NCBI GenBank assembly: GCA_002269645.1
Contig: NIVC01000092.1
Coordinates: 1 to 64,000, forward strand
DNA length: 64,000 nt
Direction of reading: 5' to 3'
Source: Macrostomum lignano
Taxonomy: Eukaryota
Shown: piece by piece, positions 1 through 64,000 of the stretch
Position numbering within the stretch: the stretch's first letter is position 1
How the letters are laid out: every line of letters starts with the position of its first letter
Position numbers and translations under genes: made by a program
The notes under the pieces: generated by a model
Seen by the model: only the letters and a program-made list of their open reading frames with translations
What the model was told of the DNA's origin: nothing
The model's database searches: none

Positions 1-14740: not shown

Positions 14741-15221
14741 GTCCTTGCATTGGAACTTCCAATACTTAGTCTACATTCATATTACATAAGGATGGATTAA
14801 TGCGTACAAACCGCAGGTGAGTGGGTTCATCATGCCTTTGACTGGTCTCGCTTATCGCTCATTCATCAATTACACGAAAGAGCGGACGGGACGCAGGAGC
14901 AAGCGAGCAAAAAGTGGTGCAAACACTGGACCGATTGCTCAAAATCGAGCGAGTGTTCTGGGCCTAAAGCTTGAAGGATAGAATGGGTTGATGATGCCTG
15001 AGCCCATAAAGCAGCACGAAACCCCTGGACGAGTTAATGTTGCCTTACGGAGTCGGGTTCAAGTCTAAAGGAGTATTTATAAATTATAATTCGCCATATA
15101 ATTTTGGCTGTCAATTTGAAAATTCACATAGTTTTAGAGTATTTTAGCTTACTTCTAAAATAGAATGAGGAGCCGAGTGTTTCGGCAAGGCAGATGAACA
15201 GCAGAGTGGACTTGGAAAGCA

Positions 15222-15285
15222 GTCAAGCACTACTCATCTGAGTGGATGGCTTGCCGCATCGAACCTGAGGTGTCACTGCTAATCA
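15222..15285. repeat. Short dispersed repeat, second copy at ~19383-19442
   Basis: AAGCACTACTCA(T/G)CTGAGTGGA(T/C)GGCTTGCCGCATC(G/T)AACCTGA(G/C)GTGTCACTGCTAATC occurs at both sites. Confidence 0.8.
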
Positions 15286-15665
15286 GTAGCTCAATGCAGA
15301 CCGACTGTGTATAGTTACGTTAATAATTTACAAGTTGAAGATACTTGAGTATGAAACGACTCTTCAGTTTTTTTCAGATCTTTATGCTGTTCAATAAAAC
15401 GTTTTTTCGAAATCGAGATTAAAATAAATAAAAGAAAACATTGATCTTTTAATTAGAATGAGGTGCAGTAAATTCGTCTCTGAGTGTAAAATTCACTTGA
15501 ATAGCTACTGAAAGTAGAGCTGGCAACATAAAATAGTGTCTTACTTAGAACACCAAACTATCTACTTGAGCCTGCATTTGTATCTTACTTCCTCCCAACA
15601 GCTTTTTAAAATTCTTATTCAGACTCTCAGTTCTAACTCGTTTGAAATAACGACCAAAGAAACGG

Positions 15666-16142
15666 TCACAAATAGTACCCCGAGGCGAAGCCTTTTCCGC
15701 CGCACTTGAACAAATGGCTGCCGCGACAGTCCACGTCGCACTTGGACGCGTCGCGCTTGGCATGACGTCTAAACGCCTTGTTGCAATGGCAGGTTTCGTA
15801 TTGCAGTATCACAAATTGATTCGAATAACCCTTTTCCGCGCAGAACTTGTGACACTTTTGAGGTTGGGCATTTTCAATATCAGCCGAGGTGCCCGAGTCC
15901 GCATCAATGAACATCCCGTCGGCGTAGTAGCATCCGGTTTCTTTGATAGTATCATCAGGATTAAATGCATTTTCTGAAAAAATTAGATTCGTTCATACTT
16001 ATTCATCACACTAACGCCGCCGGTCTTGAAACAAACAGAATGGAAGCATCGAGAGGCCAAACTTACTGATAGTATTCGGGCAGGCATCAGTAAAGCTAAG
16101 TACACAAACCAATACTGGAAGAAAACCTAGAAATTTAGCCAT
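15666..16142 (-). CDS. Secreted stand-alone WSC-domain protein, ~127 aa (exons 16142-16067 and 15973-15666)
   Basis: Exon 1 MAKFLGFLPVLVCVLSFTDACPNTI is signal-peptide-like. The 93-nt GTAAGT..TTTCAG phase-1 intron joins in frame to GCYY...KCHKFCAEKGY...LQYETCHC...KCDVDCRG...KCGG...GYYL*, the 8-Cys WSC pattern. Confidence 0.85.
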
Positions 16143-16829
16143 GCTGCTTGTCGAGATGTATGCTGAGAAGTTTATAGCTGAGTTGCTTTTTGGCTTGCCT
16201 CTACTTGGCTAGTAATTAGCGAAAGTCTGCAGTCAGGGAGCAATATAAATTCTAGCGATTAAACGAATCCGTCTAAGAGTGAATAGTCTATGGTAAAACA
16301 GGAAAGCACTTAATAAGGACAGTTATTTAGTCTTGTGCACATAAGAATAGGATGGTCGGTAGTGACTTTTAGTCGAGTTGGTCAGCTTATTTACACTGTA
16401 GTTAAACGGTGCATGTGCATACCACTATAGTACGAGTGTCTTGTCTGGACTTTACTCATGTTTACTAATCTTTGTTTACTAAGGTTTTGTGTGACAGAGC
16501 TGTAATCCATTATATCAATTTAGACGCTCTCTGATGCAACATCAATGCACCTTGTCTGTCAAGTCCCTGGATGCAGTTCCGGTGCGCTTGCACTCGTCGA
16601 GGGTCCACCTGTTACAAAGATTATATTGGGCAACAGTTCAATCGAGTAAAGAAGATTGAACTAGCTATGCTTTACTAGCAGCAAAATATTTTCGTTGCTG
16701 ACTGCTTTTTCTGTTCAATTTAGCATCTTTTGGATTTACAGGAAGGATTGCCCACCTAAAGTGCTAGATTTTTATGTTGACTTTAATTTTTGTCCCTAGA
16801 AATAAATTCAGTTGAAGCTTTACCGGCAG

Positions 16830-17510
16830 TTCTTCTCCTCTCTTCTCCTCTCCTCTCCTCTCCTCTCTTCTCTTCTCTTCACCTCTCACCTCCTCTCCTC
16901 TCTTCTCTTCTCTTCGCCTCTCCTCTCCTCTCCTCTCTTCTCTTCTCTTCGCCTCTCATCTCCTCTCCTCTCTTCTCTTCTCTTCGCCTCTCCTCTCCTC
17001 TCCTCTCTTCTCTTCTCTTCGCCTCTCACCTCCTCTCCTCTCTTCTCTTCTCTTCGCCTCTCACCTCCTCTCCTCTCTTCTCTTCTCTTCGCCTCTCCTC
17101 TCCTCTCCTCTCTTCTCTTCTCTTCGCCTCTCCCCTCCTCTCCTCTCTTCTCTTCTCTTCGCCTCTCATCTCCTCTCCTCCTCTTCTCTCCTCTCCTCCT
17201 CTTCTCTCCTCTCCTCTCCTCTCCTCTCCTCTCCTCTCCTCTCTTCTCTTCTATTTGACTCTCCTCTCTTCTCTTCTCTTCTCCTCTTCCTCTCCTATCC
17301 TATCCTATCCTCTCCTCTCCTCTCCTCTCCTCTCCTCTCCTCTCCTCTCCTCTCCTCTCCTCTCCTCTCCTCTCCTCTCCTCTCCTCTCCTCTCCTCTCC
17401 TCTCCTCTCCTCTCCTCTCCTCCTCTCCTCTCCGATCTCCTCTTCTCTCCTCTTCTCTCCTCTCCTCTCCTCTTCTCCCCTCTCCTCTCCTCTCCTCTCC
17501 TCTCCTCTGC
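16830..17510. repeat. (CTCTC/CTCTT)n polypyrimidine microsatellite
   Basis: Pentanucleotide repeats. The SSPLL/EERRG ORFs are artefacts. Confidence 0.97.
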
Positions 17511-17945
17511 TCTAGCTCCTCTCCAGTAAATTGATTTGCCAAAGCTAAATTCCACATGTCATGCGAAAAGGGGCTAATCCTATAGAATCGCGTTAGCTCG
17601 TAACTGTTTGTAGATTTTTTATTGGCTTTTTTATTCATCAAGTCTCATGCGATTGCGCATATCCGTGAGCATCGCATGACTAAAGGTAATTCAAGTAAGC
17701 ATACAATCATACAATGTAACTGTTTGTCTGCATGCATTCCACATGGTTATGGCTGCATGCCCAGATGTCACCTTGGTTTGCAGCCGTGCTCAAAACTCCC
17801 CCTGCAGCTAACTTGGTGAGAGACCCACCTGCACAATGTCGAGAATAACGTGTCGTTTGGAGGTTTACACGAAAGCGGACCTACCAACAATATCGCTCGA
17901 GTTGAAGCTTGAAATGAGCAAAACCCTGAATGCCTGAACATATAA

Positions 17946-19232
<1,287 letters not shown>

Positions 19233-22200
19233 GATACATACATACAAGCGCGCCAATGCTGTATACGAACACGCACTCATACACAGGCTCACACGGGTGT
19301 ACAGTGGCCCTGACTTTCTTCAAAATTACTAGGCATGGCTTATTGTTAATATAAAGCGTGTTAGCTCAGTATTGTGGGACTGAAGCACTACTCAGCTGAG
19401 TGGACGGCTTGCCGCATCTAACCTGACGTGTCACTGCTAATCTGCAAGTCCCTCTTGACCCACTGTAGCTTCTAATTAGCTACATGTACTTTAGTCAACC
19501 GTTCACGGTTAAATTAATTTAAATTAATGGACTGAGTATACGCCTGTTCCAGCCATAGACAATTCAATCAATGCCGCTAACAAGTTATTAAGTTGTCCTT
19601 GGCCGCTAATATGAAGCGAGATCAAGGACTACTAAAAAAACTCAGGACGCAGAACTGAAAATTGGTAGGATTTTTTCAAAGCATTCTCTATCGTAAAAAA
19701 ATTATACTAAGATACAAGCGAAGCGATTTTAGATGCGAATTTCAACGTTTGAATTCGTGTTGCTTGTAGGAAAGTGTACCGGTATGTATACGAGCTATGC
19801 ATGTTTGCGAATATATCGATTGTATAGTGCCAGCTAGTATCCATGTATTCTTTGAGTCGCATTGTTGTAGATCATGAAATGTACATTAGTCTCCTGCATT
19901 TGCTTCTGGAAATATGTAATGACACCCTATAAGCCAACACACAACAAGCAATAGTAGATGGATAAGTACAAAGATGATAACAATGTATAATACTAGCCCA
20001 GCGATATGCTCGTAAAATGTATCCAACAGTTGCCGCTTAAAGTTGAACTCAAAATGTCAGTGATACGGAAACAGCAATGTCAAAACGAGGCTTCAATTTT
20101 TGCAATCGTCTCGTGTAAGCATCCATTCGGTCCCTTGATTTTTCAGAACCTCTGCGCACTAAGGCCTTGAGAAAAGAATCTGCCAGACTTCCTGGATATC
20201 CCGATAATCCGATCCGCATCAACTGGAAAGTCAATTAAGAAATTCGAAAACTTGTTGGAACAACGCAAACCAAACGATTGGCACAACTATTGGTTGAGGA
20301 GCCAAAGTGCACGCGTAACAAAAGTGGGCAAAAACCATGGTAGCCATTCAGGCGGTTGATACAGGTCGCGGCCTCGTGAAAGCAATCTTGTGAATTCACT
20401 GCTGTATGACGTCGTGTCATCCGAGCTAGAGGCACATGTCTCCCTTGGCAACTTCTTGTACATGTACATGTAGAAAACGTATCCACGTATCCGCATGCAC
20501 TTGACGGATTAAAAGCTATGAAAATGAACTTCCACAATGTTCCGACAACCGTGTCAGTGTCAACCGTACCGAGTCCACCGAGATGATATCTCAATGTACC
20601 TGGTATCAGAGTGTGGCAAAGTTGAGCGATTCTCGTAGGGCCTGGCAACCTTGACGACCTGCAAATTGTAGTTTGGCAGCGATCAGAATATATCCTGAGA
20701 TCCATACCACCTGCTGGAACCAAGACTCGATTTCAACTGCCTCAGAACAAAGAACAGAGCTGTGATCCTGCTTCACTTTGTCACTGCTTAAAGTTGAAGT
20801 TTGTATTGAAATCCCAGCACATCCTCAGAAACCGGAACAGGTGGATTTCTTCGATGAGCAGATCGAAACAAAGCTACTAGTCGCTCCGGACGCTAAACAA
20901 AATCTGCCGGCTGGCTAAATGCGCGCTGCAGGAAAAAAGCATTGCGGGCAAACCTCGGCGGGCAATTCTCATATGGACCCGCCTTTTTTACTTTGCAGCT
21001 TTGACCAAAGGTCGATCACCGCTAGCCTGCAACTGAATAATAAATAAGCTGGATCCCCCCCCCACGCTGCCAATAATAACATTGTGCAGTGTCGTGTGGG
21101 AGGTTTACACAAAAGCATATTAGCCAAACATTTACCTTGTTGCTCTAGAATTGATTTCTTGAATAAACCTTGAATATAAATTATCATTCCCAATACGTCT
21201 TGCATTTTATCCGAACATAGTTTAACAAACAGACAAATGTTCCTTCGTGTAAAAGGCTGCTTTATGTTTAGTGCAGCTGTTAAATAGCTTTTAATATAGA
21301 AAATTATTTATCTTCTTTGTGAAACCTATGGTAATACATACCTAAAATTTGTTCTTCACACAATTTTGTATTTTTGCGAAACATGGAATATCGAGTCTAT
21401 AATAAAAGTTTAAATATATTGTCGCTTAACACCAAGTCGACATTGCCTTATGTAGCATTAGCTAGGTCAGAAGACCTAGTTGTTGTTTATTAGACCTTGT
21501 ATCCTGCAAACAGAAACAGCTAGGGCCTAGTGCTAACCAGTCACTCATGGTATGATGAGTCATCACTCATCACTAAAATGATTTGCCAAAATTATAGGCC
21601 TATATCAGTCAGATAAAAAAGTGGTTAGGCAGCACCCCTCATTCATGAATATCAATGCATGAAGTCCTGTGAATTTTTTTCTTGGGTTTTTTTTCAAAAT
21701 TGTCTGCAAGGCCTATCCGCCTATTACCTATAGATAGGGGCCTATCAATGTAGACTACTGTAGTATTGTAGCTAATATCTTATTTGTTATAGACTAGGCC
21801 CCTATCATGAAGTGAATGAATCTAGTTTGGCCCTATCAGCTAATGCCAATGGCCTAGGCTATCTATAGGGCCTAATTAGCTATTGTATTGTTGTATAATA
21901 TGGACTCCAGTGATATTTTTAAAGTTTTAATTTTTAATAATTATTTAGTCTATATGATAAATCTTACTTGCCTAAGTAAAAAATCTTAGGCTTAATAAAT
22001 CAAATCTCTTTGAATAAAGCCATTAAAATTAGTTGGCTACTTGGGGCACAAGGCAAGGGGGCAGAAGTCCCTTACAAGCTGCTAATTAGGGTCTAAAATC
22101 AGAAAAAGCACTAAAAATTACCACATGGACTTATTTTCTAGGGGGGGGGGGCACATGCCTTTGGTGCCGCAAGCTACCACTGCCCATGATTGTAATAGGG

Positions 22201-22281
22201 GTTTTGTTCATCTTAAGAGCTATCTCACAACTTATTGCTAACACCAAGTTGTTATAAGCTTTTTATTTTTCTTTTTTCTAG

Positions 22282-22731
22282 GGCAGTTGTTATTTGTCCG
22301 GTGACTGGACGAATAGCGATGTGGTTATTTGTCCGGTTACTGGATCCTGACCATGCTTTCCTATTCATCCGGTTAATACTGGACAAATAGACATTTTGTT
22401 ATTTGTCCAGTTAAATTGATACTGCTAAAATATTTAGTTCATCAAAACCACAAGGGTAAGTATTCCTAGACTTCAAAGACTTCTTACTCGTATCTTGATT
22501 ATTATATTGTTATACTAGTGTGTGTCTTATACACCAAATTATGCCGAATTGAATAATATACTGCTTTGCTTAACACTCTAGTATACAAGAAAATATTAAT
22601 CAATATACGAGAATAGGTCTTAAAAATCTAGAATATTCATCACGAAAAAAATAAGATACTTGTGTTAGCAATTTAACCGGACAAATAGCAAAAAGGCTAT
22701 TTGTCCGGTCATCAGACAAATAACAACTGCC
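22282..22731. mobile_element. Mutator (MULE)-type MITE, 450 bp
   Basis: Imperfect ~36-bp TIRs GGCAGTTGTTATTTGTCCGGTGACTGGACGAATAGC / GCTATTTGTCCGGTCATCAGACAAATAACAACTGCC. Perfect 9-bp TSD TTTTTCTAG at 22273-22281 and 22732-22740. Confidence 0.85.
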
Positions 22732-23879
22732 TTTTTCTAGACCTATTTGTATTGTATTAACTATGCCAAGGAAAGTGTGCCATGTAAGCCACAATAAATC
22801 CTAGTCAAATTTCTAATTGTGTTCTGTGTGCCAAGTAAAAAAGTGCATATGAGCCAAAAAAAAGAAATGTATACTTTGTTACACTTTACATGTGAACTAA
22901 GATTTTACTATATAGACTGTGCCAAATGAAGCATGCCATGTGCTATGTATGCCATGTTGCACTTAGTGCCAAAAAATTCCTTTGTATATGCCATAATTAT
23001 ACATAAAATCTACCACCTTAACTATAGTCTATTAATGCCACTAGTTGTAACAAGTTTAATAGTTCTTAAAAATGATCCCACAAGTTACTACCAAGTTGTC
23101 CAAGACTTTAATAGCAGTTGCATATTTGTTTCTAAGAATTTCATTAAATTAATTAAATTATAACATATTTCTAATAGTGTTTTAGTAGCATTCTATTTTA
23201 AGTATCTTTACTGATTCCTATATTTCTCTAATCTTAAGCATTATTAGGACTGGAATATAATAGCAAACTCTAACTCTTTGAATAACTCTTTATTCCTTCT
23301 CTTAGTAGGTTTATCCAAGCTATCTTAAAAACTCTAAATAAATAAGGCCTTCAACTCAAAGCCCAAAGAATTTATAGGTTGAACTATTTGAGAATTATCT
23401 TATAAAACAAGTGAGCAGGTTATGAAACAAGCTGTTTTATTTTGATGCAAAAGGACTAGGCCTATATATTTGCTTCCCTTATACTTTTATAACAAAAAAA
23501 TAATCCCCTAACTTATTTGACAAACTGTAATACAAAATAAAATAGTTTAGCATTTTTATAAAATTTAACTTGGCATAAAAATTATATAGCCTATCTTAAC
23601 TTTCCTTTTTTATTATTAAATTTAAATGATTTTTTACTATAATAAAAATGATAAAATGCAAATAAATAATGCATGCAGAGTTGATTGCAATAAAACAAGA
23701 ATATAAATAAATAAATAAGTGCACCTAAAAATAGGTATACTAAATAAATATAAAGGCATGTTCAAATATTAATGGCAACAACTAGCAATCAGGTGCTGAT
23801 ATTATTTGAAAAATGCTAGTTAATTCAAATAAATTTGCTTAAGTCTTGCAAGTCAAAATAGTAAGGCCAGCCAATATAA

Positions 23880-24800
23880 GAGAAAAACCAATTGTATTCC
23901 TTGTCTTAGATCATAGGCACAGTTGGCAAGCTGGCTTGCATAAGTCCCTTAAAGCTAATGGCCAATGTCTTCAAAGATCTCTACTGCCTCCTAGAGGCTA
24001 AACTACTCTTAAGAATTTCAAATGTGGCCAAATCTTTGAACTTCACAATTAGGTCATTATTCTTGCCTAAAATGTAGTGCATGTACATACAAATACATGC
24101 AGCTGTGAATGTGGATCCAGAATTTATATCTATGAGCCCTTGATTTGCCTTACCTTGCATTGTATCAATCTGTCATTATAGAAATGATGCCTTCAGATAG
24201 TAATTTAGAACAATGGAGCATTGTCTACACAACAGACTTTATGCCTTCAGCCATAGCATCCATCAACTCCTCAATTCCCAGAAAAAGCAATGCACTTTCT
24301 CCAATAATGAGTTGAACAATAGAGCTAGCACAACCAACCATGATTGGTCATGCTTTGTCTCTTTGTCTAGAAAGATTGAGAATAGTACATTTTGAATAGC
24401 TGCTAGCATTTTTCTCTTTGCATAAAGAGCAATAGTTTTGTTGATGATATAAGCAGTCTTTGTTCTAGCACAAGAAAACAATTCAGCAACTAAGATAAGA
24501 TCGGAATCTCATCTGTGACATGGAACACTTGGTCCTTTTTTGCCATTAGTGCAAAGAAACATGCTTGCTTCCATTGATTTGATGCTGGCATTTCTTGGAC
24601 TATTCATTGAACTTGGATTTGAAAAATCTAGTAATTGACAGTCTTTTTGCCTAACTCAATGACCAACTGGTGCTTCTTGTTAGCAGAGTGCTAATATATA
24701 ATATTGCTTTCCATGTTGCTTAATGGATATAATTCCACAGAAAATGCACTTGGTAGCATCTGGAATTGTGGCTTTTTGCACTATCAACTAATAAGCTGAT
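23880..24800 (-). pseudogene. Heavily decayed hAT-like DNA transposase
   Basis: DSD..VAELFSCARTKTAYIINKTIA...NVLFSIFLDKET...LVVLA resembles the FSCxRTK...FSxxxDEST motifs of hAT-family transposases. A downstream frame gives IISIMTD...GK...C.....H-like remnants with many stops, in AT-rich DNA. Confidence 0.55.
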
Positions 24801-26669
24801 TATTGGCATCTATCTTCAATAGCCAATCATTGCACTAGGTAGTACTTTGAGACATTTATGAATTGCTGAAACAGTGTATGGTTAATAAAATTTTATAATG
24901 ATTAATGACATTTGTACCTGCACTCTATCTTATATTTATTAAGCAATTAAAAGACAGCAATTAGCAATAGCAATGTCCAAAAGAGCTAAACTTTGAGAAA
25001 GTTAAACAGTTTATTTCAATCTTACAATGTTAGAATAATGAATAAGAACAACTTGCATTTACCTATATTACCTATTTCAACGGCTTAGTTATGCATAAAT
25101 GTAATCTGTAATGAGTCAAAATAGAGGTGATAATCAGAATATTTTTAGTGCAGTGTTTTAAAAAAGTGCAGGTTTTCAATGCAGTTTCCAAAATAGTGTA
25201 GTGCATTGAAACAATAACAACAAGCAGTCACACTACCTAGCATAGATTTGACCACACAGGAATAGACCAATGCCATTGCCTGCATCACTAGCAAGGCAGC
25301 CCACCTGTACTCTAGGCTATTTATCTTTAGTTGTTGACACTTGACAGGGTGATAATGATGCCTGCAGTGATATTCTTGGTCTTTTATTGCTCCGACTCAG
25401 TGCCTTTTAAAAGTTTGTTGAACTATGTTCTTGCAAGGGGTTCATATTTATAGGTGGCCTAGTAGGAAATTAGACTACATAAATGTGTTCCTCCTTGCAC
25501 CTTGGGTGGGGTTGGGATATGCGAGAAATGACAGATTTGCACTATAGTTTTTTCTATTTTTATGTTTTTTTATTTTTTGAGATATTTTCTTAAGTAACAT
25601 GTCAAATTAAAGATTGCATGCATATATATTGCATTTATTTCTTCCAGTCCTGGGTGTTCCCAAGATTAGAGGGTTACAACCTTGGGTATTCTATAAGTAT
25701 GCTTTAAAATCTACTATCTACTTTGTCTCCTGTTACTTTAGTTTTCTACTTATCAGTAGTATATATGGTACACATTTCTTCTACTTCACTTCAATGAAAG
25801 ATTAACCAAAGTTGAATTGAATTCTTAAAGTTTTTACTTGGAGCAATTCTTTTCAGCAATTGCTAACTTCTTTATTAAAGGCTTGAACCATGGTGGGCAT
25901 GGTTGATCTTCTTAAAAAACCCAAAAAATTGAGACTGATTAAAAAAATTAAGTGCAGAAAAGATTTTAAGAAATACAAACATTTAAACAAACTAGTTTCG
26001 TTAGATTTGCACAGAAGGCTATTATTACAAGTTCTGAATTTAAGCATGTTAATTGTTGCTATTAGATAAAAATAACAAAACAATTCTTTAGCTAAATAAA
26101 ACAGCACTAATTTTTTAGTTAAAATGGCAAATAATGCAAAAGTATGAGTTTTTTAATGGTTCAAATGCATTCAATAAGTTGTTTTTTAGACTTTTTATCT
26201 ATAAAAATACTCTTCTATAAGCTCAAAAGGAAAGTAGTATCTTGTCAGTACAATTATATAAAGTGGGCTGGGCTTATTAAATATTTAATTTTTCATTAGT
26301 AAATATTAATAGATTAATAGATGTACAATATCAGAATTTTAAATTGTAGATAGATAAGCCATTTGCAGTATATCTTTACTAATCTTAGCATATCGACATT
26401 GACGTTGGACTTACAGTGTTTTAGGTACACAACTGGGTCAATCCCCATGACAATCACCTATACTTGCAGAGAGCATAGGGCGTTCCTTGGAACTTTAGAA
26501 ATCTTTATTATTGATTATATTGCGAATGTTGCGAAAAATGACAAAATTTCGTCCTCTTATTTAAAAATAGCAAAAAACTCTAATTTTGCTACTGATATAA
26601 GAGTAGATGAGCGTATATTTAGCGAGTAACATATCTAGCTAATTATCGTCGCTGTATTGACCGCTGCAG

Positions 26670-27056
26670 TCGTCGGATTCGCGTCACACTGGCATCAGCT
26701 GCGACGGCTGCGGCCAGCGCGCCTTCACCGGGCGACGCTACAAATGCCTTCGCTGTCACGATTTCGACTTGTGCGGCCCCTGCTTTGACACCGCTAATTT
26801 TGGCGCCTCGGAATTTCGGCGAGCGGCGCGCGGCATTCCAGGCGGAGAGCACGAGCCCTCGCATCCGATGCAGTGCGTCCTGAGTCCTCAGATGCTGCGA
26901 ATCTACTACTGCGAGGATTTCAGCGATCCCAGCGGCGGTGGCATTGTTCCCGGGGGTACTGGCGCCATGTCTTTCACCTGTCCATTGTGCGGCCGGCTGG
27001 GTCTGTCCGAGAATGGCCTGGCGGATCACGTTGTGTCCGAGCATGCGGACGATTCC
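26670..27056 (+). CDS. KCMF1: KCMF1 E3 ubiquitin ligase, ZZ-finger/C2H2 exon (start-codon exon not identified)
   Basis: CTGCAG acceptor, then [39 protein letters not shown]...HPMQCVL...[29 protein letters not shown], then a GTGAGT donor (phase 0). Closely matches the KCMF1 N-terminus. Confidence 0.92.
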
Positions 27057-27104
27057 GTGAGTTTTCTGAACTGCATTCTGCTCGAGTTTTTTATTGCGGG
27101 TCAA

Positions 27105-27500
27105 AGATTTGGGATTAGGGATCTAAGATTGGGATTGGGGATCTAAGATTGGGATTAGGGATCTAAGATTGGGATTAGGGATCTAAGATAGGGATTAGGG
27201 ATCCAAGATTGGGATTAGGGATCTAAGATAGGGATTAGGGATCCAAGATTGGGGTTAGGGATCTAAGATTGGGGTTAGGGATCTAAGATTGGGATTAGGG
27301 ATCTAAGATTGGGATTAGGGATCTAATATTTGGATTTTATGGATCCAAGATCGGGATTTTATGGATTTAAGATTGGGATTTTATGGATCTAAGATTGGGG
27401 TTAGGGATCTAAGATTGGTATTATGGATCTTAGATTCGGATTCGGGATCTTAGATTAGGATTAGGGATCTAAGATTGGGATTAGGGATCTAAAATTAGGA
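27105..27500. repeat. Intronic 20-bp G-rich minisatellite containing TTAGGG (partly duplicated at 33329-33620)
   Basis: Unit GGGATTAGGGATCTAAGATT. Confidence 0.95.
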
Positions 27501-27667
27501 CTTCGTGCCCCAACGTCCCCCCCACCCGCCAGGCCGGTCCGGACGTTGTCTGCCCCTTGACTTACTTGACTTAGCTGCAGGGTGGTCCGTAGACACAGCG
27601 GGGAGGCGAGGGTCGCCCATTCCGCTAGCCCCTGAAGGCCCGCAGACAGGCAGAGGCGTGGGGCCGG

Positions 27668-30600
27668 TCAGGGTGGTCGGATCCGTCCTGCAGCGTGATC
27701 TTCCGTGGTGAAGAAACTGGCTCGTCTAGTCGCCCGAAGGAACTGGATGAGCCGTGGGATGCTGTCGGGCTGGCAGACCTCGTCAATGGACGGGTTCGGC
27801 CCGAGGTAGCGTAGCCGGTCTCTGTTAAAGAAGGGGCAGTGACAGACAAAGTGCTGAGCATCTTCATTGTCGCACTCGCAAAAGGGGCAAATTTCGCTCT
27901 CGAGGTCGCCTCGGAGGAAGCAGTGCCTGACGAGGTAGCCATGGCCGGTAAGGGTCATGACAAAGGCTCGAATATCCTTCCGATTCTGGTTCAGAAGGAT
28001 GTTTCTGAGCCTGCGAGACGGGCAAGGAACCGCGGCACGAGATTGCCGGCAGTTTTGGGTGCCCGCCCATCTGTCCCTGTGGAGGGAGTCAGCCCAGTCG
28101 TCGATCTGACGATTGATGACTGTCAAGGGCATAGGGACCAGGGGGGCAGGGCCGAAGAAAGAGCCAGAGCCGCCCCTCTTGGCGAGGGTGTCTGCCAGCT
28201 CGTTCCCCGGAAACTCTGCGTGTCCTGGGATCCACTTCAGCCTGACAGTATTGCTTCTGGTCAGGAGGTTGAGCTGCCGGGCGCAGTCGGCAACTGTCCG
28301 GGAGTTCGTTGTGGTGTGGCAAAGGGCCTGTAAGGCCGCTTGGCTGTCGGAGTGGATGACAATAGTCTTTCCTCTCGTAACCTTGGCGTTCAGCTCTGCA
28401 GCGCAAGAGCTGATGGCAAGGACTTCGTTCTGGAAGACTGTGGAGAGTCTACCAGTGTGCTGGGCATGCGTGGCAATTACGCGGCCGTTAATGATGATGC
28501 AGACCCCAAAGCCGGCGCGACCGTCTTTGATGGATCCGTCCGTGTAGCAATGGACCTCCTGGAAATTCAAGTGGTCATTGGCAGCATCCCTAGAGGGGAT
28601 GGTGACCTTGTAGCGCTGAAAGAGGTTGAGAGTGCGGGGTTCGCCGTCAGATAGGACGTGGATCCCGCCGCTGTCTCTCAAGTCCTTGAGGCAGAGGTCA
28701 GCGTGGGGCAGAAGCTTGCGCTTAGCCATGGCCCTATGGGGCTGGATTCGAATGCCAGCGTCAGCTAGACGGCGGGCAGTCTTAGCCGCTTCCCTGCGGA
28801 CAAAGATGTCCAGCGGAGGAATGTTGAGGAAGGCGTTGAGGCCATCGTAAGGAGCAGACGGAGGGGCGCTCATGATCGTGCGACATGCGCGCCCTTGCGC
28901 TCTCCTGAGAGCCTCTAGACAGGTCTTTATCTGCAGGGCGCTAGCCCAGATCAGGCCGGCTTACGAGATAGCGGGCCTAACCATTGCAGTGTAGATCCAC
29001 CAGAGGCGCTTGGGGGTGAGCCCCCAGGTGGTGCCGACAGCCCTGCGCAATTGCGTGAGGACTGCGAAGGCCTTTTTGGCTTTTGTTTGAACGTGGGGTG
29101 ACCAGTTCAGCCTGTGGTCCAGGGTAATACCCAGACATTTAGTCTGCTTGCAGAAGGGGATTTCCCTTCCGTAAAGCGTGAGCGGCCGAATCTGCCACTT
29201 GGTCCTGCTGGTGAACATGATCGCTGCGGTCTTAGTCTCAGAGAGCCTTAAACCACAGCGGTCCGCCCATTGCTCAGCGGCGTAGATAAAGTTCTGAAGA
29301 AGGTCCCTGAGGGTATCAGGGGACGGACCAGATGCCACCGCGGTGACATCGTCCGCATAACCAACTTTCAGAATGGGGTCAGGCCGAACATCCCGGAGGA
29401 GCTCATCGATGACCATATTCCAGAGAACTGGAGACAGCACCCCACCTTGCGGGCTACCTTTGCAGACGGGGACCGTCCTCTGGTAGCCCAGCAGACTGGC
29501 GGTGGCCGTGCGATGGCTGATCATGTACATGATCCATCTGGTGAGATGTGGGTGCGTTTGCCTCTCACAAAGAGCTCTTCGGAACGCCTCAAAGAGGACG
29601 TTATCGAAGGCGCCAATGATGTCCAGGAAGATCCCCAGAGCAAAGCCATTACCAAGCACGGCCTTCTCGAGTTTATCGACCAGGACGTGTAGCGCGCTTT
29701 CAGTGGAGCGACCCGCCCGAAAAGCGTGCTGGTTCTCGCTGAGAGGTTTGTTCTTCAGCTCAACAGAGAGAAGGCGCCAAAGCACCAGTCTCTCCATCAG
29801 CTTGACCAGGGAGGAGGTCAAGCTGATCGGTCTAAAGGATTTGATAGAATGGTAGTCCGGGCGGCCTGGCTTAGGGATAAAGATCACCTTTGCCTCAATG
29901 CCTCGGTCCATGCCTGTGGGACATAACCAAGCGTGATGCATGCCCGAAGAAGGCTGCAAAGTTTGCGCAGGAAGCCTGGGCATTTAACCGCCTCTCTTAG
30001 GAGGGCCGGTACAATGCCGTCGGGTCCTGGGGCTTTGAAAGGCTTGAAGGAATTTGCCGCTCTCACGATGCGGTCCTCCGTGATGATAGAGGCAGCCAGC
30101 GCGTGACCTCCCTCCGAGTGATCCGGAGTGGTCTGGTTAGCTGGCTCGTTTGGGAAAAACGCAGTGAGCATTACATCAAGCGTTTCCCCTGGGTTGTCCG
30201 TGGACGTACCGTCGGTGCGTTTGACCGAGGAGAGCTTAGACATTTTGTCCAGCGTGAGCGCTTTCACAACTCTGGAGGTGGGGCGTGAGCCCTCTAGCTC
30301 CTCACAGTATTGTCGCCATTTTTGAGCCTTTGCATTCCTAACCTGCCTTTTAAACTCATGGATTGCTTCATGATAGGCGGTTTGGTCTGCAGGGCTCTTA
30401 GTTTTAGTTGCTCTGCGGTGGAGTCTCTTAGCCCTGCGACGGAGGTTGCCGAGCTCGGGATTCCACCACGGCGCCGATTTTTTCCCTTTATAGGCTTTTA
30501 AAGGGCAGGACGCCTCAAAGGCGGCGGTTAGCGTCTCTGTCAAAACAGTCGCGCACTCATCCGCCTCTCGGCACGACGTGATCGTGGATGGTTGGCCAGG

Positions 30601-31382
30601 AGACCGATGGAATTCCTTCAGGGCGAGCCCGAAGGTTTCCCAATCAGTATTTCTGGCGTTCCGTCTCCACGTAACACGAGTTGCGCTACGCGCGGCCATT
30701 AGGTTGAAGGAGATGAACTTGTGATCCGAGAGTGAGGACACTGGAAGCACCCGCCACGCCCCAATACTCTGGTAGAGTCTGGGCGTTGCGAGCGTAGCGT
30801 CGATCACCTCCGACCACCGTCCGTTGTCAAAGGTAGGGGTGGACCCAGAGTTGCAGAACTCGAGGGTCGTAGAGGCAACGTAGGCTAGGAGGTCTTCGCC
30901 TCTCTGATTAATGCCAGTGCTGCCCCAGTGAGTGTGGTGGGCGTTGATGTCGCCGGCAACCATGAGCTCGTAGTTTTTGGCAGAGCAGAGCTCTACCAGC
31001 GTAGCGAGGGCTCTGGGGACGACCGCAGCATCGCCTGGTAGGTAAACCGAGGCAATGAGGGTGGTCTTCCCAGGAAGAAGGTCCTCGGATTGGATGACGC
31101 AGATGTCCCTGTTGGACAGGTCCGATCTGAGCCACGCACTGAGCGTTTTGCTCGCAAAGATGCAAGCTCTGGGAGGCTGGTTGGCCTCGCGAGGGTAAGT
31201 ATAAAAACAATTGTAGCCAGCAGGGGCGTTTTGAGGCTTACCCTGAGAGTCCAGGGTTCCTGGACGAGGATGAGCCCCGGCTTGTCGAGCTCGGCGTAAC
31301 GCATAAGGTTGACCGAGGCTGCGACGCAGTGCTGCAGATTAATCTGCAGGCAATGGATTCCCTGGTTGCTGATCATTATCAC
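27668..31382 (-). pseudogene. LINE ORF2 (AP endonuclease, reverse transcriptase, RNase H, CCHC finger), disrupted
   Basis: Motifs LQINLQH..LVQEPW, AGDINAHH..WGS, TPTF, SDHKFI, APGPDG, FRPISL, KGSPQGGVLSPVLW, YADD, YTDGS...QNEVLAI..SDSQAAL..WIPGH..GNELAD, LTGH..CPFC..EDAQHFVCHC. Frameshifts at ~31245 and ~29900 and an in-frame TAA at 28961-28963. Confidence 0.93.
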
Positions 31383-32842
31383 GCAGTTGGGGAATCGTTG
31401 AGCAGGTCATCCTCCTTTTCAGTGGTGGGTGACCCGCAGACCTCCATGGGAGTTTCAGCGTCCTCAGCAGTTAGGGTGGCTGTGGAGTCCTCCGCGGACG
31501 TGAGCCCAGCGTGGACGTTACCGTCGCCTCCCCTGCGTGCTTCGGTGCTGTCACTGCCCGTCCCCTCTGCCTCGTCGGTCAGGTCGATGCGGGTGGCGCC
31601 AGCCTCCTGGTGAGTCACAGACTCGAACCAGTCGGTCGGAGCCTCCCCGCTTAGAGTCTGGCCTTCTGGCTGTTGGGGTGGAGCGCGAGAAGCGCGGGCC
31701 CGCTCACGATGCGCACGAAGGTTCTTGGCCTGGTCCAGCGCGCGCTGGATCAGGCCGGACCTCCGGGTGCTCCTGGCGGGTCTGCGATTGCGACTTCCGG
31801 TTTCAGCAGCGCGAACTGCCTTACCGGGCATAGGATCGGCCGTTTGCCTCGGCTTCTTTGCCGGAGGAGCCTGGGCCCCAGTTCCGGTTTCGGAAGCCTT
31901 GGCATTCTTGGCTTCATCAGCTTTCCGCTCCTCGCAACGGAGGATGGTCAGCTGAGTCAGACCAATATGAATTGTGGACTTAGGCGGCAAGCGTTTAGCC
32001 CAGTCATCAGAGAGCCCTAGGATCACCGTAGCCCCCTTCTCCTTGCGAGAAGTGGCGTGGTGTAGGAGCCCGTTGACCTCAAGGTCGGGGTGCAGCTTTA
32101 GCAATATTTGCCTAAGCTGATCTCCGGACTTAATGGCACTGCCGGCCGGGATCCAGACGCGAAAGCGCTGGGTCTTCTGTCGTTCGCCCTCGCTGGCGAA
32201 GACGAGCTTGCCGAGCTTCTTGGGCCAGTTCAGCTTTGGCAGAAGCTCGCGTAGATTGCGGCTGCTCTCCTCCGAGCTGCACCAGATGAAGATGCAGCCG
32301 TCGGTCTTGGCAGACTTGACCACGCTCACAGGGCGGCCCGCCAGGAGCTGGTCGATGAGCGCAGCATCGATGGTGCGCCAGGCACTGTCGAGCTCGTCGG
32401 CCGTGAGGTCCTGCTCTTCCCCGAAGACGATGACCGCCGGTTGGAGCTTGACCTTTGAGGCGTAGTTGGTGGCGGCGGTTCCCGAAGGCCCGGCCGCGCT
32501 TGTAGCAGGTATACTGGGTGGCTCACCAGCGGGGGTTGTATCCTGGGGGGCAGGGGTTGCTGTGGTTCCTTTCGGCCCAACAGCAGCCTCGCCCTCCCTA
32601 GGTTCCCCCTCCGCCGGTGGCCGGCCCGCAGTACCCCGTAGTCGCCGTCGCCGCTCGTTGCGGCGTTGGTTGCGGGTGCGTCGGGCTTCAGCGGAGGGCC
32701 CGGTTGCGCGTGCGGGCATGTCACCGGCCGAGCCGGCGGCAAGCCCATCTGCCCCCGGTGCGGCGGCGCTGGTGCCAGAGTCACCGGCCGGAGTTGCCGG
32801 GGCCCCGGCTTCAGCGGGGTTGAAAGAGGCGGATGACGCCAT
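31379..32842 (-). CDS. LINE ORF1 (gag-like, probable DUF4780-like core, no CCHC knuckle seen)
   Basis: Open ~487 aa from ATG 32842, immediately upstream of ORF2, with a basic RRNQRRNERRRR stretch. The central GCIFIWC...FRVWIP...GATVILGL segment resembles R1/LOA ORF1 cores. Confidence 0.8.
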   Translation of the reverse strand: MASSASFNPAEAGAPATPAGDSGTSAAAPGADGLAAGSAGDMPARATGPSAEARRTRNQRRNERRRRLRGTAGRPPAEGEPREGEAAVGPKGTTATPAPQDTTPAGEPPSIPATSAAGPSGTAATNYASKVKLQPAVIVFGEEQDLTADELDSAWRTIDAALIDQLLAGRPVSVVKSAKTDGCIFIWCSSEESSRNLRELLPKLNWPKKLGKLVFASEGERQKTQRFRVWIPAGSAIKSGDQLRQILLKLHPDLEVNGLLHHATSRKEKGATVILGLSDDWAKRLPPKSTIHIGLTQLTILRCEERKADEAKNAKASETGTGAQAPPAKKPRQTADPMPGKAVRAAETGSRNRRPARSTRRSGLIQRALDQAKNLRAHRERARASRAPPQQPEGQTLSGEAPTDWFESVTHQEAGATRIDLTDEAEGTGSDSTEARRGGDGNVHAGLTSAEDSTATLTAEDAETPMEVCGSPTTEKEDDLLNDSPTA

Positions 32843-33062
32843 AACTGAAAGCGGGAAGGAGTGAGCTGAGTCACAAAAGAAAGAGGAAAGAAGAAAAAGA
32901 AAAGGACCGCTAGCGACCGGACAACCCCCGGCCTTCCAGCCCATCGGCACGGTCAAACACCTTAGGCATTAGGGGGTACGTTAAGCAGTACCACGGCCTG
33001 CAGGCTGGCAAGCCAGACCCGCATACCCAAGTTCGGCCGAAGCCACTGGATGGGTCGCCAGC

Positions 33063-33311
33063 GTCGGAGCCCAGTCTGTCCAGCAGCCCTAGGGTCTGCC
33101 TTGAACACACGCGGGGACGAGTACCCTGGGTCGACTTGTGAAACAGCGTGGGGGGGGGTCTGCGGCTGCCAGCGGCAAATAGCGGGTGCAGACCTCCCTC
33201 TCCAGCCTTGACCTGCTGAAGATAGGGGCAGGCGTGAAGCATCGCAGACCGTAGCCCATAGGCCTGGTCTGTCTCATACTTCACTGGCGTGCTGAATACA
33301 CCTTCGCGTGC
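33063..33311 (-). ncRNA. Predicted HDV-like self-cleaving ribozyme at the LINE 5' terminus
   Basis: P1 GCACGCG (33311-33305) pairs with CGCGUGU (33113-33107), opening with a G1-U wobble. P3 GGG/CCC encloses L3 UACUCGU. P1.1 is A-U plus C-G. A P4 hairpin is followed by J4/2 CAGA (C at 33078). P2 is gucg..ccca(g)/(c)uggg..cgac. J1/2 is ~170 nt. Confidence 0.75.
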
Positions 33312-33652
33312 CGTTGTCTGCCCAGTCTAGGGATTAGGGATCCAAGATTGGGGTTAGGGATCTAAGATTGGGGTTAGGGATCTAAGATTGGGATTAGGGA
33401 TCTAAGATTGGGATTAGGGATCTAAGATTGGGATTAGGGATCTAATATTTGGATTTTATGGATCCAAGATCGGGATTTTATGGATTTAAGATTGGGATTT
33501 TATGGATCTAAGATTGGGGTTAGGGATCTAAGATTGGTATTATGGATCTTAGATTCGGATTCGGGATCTTAGATTAGGATTAGGGATCTAAGATTGGGAT
33601 TAGGGATCTAAAATTAGGACTTCGTGCCCCAACGTCCCCCCCCACCCGCCAG

Positions 33653-34189
33653 GCCGGTCCGGACGTTGTCTGCCCAGTCTGCGCCTGCGTGCCCAGCAGC
33701 GGCCCCTGCCCGCGCATGCGCAGCCTTGTGCGCCACCTGCTGCGCGACCACGCCGCCGACGCCGCCGCAACAGCCGCAGCGGCAGCCGCTTCAGGCGGCG
33801 CCTCCTCCGCTGCCGCCGCCGCCGCAGCCGCCGCGGCGAACCGACGGCGCCACCCCGCCGGCGACCCGATCACGGAGCTGCTGGCTCAGCTGGGCGGCAG
33901 GGCGCCGTCCAATTTGGAGTTGCAGCTGCGCAGGTCGCGCCTTCTCGAACGGCATCCGGTGATATCCGGCAGTTCCACGGCGACGGCTACGGCGACGGCT
34001 ACGTCTACAGCGGCTGCGGGTGCTGCTGCATCGGCGCCGGCTGCAGAGACAGCGCAGGCCGTGGCTAGTAAAAAACAGCAGCAGCAGCAGCAGTCACATA
34101 GCCAGCGGTATCCGCTGCTGCACTCTCTGGCTACTGCTGATGCATCGGCCGCAGCCAACTCCGACGCTGCTGCTGCCCTTGATGCCCAG
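33653..34189 (+). CDS. KCMF1: KCMF1 exon (second zinc-finger region, Ala-rich linker)
   Basis: CCGCCAG acceptor, then AGPDVVCPVCACVP...RHLLRDH...DPITELLAQLGG (cf. KCMF1 VICPIC, DPIAELLSQLSG), then a CAG|GTAATT donor. Phase 0, in frame with the previous exon. Confidence 0.88.
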
Positions 34190-34249
34190 GTAATTGGCGG
34201 TTTTCGCTTTTGGAATTCAGAATTTCGGGTTTCCAGATGCGGTGTATTG

Positions 34250-34600
34250 GTATTCTGAAATGGGGTATTGGCTATTGGGATTCTGAAGTGGTATTAAGAA
34301 TGAGATTCAGAAGTGGAGTATTAGGATTCTGAAGTGGGGTATTGGGATTCTGAAATGGGGTATTGGGATTCTGAAATGGGGTATTGGGATTCTGAAGTGG
34401 GGTATTGGGATTCTGAAATGGGGTATTGGGATTCTGAAATGGGGTATTGGGATTCTGAAGTGGGGTATTGGGATTCTGAAATGGGGTATTGGGATTCTGA
34501 AATGGGGTATTGAGATTCAGAAGTGAGGTATTGGGATTCTAAAGTGGGGTATTGGGAATCTGAAGGGGGTATTGGGATTCAGAAGCGTGGTATTGGGATT
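34250..34600. repeat. Intronic 21-bp G-rich minisatellite
   Basis: Unit GGGGTATTGGGATTCTGAAAT. Confidence 0.93.
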
Positions 34601-34734
34601 CAAAAGTAGGGTGTTGGGATCATATATTGTGGTTTGCAATTGCGACTCGGGTTAAAAATCTGGGGTGAATTATTAAATGACCTGACAAAGCCTGCAGTAT
34701 AGATAAGATGACCTTTCTTTTCCCGATTCACCAG

Positions 34735-34806
34735 GTCGCCAGTCGCCTTGCAACTCAGCTGACCAACGGATTGCTGCAGCTTGGCGACTTTGATGACGCC
34801 GCGTGA
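34735..34806 (+). CDS. KCMF1: Probable terminal coding exon of KCMF1
   Basis: TTTTCCCGATTCACCAG acceptor, then VASRLATQLTNGLLQLGDFDDAA*, phase-compatible. Homology is weak. Confidence 0.55.
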   Translation, partial: VASRLATQLTNGLLQLGDFDDAA

Positions 34807-35029
34807 CTGATGCAGTTTTGGCACGCCTGATTTTACCTGGAACTGTCGTCAGCTTATAGAGATTGTAATTTAATTTGAAGTTGGATAGTTTCAAAATATT
34901 TTGTTTTTGTTAGGTGAGACTGTTTCCTGACTAAAATGCTGTTCATTCTCTTAGCTGGTCATGCTCTCGTATCAGTATGACCTCATCCTGTCCTGTAGTA
35001 CAATCCTTATCATCAATCATTTTTCAGTA

Positions 35030-35560
35030 TTATGACCCTCTCAATCTGCTCATTGTTCAGTAGCAGCATGACCCTCTCAATCTGCTCATTGTTCAGTAGC
35101 AGCATGACCCTCTCAATCTGCTCATTGTTCAGTAGCAGCATGACCCTCTCAATCTGCTCATTGTTCAGTAGCAGCATGACCCTCTCAATCTGCTCATTGT
35201 TCAGTAGCAGCATGACCCTCTCAATCTGCTCATTGTTCAGTAGCAGCATGACCCTCTCAATCTGCTCATTGTTCAGTAGCAGCATGACCCTCTCAATCTG
35301 CTCATTGTTCAGTAGCAGTATAACCCTCTCAATCTGCTCATTGTTCAGTAGCAGCATGACCCTCTCAATCTGCTCATTGTTCAGTAGCAGCATGACCCTC
35401 TTAATCTGCTCATTGTTCAGTAGCAGCATGACCCCCTCAATCTGCTCATTGTGACATGGGCATGACCCCTAATCTGCTCATTCTGACATGAGCGTGACCC
35501 CTAATCTGCTCATTCTGACATGAGCGTGACCCCTAATCTGCTCATTCTGACATGAGCATG
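35030..35560. repeat. 36-bp minisatellite with a shorter degenerate tail
   Basis: Unit ATGACCCTCTCAATCTGCTCATTGTTCAGTAGCAGC. Confidence 0.95.
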
Positions 35561-36039
35561 ACCACAAGTTCCCATAATCTGGTCATGCACAACCCCAGTC
35601 TGTCCTATTTTAAAACTATTATTAACAATTTGATATCACGGCGCTTTCACACTCAAGTTAGCCAGCGTTACGTGTGCTCTGATTGCTAATATTTACCTTC
35701 AGCCCTTATGGAGTACCTTGCTCTGCTCATATAAATCAATTTAGTGAAGTTCGGAAATTCTGTTAGACAAAGCAGTGTGTAAATTATTATAATATTTATT
35801 CTAGAGATGTGTTAGTCTTTCTGCGACCCCATTATCTCTGATTCTATCTATAGAATCAACTTCAAGATAATTGTATCCTAACTGGCATTGCTGTCAATAA
35901 TAAATTATTATTGACATTTTTATAGCTATTATTTAATATACTGCTTAATTCGTTATTTCTCTATACTCTGCAGTTTTTTACATGTTATTCAAGCTGTCAA
36001 TTAAAGAGGAATCTTACTTTGTGTATGCACCCTTACATC

Positions 36040-36815
36040 TAGATCCTTATTTTAAGTAATAATCACCCATATATCTAGATCCTTCATTTTTGAGAAGTCA
36101 CCCTTATATCTAGTTCCTCATTTTGAGTAGGCACCCTTATATCTAGATCCTCATTTTGAGTAGGCACCCTTATATCTAGATCCTCATTTTGAGTAGGCAC
36201 CCTTATATCTAGTTCCTCATTTTGAGTAGGCACCCTTATATCTAGTTCCTCATTTTGAGTAGGCACCCTTATATCTAGTTCCTCATTTTGAGTAGGCACC
36301 CTTATATCTAGTTCCTCATTTTGAGTAGGCACCCTTATATCTAGATCCTCATTTTGAGTAGGCACCCTTATATCTAGATCCTCATTTTGAGTAGGCACCC
36401 TTATATCTAGTTCCTCATTTTGAGTAGGCACCCTTATATCTAGATCCTCATTTTGAGTAGGCACCCTTATATCTAGATCCTCATTTTGAGTAGGCACTCA
36501 TATATCTAGATCCTTATTTTGAGTAGGCACCCTTATATCTAGTTCCTCATTTTGAGTAGGCACCCTTATATCTAGATCCTCATTTTGAGTAGGCACTCAT
36601 ATATCTAGATCCTTATTTTGAGTAGGCACCCTTATATCTAGTTCCTCATTTTGAGTAGGCACCCTTATATCTAGATCCTCATTTTGAGCATATCTAGATC
36701 CTCATTTTGAGTAGGCACTCATATATCTAGATCCTCATTTTGAGCATATCTAGATCCTCATTTTGAGTAGGTACCCTTAAATCTAGATCCTCATTTTGAG
36801 TAGGCACCCTTATAT
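36040..36815. repeat. 33-bp minisatellite
   Basis: Unit TATATCTAGATCCTCATTTTGAGTAGGCACCCT. Confidence 0.95.
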
Positions 36816-37369
36816 CTTCATCCTATTTTTTGAGTAAGCACGATCCTTATTCTTCTTAGCTTAAAAATAGGAATTATTTAATTATTGTTTTCGACTCGCG
36901 CTAAAGGCTGTACCGCTTTCACCTCGCTAACATTGATTGAACGCCAAAACTGTGTTTTGAAATGTATTATACCCCGATTCATAAAGCCAAGCTACACTAA
37001 AACTTGTCTGTTTAATTTGTCTTTTGCCTGTCCGTAGATCAATTATTAATAGAGTTGTACTTGCACATGCATGTACTTTAAGTTCGTAGTTGCTTTGTTA
37101 ATTGCTGTGTTAGCTTGTGTGCTTCAGATTCTCATTGGTTTCCTTCTGTATTCAGCATTACGGTGCATTGAAGATAAAAAATTAACGAAAATAATTTTAA
37201 CATATTTGATTCAGTTAATTGTGCTAATTTCAACAGTAAATTGATTCTATTCATTTTTTATTAAAAATCTTTTGTTATAATGTGTTCTTTTTACAAACAT
37301 AGCGTTAGCCAGCTTTAAGATTCGTTTGAATTATAGCCAGTGCCGTACGCACAATTTTATAAGTTTGAG

Positions 37370-37800
37370 TACCATTGATGCCTATTGAGTTCCAAGGTTA
37401 TCGATTAAGTTCAAAGGTCGTCAATTGAGCTCCAAGGTCGTTTCAAGGCCCTCTATTGAGTTCCAAGGCCGTTTCAAGGTCGTCAATTGAGTTCCAAGGC
37501 CGTTTCATGGCCGTCTATATTTTCAAGGTCGTCATTTGAGTTTAAAGGTCGTTTCAAGGTCGGAAATTGAGTTCCAAGGCCGTTTCAAGGTCGTCAATTG
37601 AGCTCCAAGGTCGTTTCAAGGTCGTCATTTGAATTCAAAGGTCGTTTCAAGGTCGGAAATTGAGTTCCAAGGTCGTTTCGAGGTCCGAAATTGAGTTCCA
37701 GAGTTGTCAATTACGTTCCAGTTTCGTAAATTTAAGTTTTCAAAGTGTCAATTGAGTTCCTAGGTCGTTGATTGAGTTCTTGTGTAGCTAATTTAAGTTC
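37370..37800. repeat. Degenerate tandem repeat
   Basis: Recurrent ATTGAGTTCCAAGGTCGTTTCAAGGTCG variants. Confidence 0.75.
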
Positions 37801-38153
37801 CAGTGTCGACACACCCAGTAACCCAGTAAGGGATTAATTTGAGTTTTTCTAAACTAAAAGCAGCGTACAAAAATAGACATATGATTGCGAGAGTAAAGGA
37901 AAATACAAACACTAGTAGTAATAATTAATGATTTATGCAAAATGGTTCAGCTGTCTACTTGCAGTTGTAGCCGGAAAACACAAGCAATTTGTCCGCAAAT
38001 ATAAAAACCGGCATCGATTTGCAAAGTTCACTATTTAATAATATTATGCAAAAATACAATATTAGCTCTACTCTACTTCCAGTAGACAAATAAAAATCCT
38101 AAAACATGCTGAAATGATTAGCGTGCTATACATCGCATCTGTTTATGTAACTG

Positions 38154-40813
38154 TCAGGAGATTAAACACTTTTTGCCGCCACCTGACGAATCCATTTTGT
38201 CCTTCGTTGTTGCCGAATTGCAGCCTGCCTGGTCTGCTGTCGGGTTCTCGGTGAATGTGCGAATCGCTGTGGTGAATACGGTCTCCAGGGAGTCCTTGAA
38301 TGCCAAGGGTTGGGTTGGGGAGTGCCAAGAGAGCATGTCGCTAAGGGAGAGCGTGGCACCAAATGAAAGACATGGCGCTAAATGAGACAGCATGGCGCTA
38401 AATTAGACAGCATGGCGCTAGAGAAGAGACATAAAATGAGTCATAGAAGGGGAACAAGGTGAAATCTCACTCCCATTTACCTTATCCATGCTTGAGCACT
38501 CCAGGTACTGATAAGCTCGAATCTTCTTAGCCAACTTGGCTCCCATCTTGCTGCTAATCTCTGTTTCGCTGATTCGCTTGGCAGAATTTCGGCTACCGAC
38601 CTCTTCGTCAACTACCGCCGACAGCCTCGCGCTGGCGTCCTGTGGCTGCTTTCGCAGGTCGGTCTTTGTTCCAACTAAGAGCAGAGCAGCGTCCGGGCAC
38701 GTGCGCGCCATGAACGGCAGCCAGTGCGACTCCACGCTGTTGTAGGACTCCTTGTCCACCACGGAGAAGCAGACTAGCAGGCAGTCGGCGCCGGCGCAGT
38801 CGTAGGCGCGCAGCTCTTCGGCTTCTGGCGCCCCGCGCGTGTCCTTGATTGTCAGGGTGATGCAGGTGCCGCTGTCCCCGCTGGGAACGATGAACGGTCT
38901 GTCAAGGAGCGGCGGAGGTACGTGTTATGAATTTCTCGAGTTGGATCATCAGGCAGGGCCTCCGCCAGCCTCCCAGATCCTCCTTGTTGGGCCACACCCT
39001 CACAGATCTTCTTTGCCGGTATTATACTACTGATCTCCAGGTCTTCCACTCTCCCCCGGAGATTGGGAAGTGCTTTGGAAACTTTTCTCAGAGATCCGAA
39101 AAAGGAATTCCTGAGATTCTTTTGCGATCTGAACTCGGCGCGTGATCTCCTGGGGGTGGGGTGGGAGGTTCTAAGCTGCGCTGCTCTCTCCGGCCCGCTT
39201 CCAGTATTCTAAGTGAAACCGATATATTTATTTCGGAAACAGATTCGCTGTAGTAAATCGGGCTACTGATCTCCTGGAGTAATTTCTGATGAGCTGTACA
39301 AAAGGTGCAGGATGGTGAAAAGACCAGTTTTCTACGTTCAATGATAAATTCTTGGGAGCACGAGAAAAAACGCACCCAAGAAAAAAAATTCTTAATAGTC
39401 GTAAAACTCCAACTATTTTCTGCATGATTTGGCCAGTTTCTAGTTTTAGTAGTCCCTGGGTTGTCACTGCAGTAAATTCAAATAAACTTAAAGATCTCTG
39501 AATTTTTTAAAATCAGTTGGCAAGAAGAGGCTCGCTTGTTGACTACTTCGCGATCCTTGAGCACGATGAAATGACAGTGCGATTGTCGTCAGCTTTAAAT
39601 TAGCTGACGCTGCTGTCCATTGCGGAGTTAACACGTATGCAAAATCTTGCGTCAGAGATTAACCCCACATGGCACTTTGGGCAGGTCCTATTCTCGTAAG
39701 GGATCATAGGTCTCGCAGTCCTCATTGTTTCGTACGCTAGTTAATGCTTTGATAATCTAAACTGTGACGGGTGCACTTTAATTCTGGATTGAATATGAAC
39801 GTACGTACCCTATTGGCTTGCTTGCACAATGTTACAATGCACATTGCATTGTAAACTACAGCTACATAGTGTACTCAGTAATCCTGAAAGAGCTCATACG
39901 ATCGGTAGTCGTAGAGGGGGATCGATAACCAGCGGAGATTGCAAGGCAAAACATTTCTGGGGCTCTGGGTTTTGGTTTTTTTTCTTTGCGAGATCGGGAA
40001 GCCTCAGTTGCTGGGCCACCACCGCCCTTCCAGATCCAACTTAAAACTATATCCTTACTTGGTTAACAAAGGCAATACAATACGTATTTGAAATCTTCTT
40101 ACCTGAAGATCAGTTTTGTGATTTTGTGATTACATCGAAATAACAAAATCAGTATTAGAATAGCAATCTAGTACCCCCCTTTAGGGCGGCCAATAAGCAA
40201 GGGAGAAAAAATATTTATGTGAATCCCTTAAAATGCATGTAGAAGCACATTTTTAAAAGCATTCATTCTTCAGATTTATAAGTCACCTTACCTTATTCGA
40301 GTAAAATTTTCAGGAATGAAGCTTTGGGGAGCCAAGAATGAATGGAACAAATATTCTTGAATAAACTACTCGTACATGTAGCTTTTGACTTCTTAGCCTT
40401 GACAACTCAGCAATTAACCCAAGCCTTGACATCTCAGCAATCCCCCCGTAAGCCTTGACATCTCAGCAATCCCCCCGTAAGCCTTGACATCTCAGCGATC
40501 CCCGCGTAAGCCTTGACATCTCAGCAATTCCCCCTGTAAGCCTTGACATCTCAGCAATTCTCCCAATCGGATGCTCAAGCCTTGGGACGCACCTGTTAGG
40601 CACATAGATGCCCGGAATGAAGCCTCTGTTCGGCTGCCAGCCTTCCACGCAGTAGGCCATCAGCATGGACGTCTTGCCAACGCCCGCGTCGCCCACAGCG
40701 CAGCATTTGAAGTTCATAAAAGACGACGAGGTGCGGCTGTTCCCCGTAGACGTCGACGAAGCCTCCAGATTGGCGCCGCCGCCGCCGCCGCCGCCGCCAC
40801 TGTAGCGAAGCAT
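38154..40813 (-). CDS. Atypical Rho-family small GTPase (exons 40813-40593, [possible 40321-40292], 38898-38481, 38294-38154)
   Basis: KCCAVGDAGVGKTSML, YVP, KDTRGA, DCLLVCFSV, LVGTKTDLR, KKIRAYQYLECSS, LETVFTTAIR, and a C-terminal CAAX KKCLIS*. Canonical splice sites with consistent phases (2, 0). Confidence 0.88.
40420..40580. repeat. ~29-bp intronic minisatellite in Rho intron 1
   Basis: AAGCCTTGACATCTCAGCAATCCCCCCGT, about 5-6 copies. Confidence 0.9.
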
Positions 40814-41432
40814 CTCAATGAAATCTTACACGAGGCTTACGAAGCGCAAGAATTTGTTGTTTTTTGGTCTCGTTCTCAGTTTCCTGTTGCGTTTCGCTTG
40901 CGAAATTTAGATGGACTGGAGTGAGGCGGAGCCGCACCTGCCCCGGTGCAGTGGTTTGTTAAAACTGTTTAGGCTGTGAAGTATTTTCTATTTTCAAATG
41001 CGCCTTTAAACGAAGAATCTCATTGATGTATTGTGCATTTTCCTTCTCTTTTCTCTCTTTCCAAGCCTACGAGTTTCGTGCCTGCCTTTCTATTTGCATC
41101 TAATCTCGATAGTCTGTCTTCCTCTCTCTGCCCCTGCGCCTGTCTCTACGGGTGACAAAAACACGTTGAGCAAATCCAAATTGACTCATGCGTGTGCTGT
41201 AGCTATTTATGGCACTGGATTGACTGCACCGCTTCACAGAACGTATTTGATAGGGCCTGCTTTTGGCAGTGAACAAACTTTTAACAAAAATATTTTCCAA
41301 TTGCTCACTCAGTTCGACGAGATAAGATTGGAAGAACTAGAACTGACTGTATGTAAGGCTGTTTGGCTAAGTTTTCACTATTGGTCAACTCTTAAGACTT
41401 TTCTGGTGTTCCAGTCAGACTACTGCGACACA

Positions 41433-43146
41433 ATGGCATTCCAATATGACAGCAGTAGCAGAGGCGGCCTGTTGACCTACTTGGCGTGGACCTCTGCATC
41501 GTCCATTGGCATCTACTGGCTGTTAGCAATATTGTTCGGCATAGCGGACTTGTTCCAGGTGCCCAGGTGGTTGGCTCAGTTCAAAGTTCAACCTGGCCAG
41601 AATGCCCCAGTAAGCAAGCCTCTGAGTACGCTATTCTCTCATTGCCAATTTGCCTTTTTCACAGCGCTGGCTGGGCGGGCCAGTTCTGACCTGTGTGGCC
41701 ACTTCAAGAGTTTTGCAAACGGCGGCTGGGTGGGGGGGGGGAAGGGCTGCTGCATTTGTGTCACAATGTCCCGCGCCGAGCGCTTCTAACACGAAAGGGC
41801 CACGGAAAGCGTGTGTACAGGGACTACTTTCAGATTTAGTAGTATTCAGTTGGTGCGCCTGCAGCACCTGCTGTGGTGAATCTGGGATGACCTACTGAGT
41901 TCTATAATATGTCCTAAAGCAAATTGCAACGCAAATGCACCCTTCAGACCACCCAGCAGCTGGGCGAATGCACCTCACCAATGCAAATGCCAACCTAACA
42001 GCTTCCTCCATGCAGACACCGCCGTCTAGCTGAATAACTTTACCGATTGTCACATTTATCGATTTCTTGTACTTGTACTACGAGTAGGACGTTAAACTCA
42101 AAGATTCTGTTATATTTCTTTGAGTTTGATATTTTTGGAGCCGAATTTCTTGGGAAAAAGATACAGTTGGTATGTTAAAGTTAAGTGAGAAGCCTCTAAG
42201 TTGAATGCTGTGTATGTATGTGCGAACTATTATGATTTAAAAAATTGAAACAAAACTGTGCCTACAATAATGGCTTAAGTGTACCTGCATGCAACATTTC
42301 TATTACAAATATACCTATTTCAAGAAGGAATTAAAAAATTAAGCTAATGCCACTTGTGAGTAGCTGCATCTTTCATGTGAAACTGAAACTTTCACTGCAC
42401 AACTATATAAAGTATAACAAATTAACATGTTGATTTTTTCGAAGAAATCAGCCTTTAAAAATTGCACGATCGTTGAGTTTTACGAGCGTACGTCCTGCTA
42501 TATGCTACAGAGGTCCTTGGTGACCACACAACAAGCTGTTGTTTCTCTATTTCAGGTAGACAAGAGTCGCCTACTAAAAGCAATGTCCTACGCCCTTGGC
42601 AACCAGCTGTTCCTGGGCCTGCCCGTCTCCGCCCTGCTGTACCAGCTGAAGCCGCTATCCACTGTGCAGCTGTTCGCGGCGCCCAGCTTGATTCGGCTGC
42701 CCCTTGAGCTGGCCGGCTGCTCGGCAATCACCGAAGTTCTGTTCTACTATTGCCACCGCTGGCTCCACTCGCCCAGCCTGTACAAGCGGGTGCACAAGCT
42801 GCACCACGAGTGGCAGGCGCCCGTAGCCGCCGTTGCCATGTACGCCCACCCTGTCGAGTTTCTGTTATCGAACCTGCTGCCCGTTATGGCCGGTCCTCTG
42901 CTGCTCAACTGTTGCCTAGCAACCGAATGCGTCTGGCTTTCCATCAGCGTAGCCACCACTGTGATCCACCATTCCGGCTATCGGCTGCCGCTGCTGCCGT
43001 CGCCAGACTTTCACGACTATCATCATCTGAAGTTTGTCGGCAACTACGGCGTGCTGGGCGTGCTGGACCGCCTGCACGGCACCGACTCCGCGTTCAGGGC
43101 TTATTTGGCGAAAGGGCGGGTTGATACTCAGTCTGCGGGCCCCTAG
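41433..43146 (+). CDS. FAXDC2: Fatty acid hydroxylase domain-containing protein 2 (sterol desaturase family); exons 41433-41609 and 42556-43146, possibly a further 5' exon
   Basis: KVQPGQNAP|VD junction. His boxes [56 protein letters not shown] match FAXDC2. Confidence 0.9.
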
Positions 43147-43990
43147 TTACGGCCTCTCGGGTTCTATTTTGAGATTCGATCCCCATCGCAGATTGGTCTC
43201 CTGTCAAAATTTGGTTGATATTTTATTAATAGGGAATTTTTCTGGGTGTGATTTCCTCTAAATAATGATTAATATCGTCTCACAACCAGCACTGGTGGCA
43301 ATTCTGCTCATTCCGCCGACCCCCGAGCACACACAAGCACTCCAATACTGTACTCAGACATGCACTCATACACACGCTCACACAGGGTGAAGAGCGGCCT
43401 GACTTTCTAATCGTCAGGCCCTCATGGTTGCGAATCTTACAAAAACCCCTTTAAGCCATCGAAGCAGGGGTTGTCAGAGTCAGATGCGTTTAACCCCCGG
43501 CCCCAGGTATTCTCCTTTTCACCTATTTGTCTCTCTGTTTTAGATTCAAGGTTTATTTTGGTTTCCATCTGACATCTGCGTCCAGAATTCAGTTGAAAAT
43601 ACTTGTAATTTCTATAATTTCTATATTAATACAAAAGTACGAATAACTTTAGCCAATGCCAATATAACTGATGGTTTTGAGACGCAAAGAATACTTGTAA
43701 TTGCAACGGTATACAGTATCATCCAGAAAACAAAACAGACTTGATAATAATTTCATGCGAAATCTTTCACTTTGTATATCACCGAACGAATTTTCGATAA
43801 AAATCAAATAGCTACTGCTTAAATCTGTTCGCTAAACTTTGCTTCGTTTAAAAATTTGTCAAGAAATTTGTTAACCAGCTTCCGGTCCCGTTGGTTTGCG
43901 TCAGAAATTCACTACATTTAGTAGGGCCTCGATTGAAGATGCTTAACTATTACGAATTAACCTTATAAAGCGTTCCATTCGTTTTATCTA

Positions 43991-46354
43991 ATGATCAAAA
44001 TGGTGCTGTCAAAGATGGCGCTGCCTCACTTATTGTTGCTCTTTGCCTTGCTCGGTACGACTGGCGTCTCAGCCGATTTGGCGAAAAATTTCACCACGAC
44101 TGCCCTCGCCGATGACACCCAGCCAACCGCCTGCCAGACGCCTGCGTGCCTGGCCTTGGCCGCCCAACTCACCCGCCACATGAACTTGTCTGCCGATCCC
44201 TGCGAAGACTTCAACGCCTTCGCCTGCGGCAACTACGCCACTAGCAGCCTGTACGACCCCGGCACCGTGACCTGGTCTGAGTACACCGACGAGCCCAGCG
44301 CCATGCACTCCGGGGTCGAGTCAATCCGCAGCCAGATGGACAGGCGCGTGTTTGAGCTGCTGTACGCTCGCCAACGAGTGAAAAGCTCCGACCCGGACGT
44401 GAATCTGATGTACGATTTGGCCAGGGACCTGTTCAGCAGCTGCAGCATCTGGGTCAGGCGGCGCGGCAAACTCTTTAAAGATCCCAACAGCGGTCTCGAA
44501 GCGTCGAAGGACTTCTTCGACGGCCTGTTGGCTCACCTTTTCGACGATATCAATCGCCGAGAGAGCAATGCCTCGTTTGAAACAGCGCTGGCCAAAATGG
44601 TTCGGCTGGGTGTGTGGCAGCTGATCGAGGTGGGTTCCGCGTTCAGCTCACCCTATTTCAACCCCGGTGGTTCGAGCAGAGCCACTGAGCGCAACGGCAG
44701 CAAAGTTCGTCTAACCGTAAACTTGTACCGCTACTCAGAGGATGTCAGCTTCAATGACTACTTAAAATTCTTCTTGACAGTGCCATCGGCATCTGTGCTG
44801 AGTTTTCAGAGTGCTCAGATATTTTCGAGCATTTTGGACGAGCTGAAGGCCAATTTTACTCTCGACGAGGACGTGCCGGAAGAGGAAATCAAGCACAGAT
44901 GGGCCAATTGCAGTGTCGCTGAGGAAATTCTGGAAAATGGTGGCATGGATGTGACTGTAAGCCATTTGGACGGCTTAAGCAAGTGCGCTTCTCCCAAAGA
45001 TCCCTTCTCGTGGTCGTCATTTTTTTACGGCGTCCTTGACGGTAGTGTCTCTCCCGAGACGCCAATCCAAATCAGAGCTGGTCGGATGAGCGTCCTCGCC
45101 TACGCTGGCAACGTCATTGACACGGTGACTTACTTCAAGACGCGAACATTCATAGTTGATAGTCAATATTCTCCGCATTTTTCGTTTCTGGTACTGAACT
45201 GGTTGCTTAGCTTTGCTAAGTATTTACCGGCTGACTTGCGAGTCAAGTGGTTGAGTCAGCACAGAGCATCCTCTGATGTGATGGAACTAAATGAAGACCC
45301 CATTAGCTCGTGCATGCAGCTGACAAAGGTTATGCTCGGACCGGTGGTCGAGCGGATGTATCAGCAGGCCTACCATTCTGAGTATTTCGACGACGTACGC
45401 AGTCTTGTTGAATTGGTTCAGAACGCCACTATCGAAAATGTACTCAAGCAGGAATGGATCACACAGAACGCGAAGGACTCAATTGTTGACAAGGTGCTGG
45501 CGATGCGTCAGGAGATTGGATTCAATGCGGTACCAGCTGATCAACTAAAGGAATTTTACGCGTCAACCATTCGATCGCTTCGGGTGAGCAACAATTCCAA
45601 AACCTTCGGTGCCACAGTTGCGCTATCGCTGTGCGCCCACGCTGGGAGGCTCAATAATCTGCTGTCCCGCGGTGGTGACAATTCGGCAAGCTTCTTTCGC
45701 TTGTTCAGCGGTCTCATAGTCAATGCTTTCAGCCGAACTACCAGCAACCAGATCATCTTCCCGATGGGTATTCTGGCTCCGTTTCTCTATCACCGCAGCT
45801 ATCCTGACCACTTCAACCTGGGCGGCATTGGCGTAGTGATCGGCCACGAGATCGGGCACGGCTTTGACAAGCTCGGCCACAGGCTGAATAAGCAGGGCGC
45901 GCGTGGCCACTTCTGGGACAATGTCACGGAAGCTGGTTACGTTGAGCGAATGCGCTGCGTTTCTGAACGCTACAGCGGCTACGAATTCCTGCCGGGCATA
46001 CCGCACAACTCGAAGCTAACTCTCAGCAACGACATCTCTGACCTGATGGGCATTCAGTCTGCGTTTGCCGCCATGCAGATGCGGAGGCGCTTGAACGGCG
46101 ACCGGACCTCGCTGCGGCTTCCGAACCTGCCAGTCAGCCTCACTCCGGATCGGTTGTTCTTCGTCCAAGCTGCTCAGGCCTACTGCACCAAGGCCGAGCC
46201 AGAGGTGCTCCTCCGGAAGTTCAGGACCTCTAGGCACAGTCCACCGCACATCCGGATCCGAGGCATGATGGAGAACAGCCTCGACTTTGCCAGAGTCTTC
46301 CAGTGCCGACCGAACCAGCCAATGAATCCAAGCAAGAAGTGCGTATTCTGGTAG
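43991..46354 (+). CDS. M13 (neprilysin/ECE-like) metallopeptidase homologue, single exon, secreted
   Basis: Signal peptide, SADPCEDFNAFACG, VNAF...NQIIFPMGIL, NLGGIGVVIGHEIGHGFD, LFFVQAAQAYC, HSPPHIR, FQC...MNPSKKCVFW. Confidence 0.93.
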   Translation: MIKMVLSKMALPHLLLLFALLGTTGVSADLAKNFTTTALADDTQPTACQTPACLALAAQLTRHMNLSADPCEDFNAFACGNYATSSLYDPGTVTWSEYTDEPSAMHSGVESIRSQMDRRVFELLYARQRVKSSDPDVNLMYDLARDLFSSCSIWVRRRGKLFKDPNSGLEASKDFFDGLLAHLFDDINRRESNASFETALAKMVRLGVWQLIEVGSAFSSPYFNPGGSSRATERNGSKVRLTVNLYRYSEDVSFNDYLKFFLTVPSASVLSFQSAQIFSSILDELKANFTLDEDVPEEEIKHRWANCSVAEEILENGGMDVTVSHLDGLSKCASPKDPFSWSSFFYGVLDGSVSPETPIQIRAGRMSVLAYAGNVIDTVTYFKTRTFIVDSQYSPHFSFLVLNWLLSFAKYLPADLRVKWLSQHRASSDVMELNEDPISSCMQLTKVMLGPVVERMYQQAYHSEYFDDVRSLVELVQNATIENVLKQEWITQNAKDSIVDKVLAMRQEIGFNAVPADQLKEFYASTIRSLRVSNNSKTFGATVALSLCAHAGRLNNLLSRGGDNSASFFRLFSGLIVNAFSRTTSNQIIFPMGILAPFLYHRSYPDHFNLGGIGVVIGHEIGHGFDKLGHRLNKQGARGHFWDNVTEAGYVERMRCVSERYSGYEFLPGIPHNSKLTLSNDISDLMGIQSAFAAMQMRRRLNGDRTSLRLPNLPVSLTPDRLFFVQAAQAYCTKAEPEVLLRKFRTSRHSPPHIRIRGMMENSLDFARVFQCRPNQPMNPSKKCVFW

Positions 46355-47338
46355 CGACCGTCTTCTCACGGAAACATGTTTATAATTTTTTCGGTTTAAC
46401 TGCTACAGCAAAAATCAATAGTGCGTCTTTTAATTATATGACGTTATTTACACGTAGCTCTAGGCTATGATCGGACTTTCAGTAACGGCTGCAAAGAAAT
46501 CCATTTAATCAGAGATAACGCCTGTGAAAACGCAAGCAAAATATTTGTCAAGATCTCATATTATAGGTAGAAAAGTTGCAGGGCAAAGTTGGCATTGCCA
46601 TATGTATGGAACGTCAAGCATACGAAACTCAGAAACCAGCTCTTACAGTTCTTATCAATATTTTTGCAAGGATCTAGCGTTGCAAATATTTTGTCTAAAA
46701 TACGAAATCTAAACCAATACCAATAAAATAAAATACATTGGTATAGCTACTGACGCAAAAACTGCTGAATCCAGTGTCCTTGAAGACTTGGTTTGTGTTT
46801 ATATGCATTAAATTTAGCTAATTTTATTACCACAGCGTGGAATAATGGAATATTGATAGCAAAAACAAAGTGACGAGCGTAAGCTGTCATTTCTTTTAGA
46901 ATTAAAAATCCGTCCAACACATCGAAAACAAATATGATTTCATTTTACGAGCGTAGTACGAGTATAATGTCAACGTTTTATTCGATTAAAATTTCACCCC
47001 AAAACACGTAATTTAACTGAAATCGTTTAGAAAACACTTTAAGTAGACAACAGACAATTTTTTGAGATTTTTAATTTGAAATTTACAGATTTATTAAAAA
47101 TCTTTGTCGAACAATTGACCGTTCATATCGGAGAGAAAAGTCTTCTGTTTTTTCTTCGTTTGTACCGATTAAAATAAAACCGAGTTAGAAACTGATTAAG
47201 GAGATTAACTTCAAAGAAAATTATTCAAAATTAAAAGCAACACCAATTTAAAAATTTAAAAAACAAGTTCAAAAAAACGATGGCTAATTCGTGCTCTTTA
47301 AAGTGAGTGGCAGCTAGATGAAGGTCTCAAATTTTTTA

Positions 47339-48653
47339 CTACTTGTTAAATCCGGAATTTGTCTGCCCACCACTGCCGCTAGCCGTCACTGCAGCATCGT
47401 AGCTCGGAGGCGCGGCAGTGTACTGCGGGTACTGCGAATACTGCGGGGCCTGTGGGTACTGCGGCTGCGTGGGGTACGGCTGAGACCCCGCTGGGTACTG
47501 CGGCGCTGTGGGGTAGCTGCCGGCAGGCGGCGGGACCGTCACTTGACCGGCGCTGACCACGACGGAACTGGCGCCCTGGGCCCGTCGGCGCGCCCGACTG
47601 CGCATGCCGGAGTAAATGCCGACCACGATGAGGCCGAACAAGAACAGGCCGCCGCCGACTAACGCGTAGACCCAAATGTTACTGCTGGTTGAATAGTAAG
47701 GATTGTAGGTGTTTGGCACGGTGTAAAACGTACTCGTGCCGCCAGGAGGTGCGGAGCAGGCGAATTTGTTTCGATCGCTGCAGTCATCCATAAAAATTGC
47801 GTAATACGAGCTTTTGTCATTGAAAGTCCCACAGCGTTCGTACGAATAGCAGCTGGACGAAGAGCCACCTGAGTAGCAGCTGATTTCCGACGTCCTAAAG
47901 CACGGGTGGTTTTGGAGTCAAACGCACGAGAAATAGTATGCAAATGTAAGATAACAGAAAAAAGGGATCTAGACATTACCAGAATTGTCGCCTTCCACTC
48001 AGCCAGTAGTGCGAGAATCGAGCCGAGCGGTCGGTCAGTCCGATCCAGGTGTAGTAGCGCCTCAGGCTGGTCGGAAGCATACGCATGAACGAGCCAATGT
48101 TGCTCTGGTACGCAAGCGGAACATGTAGGAGATTCGAGCGCATGCTGTTGCAAGCTCGCTGAGCGTCAAGGTAGTTCCGGCTGCTTCCAATGCTGTCAGT
48201 ACCGAAGCAGGTGCCGCTGATGTACGTCCAGCCGGGAATGCAGCCGTTGAGGTCCATCGCTCGAACTCGGACTGTGACGCCCTCGCTGTTCGACTGGTCT
48301 CCGGTCGCATCGAAGCGGACCTTCAGCGACTTCGATGGCGTCAAGATGTTGTGCTGGTAGTCCGGGATGCTGGAGCCGCTAAACAGCACCTCATCACCGG
48401 AGCTGATGGTGAACACTGCCGAGCTGACCTTGAACGACTTGACTTCGACGAAGAATGCTCGGTTAGGCGACTCCGCATTGAACTCGCAGCTCATTCCGGA
48501 GGAGTAGCTGGCCTCGTTTTTGCGTCTCGTAGTCAGGTAGAAATCCGTCAGTGACGCGCTGACAATGGTAGGAGAGTCCGGGCTGCAGTAGAACTGCTGC
48601 TGGGCCGTGGCCGCCGCGACGAGGCAGGCCAGAAGGACCAGCAGTTTGTGCAT
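47339..48653 (-). CDS. Type I membrane CUB-like + C-type lectin receptor, copy 1 (exons 48653-47980, 47894-47339)
   Basis: Signal peptide MHKLLVLLACLVAAATA; CUB-like YSSGMSCEF..LKVRF..G; CTLD CIPGW..CF..AQRAC..WIGL..W..C..DDC..FAC; TM helix; Pro/Tyr/Gln tail with PPSY. Phase-2 GT-AG intron. Confidence 0.85.
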
Positions 48654-50369
48654 GCCGACTCTGTGTTGCATGTTTCTGTTTCCTATGGGTTTGCGTTTTG
48701 CCTCACTATCGGATTGAGTCTCATTTGCTAGCCGTTTCGACTGGCAATATATTGCTTCGAAAGACGAGTTTGCCGAGAGAGCTTTGATAAGATATGCCAA
48801 GTTATATTTAGTTTCTGGCTATGTACATCTGCGCTGACGAATGACATCGGCTGAAATTTAATGCTTGACAATTTGCTGAGCCACTTTCGATAATAATAAT
48901 CACCGCACTTGATGATAAAATCGGAGTGGATAAAAACAAAAGGTGGACGCACTTGCAGTAAATTTTTGTTGCAGAGACCAACGTGCGTTGTCTTATCACA
49001 ATCAGTTTGCGTGGATAGGGTGCTGCTTGGAAACCTGCATTGCCAAGTACCGACCTAAGCTGCATGGCCATTAGTTGAAGAAAAAGAGAAATGTCTCTGC
49101 AGCAGTTATTTTTCACTTCACCGACCTATAAGTGACAAACAGTGCTATTCTATACTACAACGATTCTGAGCCTACAGGAAAGTACGAGTAGTTTTAGTCT
49201 TCTTGCTTTCCCCTGACACAGCAAACGGATACTTACGCAGGAGGCAGTCACTCGCACTGGGTGTACGTACAATTAATGCGACCCTGACATCTGTAGACCT
49301 TAGCCACTTACACCTCAGCGTGGCCTTGGAAATAAAACGGTCTTGCGTCACGTGCGTGAATCGCTCGATGTGCTCTGTAGAGAAATGTAACAAAAACTTT
49401 CCATCTTGAGTTAAAAATGAAAGACAGTAAGAGAAGCACATGGCTCAAACCGGTAGATTTGTGTCATTAAACTAAGGGGTTGAGTGCAAAGTAAGAATTA
49501 GAAGGGGTGGAGAGTGCGACTGACGAGAGAGGCGAGATTCAAGAGCCAATCAGAAGGCAGCGAGGGAGAGAGATAAGAAAACAAGATTGAACCAGAGGGG
49601 ACAGAAAACAGAGTGCAGATGAACTAAGAAATGACTAAGAAAGTCGATCAGGACATGCCGATTCATCCAATTTCAGTCCCAATAGATTCGACTGCGCATG
49701 AAATCGAGCCCCGGGGGGGGGGACCTTGAAGTCAGACTCGGACGTTTTATAAGCTCCACAAGTCCATCAAGGACTACTAAGCCCTTCTATTCACAATATT
49801 TCGTATTCAGCTGTCCCTGTAGCCACTCATTATGCTGCGCTGTATTTGTTCAGTGACTTTAGTCAAAATTTTTAGTATATGGATTTGTGCATTCTTACAT
49901 GAATAAAAAGAAGTGTGTACAATTTAAGCAAATTTGCCCATCAATTAGGAAGACAGAAAACGCATTTCACTTACATTTCGAACACAGGTTACAGTTGTTG
50001 CAGATCTCATGAACATAGGCTTTTATAGTCTTTAATCTCAATCGAGAAAAGCTATCTGAATTTTATGCACAGCATGTTAATTGCAGTGATCCGCTAGTTT
50101 GGTGTTAGGCGTCGCACTATTGTCAGCAGCTTCCTTCGCCCTCGCCCTCGCCCTGGGTTGCTGTCTGCCGCTGGGCAGCCTCCCTCCCCTTTTGCTGCCT
50201 GTTCTCTGGCACCCCCTCTTCTCTGCGCTCTTGCTTGCTTTCTTACTTGCTTTCTCTCTCTGAGCAAGTCACCTGACAAGTCTTGTTTTCTCGAAGTCCT
50301 AAAGTGCAGTAAACATGTTTACTGCACTCGTTGGCCCGTGTTTACGGGAGGAATCACGTGCTTCGGGGC

Positions 50370-50580
50370 CTTGCCTTCTCTAAGGTAATAGGTGTTTCAT
50401 GTTTCTAAAAATAGATACTGAGTCATGCGGCCCTGTGCACTTTACCCGCAGACCCTGCCTTCTCTAAGGCAGAGAGTGACGTCAGTTCTAAAAATAGAAA
50501 AGAGTCACGAGGTCCGGCGCACACTGGTGCAGCGGGGATTTCCTGCCTATAAATACGTGCCCCTCACCCTTGGTTCAGTC
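50370..50580 (+). promoter_or_regulatory. TATA-Inr core promoter with clustered enhancer motifs
   Basis: CTAAAAATAG (MEF2) at 50405 and 50488, TGAGTCA at 50419, TGACGTCA at 50477, GGGGATTTCC at 50534, TATAAATA at 50548, and TCAGTC Inr with its A at 50577 (29 nt from TATA). Confidence 0.6.
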
Positions 50581-51059
50581 AAGGAATTTGTCTTCTTAGT
50601 CTCCTAGTTGTCGAATTAGTCTTCTTATTGTCTTCTTATTCTTCTTCTTGTTGACTTCGTCCAGTTTCCCATTGGCCTGACTAAACTTAGACGCCCAAGC
50701 CTAAGGGAGGCTAATACTGCCTTCCCAGCCATCCCCCTGAGCCCGGCGGGATCTGCTGACCAGGACGCCTTGTTCATTAATCTGCAAATCTGCACGCTGT
50801 GCTGAGTTCGTTGACTTGTTTATTTCGTTCCGACGGGAAGCTCACCTCACCGAAGGCCGAGACCTGAAGGAACTGGTGGCAGCACTAACTACGCTACTAA
50901 GAGCTAATAGAAGGCTTCCGGTTGAGAAGACGGAGAGCCCAAATCACTGTGCTAGACAGCAGGAGAAGCACAGGTACAGCATTGGTGGCTGAGGTGGGAT
51001 TCAAAGACCTACCAGGCCACCTCGAGACAACCCTAAGTACTTCATAATATACTTTTGTT

Positions 51060-51500
51060 CAATAAAAGATGTAAATAATTAGAGGTACAAATAAAATAAA
51101 TAGTTACTATTAGTATCAGATAAAACAAATAAGTAAAGCAGCAATAAAATTTGCTCATAAATATAGTCTGAAAAGCAAAAAGCTGTAGCTACTTTTAATA
51201 AACACCCGCGTTGTTTAGCGAGTTGAGTCTCCCGTTCTCACTTCCAAAGTGGGAATATATTCCTTCGCAGGACGAGTTTGCCGAGAGAGCTCTGATAAGA
51301 TATGCCAAGTTATATTTAGTTTCTGTCTACGTACATCTGCGCTGACGAATGACATCGGCTGAAATGTCATGCTTGAAAATTTTCTGAGTCACTTTCGATG
51401 ATAATAATAATTATCGCACTTGATGATAAAATCGCAGTGGATACAATCGTAGTACTACCTAAGCTCCATAGTTCATTCATTAGTGTAACAAAAAGGAAAA
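51060..51500 (-). pseudogene. CDS-deleted third copy of the CUB/lectin locus (3' flank fused to 5' flank)
   Basis: ~51140-51225 matches the copy-2 3' flank at ~52200-52270. ~51250-51440 matches the copy-1 upstream region at ~48742-48930. No coding sequence lies between them. Confidence 0.7.
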
Positions 51501-51593
51501 TTTTCTCTGCAGGTCTTTCTCACTCGTGACTTATCGACCTGACTGTCGTGTGCTATTCGACACAGTGCAAACTATTCTTCAATTCAGATGTGT

Positions 51594-51850
51594 GCTCTCG
51601 AAGGCGTATTCAGCATGCCAGTGAATTATGAGACAGACTAGGCCTACGGGCTACGGTCTGTGATGCTTCACATCTGCCCCTCTTTCTTCAGCAGGTAAAG
51701 ATTGGCGGGAGATCTGCACCATCTATTTGCTTCTGGCAACCGCAGACTCCTCCACGCTGTCCCGCAAGTCGGCCCAGGGGTACTCGTCCCCGCGAGTGTT
51801 TAAGGCAGACCCTAGGGCTGAAGGACAGACACTGCTCCCCAATGCTGGTA
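51594..51850 (+). mobile_element. Solo 5'-end (ribozyme) fragment of the same LINE family, degenerate
   Basis: Aligns colinearly with the reverse complement of 33311-33063 (GAAGG.GTATTCAGCA.GCCAGTGAA...GGGTACTCGTCCCCGCG.GTGTT.AAGGCAGACCCTAGGGCTG). No ORF or tail follows. Confidence 0.88.
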
Positions 51851-52279
51851 CCAGTCAAAAACTCAGTCATCGCCTTGTCTAGGCGATTTAAGTAATTTGA
51901 ACAACTATGCAATTTAAGTAAAACTTTTGGCAATAAGAATATTTTTCAAAATCAACTAGAGAGTCAGGCAATGTAATATTTTTATGATTTCAACACAGCT
52001 TAGTAAGATTTTATGAACTTTCGCTTTTTACAGGCTTGGATCTCAATCGATAAAAGCTACGAGTATCTGCATTCCATTGCACAGCTTATTAATTTATTTA
52101 GTGATCGTAATCTGACAATAAACGATGCAACTCATTTGAGGTTTAAATTTTGTTTTATTACAGTAAAAATAAATTATTAGCAGGATAAGTATAGCAGCAT
52201 AAAAATTTCGGACAAATATAGTCTGAAAAGCAGAAAGCTGTACTTTAAAAAACTGCCCGTTGTTTAGCAATCAGTGTCG

Positions 52280-53580
52280 CTACTTATTGAATCCTGCATT
52301 CACCTGGCCGCCACTACCGCTAGCCATCACTGCAGCATCGTAGCTCGGAGGCGCAGCAGTGTACTGCGGGTACTGTGGGGCTTGTGGGTACTGCGGCTGC
52401 GTCGGGTACGGCTGAGACCCCGTCAGGTACTGCGGCGCAGCGGGGTAGCTGCCGGCAGGCGGCGGGACCGTCACTTGACCGGAGCTGACCACGACGGAAC
52501 TGGCGCCCTGGGCCCGTCGGCGCGCCCGACTGCGCATGCCGGAGTAAATGCCGACCACGATGAGACCGCCGACGAACAGCACCGCGATGACGACGCCCCA
52601 GACCCAGGCCCTGCTGCTCTGCAGCACATAATTGTTGGGCACGGTGTAAAACCGACTGGTGCCGCCCGCCGGTGCTGAGCAGGCAAACTTATTCCGGTTG
52701 CTGCAGTTGTTCATGTAGATTGCGTAATACGAGTTCTTGTCCTTGAAAGCGCCGCAGCGTTCGGACGAATAGCAGCTGGACGAAGAGCCACCTGAGTAGC
52801 AGCTGATCTCCGATGTCCTAATAAAGTTACAGGTGGTTCAAAATTCAAACCCACGAAAACAGGATATGCTATGTAAGATAAAAGTAAAAAAAGATCTAGA
52901 CATTACCAGAATTGTCGCCTTCCACTCAGCCAGTAGTGCGAGAATCGAGCCGAGCGGTCGGTCAGTCCGATCCAGGTGTAGTAGCGCCTCAGGCTGGTCG
53001 GAAGCATACGCATGAACGAGCCAATGTTGCTCTGGTACGCAAGCGGAACATGTAGGAGATTCGAGCGCATGCTGTTGCAAGCTCGCTGAGCGTCAAGGTA
53101 GTTCCGGCTGCTTCCAATGCTGTCAGTACCGAAGCAGGTGCCGCTGATGTACGTCCAGCCGGGAATGCAGCCGTTGAGGTCCATTGCTCGAACTCGGACT
53201 GTGACGCCCTCGCTGTTCGACCGGTCTCCGGTCGCATCGAAGCGGACCTTTAGCGACTTCGACGGCGTCAAGATGTTGTGCTGGTAGTCCGGGATGCTGG
53301 AGCCGCTAAACAGCACCTCATCACCGGAGCTGATGGTGAACACTGCCGAGCTGACCTTGAACGACTTGACTTCGACGAAGAATGCTCGGTTAGGCGACTC
53401 CGCATTGAACTCGCAGCTCATTCCGGAGGAGTAGCCGGCCTCGTTCTGGCGTCTCGTGGTCAGGTAGAAGTCCGTCAGTGAAGCGCTGACGGTGGTAGGA
53501 GAGTCCGGGCTGCAGTAGAACTGCTGCTGGGCCGTGGCCGCCGCGACGAGGCATGCCAGAAGGACCAGCAGTTTGTGCAT
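52280..53580 (-). CDS. Type I membrane CUB-like + C-type lectin receptor, copy 2 (exons 53580-52907, 52817-52280)
   Basis: Same architecture and intron position as copy 1. Exon 1 has the identical length (674 nt) and near-identical sequence. Confidence 0.85.
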
Positions 53581-54923
53581 GTTTATTGCGCGCATCGGTT
53601 GTGAGCTTATCGTCCGACTTTGCTTGGGCACGGCGCTGTTTGCGTCGCTCACGGCCAAAGCCTGCGTTTTATATGTCCTTGCCGATAAGATAAGCAAGTT
53701 CTATTTTTTCTAGCATATTATTCAATAATTTTGTGCTTTTGTAGTTGCTAGGTTTATTTAGGCAAACGCACAATTTATCAGTGACTAGTTCGGCTTTGGA
53801 ATAAGTCTACGTTGTCAGGGTTATGAGATCGAGCCGTGTCTGAGCTCACGTGAGGATTGAGCAAGTTGGAGTAGATTGAATATGAGACTCTTCGTGTCGA
53901 AAGAGTCTTTAAGATCACTATACTCGATCCAGATCAGCATTCTGCAGCTCAGCTAGGGGAAGTCCTTAAAATTGAGAATTCGTCCTGTAGCTGTGGGCTG
54001 TACTTTTTGCCCTTTAAATAGCAAATAGGGTTAAAGCATAGTACATACTGTACTGTTCGCACGGCATGCAATAAGTCAATCCCTCGTATGCTAAAAATAG
54101 AGAGAGGCTCATCGATGCAAGCAAGTTAACTGGAAGTCGGCTATAATTTTTTTTTATTTTGTGCTTTCTTCAAAGAAAGGAGATTTCCCATAGACTATTC
54201 GTGACTGACTGGTAATTGAGTAAAATGGGGAACGCACAATTCAAAAGTGTAAGCTCAGGTAGTTGACGTCTTCTGGGCGTTTCTGCTTAATTCGACACAC
54301 TTGGTCACATTTGAACAGACTGACGCTTCAGGTAAGCAGCCGGTGTGTTCTGTCTTTTCTTTAAAAAGCTTATTTATTGCAAAACCAAATTCTATTATAA
54401 AATTCTGTAAAAAATCTTCTAATATTTCTACAGTTATGATTTGAAGCCATCTAATAGCCTGTAGTTCACATGGAGGATGACTAATTAATGATTTTCTCCA
54501 TATCTGGGGTCTCGAAAGTGCGATTAAAGCACCGGCTCTCTGTTTTATGACTTACAGCTTCTTTAACACTGTTTTTCTGTAGCCAAAATTGCGCTTAATA
54601 TCTGCTTTGAAAAGCAACCGGGGTCAGAGCAGCTCTGCGTTCAACGCGTCCAACTCTCGCACCCCATGACCCATGGTTCCATTCCGTGTGCAAAAATTGG
54701 CCCAGGGTGTTGTCCTGCGATTCACACCTATGACCTATGAGGGAAAACTAGCGAGGCACAGAGAGTGTACATGCCTAACGATCAGGAGTCAGCGGAATGG
54801 GCAGAATTGCATGCCCCAGCGTTGTATGTGAGACGATATCGCCGAAGACTTGGTGTTGGAGTGTCCGCAACCCTCCTGCAGCTATTTTCTTTCAAAACCA
54901 TCTTTAAAACCCACAGTGTTGCT

Positions 54924-55610
54924 ATGGACGTCCTGGCGAGCCTAGATAGAATTCTAATCAAGCAGAAGAAGGAACTGCTCGAAGTTGTCTCCTCGTTCGA
55001 GACCAACAACCAATACGAGATCCGCGAACCCAACGGTCGGCCGTTCCTCACTGCTCAGGAGGACACGTCCTGCTGCAGTCGGCAGTTCTGTGGCAAGGAC
55101 CGGCCGTTTGTAATCAACATCTTCGACTACCAAGGCGTGCCGCAGATCCGGATCACTCGCGAGTACAAGCTGAACTGCTGTTGCCAGGGCTGCAGCTGCT
55201 GCAGCTGCTGCAAAGACCGAATCCAAGTGGAATGCCCGGTAGACCGCTGTGTGGGCTTCGTCACGCAGGAATGCGCTTTTTGTAACATCAGCTACGGAGT
55301 CTTCGACGCCCAGCACGAATATTTATTTCACATCAAGGGTCCCAGGTACTGCATGTGCACCTGCCCATGCTCCGATAAAGTTTTCAGTCTACAGACACCG
55401 GACAGGTCCACCGAGGTTGGCCAGCTGAAAAAAGTCTGGGGCGGCCTGCTCACGGAGATGATGACGGACGCTGACAGCTTTGAGCTGCTGGTGCCGGCGC
55501 AAATGCCAGTTGATCAGAAAGCCGTTCTGCTGGGCGCGGCATTTCTAGTTGACTTCATGTTCTTTGAGGACAACGCTGGCAAGTCAAAAGATGACTTCCA
55601 TAGCTCATAG
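54924..55610 (+). CDS. PLSCR: Phospholipid scramblase family protein, copy 1 (intronless CDS; probable 5'UTR intron 54332-54916)
   Basis: LIKQKKELLEV..FETNNQY, EDTSCCSRQFCG..RPF, Cys cluster, WGGLLTEMMTDADSF..FP-like, KAVLLGAAFLVDFMFFE. Confidence 0.92.
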   Translation: MDVLASLDRILIKQKKELLEVVSSFETNNQYEIREPNGRPFLTAQEDTSCCSRQFCGKDRPFVINIFDYQGVPQIRITREYKLNCCCQGCSCCSCCKDRIQVECPVDRCVGFVTQECAFCNISYGVFDAQHEYLFHIKGPRYCMCTCPCSDKVFSLQTPDRSTEVGQLKKVWGGLLTEMMTDADSFELLVPAQMPVDQKAVLLGAAFLVDFMFFEDNAGKSKDDFHSS

Positions 55611-56129
55611 CTCATAGTAATTCTAATGACAATATAAACGTACTGAGATGAGTTTATGTTTCAGCAAACCTGTCCCATACAGACGGCAAGCATTACTCCT
55701 TGAACTTTATCTTACCCGATCATTGTGAACGCCACTCACTAACTTACTTTTGCAGAAGTTGTTAATAAAGATGTGAAACGAATATCTTTCGACCATAGAC
55801 TAATTTTTGTTGAGTTCTAAGTATCGGGAGTTGCGAATATTAATATTTAGTTATTTTGTACCATGGCAGTCAAATGTTACCAAAAGTTTTGTCATCGCTG
55901 AAGCCCGCGCTGCGTCTCTGCTGTACCTGCCTGATTGACTAGCCGAAGGTAAGCGTTGGGGAAGGCTGCAAGTTGTGCCGATCTGTCAGATAGAAGGCTC
56001 ATAGGTATAGCAAGTTTTACACGACTTTTACAGCCACTTTTTGGGGCTCAGGATAAACTGATTGGGTTTCTAAAGTTGTTGAATTAATAGATTGACTGAC
56101 ATAAATACGACGTACATTTCACGTTTACA

Positions 56130-56420
56130 GCGATCGGCTTCAGGTTCACAGGAATAGAGTTCAGGTGTACGGGAAAAGGATTCTGGTTCACGGGAATCGG
56201 GTTCAGATTCACGGGAATTGGGTTCAGGTTTACAGGACGATTCTGGTTCATGGAAATCGAGTTCAGGTTCACGGGAACCGGGTTCTGGTTTACAGGAATC
56301 GGGTTCCTGTTCATGGTAATCGGGTTCAGGTTCACGAAAATCGGGTACTGGTTTACATGAATCGGGTTCTGGTTCACAGGAGTCGGGTTCGGGTTCACAG
56401 GAATCGGGTTCAGTTTTAAA
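56130..56420. repeat. 21-bp minisatellite in the probable 5'UTR intron of scramblase 2
   Basis: Unit ~AATCGGGTTCAGGTTCACAGG. Confidence 0.85.
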
Positions 56421-56512
56421 ACGGGGTTCAGGCAAGTAAAAGTTGAAGTTTAGGCATTGATTTTGACCTTGTACAAAACCATTGTCAGCTTGGCTGGTGG
56501 CAGCGGGCCCCA

Positions 56513-57193
56513 ATGGAGGTGCTCCGCCCTCTGAGCAGAATTCTCATCAGGCAGAAGATCGAACTGCTCGAGATCATCACATCGATTGAGACGAACAATC
56601 GGTACGCCATATGCGACTCGAACGGCCAGCCGGTCCTCATGGCCGAGGAGGACTCGAGCTGCTGCAGCCGGCAGTGCTGCCGCAACGACCGGCCGTTCGT
56701 GTTCAACATCATCGACCTGCGCGGCATGCCGCAGATTCGCGTCGCCAGGCACTACACCTACAACTGGTGCCAGTGCTGTAGCTGCTTGGGCTGCTGCCAG
56801 GACAGCGTCGACGTGGAGTGCCCGCCCGGCCACCCCATCGGTTACGTAATCCAGAACGGCGCCTGCTGCAACATCAGTTTCAACGTGTACGACGCCAACC
56901 TGCAGCCTGTGATGTTCCTGCGCGGGCCAAACTACTGCCTGTGCACCTGCCCGGGCACCGTGCACACCTTCAGCGTAATGACCGCCGACCAGACTGTTGA
57001 GCTGGGCAAACTGAGGAAAACCTGGGGCGGCCTGCTCAAAGAGCTGCTCACGGATGCGGACAATTTCGAGCTGCTGGTGCCGCCCGAGATGCCGGATCAC
57101 CACAAGGCGCTGCTGATCGGCGCAACCCTGCTGATCGACTTCATGTTCTTCGAGGACAACGACGCAAAGTCCAATGGAATGCGAATATTTTGA
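56513..57193 (+). CDS. PLSCR: Phospholipid scramblase family protein, copy 2 (intronless CDS; probable 5'UTR intron 55949-56488)
   Basis: LIRQKIELLEI..ETNNRY, EEDSSCCSRQCC..RPF, WGGLLKELLTDADNF, KALLIGATLLIDFMFFE. Confidence 0.92.
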   Translation: MEVLRPLSRILIRQKIELLEIITSIETNNRYAICDSNGQPVLMAEEDSSCCSRQCCRNDRPFVFNIIDLRGMPQIRVARHYTYNWCQCCSCLGCCQDSVDVECPPGHPIGYVIQNGACCNISFNVYDANLQPVMFLRGPNYCLCTCPGTVHTFSVMTADQTVELGKLRKTWGGLLKELLTDADNFELLVPPEMPDHHKALLIGATLLIDFMFFEDNDAKSNGMRIF

Positions 57194-57329
57194 GGCAGAT
57201 CGGAACTCCCGTCATTGTTTGTTTCATTTTTCATGGACAGTTTTTTGTCGACTCTCTGGTTGGATGCCAGATGACAATAATAAAATGTATTGTTTTTCAA
57301 TTGTCTTCGGCTGGCTTTTTTTACTTAGA

Positions 57330-57640
57330 GGCAGGGGCTGTGTGCACCTGGGCGCACTTTAAGCGACTCCCCTGAGCAGGCACACAAGCGCGCGGATACG
57401 TACGCAGTCATACGCACAGGCACACACTCACACAGGAGTGTACAGCGGCCCTAACTTTATATTATCGTTAGGCATGTACACTTCACTGTGCCTTGGGGGT
57501 TGGCCCTCAGGGCGTTAATTGCACGAGCAGAGCCAAGCCGAGATTCCAATTCAGCCCCAAATTTATGTGACTGCACTTGGAATCGAGCCTGGGCCGCTGG
57601 CACACCAGAGCAGCTGCGCTACCGCTGGGCTACGGAACCC
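57330..57640 (-). mobile_element. tRNA-derived SINE; partial body copies at ~19240-19325 and ~43320-43420
   Basis: Minus-strand head GGTTCCGTAGCCCAGCGGTAG (A box)...CCAGGCTCGATTCC (B box). The body motif CACTCATACAC..GCTCACAC.GG.TG.ACAG.GGCCCT.ACTTT recurs three times in the window. Confidence 0.7.
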
Positions 57641-58519
57641 CTTGGCTGGCTTTGCATGCTCTCAATATGGAAAAAGACAAATGTTTGCTACTGTTCTGTT
57701 TCTCTGTATTGCCCGGAATCACCTGATGAATCTCCTGGGACTGGGGCTGTCTGCTCTTCACTACCCGGAAGGGGGGTGCTGTTGTTCATGATGTTGTTTT
57801 CGTTATTGTTGTTGAGGATGATGTCGTTGGTGTTGGAATGTTGTTGATGATGTTGTTGATAAGGATGCATTGTTTTTGTTGTTGCTGTTGCGGTTGAAGT
57901 TGTTGCTTTTATTGTTTTAGAAGACAAGATGGCATCAAGGAGACTGAAAAGACGTCTTCCATAATCATATCTTTCTAAATTAAGTAAGTCGAAAAAAGAA
58001 GGTAATTTTTCGCGTTTATTTGCTCATCGAAAAGTTGTGTATGAATAAATTTGAAATAAAAATTGCAATATAAAAAATATTCAATTAAAAAGTACAGGAA
58101 ACATTGATAAATTTCTTCAAGTTGAGACAGATTCTCCTTCATATTTTAATATTTTAGGATAAAATATGGAGATTAAGAATTTTACGTTGATTAAATAAAT
58201 CCAAAAATGTTGCATTCCATTTTATTAAATAAATAATTTAAATCTGTTATGGCAACTTTTTATTTTTGATTTCGACATACATTTAATTTTCAACAGAAAA
58301 TTATAGTCGTACAAAATTCGATTCCTTAAATCAGCTTTCCTATGCTTCTTGTGGAGGATCATCCCGGACTTTGTAAACTCATAAATATTAATGGAATTGT
58401 TTGATAGTTACTGAAGTGGGATCTGAGGCGGTGGAATTTCAGTCGGAATACGAAAGAATTCCGACTAGGAAATTCCAACTAAAAGGTGCAGGGAAATCCT
58501 GGAGGATTGGGAATCAGCA

Positions 58520-58970
58520 GAGGAGTAACCCCTACCCCACATGGAATCACTACCCCAAGGGGAATCCCTACCCCAAGGGGAATCCCTACCCCAAGGAGAA
58601 TCCCTACCCCAAGGGGAATCCCTACCTCCAATGGGAATCCCTACCCCAAGGGGAATCCCTACCTCCAATGGGAATCCCTACCCCAAGGGGAATCCCTACC
58701 CCATGGGGAATCCCTACCCCAAAGGCAATCCCTACCCCAAAGAGAATATCTACCCCAAGGGGAATCCCTACCCCAAGGGGAATCCCTACCCCAAGGAGAA
58801 TCCCTACCCCAAGGGGAATCCCTACCTCCAATGGGAATCCCTACCCCAAGGGGAATCCCTACCTCCAATGGGAATCCCTACCCCAAGGGGAATCCCTACC
58901 CCATGGGGAATCCCTACCCCAAAGGCAATCCCTACCCCAAAGAGAATATCTACCCCAAGGGAAATCCCTA
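58520..58970. repeat. 18-bp minisatellite
   Basis: Unit GGGAATCCCTACCCCAAG. Confidence 0.95.
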
Positions 58971-59216
58971 TCTAAAAAGAGACTCTAAAGACTCTAAAGA
59001 GATTTCTAAAATTAAATTTAAATTAAATTAAAATTAATCTAATCTAATCTAATAAAAGAGGAATCCCTACCTTAAAAAGTGAGTCCGTTATACTAAAACG
59101 TGGAATCCCGAAAGGGAACACAAGATGAGAATCCCCTCACAGGACGAATGATGAGCAGGTGAGGAGGCTCTTCTTTCAGCAACACCATCTTGTCTCAGTT
59201 TCAGTTTCAAGTTTAC

Positions 59217-62200
59217 TTAAAGCAGAGCAAAATTGCCAACCAGCTCGGCAGCTGGCCCCAGAATCATCATCGAAGGCATCAGCAGCAGCAGCAGCAGCAG
59301 TTCGCCATCGAAACCGCTGCGACCGCATCCGTTGGCGGCTCCGTCAATGATTTCTTCCACATTGTACTTGACGTAGCTGTTATAGGTGACGGCGGACCGC
59401 ACCGTGACACCGCAGCAGCTGCTAAGATTGCCGCTGACAGTGCTGTTGAACTGTTGGATAGCGGACTGCAGGACAGACTGGGCCACCATGGCTTGCAGAG
59501 CTGCGAGGTGGCGTGAATGAGGAGGATATTGGGGCCTGATTTTTGGGGTGTTATTAAGGGGAGAAGATACTTGATTAGGGAGAGGGGATACCTGATTAGG
59601 GGCAGGGGATACCCTAGTAGGGAGAGGAGATACCATAGTAGGGAGAGGGGATACCTGATTAGGGAGAGGGAATACCCGACTAGGGAGAGGGGATACCCGA
59701 TTAGGGAGAGGGGATACCCGATTAGGGAGAGGGGATACCCGATTAGAGAGAGGGGATACCCGATTAGGGAGAGGGGATACCCGATTAGAGAGAGGGGATA
59801 CCCGATTAGGGAGAGGGGATACCCGATTAGGGAGAGGGGATACCCGATTAGGGAGAGGGGATACCCGATTAAGGGGAGGGGATATCCGATTAGGGAGAGG
59901 GGATATCCGATTAGGGAGAGGGGATATCCGATTAGGGAGAGGGGATATCCGATTAGGGAGAGGGGATACCCGATTAAGGGGAGGGGATACCCGATTAAGG
60001 AGAGGGGATATCCGATTAGGTAGGGTATTAGCTTGAGCCAGCTCACTCACTGGACCTTCTCCGCCTGGCCGCAGGGCACAGGGTGTTCGCAGTCGAGCTG
60101 GAGTTCGCGTACACAACCACGCCGAGAAGCCCGACATTGTCGGTGAACATGTCCTCGTTGTCAAGGTAGCCAACGTCAGCATCGGCAATCAGCTTCTTGT
60201 CCGCCGATGGGGTCTGGCGAGCGGCGGACGGGCAGCAGAGGGCGAAGTTGGCCTCGCTGGCTGTGCAGAAGGCGTTGATGGCCTGGGCCACGGCCGGGCG
60301 AAGGCGGGACCAGATGGAGGTCTTGAACTGCCGCGGTTTTCCAGTACGGGGTGCGGGTCGTTTTAACAATATAGTCTTAAAACTTCATCGTGAGAAAGTT
60401 GAGAAAGTTGTGGCTGCTGTACACTTCAGAACTTTCTAAAATCGATTTTTTCCATAGACAGTCTCGGTGAAATAATTTGTCTTGGAAAAATTCTCACCAT
60501 AGTCCTGGTCACGGGCACCTGCAGACACCGGTCGAAGGCGCAGAACTGCTCGGCTATGATGCTCAGTCGCATTCCGTTCAGGTAGAACTGCCTGTACACC
60601 TGGCACCTGGGGCCGACGAATGTTGCCGGGCACTGGCAGGCACAGCTGGCCCCCTTGAGGTCCGTGCCACCGTTCAGGCATGGCGTGGTGAGGTTGCTGC
60701 ACACCGAGCATGTCGACTTGGAGTCAGCCACTCGGTCTGAAACGCAATGTCAGAGGTTCTTATGCTTAATGGTCCTTGGTGGACTCTTGGGGATGTTTTG
60801 TTGGACTTTTAGGGAATGTCTTGGTGGACTCTTGGGGAATGTCTTGGTGTACTCTTCGGGAATGTCTTGGTGGACTCTTGGGGAATGTCTTGGTGTACCC
60901 TTCGGGAATGTCTTGGTGTAACCCTTCGGGAATGTCTTGGTGGACTCTTGGGGAATGTCTTGGTGTACCCTTCGGGAATGTCTTGGTGTAACCCTTCGGG
61001 AATGTCTTGGTGGACTCTTGGGGAATGTCTTGGTGTACTCTTCGGGAATGTCTTGGTGTAACCCTTCGGGAATGTCTTAGTCGACTCTTGGGGAATGTTT
61101 TGTTTGACTCTTAGGGAATGTCTTGGTGGACTCTTTGGGAATTTCGTGGTGGTGGTGGACTCTTCGGGAATGTCTTTTTGGACTCTCATGGAATGTCTTG
61201 GTAGACTCTTATGGAATGTCTCTTTGGATTCTTATGGAATGTCTTGGTGGACTCTTCGGGAATGTCTTGGTGTACTCTTCAGGAATGTCTTTTGGACTCT
61301 CATGGAATGTCTTGGTGGACTCTTGGGGAATGTCTTGGTGTACTCTTCGGGAATGTCTTGGTGGACTCTTGGGGAATGTCTTGGTGTACCCTTCGGGAAT
61401 GTCTTGGTGGACTCTTGAGGAATGTCTTGGTGGACTCTTAGAGAATGTCTTTGTGAACTATTGAGGAATGTCTTGGTGGACTATTAGGGAATGTCTTAGT
61501 CGACTCTTAGGGAATGTTTTGTTTGACTCTTAGGGAATGTCTTGGTGGACTCTTTGGGAATTTCGTGGTGGTGGTGGACTCTTCGGGAATGTCTTGGTAG
61601 ACTCTTATGGAATGTCTTTTTGGACTCTCATGGAATGTCTTGGTGGACTCTTATGGAATGTCTTTTTGGATTCTTATGGAATGTCTTGGTGGACTCTTCG
61701 GGAATGTCTTGGTGTACTCTTCGGGAATGTCTTTTTGGACTCTCATGGAATGTCTTGGTGGACTCTTCGGGAATGTCTTGGTGTACTCTTCGGGAATGTC
61801 TTGGTGTACTCTTCGGGAATGTCTTGGTGTACTCTTCGGGAATGTCTTGGTGTACTCTTCGGGAATGTCTTGGTGTACTCTTCGGGAATGTCTTGGTGTA
61901 CTCTTCGGGAATGTCTTGGTGTACTCTTCGGGAATGTCTTGGTGTACTCTTCGGGAATGTCTTGGTGTACTCTTCGGGAATGTCTTGGTGTACTCTTCGG
62001 GAATGTCTTGGTGTACTCTTCGGGAATGTCTTTTTGGACTCTTAGGGAATGTCTTGGTGGACTTTTCGGGAATGTCTTAGTCGACTCTTAGTTTACGATT
62101 ATTGGGTAATCAGGAAAGTTTATTGGGTTTTTCAGGATAGTTTATTTGATTATCTTGATATCTTATCCGTGATAATCCAGCGGATTATCGGGGCTGTGTG

Positions 62201-63448
62201 CAGGCAGCTCACTTTCGCAATAGGCCCCAGTACCGATGCCGGAGGCGCACTTGCAGTAGCAGTCGAGAGATCCTGGGATTGACTCGCTGACGCCGCAGTT
62301 GGAGCAGTTCAGCTTGCACTCTGCGATCCGATGTCGGAGGAGTAATAATCATACGTGACGTGTGATTAATAATCATCTCGGAAGAATAACTCACTTGTAC
62401 TTGAAACTTTGGCGCCAGGATTGTATGCCTGTACATCCGACTGGGAAACCATGCTGCTGTTCACGCACATGCCGTTCAGGCACAGGCCTCGGTATGAGGG
62501 GCACCTGAGGGGATTTTTGGGGGTGTATGGTGATTCTTGTTGGTGTTTGGTGATTCTTGTTGGTGTTTGGTGATTCTTGTTGGTGTTTGGTGATTCTTGT
62601 TGGTGTTTGGTGATTCTTGTTGGTGCTTGGTGATTCTTGTTTGTGTTTGGTGGTTCTTGGGGGTGTTTGGTGGTTCTTGGGGGTGTTTGGTGATTCTTAG
62701 GGGTGTTTGGTGATTTTTTGGGGTGTTTGGTGATTCTTAGAGGTGTTTGGTGATTCTTAGGGGTGTTTGGTGATTCTTTGGGGTGTTTGGTGATTCTTAG
62801 GGGTGTTTGGTGATTCTTAGGGGTGTTTGGTGATTCTTAGGGGTGTTTGGTGGTTCTTGGGGGTGTTTGGTGATTCTTTGGGGTGTTTGGTGGTTCTGGG
62901 GTGTTTGGTGGTTCTGGGGTGTTTGGTGATTCTGGGGTGTTTGGTGATTCTTTGGGGTGTTTGGTGATTCTTTGGGGTGTTTGGTGGTTTTGGGGTGTTT
63001 GGTGATTCTTTGGGGTGTTTGGTGGTTCTGGGGTGTTTGGGGTCTTTTAAGGTTTCTGTGAATGTGAGGTTTCTGCGTAGCTTGTGACTCACTTGGAGCA
63101 GGCGGAGCCTCCCGATGTGTACACCTTGCTCCCGGAGCTGTACTCGCAGAACACCAAGTTGCTGCCCGAACAGACGTAATGACCGCAGCCAACCTCAAGC
63201 ACGCCGTCACTGATGAGCTGGACATAGTGGCCACAGGTGGTCAGCTTCCCTGCAGGGTTGCAGGAGGTCGTGTTGTAATTATAAATGGCCTTCTCAATGT
63301 GCCAGGCCAGAGTGATTTCGCTGACGTTGGTCCGGTAGCCCATGTAGATGTTCTCCCCCAGGCCCTCGTAGTCCCCGCCGTAATTGTGCTCAAATTTGCA
63401 CTTCTCCGATGCCGCCTGGGCCAGCGACTCCAGGCGAGTGTTCCACGT
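59217..63448 (-). CDS. CAP/SCP-domain protein with EGF-like repeats, SEA-like region and hydrophobic C-terminus (5' part beyond window); exons 63448-63093, 62504-62395, 62320-62213, 60736-60498, 60327-60051, 59500-59217
   Basis: CAP motifs TWN..L...A..CKFEHN..GENIY..W..E..CGHYVQLI..EVGCG..VFCEY; EGF-like CKLNCSNCG..CYCKC..GAYCE and CLNGG..CACQCPATFVGPRC. All six exons have GT-AG sites and compatible phases (2,1,1,0,1). Confidence 0.85.
59550..60020. repeat. 21-bp intronic minisatellite
   Basis: Unit CCCGATTAGGGAGAGGGGATA. Confidence 0.95.
60770..62090. repeat. 23-bp intronic minisatellite
   Basis: Unit TTGGTGTACTCTTCGGGAATGTC. Confidence 0.95.
62515..63050. repeat. ~19-20-bp intronic minisatellite
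   Basis: Unit ~TGGTGATTCTTAGGGGTGTT. Confidence 0.93.
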
Positions 63449-63479
63449 CTGCGCGCGGGGGTAGGAGGCAGGAATGCTA

Positions 63480-64000
63480 CAACTGGCACAAGCTACAACA
63501 GAAACAAGCTACAAGTGACACAAGTTACAAGTGACACAAGCTACAAATGACACAAGCTACAAGTGACACAAGCTACAACAGATACAAGCTACAACTGACA
63601 CAAGCTAGAAGTGACACAAGCTACAACTGACACAAGCTAGAAGTGACACAAGCTACAAGTGACACAAGCTACAACTGACACAAGCTACAACTGACACAAG
63701 CTACAGCAGACACAAGCTACAAGTGACTCAAGCTACAAGTGACACAAATTAAAATTGACACAAGCTAAAAGTGACACAAGCTACAAGTGACACAAGCTAC
63801 AAGTGACACAAGCTACAAGTGACACAAGCTACAACAGACACAAGCTACAAGTGACACGAGCTACAACTGACACAAGCTACAACTGACACAAGCTAAAAGT
63901 GACACAAGCTACAAGTGACACAAGCTACAAGTGACACAAGCTACAAATGACACAAGCTACAAGTGACACAAGCTACAAGTGACACAAGCTACAAGTGACA
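63480..64000. repeat. 16-bp intronic minisatellite running off the right edge
   Basis: Unit GACACAAGCTACAAGT. Confidence 0.95.

Follow-up and report, generated by a model that had tools for sequence, protein, structure and literature searches.

A KCMF1-like gene with a duplicated exon start

The window analysed here, 64 kb in length, is the beginning of scaffold NIVC01000092.1 in the Macrostomum lignano assembly Mlig_3_7. All analyses were made on the assembled sequence, the raw reads behind the assembly being SRX1063031 and Illumina libraries. On the plus strand lies a KCMF1-like gene annotated in GenBank as BOX15_Mlig016194g1. Its first exon (26685..27056) encodes a ZZ finger and the first half of a Di19-type zinc finger, ends with the residues EHADDS and is followed by a GTGAGT donor at 27057. 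The intact second exon (AGPDVVCPVCAC...LDAQ, 33653..34189, plus strand) is followed by a GTAATT donor, and the last exon corresponds to positions 34735-34806. Once concatenated and translated, these three exons gave exactly the annotated product (PAA91248.1, P0274 in our set); the annotation thus agrees with the sequence, and the gene is still annotated as whole. The product exhibited the Pfam domains ZZ (PF00569) and then zf-Di19 (PF05605), that is, an N-terminal ZZ domain followed by a Di19-type C2H2 finger, and its top PDB matches were chains of the E3 ubiquitin ligase KCMF1 (E about 1e-24). The coding sequence is intact, with a dN/dS of 0.24 relative to a paralogue (10 synonymous and 7 non-synonymous changes).

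The GenBank annotation splices position 27056 to position 33653, so that a LINE inserted between these two points is intronic. A preliminary description of this locus had proposed the order minisatellite, acceptor and exon start, then an antisense LINE, then a second copy of the flank, and we recovered all of these elements at the positions that it had given. It had also considered the LINE to be effectively intronic behind a decoy acceptor, in agreement with the exact match between the three exons and the annotated product. The minisatellite (27104..27500, plus strand), detected with Tandem Repeats Finder, consists of about 19.5 copies of the 20-bp unit AAGATTGGGATTAGGGATCT. It contains TTAGGG, and a motif count found CCC(A/T)ATCT once per unit on its minus strand.

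Alignment delimited two copies of the region that links the minisatellite to the exon. Copy A (326 bp, 27230..27555) comprises the minisatellite tail, a decoy 3' splice site (CGCCAG|G, 27532|27533, with the AG at 27531-27532) and 23 nt from the start of exon 2 (27533-27555); in translation, use of this decoy acceptor would yield AGPDVVCP-LTYLT followed by a stop. Copy B (347 bp, 33329..33675) carries the working 3' splice site (33652|33653, with the AG at 33651-33652) and runs on into the intact exon 2. Both copies are on the plus strand. The near-identical duplication of ~350 bp initially reported is thus present, with sizes corrected to 326 and 347 bp. There was not a single substitution over 326 bp, the only differences being one extra 20-bp unit and a run of eight C instead of seven in copy B. 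Such an identical non-coding repeat of 326 bp is far beyond chance. The boundary of the duplication also exhibits an endonuclease-like motif on the minus strand, a weak lead since this motif is present in every repeat unit.

The LINE, its lesions and its target site

The LINE is full-length (5,758 bp, 27556..33313) and antisense to the gene, with its 5' end at 33313. Its ORF1 occupies positions 32968-31382 and its ORF2, according to the frame map, extends from about 31400 to 27671, both on the minus strand. ORF2 is predicted to encode an AP-type endonuclease, a reverse transcriptase, an RNase H and a C-terminal Cys/His motif. The endonuclease of the exo-endo-phosphatase type was detected at the N-terminus (PF14529, E=1e-16; PF03372), where the motif INLQHC...LVQEPW aligned with that of relatives; the reverse transcriptase was recognised by PF00078 (E=1e-32), with 210 homologues at E<=1e-20, and the RNase H located downstream of it by PF00075 (E=9e-14). 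The 3' end of the element consists of two copies of TAAGTCAAG, without poly-A, and no inverted or terminal repeats were found at its ends. On the basis of this domain content, the element can be assigned to the non-LTR retrotransposons with AP-type endonuclease and RNase H, putatively in an I / R1 / LOA-like group, the clade pointers being only source names such as 'R1' on distant matches at 37-40% identity.

Close relatives of this element were scarce in our searches. The best reverse transcriptase matches were 53-69% identical, with no close family copy among them, the ORF1 search produced a single match, to a metagenomic protein (58% identity), and no exact match to the RNase H reading frame was recovered. 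Within the window, the only other copy found was a 240-bp fragment of the 5' end (84% identity), whose start lies no more than 7 nt from that of the LINE. A search of the full library recovered one 97%-identical stretch, inside the chimeric gene model P0125. This model skips the region of the first lesion described below, a hint of a shared lesion that is too indirect to be used.

Intact relatives have 1,200-1,240 aa, and the three lesions of ORF2 mentioned in the preliminary description could be specified as two frameshifts and one nonsense codon, all on the minus strand. The first frameshift (31242..31247) lies just past the endonuclease motif LVQEPWTL and is consistent with a 1-nt deletion, as indicated by a tblastn frame change and by comparison with the protein P0124. 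The second results from an 8-nt imperfect tandem duplication (29897..29904, GAGGCATT before GAGGCAAA) between W-T-E-A and K-V-I-F-I-P-K-P-G, and the frame switches at LINE nt 3415/3418 in all homologues. The third lesion is an in-frame TAA (28961..28963) at a position occupied by Tyr or Phe in relatives (RPAIS*AGLIW versus RPAVSFAGFIW and RPAITYACFIW). We rejected long-read errors as the source of two of these three lesions, since neither the 8-nt duplication nor the TAY>TAA substitution is a homopolymer indel.

The element is flanked by a target-site duplication, GTTGTCTGCCC, which is flush with both of its ends. The left copy (27545..27555, plus strand) measures 11 bp, or 12 bp with the preceding C at 27544; the right copy (33314-33324, plus strand) is followed by the next exon bases AGTC(T), up to the junction 33328|33329. 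As initially reported, this repeat falls within the VVCP codons of the KCMF1-like gene, and the sequence jumps into the minisatellite five bases beyond it. The junction (AGTCT|AGGGATT) joins non-homologous sequences with 1 nt (T) of microhomology; it is spanned by CTGCCCAGTCTAGGGATTAGGGATCC, between the LINE 5' end and the exon 2 side. The long repeat directly abuts the LINE 3' end (27555|27556), whereas 15-16 nt (33314-33328) intervene at the 5' end, an arrangement that departs from that of a long target-site duplication.

Possible origins of the structure

The paralogous locus offers a view of the site before these changes. It contains a single uninterrupted ...GTTGTCTGCCCAGTCTGCGCC..., empty and unduplicated, without LINE, and this arrangement is the ancestral one. 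Its minisatellite is very different from that of the present locus, its poly-C region differs and there are point differences; we thus rejected the paralogue as the donor of copy B. The two flank copies of the present locus are free of substitutions while the LINE between them carries three inactivating lesions, and these observations can be reconciled only if the LINE was already defective at arrival.

We tentatively suggest that the structure was produced by a single event coupled to retrotransposition, in which the second break was widely staggered. From the anatomy of the locus we infer the following order of strand breaks. The LINE endonuclease would have made a plus-strand nick within exon 2, at CTGCCC^AGTCT, and the nicked end would have primed reverse transcription of a full-length, already defective RNA copy. 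In the productive join, opening of the opposite strand would not have occurred about 11 bp away; the break that served in the end would have been located in the G-rich minisatellite of the intron, about 330 bp upstream. Fill-in of this long stagger would have given a second copy of the end of the minisatellite, of the 3' splice site and of the 23 nt that open the exon. At the 5' junction of the LINE, the 16 nt GTTGTCTGCCCAGTCT would be a short templated copy, made as the cDNA end annealed across the nick site before re-annealing at the distal end, each of the two steps involving 1 nt of microhomology. The net outcome would be the conversion of an exon hit into an insertion within the intron, preceded by a decoy acceptor, the mRNA being spliced from 27056 to 33653. 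It seems doubtful, though conceivable, that the LINE thereby neutralised the damage to the exon as part of the very insertion that caused it. Either the endonuclease or the fragility of a telomere-like, G-rich minisatellite with about 19 near-copies of the nick motif would then have set the second-strand break about 330 bp upstream, and the fill-in that duplicated the splice acceptor and the exon start would have made the insertion intronic instead of a knockout of the exon.

A coupled event directly explains why the duplication junction lies just 5 bp from the first-strand nick. The 1 nt of microhomology at this junction is typical of end joining or template jumps, unlike homologous exchange, the absence of substitutions in 326 bp indicates an age for the duplication that does not exceed that of a very young insertion, and the paralogue lacks both the LINE and the duplication. 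There are also precedents: L1 insertions with target-site duplications >100 bp are documented, exon duplication having been noted as possible (PMC5223499), small tandem duplications at L1 junctions have been interpreted as large target-site duplications (bioRxiv 10.1101/2024.12.14.628481), and long duplications occur in the R9 LINEs of bdelloid rotifers (126 bp) and, even longer, in Dualen of Chlamydomonas (PMC9977147). The minus-strand boundary of the duplication (CCCT^ATCT) resembles the first nick site (CCC^AGTCT), but the minus strand carries CCC(A/T)ATCT at 20-bp intervals and the boundary would match by chance in about 15% of cases. The single event requires a LINE already defective at insertion; in L1 assays, full-length inserts have 10-17 bp duplications and very long ones accompany truncated inserts (PMC2912911). 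No second insertion of this LINE family that could reveal its usual duplication length or nick motif was retrieved in our searches. The flush 11-12 bp repeat and the correct next five bases are the exact prediction of an ordinary short-stagger insertion, whereas the single-event model merely permits them by adding extra templated filler.

That prediction belongs to another reading, in which positions 27230-27555 plus AGTCT were first duplicated in tandem (347 bp) and a LINE was later inserted, in an unrelated event, into the upstream spare copy. The spare intron/exon boundary would have been non-functional, the LINE would have arrived with its 11-12 bp duplication 5 bp from the joint, and the gene would never have been disrupted. 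Here standard mechanisms predict the flush short repeat, the correct five bases and a simple junction with 1-nt microhomology, and every step is neutral. The M. lignano genome is moreover full of tandem and duplicated sequence, tandem repeats making up 15% of it and duplicated blocks covering 180-312 Mb (PMC5730564). The proximity of the LINE to the joint, within a 28-nt exon piece, partly reflects ascertainment, the case having been flagged for a LINE in exon-like sequence. On the other hand, two recent events would be needed inside the same roughly 350 bp, both younger than the time for one substitution in 326 bp; the LINE must again have been defective on arrival, and the 5-bp spacing is left without a reason. 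Taken by itself this history is possible but doubtful, and we consider it and the single coupled event about equally likely.

The preliminary description had preferred a later repair, in which the LINE knocks out the exon first and the acceptor and exon start are re-supplied afterwards from an uninserted allele, through recombination or template switching. In a variant of this reading, an intrachromosomal template switch would copy the left flank and return via the 11-12 bp repeat. With an old LINE, three lesions become ordinary, and recent copying of flank A accounts for the identity of A and B; the target-site repeat provides homology for the return switch and would place the junction nearby, and the intact coding sequence with its dN/dS of 0.24 also fits. 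This history nevertheless requires a knocked-out intermediate and a rare multi-switch or non-homologous exchange. It also needs a surviving empty allele identical over 326 bp, at odds with an old LINE, and the other known copy, the paralogue, cannot be the donor, its minisatellite and several points of its sequence being different. Since an intact KCMF1-like paralogue exists, most of the selective pressure for rescue is removed. Repair is thus neither required nor favoured, two other routes leading to the same structure without a knocked-out intermediate, and we regard it as distinctly unlikely.

An assembly artefact also appears unlikely. The true locus would then be a simple insertion or an empty site, the second copy having been created by the assembly of a genome with three subgenomes (Canu, Pilon, SSPACE). 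Mlig_3_7 was built from noisy PacBio CLR reads and polished with Illumina and RNA-seq reads (PMC5730564), scaffolds chimeric between subgenomes account for 36% of its length (PMC10733133), and the sole differences between A and B, a repeat-unit indel and a homopolymer indel, belong to error-prone classes. However, overlap assembly and k-mer polishing switch haplotypes within shared sequence and do not create such joints, whereas the switch point here lies outside any sequence common to both haplotypes. The AGTCT|AGGGATT junction occurs in neither the inserted nor the empty haplotype, the overlap being 1 nt. The simple merge of these two haplotypes initially envisaged is therefore a poor fit and, as the junction is non-homologous, appears unlikely. 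In addition, a random chimeric read would not connect two points in the same orientation 347 bp apart, the region contains no Ns, and a divergence of about 1.4-2.4% would be expected of a donor belonging to another subgenome (PMC10733133), yet there are 0 substitutions in 326 bp.

Significance and comparison with known insertions

The structure is an unusual but explicable retrotransposon insertion and not a new kind of system or class of mechanism; exon-duplicating long target-site duplications were already described. If real, it would provide a clean natural germline case in which the target duplication that accompanies a LINE insertion keeps the interrupted exon intact, an outcome that has so far mostly been a possibility raised from cell-culture L1 work. 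With a complete decoy 3' splice site located 6.1 kb upstream of the site in use, the locus would offer a natural test of splice-site choice in a flatworm. If self-neutralisation were general for this LINE family, an intron carrying a minisatellite of this kind would act as a buffer that shields neighbouring exons from LINE hits, and would give rise to decoy splice sites and to duplicated starts of exons. The locus is also suited to a cheap check of the local quality of Mlig_3_7 by PCR or read mapping.

Among the closest parallels are the LINE-1 insertions with very long target-site duplications in HeLa and nucleotide-excision-repair-deficient cells, in which, as here, the LINE lies between direct copies of hundreds of target bases. 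Those long duplications were ascribed to a distant second-strand break (PMC5223499; bioRxiv 10.1101/2024.12.14.628481). In contrast, 16 nt of target spanning the first nick separate the LINE 5' end from the long repeat in M. lignano, so that a conventional short duplication is nested inside a long one. The M. lignano element is full-length and belongs to another LINE group (with RNase H and no poly-A tail), and it is a flatworm germline copy, whereas the LINE-1 cases are cell-culture events. R9 and Dualen are, like this element, non-mammalian LINEs with unusually long target duplications, but these are regular in R9 and Dualen, whereas a single insertion is known here and its inner repeat is of ordinary length.

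An ordinary intronic LINE nested in a small tandem duplication would reach the same end state, being spliced out and exhibiting a direct repeat and a microhomology joint; here, however, the target is exon-derived and 5 bp from the joint, and the upstream copy keeps a complete 3' splice site. In templated insertions, which arise by polymerase theta-type joining or replication template switching, a short stretch is copied from beside the break with 1-nt microhomologies. Sequence alone does not assign an enzyme to the M. lignano locus, which resembles them in its putative short copied stretch and its 1-nt microhomologies.

Organisation of the interrupted exon start

The first exon of the KCMF1-like gene ends at 27056 (plus strand) with the donor GTGAGT, and the following intron carries a 20-bp minisatellite (27104-27500). 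A decoy 3' splice site, CGCCAG/G (27532/27533), precedes a 23-nt piece of exon that ends in ...GTTGTCTGCCC (27555), after which a LINE occupies the minus strand from 27556 to 33313. A second GTTGTCTGCCC follows at 33314-33324 (12 bp if the preceding C is counted), and then comes AGTCT, the five bases with which the uninterrupted exon continues. With one shared T, the sequence jumps at 33328/33329 to AGGGATTAGGG..., which is minisatellite position 27230; across this junction it reads CTGCCCAGTCTAGGGATTAGGGATCC. The downstream copy B (33329-33675, 347 bp) repeats the upstream copy A (27230-27555, 326 bp) with zero substitutions, differing by one additional 20-bp unit and by a C run of 8 versus 7, and it contains the working acceptor (33652/33653), from which the exon is intact. 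Use of the decoy acceptor would yield, upon translation, the product AGPDVVCP-LTYLT-stop. The anatomy proposed in the preliminary description, a LINE within a KCMF1 exon followed by a duplication that restores both acceptor and exon, was thus confirmed at the sequence level.

The minisatellite unit, present at 27104-27500 and 33330-33619, includes a telomere-like TTAGGG, and the GGG runs of the intronic array form 22 overlapping four-G-tract patterns. Judging from this composition, the array could be a fragile, candidate G-quadruplex former. Other repeats lie nearer the start of the scaffold: a 237-bp satellite at the scaffold start itself (374-7569, ~30 copies, 98% identity), the simple repeats (ATAG)n at 9909-10903 and (ATGG)n at 17946-19179, and a 32-bp minisatellite (11679-14735, ~96 copies).

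The LINE and its lesions

The LINE is 5,758 bp long. Its ORF1 (529 codons from stop to stop) had no match in Pfam, and its ORF2 encodes an AP-type endonuclease, a reverse transcriptase and an RNase H, with intact relatives of ~1,235 aa at 54% identity. The 3' end consists of TAAGTCAAG in two copies, without poly-A. A second 5'-end fragment (51599-51838) begins at most 7 nt from the LINE's own 5' point, and this shared start indicates that the LINE is full-length or nearly so. That fragment is an isolated stretch of 240 bp on the plus strand, 84% identical; its match is confined to the 5' untranslated end, and no LINE coding sequence adjoins it. LINEs are normally truncated at their 5' side, and a solo 5' end is unusual. 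The fragment is flanked by a 1.3-kb direct repeat (47339-48654 and 52280-53581, 90% identity, ~5 kb apart), which may represent a local gene or segment duplication.

Three lesions interrupt ORF2. Directly after LVQEPWTL (~31242-31247) the reading frame shifts in a way that loss of one nucleotide would explain. Between WTEA and KVIFIPKPG, 8 nt are imperfectly duplicated in tandem (GAGGCATT/GAGGCAAA, 29897-29904). The third lesion is a TAA in frame (28961-28963), at a position occupied by Tyr or Phe in relatives. Since the last two do not resemble the homopolymer indels typical of long-read consensus error, this LINE copy is truly defective. A defective LINE between 326-bp flanks without any substitution leaves two readings: either the LINE was already defective on arrival, or the duplication arose much later than the LINE. 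A further member of the family, at 97% protein identity, lies within P0125, a database gene model of 1,495 aa that fuses these LINE pieces with the C-terminus of a second LINE and a leucine-rich-repeat protein, evidently because the chimeric prediction ran across repeats.

The KCMF1-like gene and its paralogue

A Macrostomum lignano protein was 97% identical to the KCMF1-like exons, and PAA91248.1 is the second member of its cluster. The gene for PAA91248.1 lies on scaffold NIVC01000092.1 of assembly GCA_002269645.1 (Mlig_3_7), whose first 64 kb make up the window. The segments 26685-27056, 33653-34189 and 34735-34806 together gave exactly the GenBank product of BOX15_Mlig016194g1, whose record is 100% identical to the window over positions 16685-44806 of both. 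This annotated product, PAA91248.1, carries ZZ and zf-Di19 domains, and the closest solved structures are KCMF1 chains. The exact match indicates that the annotators' genome-guided transcript assembly splices 27056 to 33653. According to the annotation, the decoy acceptor, the LINE and the copy B minisatellite thus form a single 6.6-kb intron, which supports the earlier suggestion that the LINE is effectively intronic behind a decoy acceptor. The annotation agrees with removal of the LINE by splicing but is not proof of it, because reads from a 98%-identical paralogue could yield the same junction.

The paralogous locus (NIVC01001115.1, BOX15_Mlig031412g1) aligns colinearly with the window (~88-93% identity) and shows the ancestral arrangement, a single acceptor and a single exon with an uninterrupted GTTGTCTGCCCAGTCTGCGCC. 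Coding divergence between the two genes amounts to dS 0.040 and dN 0.010 (10 synonymous and 7 non-synonymous changes), and both reading frames are intact. Variants specific to the gene copy in the window include Pro in place of Ala in EHE(P/A)SHP. In the comparison of the two loci, both the LINE and the duplication were absent from the paralogue, and we conclude that both postdate the separation of the two gene copies. The paralogous locus also contains ~4.5 kb (15328-19817) without counterpart at window position 37216-37218, probably a mobile-element insertion differing between the gene copies. Minisatellites of 21, 36 and 33 bp fill the next KCMF1 intron and the region downstream (34304-34620, 35032-35563 and 36018-36841), with copy numbers unlike those in the paralogous locus.

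Origin of the structure

The assembly, Mlig_3_7, was obtained with Canu 1.4 from PacBio CLR reads, polished by Pilon with Illumina and RNA-seq data and scaffolded with SSPACE (PMC5730564). The M. lignano genome comprises three subgenomes with ~1.4-2.4% SNP difference, and 36% of the Mlig_3_7 length is in scaffolds chimeric between subgenomes (PMC10733133). An assembly artefact is nevertheless unlikely in our view, given the non-homologous junction, the geometry that a chimeric read would need and the absence of subgenome SNPs. The AGTCT/AGGGATT junction belongs to neither kind of haplotype, inserted or empty, and its sides share only one base. Overlap-based assembly and k-mer-based polishing, like subgenome chimerism, change over inside shared sequence and would not produce such a joint. 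A random chimeric read would not connect two sites of one locus that lie 347 bp from each other and keep the same orientation, and a donor from another subgenome should have brought ~5-8 SNPs per 326 bp, where none was observed.

Any biological scenario has to account for four observations: an 11-12 bp repeat of conventional length lies flush against the full-length LINE on either side, after which the target sequence resumes correctly for five bases; 5 bp beyond that repeat comes a non-homologous joint with a 1-nt microhomology; the two flanks are identical; and the LINE is defective. Tentatively, insertion and duplication could stem from a single retrotransposition-coupled event. The break finally used on the other strand would have occurred within the minisatellite, ~330 bp upstream, and brief templated synthesis across the nick would have left the 16 nt found next to the LINE 5' end. 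This scenario directly explains the non-homologous joint 5 bp from the LINE repeat. It agrees with published L1 target duplications above 100 bp, which are noted to be able to duplicate exons (PMC5223499), and with further reports of long target duplications (bioRxiv 10.1101/2024.12.14.628481; PMC9977147). The minus-strand duplication boundary CCCT^ATCT is also similar to the site of the first nick, CCC^AGTCT, a weak argument since the motif occurs every 20 bp and a chance match has a probability of ~15%. The coupled event only accommodates the flush repeat and the five correct bases, however, and long duplications in L1 assays accompanied truncated rather than full-length inserts (PMC2912911). 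An alternative about as likely, an ordinary LINE insertion into the upstream copy of an existing 347-bp tandem duplication, predicts these two features exactly and involves no harmful intermediate, but it requires two very recent events within the same 350 bp. We place the coupled event slightly ahead, although present data do not separate the two. The preliminary description had favoured a LINE insertion later rescued by repair with an uninserted allele. This order accounts for the defective LINE if the LINE is old, but we do not favour it and regard it as quite improbable: the gene would first have been knocked out, a rare event (a non-homologous exchange or a double template switch) would then have had to occur, and its donor would have had to match copy A exactly, while the intact paralogue takes away most of the selective reason for a rescue.

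The element has the domains and the target duplication of an endonuclease-bearing LINE with RNase H. The locus departs from a strict long target-site duplication in that 15-16 nt lie between the LINE 5' side and the long repeat. LINE insertion with local target duplication that can include exon sequence is an already described phenomenon, and this flatworm locus is a new natural instance of it rather than a new kind of system.

What the first reader, a model, noticed from the sequence alone, without database searches (positions are those of the whole stretch)
33063..33312. HDV-like self-cleaving ribozyme defining the 5' end of an R1/LOA-like LINE, with a non-canonical A-U P1.1 pair and a ~170-nt J1/2 insert
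Seen (minus strand, folded by hand): P1 G1CACGCG pairs with CGCGUGU and opens with the hallmark G-U wobble. P3 GGG/CCC encloses L3 UACUCGU (HDV UCCUCGC, CPEB3 UUCACGU). The two nucleotides after P1' are G,U, which pair exactly with L3 C and A, so the usual C-G in P1.1 is replaced by A-U on both sides. A P4 hairpin follows, then J4/2 CAGA (C-N-R-A, putative catalytic C at 33078), then a P2 3' strand. G1 (33311) lies one base from the TSD (33313), so the element boundary matches the predicted cleavage site. Established: HDV-like ribozymes process the 5' ends of several non-LTR clades (R2, RTE, LOA/R1-type, L1Tc/ingi). Inference: this family cuts itself out of host transcripts. This copy has one G fewer at the P2/P3 junction than the copy at 51.77 kb, so it may be mutated or mis-sequenced.
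Basis: partly seen in the sequence, partly recalled or inferred. Interest (0 to 1): 0.9.

Follow-up and report, generated by a model that had tools for sequence, protein, structure and literature searches.

The report
Self-cutting RNA heading a jumping gene
The first ~250 bases of a dead arthropod-type LINE retrotransposon can fold into the hepatitis-delta-like self-cleaving RNA shape, with the predicted cut exactly at the element's first base; this is a plausible new example of a trick already known from other LINE families, and it is still untested at the bench.

Summary
G1 (33311) directly abuts a 12-bp target-site duplication, so the predicted cut coincides with the LINE's 5' end.

The motif alone is not rare. 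A relaxed descriptor gives about 6 chance hits per 64 kb. With P1 fixed to element nucleotides 1-7, only 12 of 5000 shuffled UTRs give a full motif.

A decayed copy at 51.6 kb and one metagenomic relative (L001) share the core. They show three compensatory changes, which is not significant with three sequences.

The 169-nt J1/2 folds into a closed domain.

Against the ribozyme reading:
- No Rfam HDV-like model matches.
- This copy lacks one G at the P2/P3 junction, and its ORF2 is broken.
- L001 has a non-CNRA J4/2, and a C where G1's U partner should be.
- No further copies could be found.

Long J1/2 inserts (216-498 nt in silkmoth R2) and variable P1.1 pairs are already documented.

Verdict: probably (about 0.7) a genuine HDV-like 5'-processing ribozyme of an R1/LOA-type LINE. 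It is a new member of a known kind, of modest interest, and catalysis is untested.

The parts
33305..33311 (-). P1 5' strand GCACGCG. G33311 is the predicted +1 nucleotide, with cleavage 5' of it.
   Evidence: 7/7 pairing with 33107-33113. In copy 2, A3:U is replaced by U3:A.
33136..33304 (-). J1/2 peripheral domain, 169 nt, predicted to be a closed multi-helix domain that brings P1 and P2 together.
   Evidence: MFE -70.1 kcal/mol, z = -3.06. The closing helix GUG/CAC becomes GCG/CGC in copy 2.
33127..33135 (-). P2 5' strand GUCG-A-CCCA. One G is missing at the P2/P3 junction relative to copy 2.
   Evidence: L001 has GCCG-A-CCCAAA with matching 3' changes.
33114..33126 (-). P3 (GGG/CCC) enclosing L3 UACUCGU.
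   Evidence: P3 is invariant in 3 sequences. L3 differs only at position 2 (A/A/U).
33107..33113 (-). P1 3' strand CGCGUGU.
33105..33106 (-). P1.1 3' dinucleotide GU, pairing with C33121 and A33122 of L3.
33079..33104 (-). P4 hairpin: U-A and C-G at the base, then an internal loop, then GGCAG(A)CC/GGCUGCU.
   Evidence: -8.9 kcal/mol. L001 has a perfect 8-bp P4.
33074..33078 (-). J4/2, CAGA(C). C33078 is the putative catalytic cytosine.
   Evidence: The C is invariant in all 3 sequences.
33063..33073 (-). P2 3' strand (C)UGGG-CUC-CGAC.
27556..33311 (-). Defective R1/LOA-type LINE, 5756 nt. ORF1 lies at 31379-32956. ORF2 is in four pieces: the APE endonuclease at 30993-31382 and 29884-30963, the reverse transcriptase at 28961-29983, and RNase H plus a Cys/His motif at 27668-28873. 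ORF2 carries two frameshifts and one in-frame stop. The 3' end is ...CTGCAGCTAAGTCAAGTAAGTCAAG.
33312..33323 (-). Upstream copy of the 12-bp target-site duplication GGGCAGACAACG.
27544..27555 (-). Downstream copy of the 12-bp target-site duplication GGGCAGACAACG.
51594..51838 (+). Second, decayed copy holding only the ribozyme region (84% identity). Homology begins at G1. P2/P3 reads CCCAGGGG. There is a U.C mismatch in P1, and the P2 3' strand is degenerate.

Best explanation
The first ~250 nt of this LINE family encode an HDV-like (delta-type) self-cleaving ribozyme.

Proposed mechanism (inferred, none of it shown here):
1. The element is transcribed as part of a longer read-through or host transcript.
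2. The 5' UTR folds into the nested double pseudoknot. P1 stacks on P1.1 and P4. P2 stacks on P3. A 169-nt structured J1/2 domain clamps P1 and P2 together.
3. The J4/2 cytosine (33078), together with a divalent ion, cleaves the bond 5' of G33311.
4. This releases LINE RNA that starts precisely at element nucleotide 1 with a 5'-OH. Every new full-length copy therefore begins at G1, whatever the flank.
5. By analogy with R2 and L1Tc, the folded ribozyme may also help uncapped RNA initiate ORF1 translation about 470 nt downstream.

This particular copy is a relic. It has lost one G at the P2/P3 junction and its ORF2 is broken, so it is probably weakly active or inactive.

Shown here: the fold is present, it sits at the boundary, and the core is conserved.
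For: - All helices are present.
- P1 uses exactly element nucleotides 1-7.
- The 5' end is fixed independently in three ways. First, a 12-bp TSD abuts G1. Second, a close relative's 3' end (L009) shows the LINE ends at ...GTAAGTCAAG, so the flanking repeat is target, not element. Third, homology with copy 2 starts at G1.
- Anchored shuffle test: 12 of 5000 shuffles give a full motif.
- The block GGGU.CUCGUCCCCGCG.G.GUU.AAGGCAGACC is about 88% identical between the window copy and L001. ORF1 DNA is 75% identical, and the rest of the UTR is full of indels.
- Invariant in all three sequences: the first U, the C's and the G of L3, P3, the GU of P1.1 and the J4/2 C. The L3 G/U and the catalytic C are the positions reported as rigidly conserved in R2 and HDV-like ribozymes (PMC3774820).
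- Compensatory changes: P1 A:U to U:A; the J1/2 closing helix U:A to C:G; P2 outer U:A to C:G; and P2 inner G:C to A:U by eye.
- J1/2 folds as a closed domain, z = -3.06. This matches the known activating 'pinch' role of large J1/2 domains (PMC4908430).
- Precedent exists for 5'-junction cleavage in R4/Dong, RTE, baggins and L1Tc (PMC3774820, PMC6765202).
Against: - No Rfam HDV-like family matches at E <= 10, even with the stretch cut so that P2 is the first base.
- Only three sequences exist, and only two of them include the P1 5' strand.
- Covariation measures do not exceed the shuffles (160/500).
- Copy 1 needs either a 4-bp inner P2 with a 5-nt J4/2, or a 2-bp P3.
- L001 has J4/2 GAACGUG (no CNRA), a U.U in P1.1, and C rather than U opposite G1.
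- Unanchored, the relaxed motif is common by chance.
- The whole-region MFE z-score is only -1.1.
- Other UTR blocks are about as conserved as the core.
- More distant R1-like loci show no homologous element.
- There is no experimental or transcript-end data.
Confidence: 0.7

Rival explanations
1. The conserved 5' UTR is a structured but non-catalytic RNA. It could be a binding site for the element's own proteins, an IRES-like translation element, or DNA-level internal promoter sequence. In that case the HDV-like drawing is a partial coincidence, and the precise 5' end comes from transcription initiation.
For: - Several other UTR blocks are as conserved as the core.
- There is no Rfam hit.
- L001 departs from the canonical J4/2 and from the G.U wobble.
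- Covariation is not significant.
Against: - P1 pairs exactly nucleotides 1-7 with the 7 nt directly after P3 (anchored test 12/5000).
- The L3 and J4/2 invariant positions coincide with the catalytic-core positions of HDV-like ribozymes (PMC3774820).
- The first bases, GCACGCG, do not look like an arthropod initiator. That judgement rests on my own knowledge of the TCAGT-type initiator.
- In R2 and L1Tc these other roles coexist with catalysis rather than replacing it (PMC6765202).
Confidence: 0.2
2. Chance resemblance. A GC-rich 5' UTR happens to contain helices that can be arranged into an HDV-like diagram.
For: - The relaxed descriptor yields about 6 hits per shuffled 64-kb window, and a hit in 60 of 100 shuffles of the 6.7-kb element.
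- 20% of shuffled UTRs contain some 7/7 partner for nucleotides 1-7.
Against: - The full anchored motif appears in only 0.24% of shuffles.
- The same core is retained in a decayed second copy and in a relative with 58-72% ORF1 identity, with compensatory changes in P1, P2 and the J1/2 closing helix.
Confidence: 0.07

Closest known systems
R2 retrotransposon HDV-like ribozymes (Drosophila, silkmoths and other animals)
   Same: - Sits at the 5' end of a non-LTR element.
- Has the double-pseudoknot order.
- Has a 3-bp P3, a conserved L3/P1.1 block, a catalytic C in J4/2 and a variable P4.
- Has very long J1/2 loops (216-498 nt in silkmoths).
- In Drosophila, cleavage is at the precise 5' junction (PMC3774820).
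   Different: - R2 is a single-ORF, restriction-like-endonuclease element that is specific to 28S rDNA and co-transcribed with rRNA.
- Here the host is a two-ORF element with APE, reverse transcriptase and RNase H, and shows no site specificity. The L009 and window flanks differ.
- No sequence-level homology to R2 was tested.
baggins (LOA clade), RTE and R4/Dong HDV-like ribozymes
   Same: These are APE-type or related LINEs without obvious promoters. They carry a 5'-terminal HDV-like ribozyme that cuts at element nucleotide 1 (PMC3774820, PMC6765202).
   Different: Whether this element belongs to LOA or R1 was not resolved. Its endonuclease's best solved relative is the TRAS1 endonuclease, which is R1 clade.
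L1Tc/ingi ribozyme (L1TcRz, Pr77)
   Same: A 5'-terminal HDV-like ribozyme in an APE/RT/RNase H LINE. Its P1.1 differs in number and type of pairs from the HDV canon yet is still active (PMC3185411, PMC4035085).
   Different: L1TcRz is minimal (77 nt), doubles as an internal promoter, and occurs in trypanosomatids. Here the ribozyme is about 250 nt with a large J1/2 domain.
Large HDV-like ribozymes with structured J1/2 peripheral domains
   Same: A structured J1/2 insert brings P1 and P2 together. That 'pinch' accelerates catalysis by up to about 1000-fold (PMC4908430). The insert here is predicted to be closed by covarying helices.
   Different: The activating role here is only predicted from folding.
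CPEB3 ribozyme (mammalian intron)
   Same: L001's L3, UUCUCGU with a U.U plus C-G P1.1, resembles that arrangement.
   Different: It is a single-copy intronic ribozyme and is not associated with a retrotransposon. The Rfam CPEB3 model does not match.

Membership tests
HDV-like (delta-type) self-cleaving ribozymes | Nested double-pseudoknot strand order: P1-J1/2-P2-P3-L3-P3'-P1'-P1.1-P4-J4/2-P2'. | tested here: met
   88.7% of cells are paired, against 36-42% for slid controls.
HDV-like (delta-type) self-cleaving ribozymes | Cleavage-site G at +1 forming the closing G.U of a 6-7 bp P1. | tested here: met
   Copy 1 and copy 2 have G1.U and a 7-bp P1. Copy 2 has one U.C mismatch. In L001 the partner is C and the 5' strand is missing because the contig is cut.
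HDV-like (delta-type) self-cleaving ribozymes | 3-bp P3 with a ~7-nt L3 carrying the conserved U...G (reverse wobble) and C. | tested here: met
   GGG/CCC with L3 U(A/U)CUCGU is invariant apart from position 2. The criterion is taken from PMC3774820.
HDV-like (delta-type) self-cleaving ribozymes | P1.1: the two nucleotides after P1' pair with L3 positions 3 and 2. | tested here: met
   G-C and U-A in both window copies. L001 has G-C plus U.U. Variable P1.1 is documented in active ribozymes (PMC4035085).
HDV-like (delta-type) self-cleaving ribozymes | Cytosine at the first position of J4/2 (canonically C-N-R-A), followed by the P2 3' strand. | tested here: inconclusive
   The C is present and invariant in 3 of 3 sequences. 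The window copies read CAGA, but L001 reads C-G-U-G.
HDV-like (delta-type) self-cleaving ribozymes | P2 of at least 5 bp stacking on P3. | tested here: inconclusive
   Copy 1 has 4 + 4 bp because a junction G is missing. The copy 2 5' strand would give 5 bp. L001 has 6 + 4 bp. About one third of R2 ribozymes have P2 mismatches (PMC3774820).
HDV-like (delta-type) self-cleaving ribozymes | Statistically supported covariation of the helices. | tested here: inconclusive
   Three double-sided changes among 85 pairs. 160 of 500 shuffles do as well. Only 3 sequences were available.
HDV-like (delta-type) self-cleaving ribozymes | Match to curated covariance models (Rfam HDV, CPEB3, drz families). | tested here: not met
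   There were 0 hits at the gathering threshold. There were also none at E <= 10 on 32950-33400, on 33040-33136, or on L001 83-180. These models are narrow sequence families, so the failure is weak evidence.
HDV-like (delta-type) self-cleaving ribozymes | Divalent-ion-dependent self-scission that gives 5'-OH and 2',3'-cyclic phosphate ends and is abolished by C-to-U at J4/2. | not testable with these tools
   This needs in vitro transcription and cleavage assays.
Retrotransposon 5'-processing ribozymes | Predicted cleavage site coincides with the element's first nucleotide, with variable upstream flanks. | tested here: met
   The TSD abuts G1. The copy 2 flank is unrelated upstream of G1. The element's 3' end is confirmed by L009.
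R1/LOA-group (I-superfamily) non-LTR retrotransposons | ORF1 plus an ORF2 with an APE endonuclease, reverse transcriptase and RNase H, a short TSD, and no LTRs. | tested here: met
   Pfam Exo_endo_phos_2, RVT_1 and RNase_H. The nearest named relatives are arthropod R1-type proteins. The endonuclease's best PDB match is the TRAS1 endonuclease, E = 7e-15. The TSD is 12 bp. The exact clade (R1 or LOA) was not resolved by phylogeny.

The most novel reading that the evidence does not exclude
This may be the first HDV-like 5'-processing ribozyme lineage in R1-type arthropod LINEs, meaning elements with a TRAS1-like endonuclease. R1 proper has been thought to use its own promoter. The family tolerates an A-U or U.U P1.1, possibly a G1-C closing pair, and a non-CNRA J4/2 (in L001). 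That would widen the sequence rules used in descriptor searches.
Probability: 0.25. Interest if true: 0.45.

Novelty: new member of a known kind. Interest (0 to 1): 0.35.

Why it matters
If confirmed, it adds another APE-type LINE lineage, from soil or other arthropods, to the list of retrotransposons that define their RNA 5' end by HDV-like self-cleavage rather than with a promoter.

It would also supply a natural example of a large, structured J1/2 domain and of relaxed P1.1 and J4/2 sequence rules. Those are useful for tuning ribozyme search descriptors.

It would not change the current picture of how such elements work.

Tried and rejected
Searches for further family copies, all empty or uninformative:
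- An ORF1 protein search found only one cluster, P0001/L001.
- Its other member, P0122/L010, holds only 157 nt of UTR.
- A DNA pattern for the ribozyme core found 0 hits in metagenome, genome and viral contigs.
- An ORF1-profile locus search in metagenome contigs found 0 confirmed hits.
- A six-frame translation of both 5' UTRs, used as a protein query, found 0 hits.
- Reverse-transcriptase relatives (40-53% identity, L002-L008) were fetched and scanned with a covariance model of the core, an L3/P3 regular expression and descriptors. Nothing homologous turned up.
- The one strict-descriptor hit (L005 945-1093) lacks the conserved L3 U/G and is not at an element 5' end, so I take it as chance.

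Ideas rejected:
- The flanking 20-nt-repeat unit is part of the LINE's 3' UTR. Rejected because relative L009 ends at ...GTAAGTCAAC and continues into unrelated DNA.
- The flank is homologous to the LINE's 5' UTR. Rejected because the only match is the 17-nt B/B' identity.
- Copy 2 is a short internally deleted element. Rejected because no LINE 3' end lies nearby.
- A distal alternative P2' (CGAACU-UGGGU). Considered and rejected because L001 supports the proximal P2', CCCAAA/UUUGGG.

Papers not held: Ruminski 2011, Webb & Luptak 2011 and Eickbush 2010.

Full report
**What is at the coordinates.**
- P1 is GCACGCG (33311-33305), paired 7/7 with CGUGUGU-type CGCGUGU (33113-33107) and closed by G1.U.
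- J1/2 is a 169-nt insert (33304-33136).
- The P2 5' strand is GUCG-A-CCCA (33135-33127).
- P3 is GGG/CCC around L3 UACUCGU (33126-33114).
- The dinucleotide GU (33106-33105) pairs with C33121 and A33122, giving P1.1.
- P4 is a hairpin at 33104-33079.
- C33078 is followed by AGA.
- The P2 3' strand is (C)UGGG-CUC-CGAC (33074-33063).
- An ordinary MFE fold cannot draw the pseudoknot, but it recovers the nested part, P2, P3 and P4.

**The element.**
- Downstream on the same strand lies a two-ORF LINE. ORF1 is at 31379-32956.
- ORF2 has an APE endonuclease, a reverse transcriptase (RT), RNase H and a C-terminal Cys/His motif.
- ORF2 is split into four pieces by two frameshifts and one in-frame stop (the coordinates give frames 2, 0, 1, 1). 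This copy is therefore dead.
- Its nearest named relatives are arthropod 'R1-type' proteins, from leafhopper, beetle, ant and springtail.
- The best solved relative of the endonuclease is the TRAS1 endonuclease of the R1 clade.
- I did not resolve R1 versus LOA.

**The boundaries.**
- The 3' end of a close relative (L009, RT/RNase H region 69% identical) reads ...CCCTGCAGCTAAGTCAAAGTAAGTCAGTAAGTCAAC and then continues into unrelated DNA.
- The window copy therefore ends at ...CTGCAGCTAAGTCAAGTAAGTCAAG, position 27556.
- Immediately after that comes GGGCAGACAACG (27555-27544). The same 12-mer lies at 33323-33312, directly abutting G33311.
- The predicted cleavage site thus coincides with the element/TSD junction. 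The only ambiguity is whether G33312 belongs to the duplication or to the element.
- A second, independent fragment (51594-51838, + strand, 84% identity) begins its homology at the same G, with an unrelated upstream flank.

**Is it more than chance?**
- On its own, no. With J1/2 allowed up to 250 nt, a relaxed HDV-like descriptor gives about 6 hits per shuffled 64-kb window. It also gives at least one hit in 60 of 100 shuffles of the element.
- Anchored to the independently defined 5' end, yes. Some 7/7 partner for nucleotides 1-7 occurs in 20% of shuffled UTRs. A complete motif occurs in only 12 of 5000. A complete motif means P3, L3 and P3' immediately upstream, a 2-bp P1.1, a P4 hairpin, a C-initiated J4/2 and P2.

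**Relatives.**
- Only one related 5' UTR could be found, on contig L001 from a JGI metagenome. Its ORF1 is 58% identical overall and 72% in the conserved domain.
- The contig starts inside J1/2, so the P1 5' strand is missing.
- The block from P2 to P4 is the longest well-conserved stretch of the UTR, about 88% over the 34-nt core. That compares with 75% DNA identity in the ORF1 domain and indel-rich sequence elsewhere. Three other UTR blocks reach 72-75%.
- Invariant in all three sequences are P3, L3 positions 1 and 3-7, the P1.1 GU, the P4 5' strand and the J4/2 C.
- The L3 U/G pair, an L3 C and the catalytic C are among the few positions reported as rigidly conserved in R2 and other HDV-like ribozymes (PMC3774820; PMC4870747 says there are five conserved nucleotides in total).

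**Compensatory changes.**
- In P1, A3:U (copy 1) becomes U3:A (copy 2).
- In the J1/2 closing helix, U:A becomes C:G (copy 2).
- In outer P2, U:A becomes C:G (L001).
- At the P2/P3 junction, the G:C implied by copy 2 and copy 1 becomes A:U pairs in L001 (CCCAAA/UUUGGG). The tool does not count this one because of alignment gaps.
- On the three-sequence alignment, 88.7% of cells pair, against 36-42% when partners are slid. However, the structure was derived from one of these sequences, and the covariation measures are not above the shuffles (160/500).
- Covariation is therefore suggestive only.

**Departures from the canon.**
- Copy 1 has CCCAGGG where copy 2 has CCCAGGGG. Copy 1 must therefore use either a 4-bp inner P2 with J4/2 CAGAC, or a 2-bp P3.
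- Copy 2 has a U.C mismatch in P1 and a degenerate P2 3' strand.
- L001 has L3 UUCUCGU, so its P1.1 is C-G plus U.U. The A-U pair in the window lineage is therefore a one-sided gain, not a double substitution.
- L001's P1' ends in C, so G1 would form G-C rather than G.U.
- L001's J4/2 is GAACGUG, which keeps the aligned C but not C-N-R-A.
- No Rfam family matches anywhere in the window at gathering thresholds.
- No HDV-like family matches at E <= 10 in small stretches either. This includes stretches cut to begin at P2, so that the long J1/2 could not be blamed.
- Those models are narrow, so this is weak negative evidence, but it is a membership test that was not met.

**J1/2.**
- The 169-nt insert folds on its own into a closed multi-helix domain (-70.1 kcal/mol, z = -3.06).
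- The same closing helices form in copy 2.
- This matches published behaviour. Large J1/2 peripheral domains bring P1 and P2 together and accelerate HDV-like ribozymes by up to about three orders of magnitude (PMC4908430).
- Silkmoth R2 ribozymes carry J1/2 loops of 216-498 nt (PMC3774820).
- The insert is therefore not a novelty.
- Nor is a non-GC P1.1. L1Tc/ingi ribozymes differ from HDV and R2 in the number and identity of P1.1 pairs and are still active (PMC4035085).

**Most likely mechanism.**
- As in R2, R4/Dong, RTE, baggins and L1Tc (PMC3774820, PMC6765202), the family most likely frees its RNA from longer co-transcripts by self-cleavage 5' of G1.
- That fixes the template's 5' end. 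The folded ribozyme may also assist translation of the uncapped RNA.
- The fold, its position and its conservation are shown here. Cleavage, the catalytic role of the C and any translation role are inferred.
- I put this at about 0.7.
- The main rival (about 0.2) is a conserved structured UTR that is not catalytic, with roles in promoter activity, protein binding or translation.
- Pure chance is about 0.07.

**Context noticed on the way.**
- The LINE lies antisense inside a 6.6-kb intron of a KCMF1-like zinc-finger gene on the + strand.
- Exon 1 of that gene ends at 27056 before GTGAGT. It encodes ...[29 protein letters not shown], a partial zf-Di19 hit.
- The next exon starts at about 33653, after CAG, and encodes AGPDVVCPVCA...
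- The 12-bp 'target' CGTTGTCTGCCC is itself exon-2 coding sequence.
- The LINE sits in the upstream member of a 98% identical ~350-bp tandem duplication of the intron-end/exon-2-start (27211-27555 plus 33324-33328, versus 33329-33680). The downstream member provides the intact exon.
- I could not decide whether the duplication preceded the insertion or arose with it.

**Verdict.**
- It is a further member of a well-known class, in a defective copy, supported by few sequences and no biochemistry.
- Interest is about 0.35.

Noticed in passing
window 27211-27555 and 33330-33675 (plus 33312-33328): A ~350-bp tandem duplication, 98% identical, flanks the LINE. Each unit holds the 3' part of an intron (20-nt repeats, a polypyrimidine tract and CAG) and the first ~28 nt of the next exon. 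The LINE, with its 12-bp TSD, interrupts the upstream unit, and the downstream unit keeps the exon intact. It is unclear whether the duplication existed beforehand or arose during integration.
   Followed up: partly
window + strand, ~26770-27056 and ~33653-34258: These are exons of a KCMF1-like zinc-finger gene. One encodes HPMQC...[25 protein letters not shown] and gives a partial Pfam zf-Di19 hit. The next encodes AGPDVVCPVCA...GDPITELLAQLGG. The LINE is antisense within the intervening intron (27057-33652). The gene name rests on my own recollection of KCMF1.
   Followed up: partly
window 27105-27500 and 33329-33610: A 20-nt tandem repeat (TCCCTAATCCCAATCTTAGA)n with variants fills the host intron on both sides of the LINE.
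   Followed up: no
window 33320-33328 vs 33069-33077 (minus strand): The flank immediately upstream of G1 contains AGACUGGGC. This is identical to the ribozyme's J4/2-P2' segment (C)AGACUGGGC. In a read-through transcript of this particular insertion it could compete for the P2 5' strand. Because the flank is host exon sequence, this is probably coincidence.
   Followed up: partly
window 9733-12000: A long microsatellite-like array with 8- and 12-nt spacing and strong GC and AT skew.
   Followed up: no
window 35013-35454 and 36084-36497: Two minisatellites read as repeated peptides: a 36-nt unit (LLLNNEQIERVM) and a 33-nt unit (VPTQNEDLDIR). They are probably non-coding tandem repeats.
   Followed up: no
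window 51839-51870: Copy 2 of the LINE family retains only the ribozyme region. Homology fades about 25 nt past the P2 3' strand, and AT-rich unrelated DNA follows. A 5'-end-only LINE fragment is unusual, and no LINE 3' end lies nearby.
   Followed up: partly
L005 945-1093 (+): This was the only hit of my strict HDV-like descriptor in the fetched loci. It lies upstream of an R1-like RT, but it lacks the conserved L3 U/G and is not at a plausible element 5' end. It is probably chance.
   Followed up: partly
L003 2286-3773 next to 3863-9948: In an ENA contig, a full-length-looking R1-like LINE lies directly downstream of an LTR-retrotransposon integrase ORF (rve/DUF5641). No HDV-like core was detected at its 5' side.
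   Followed up: partly
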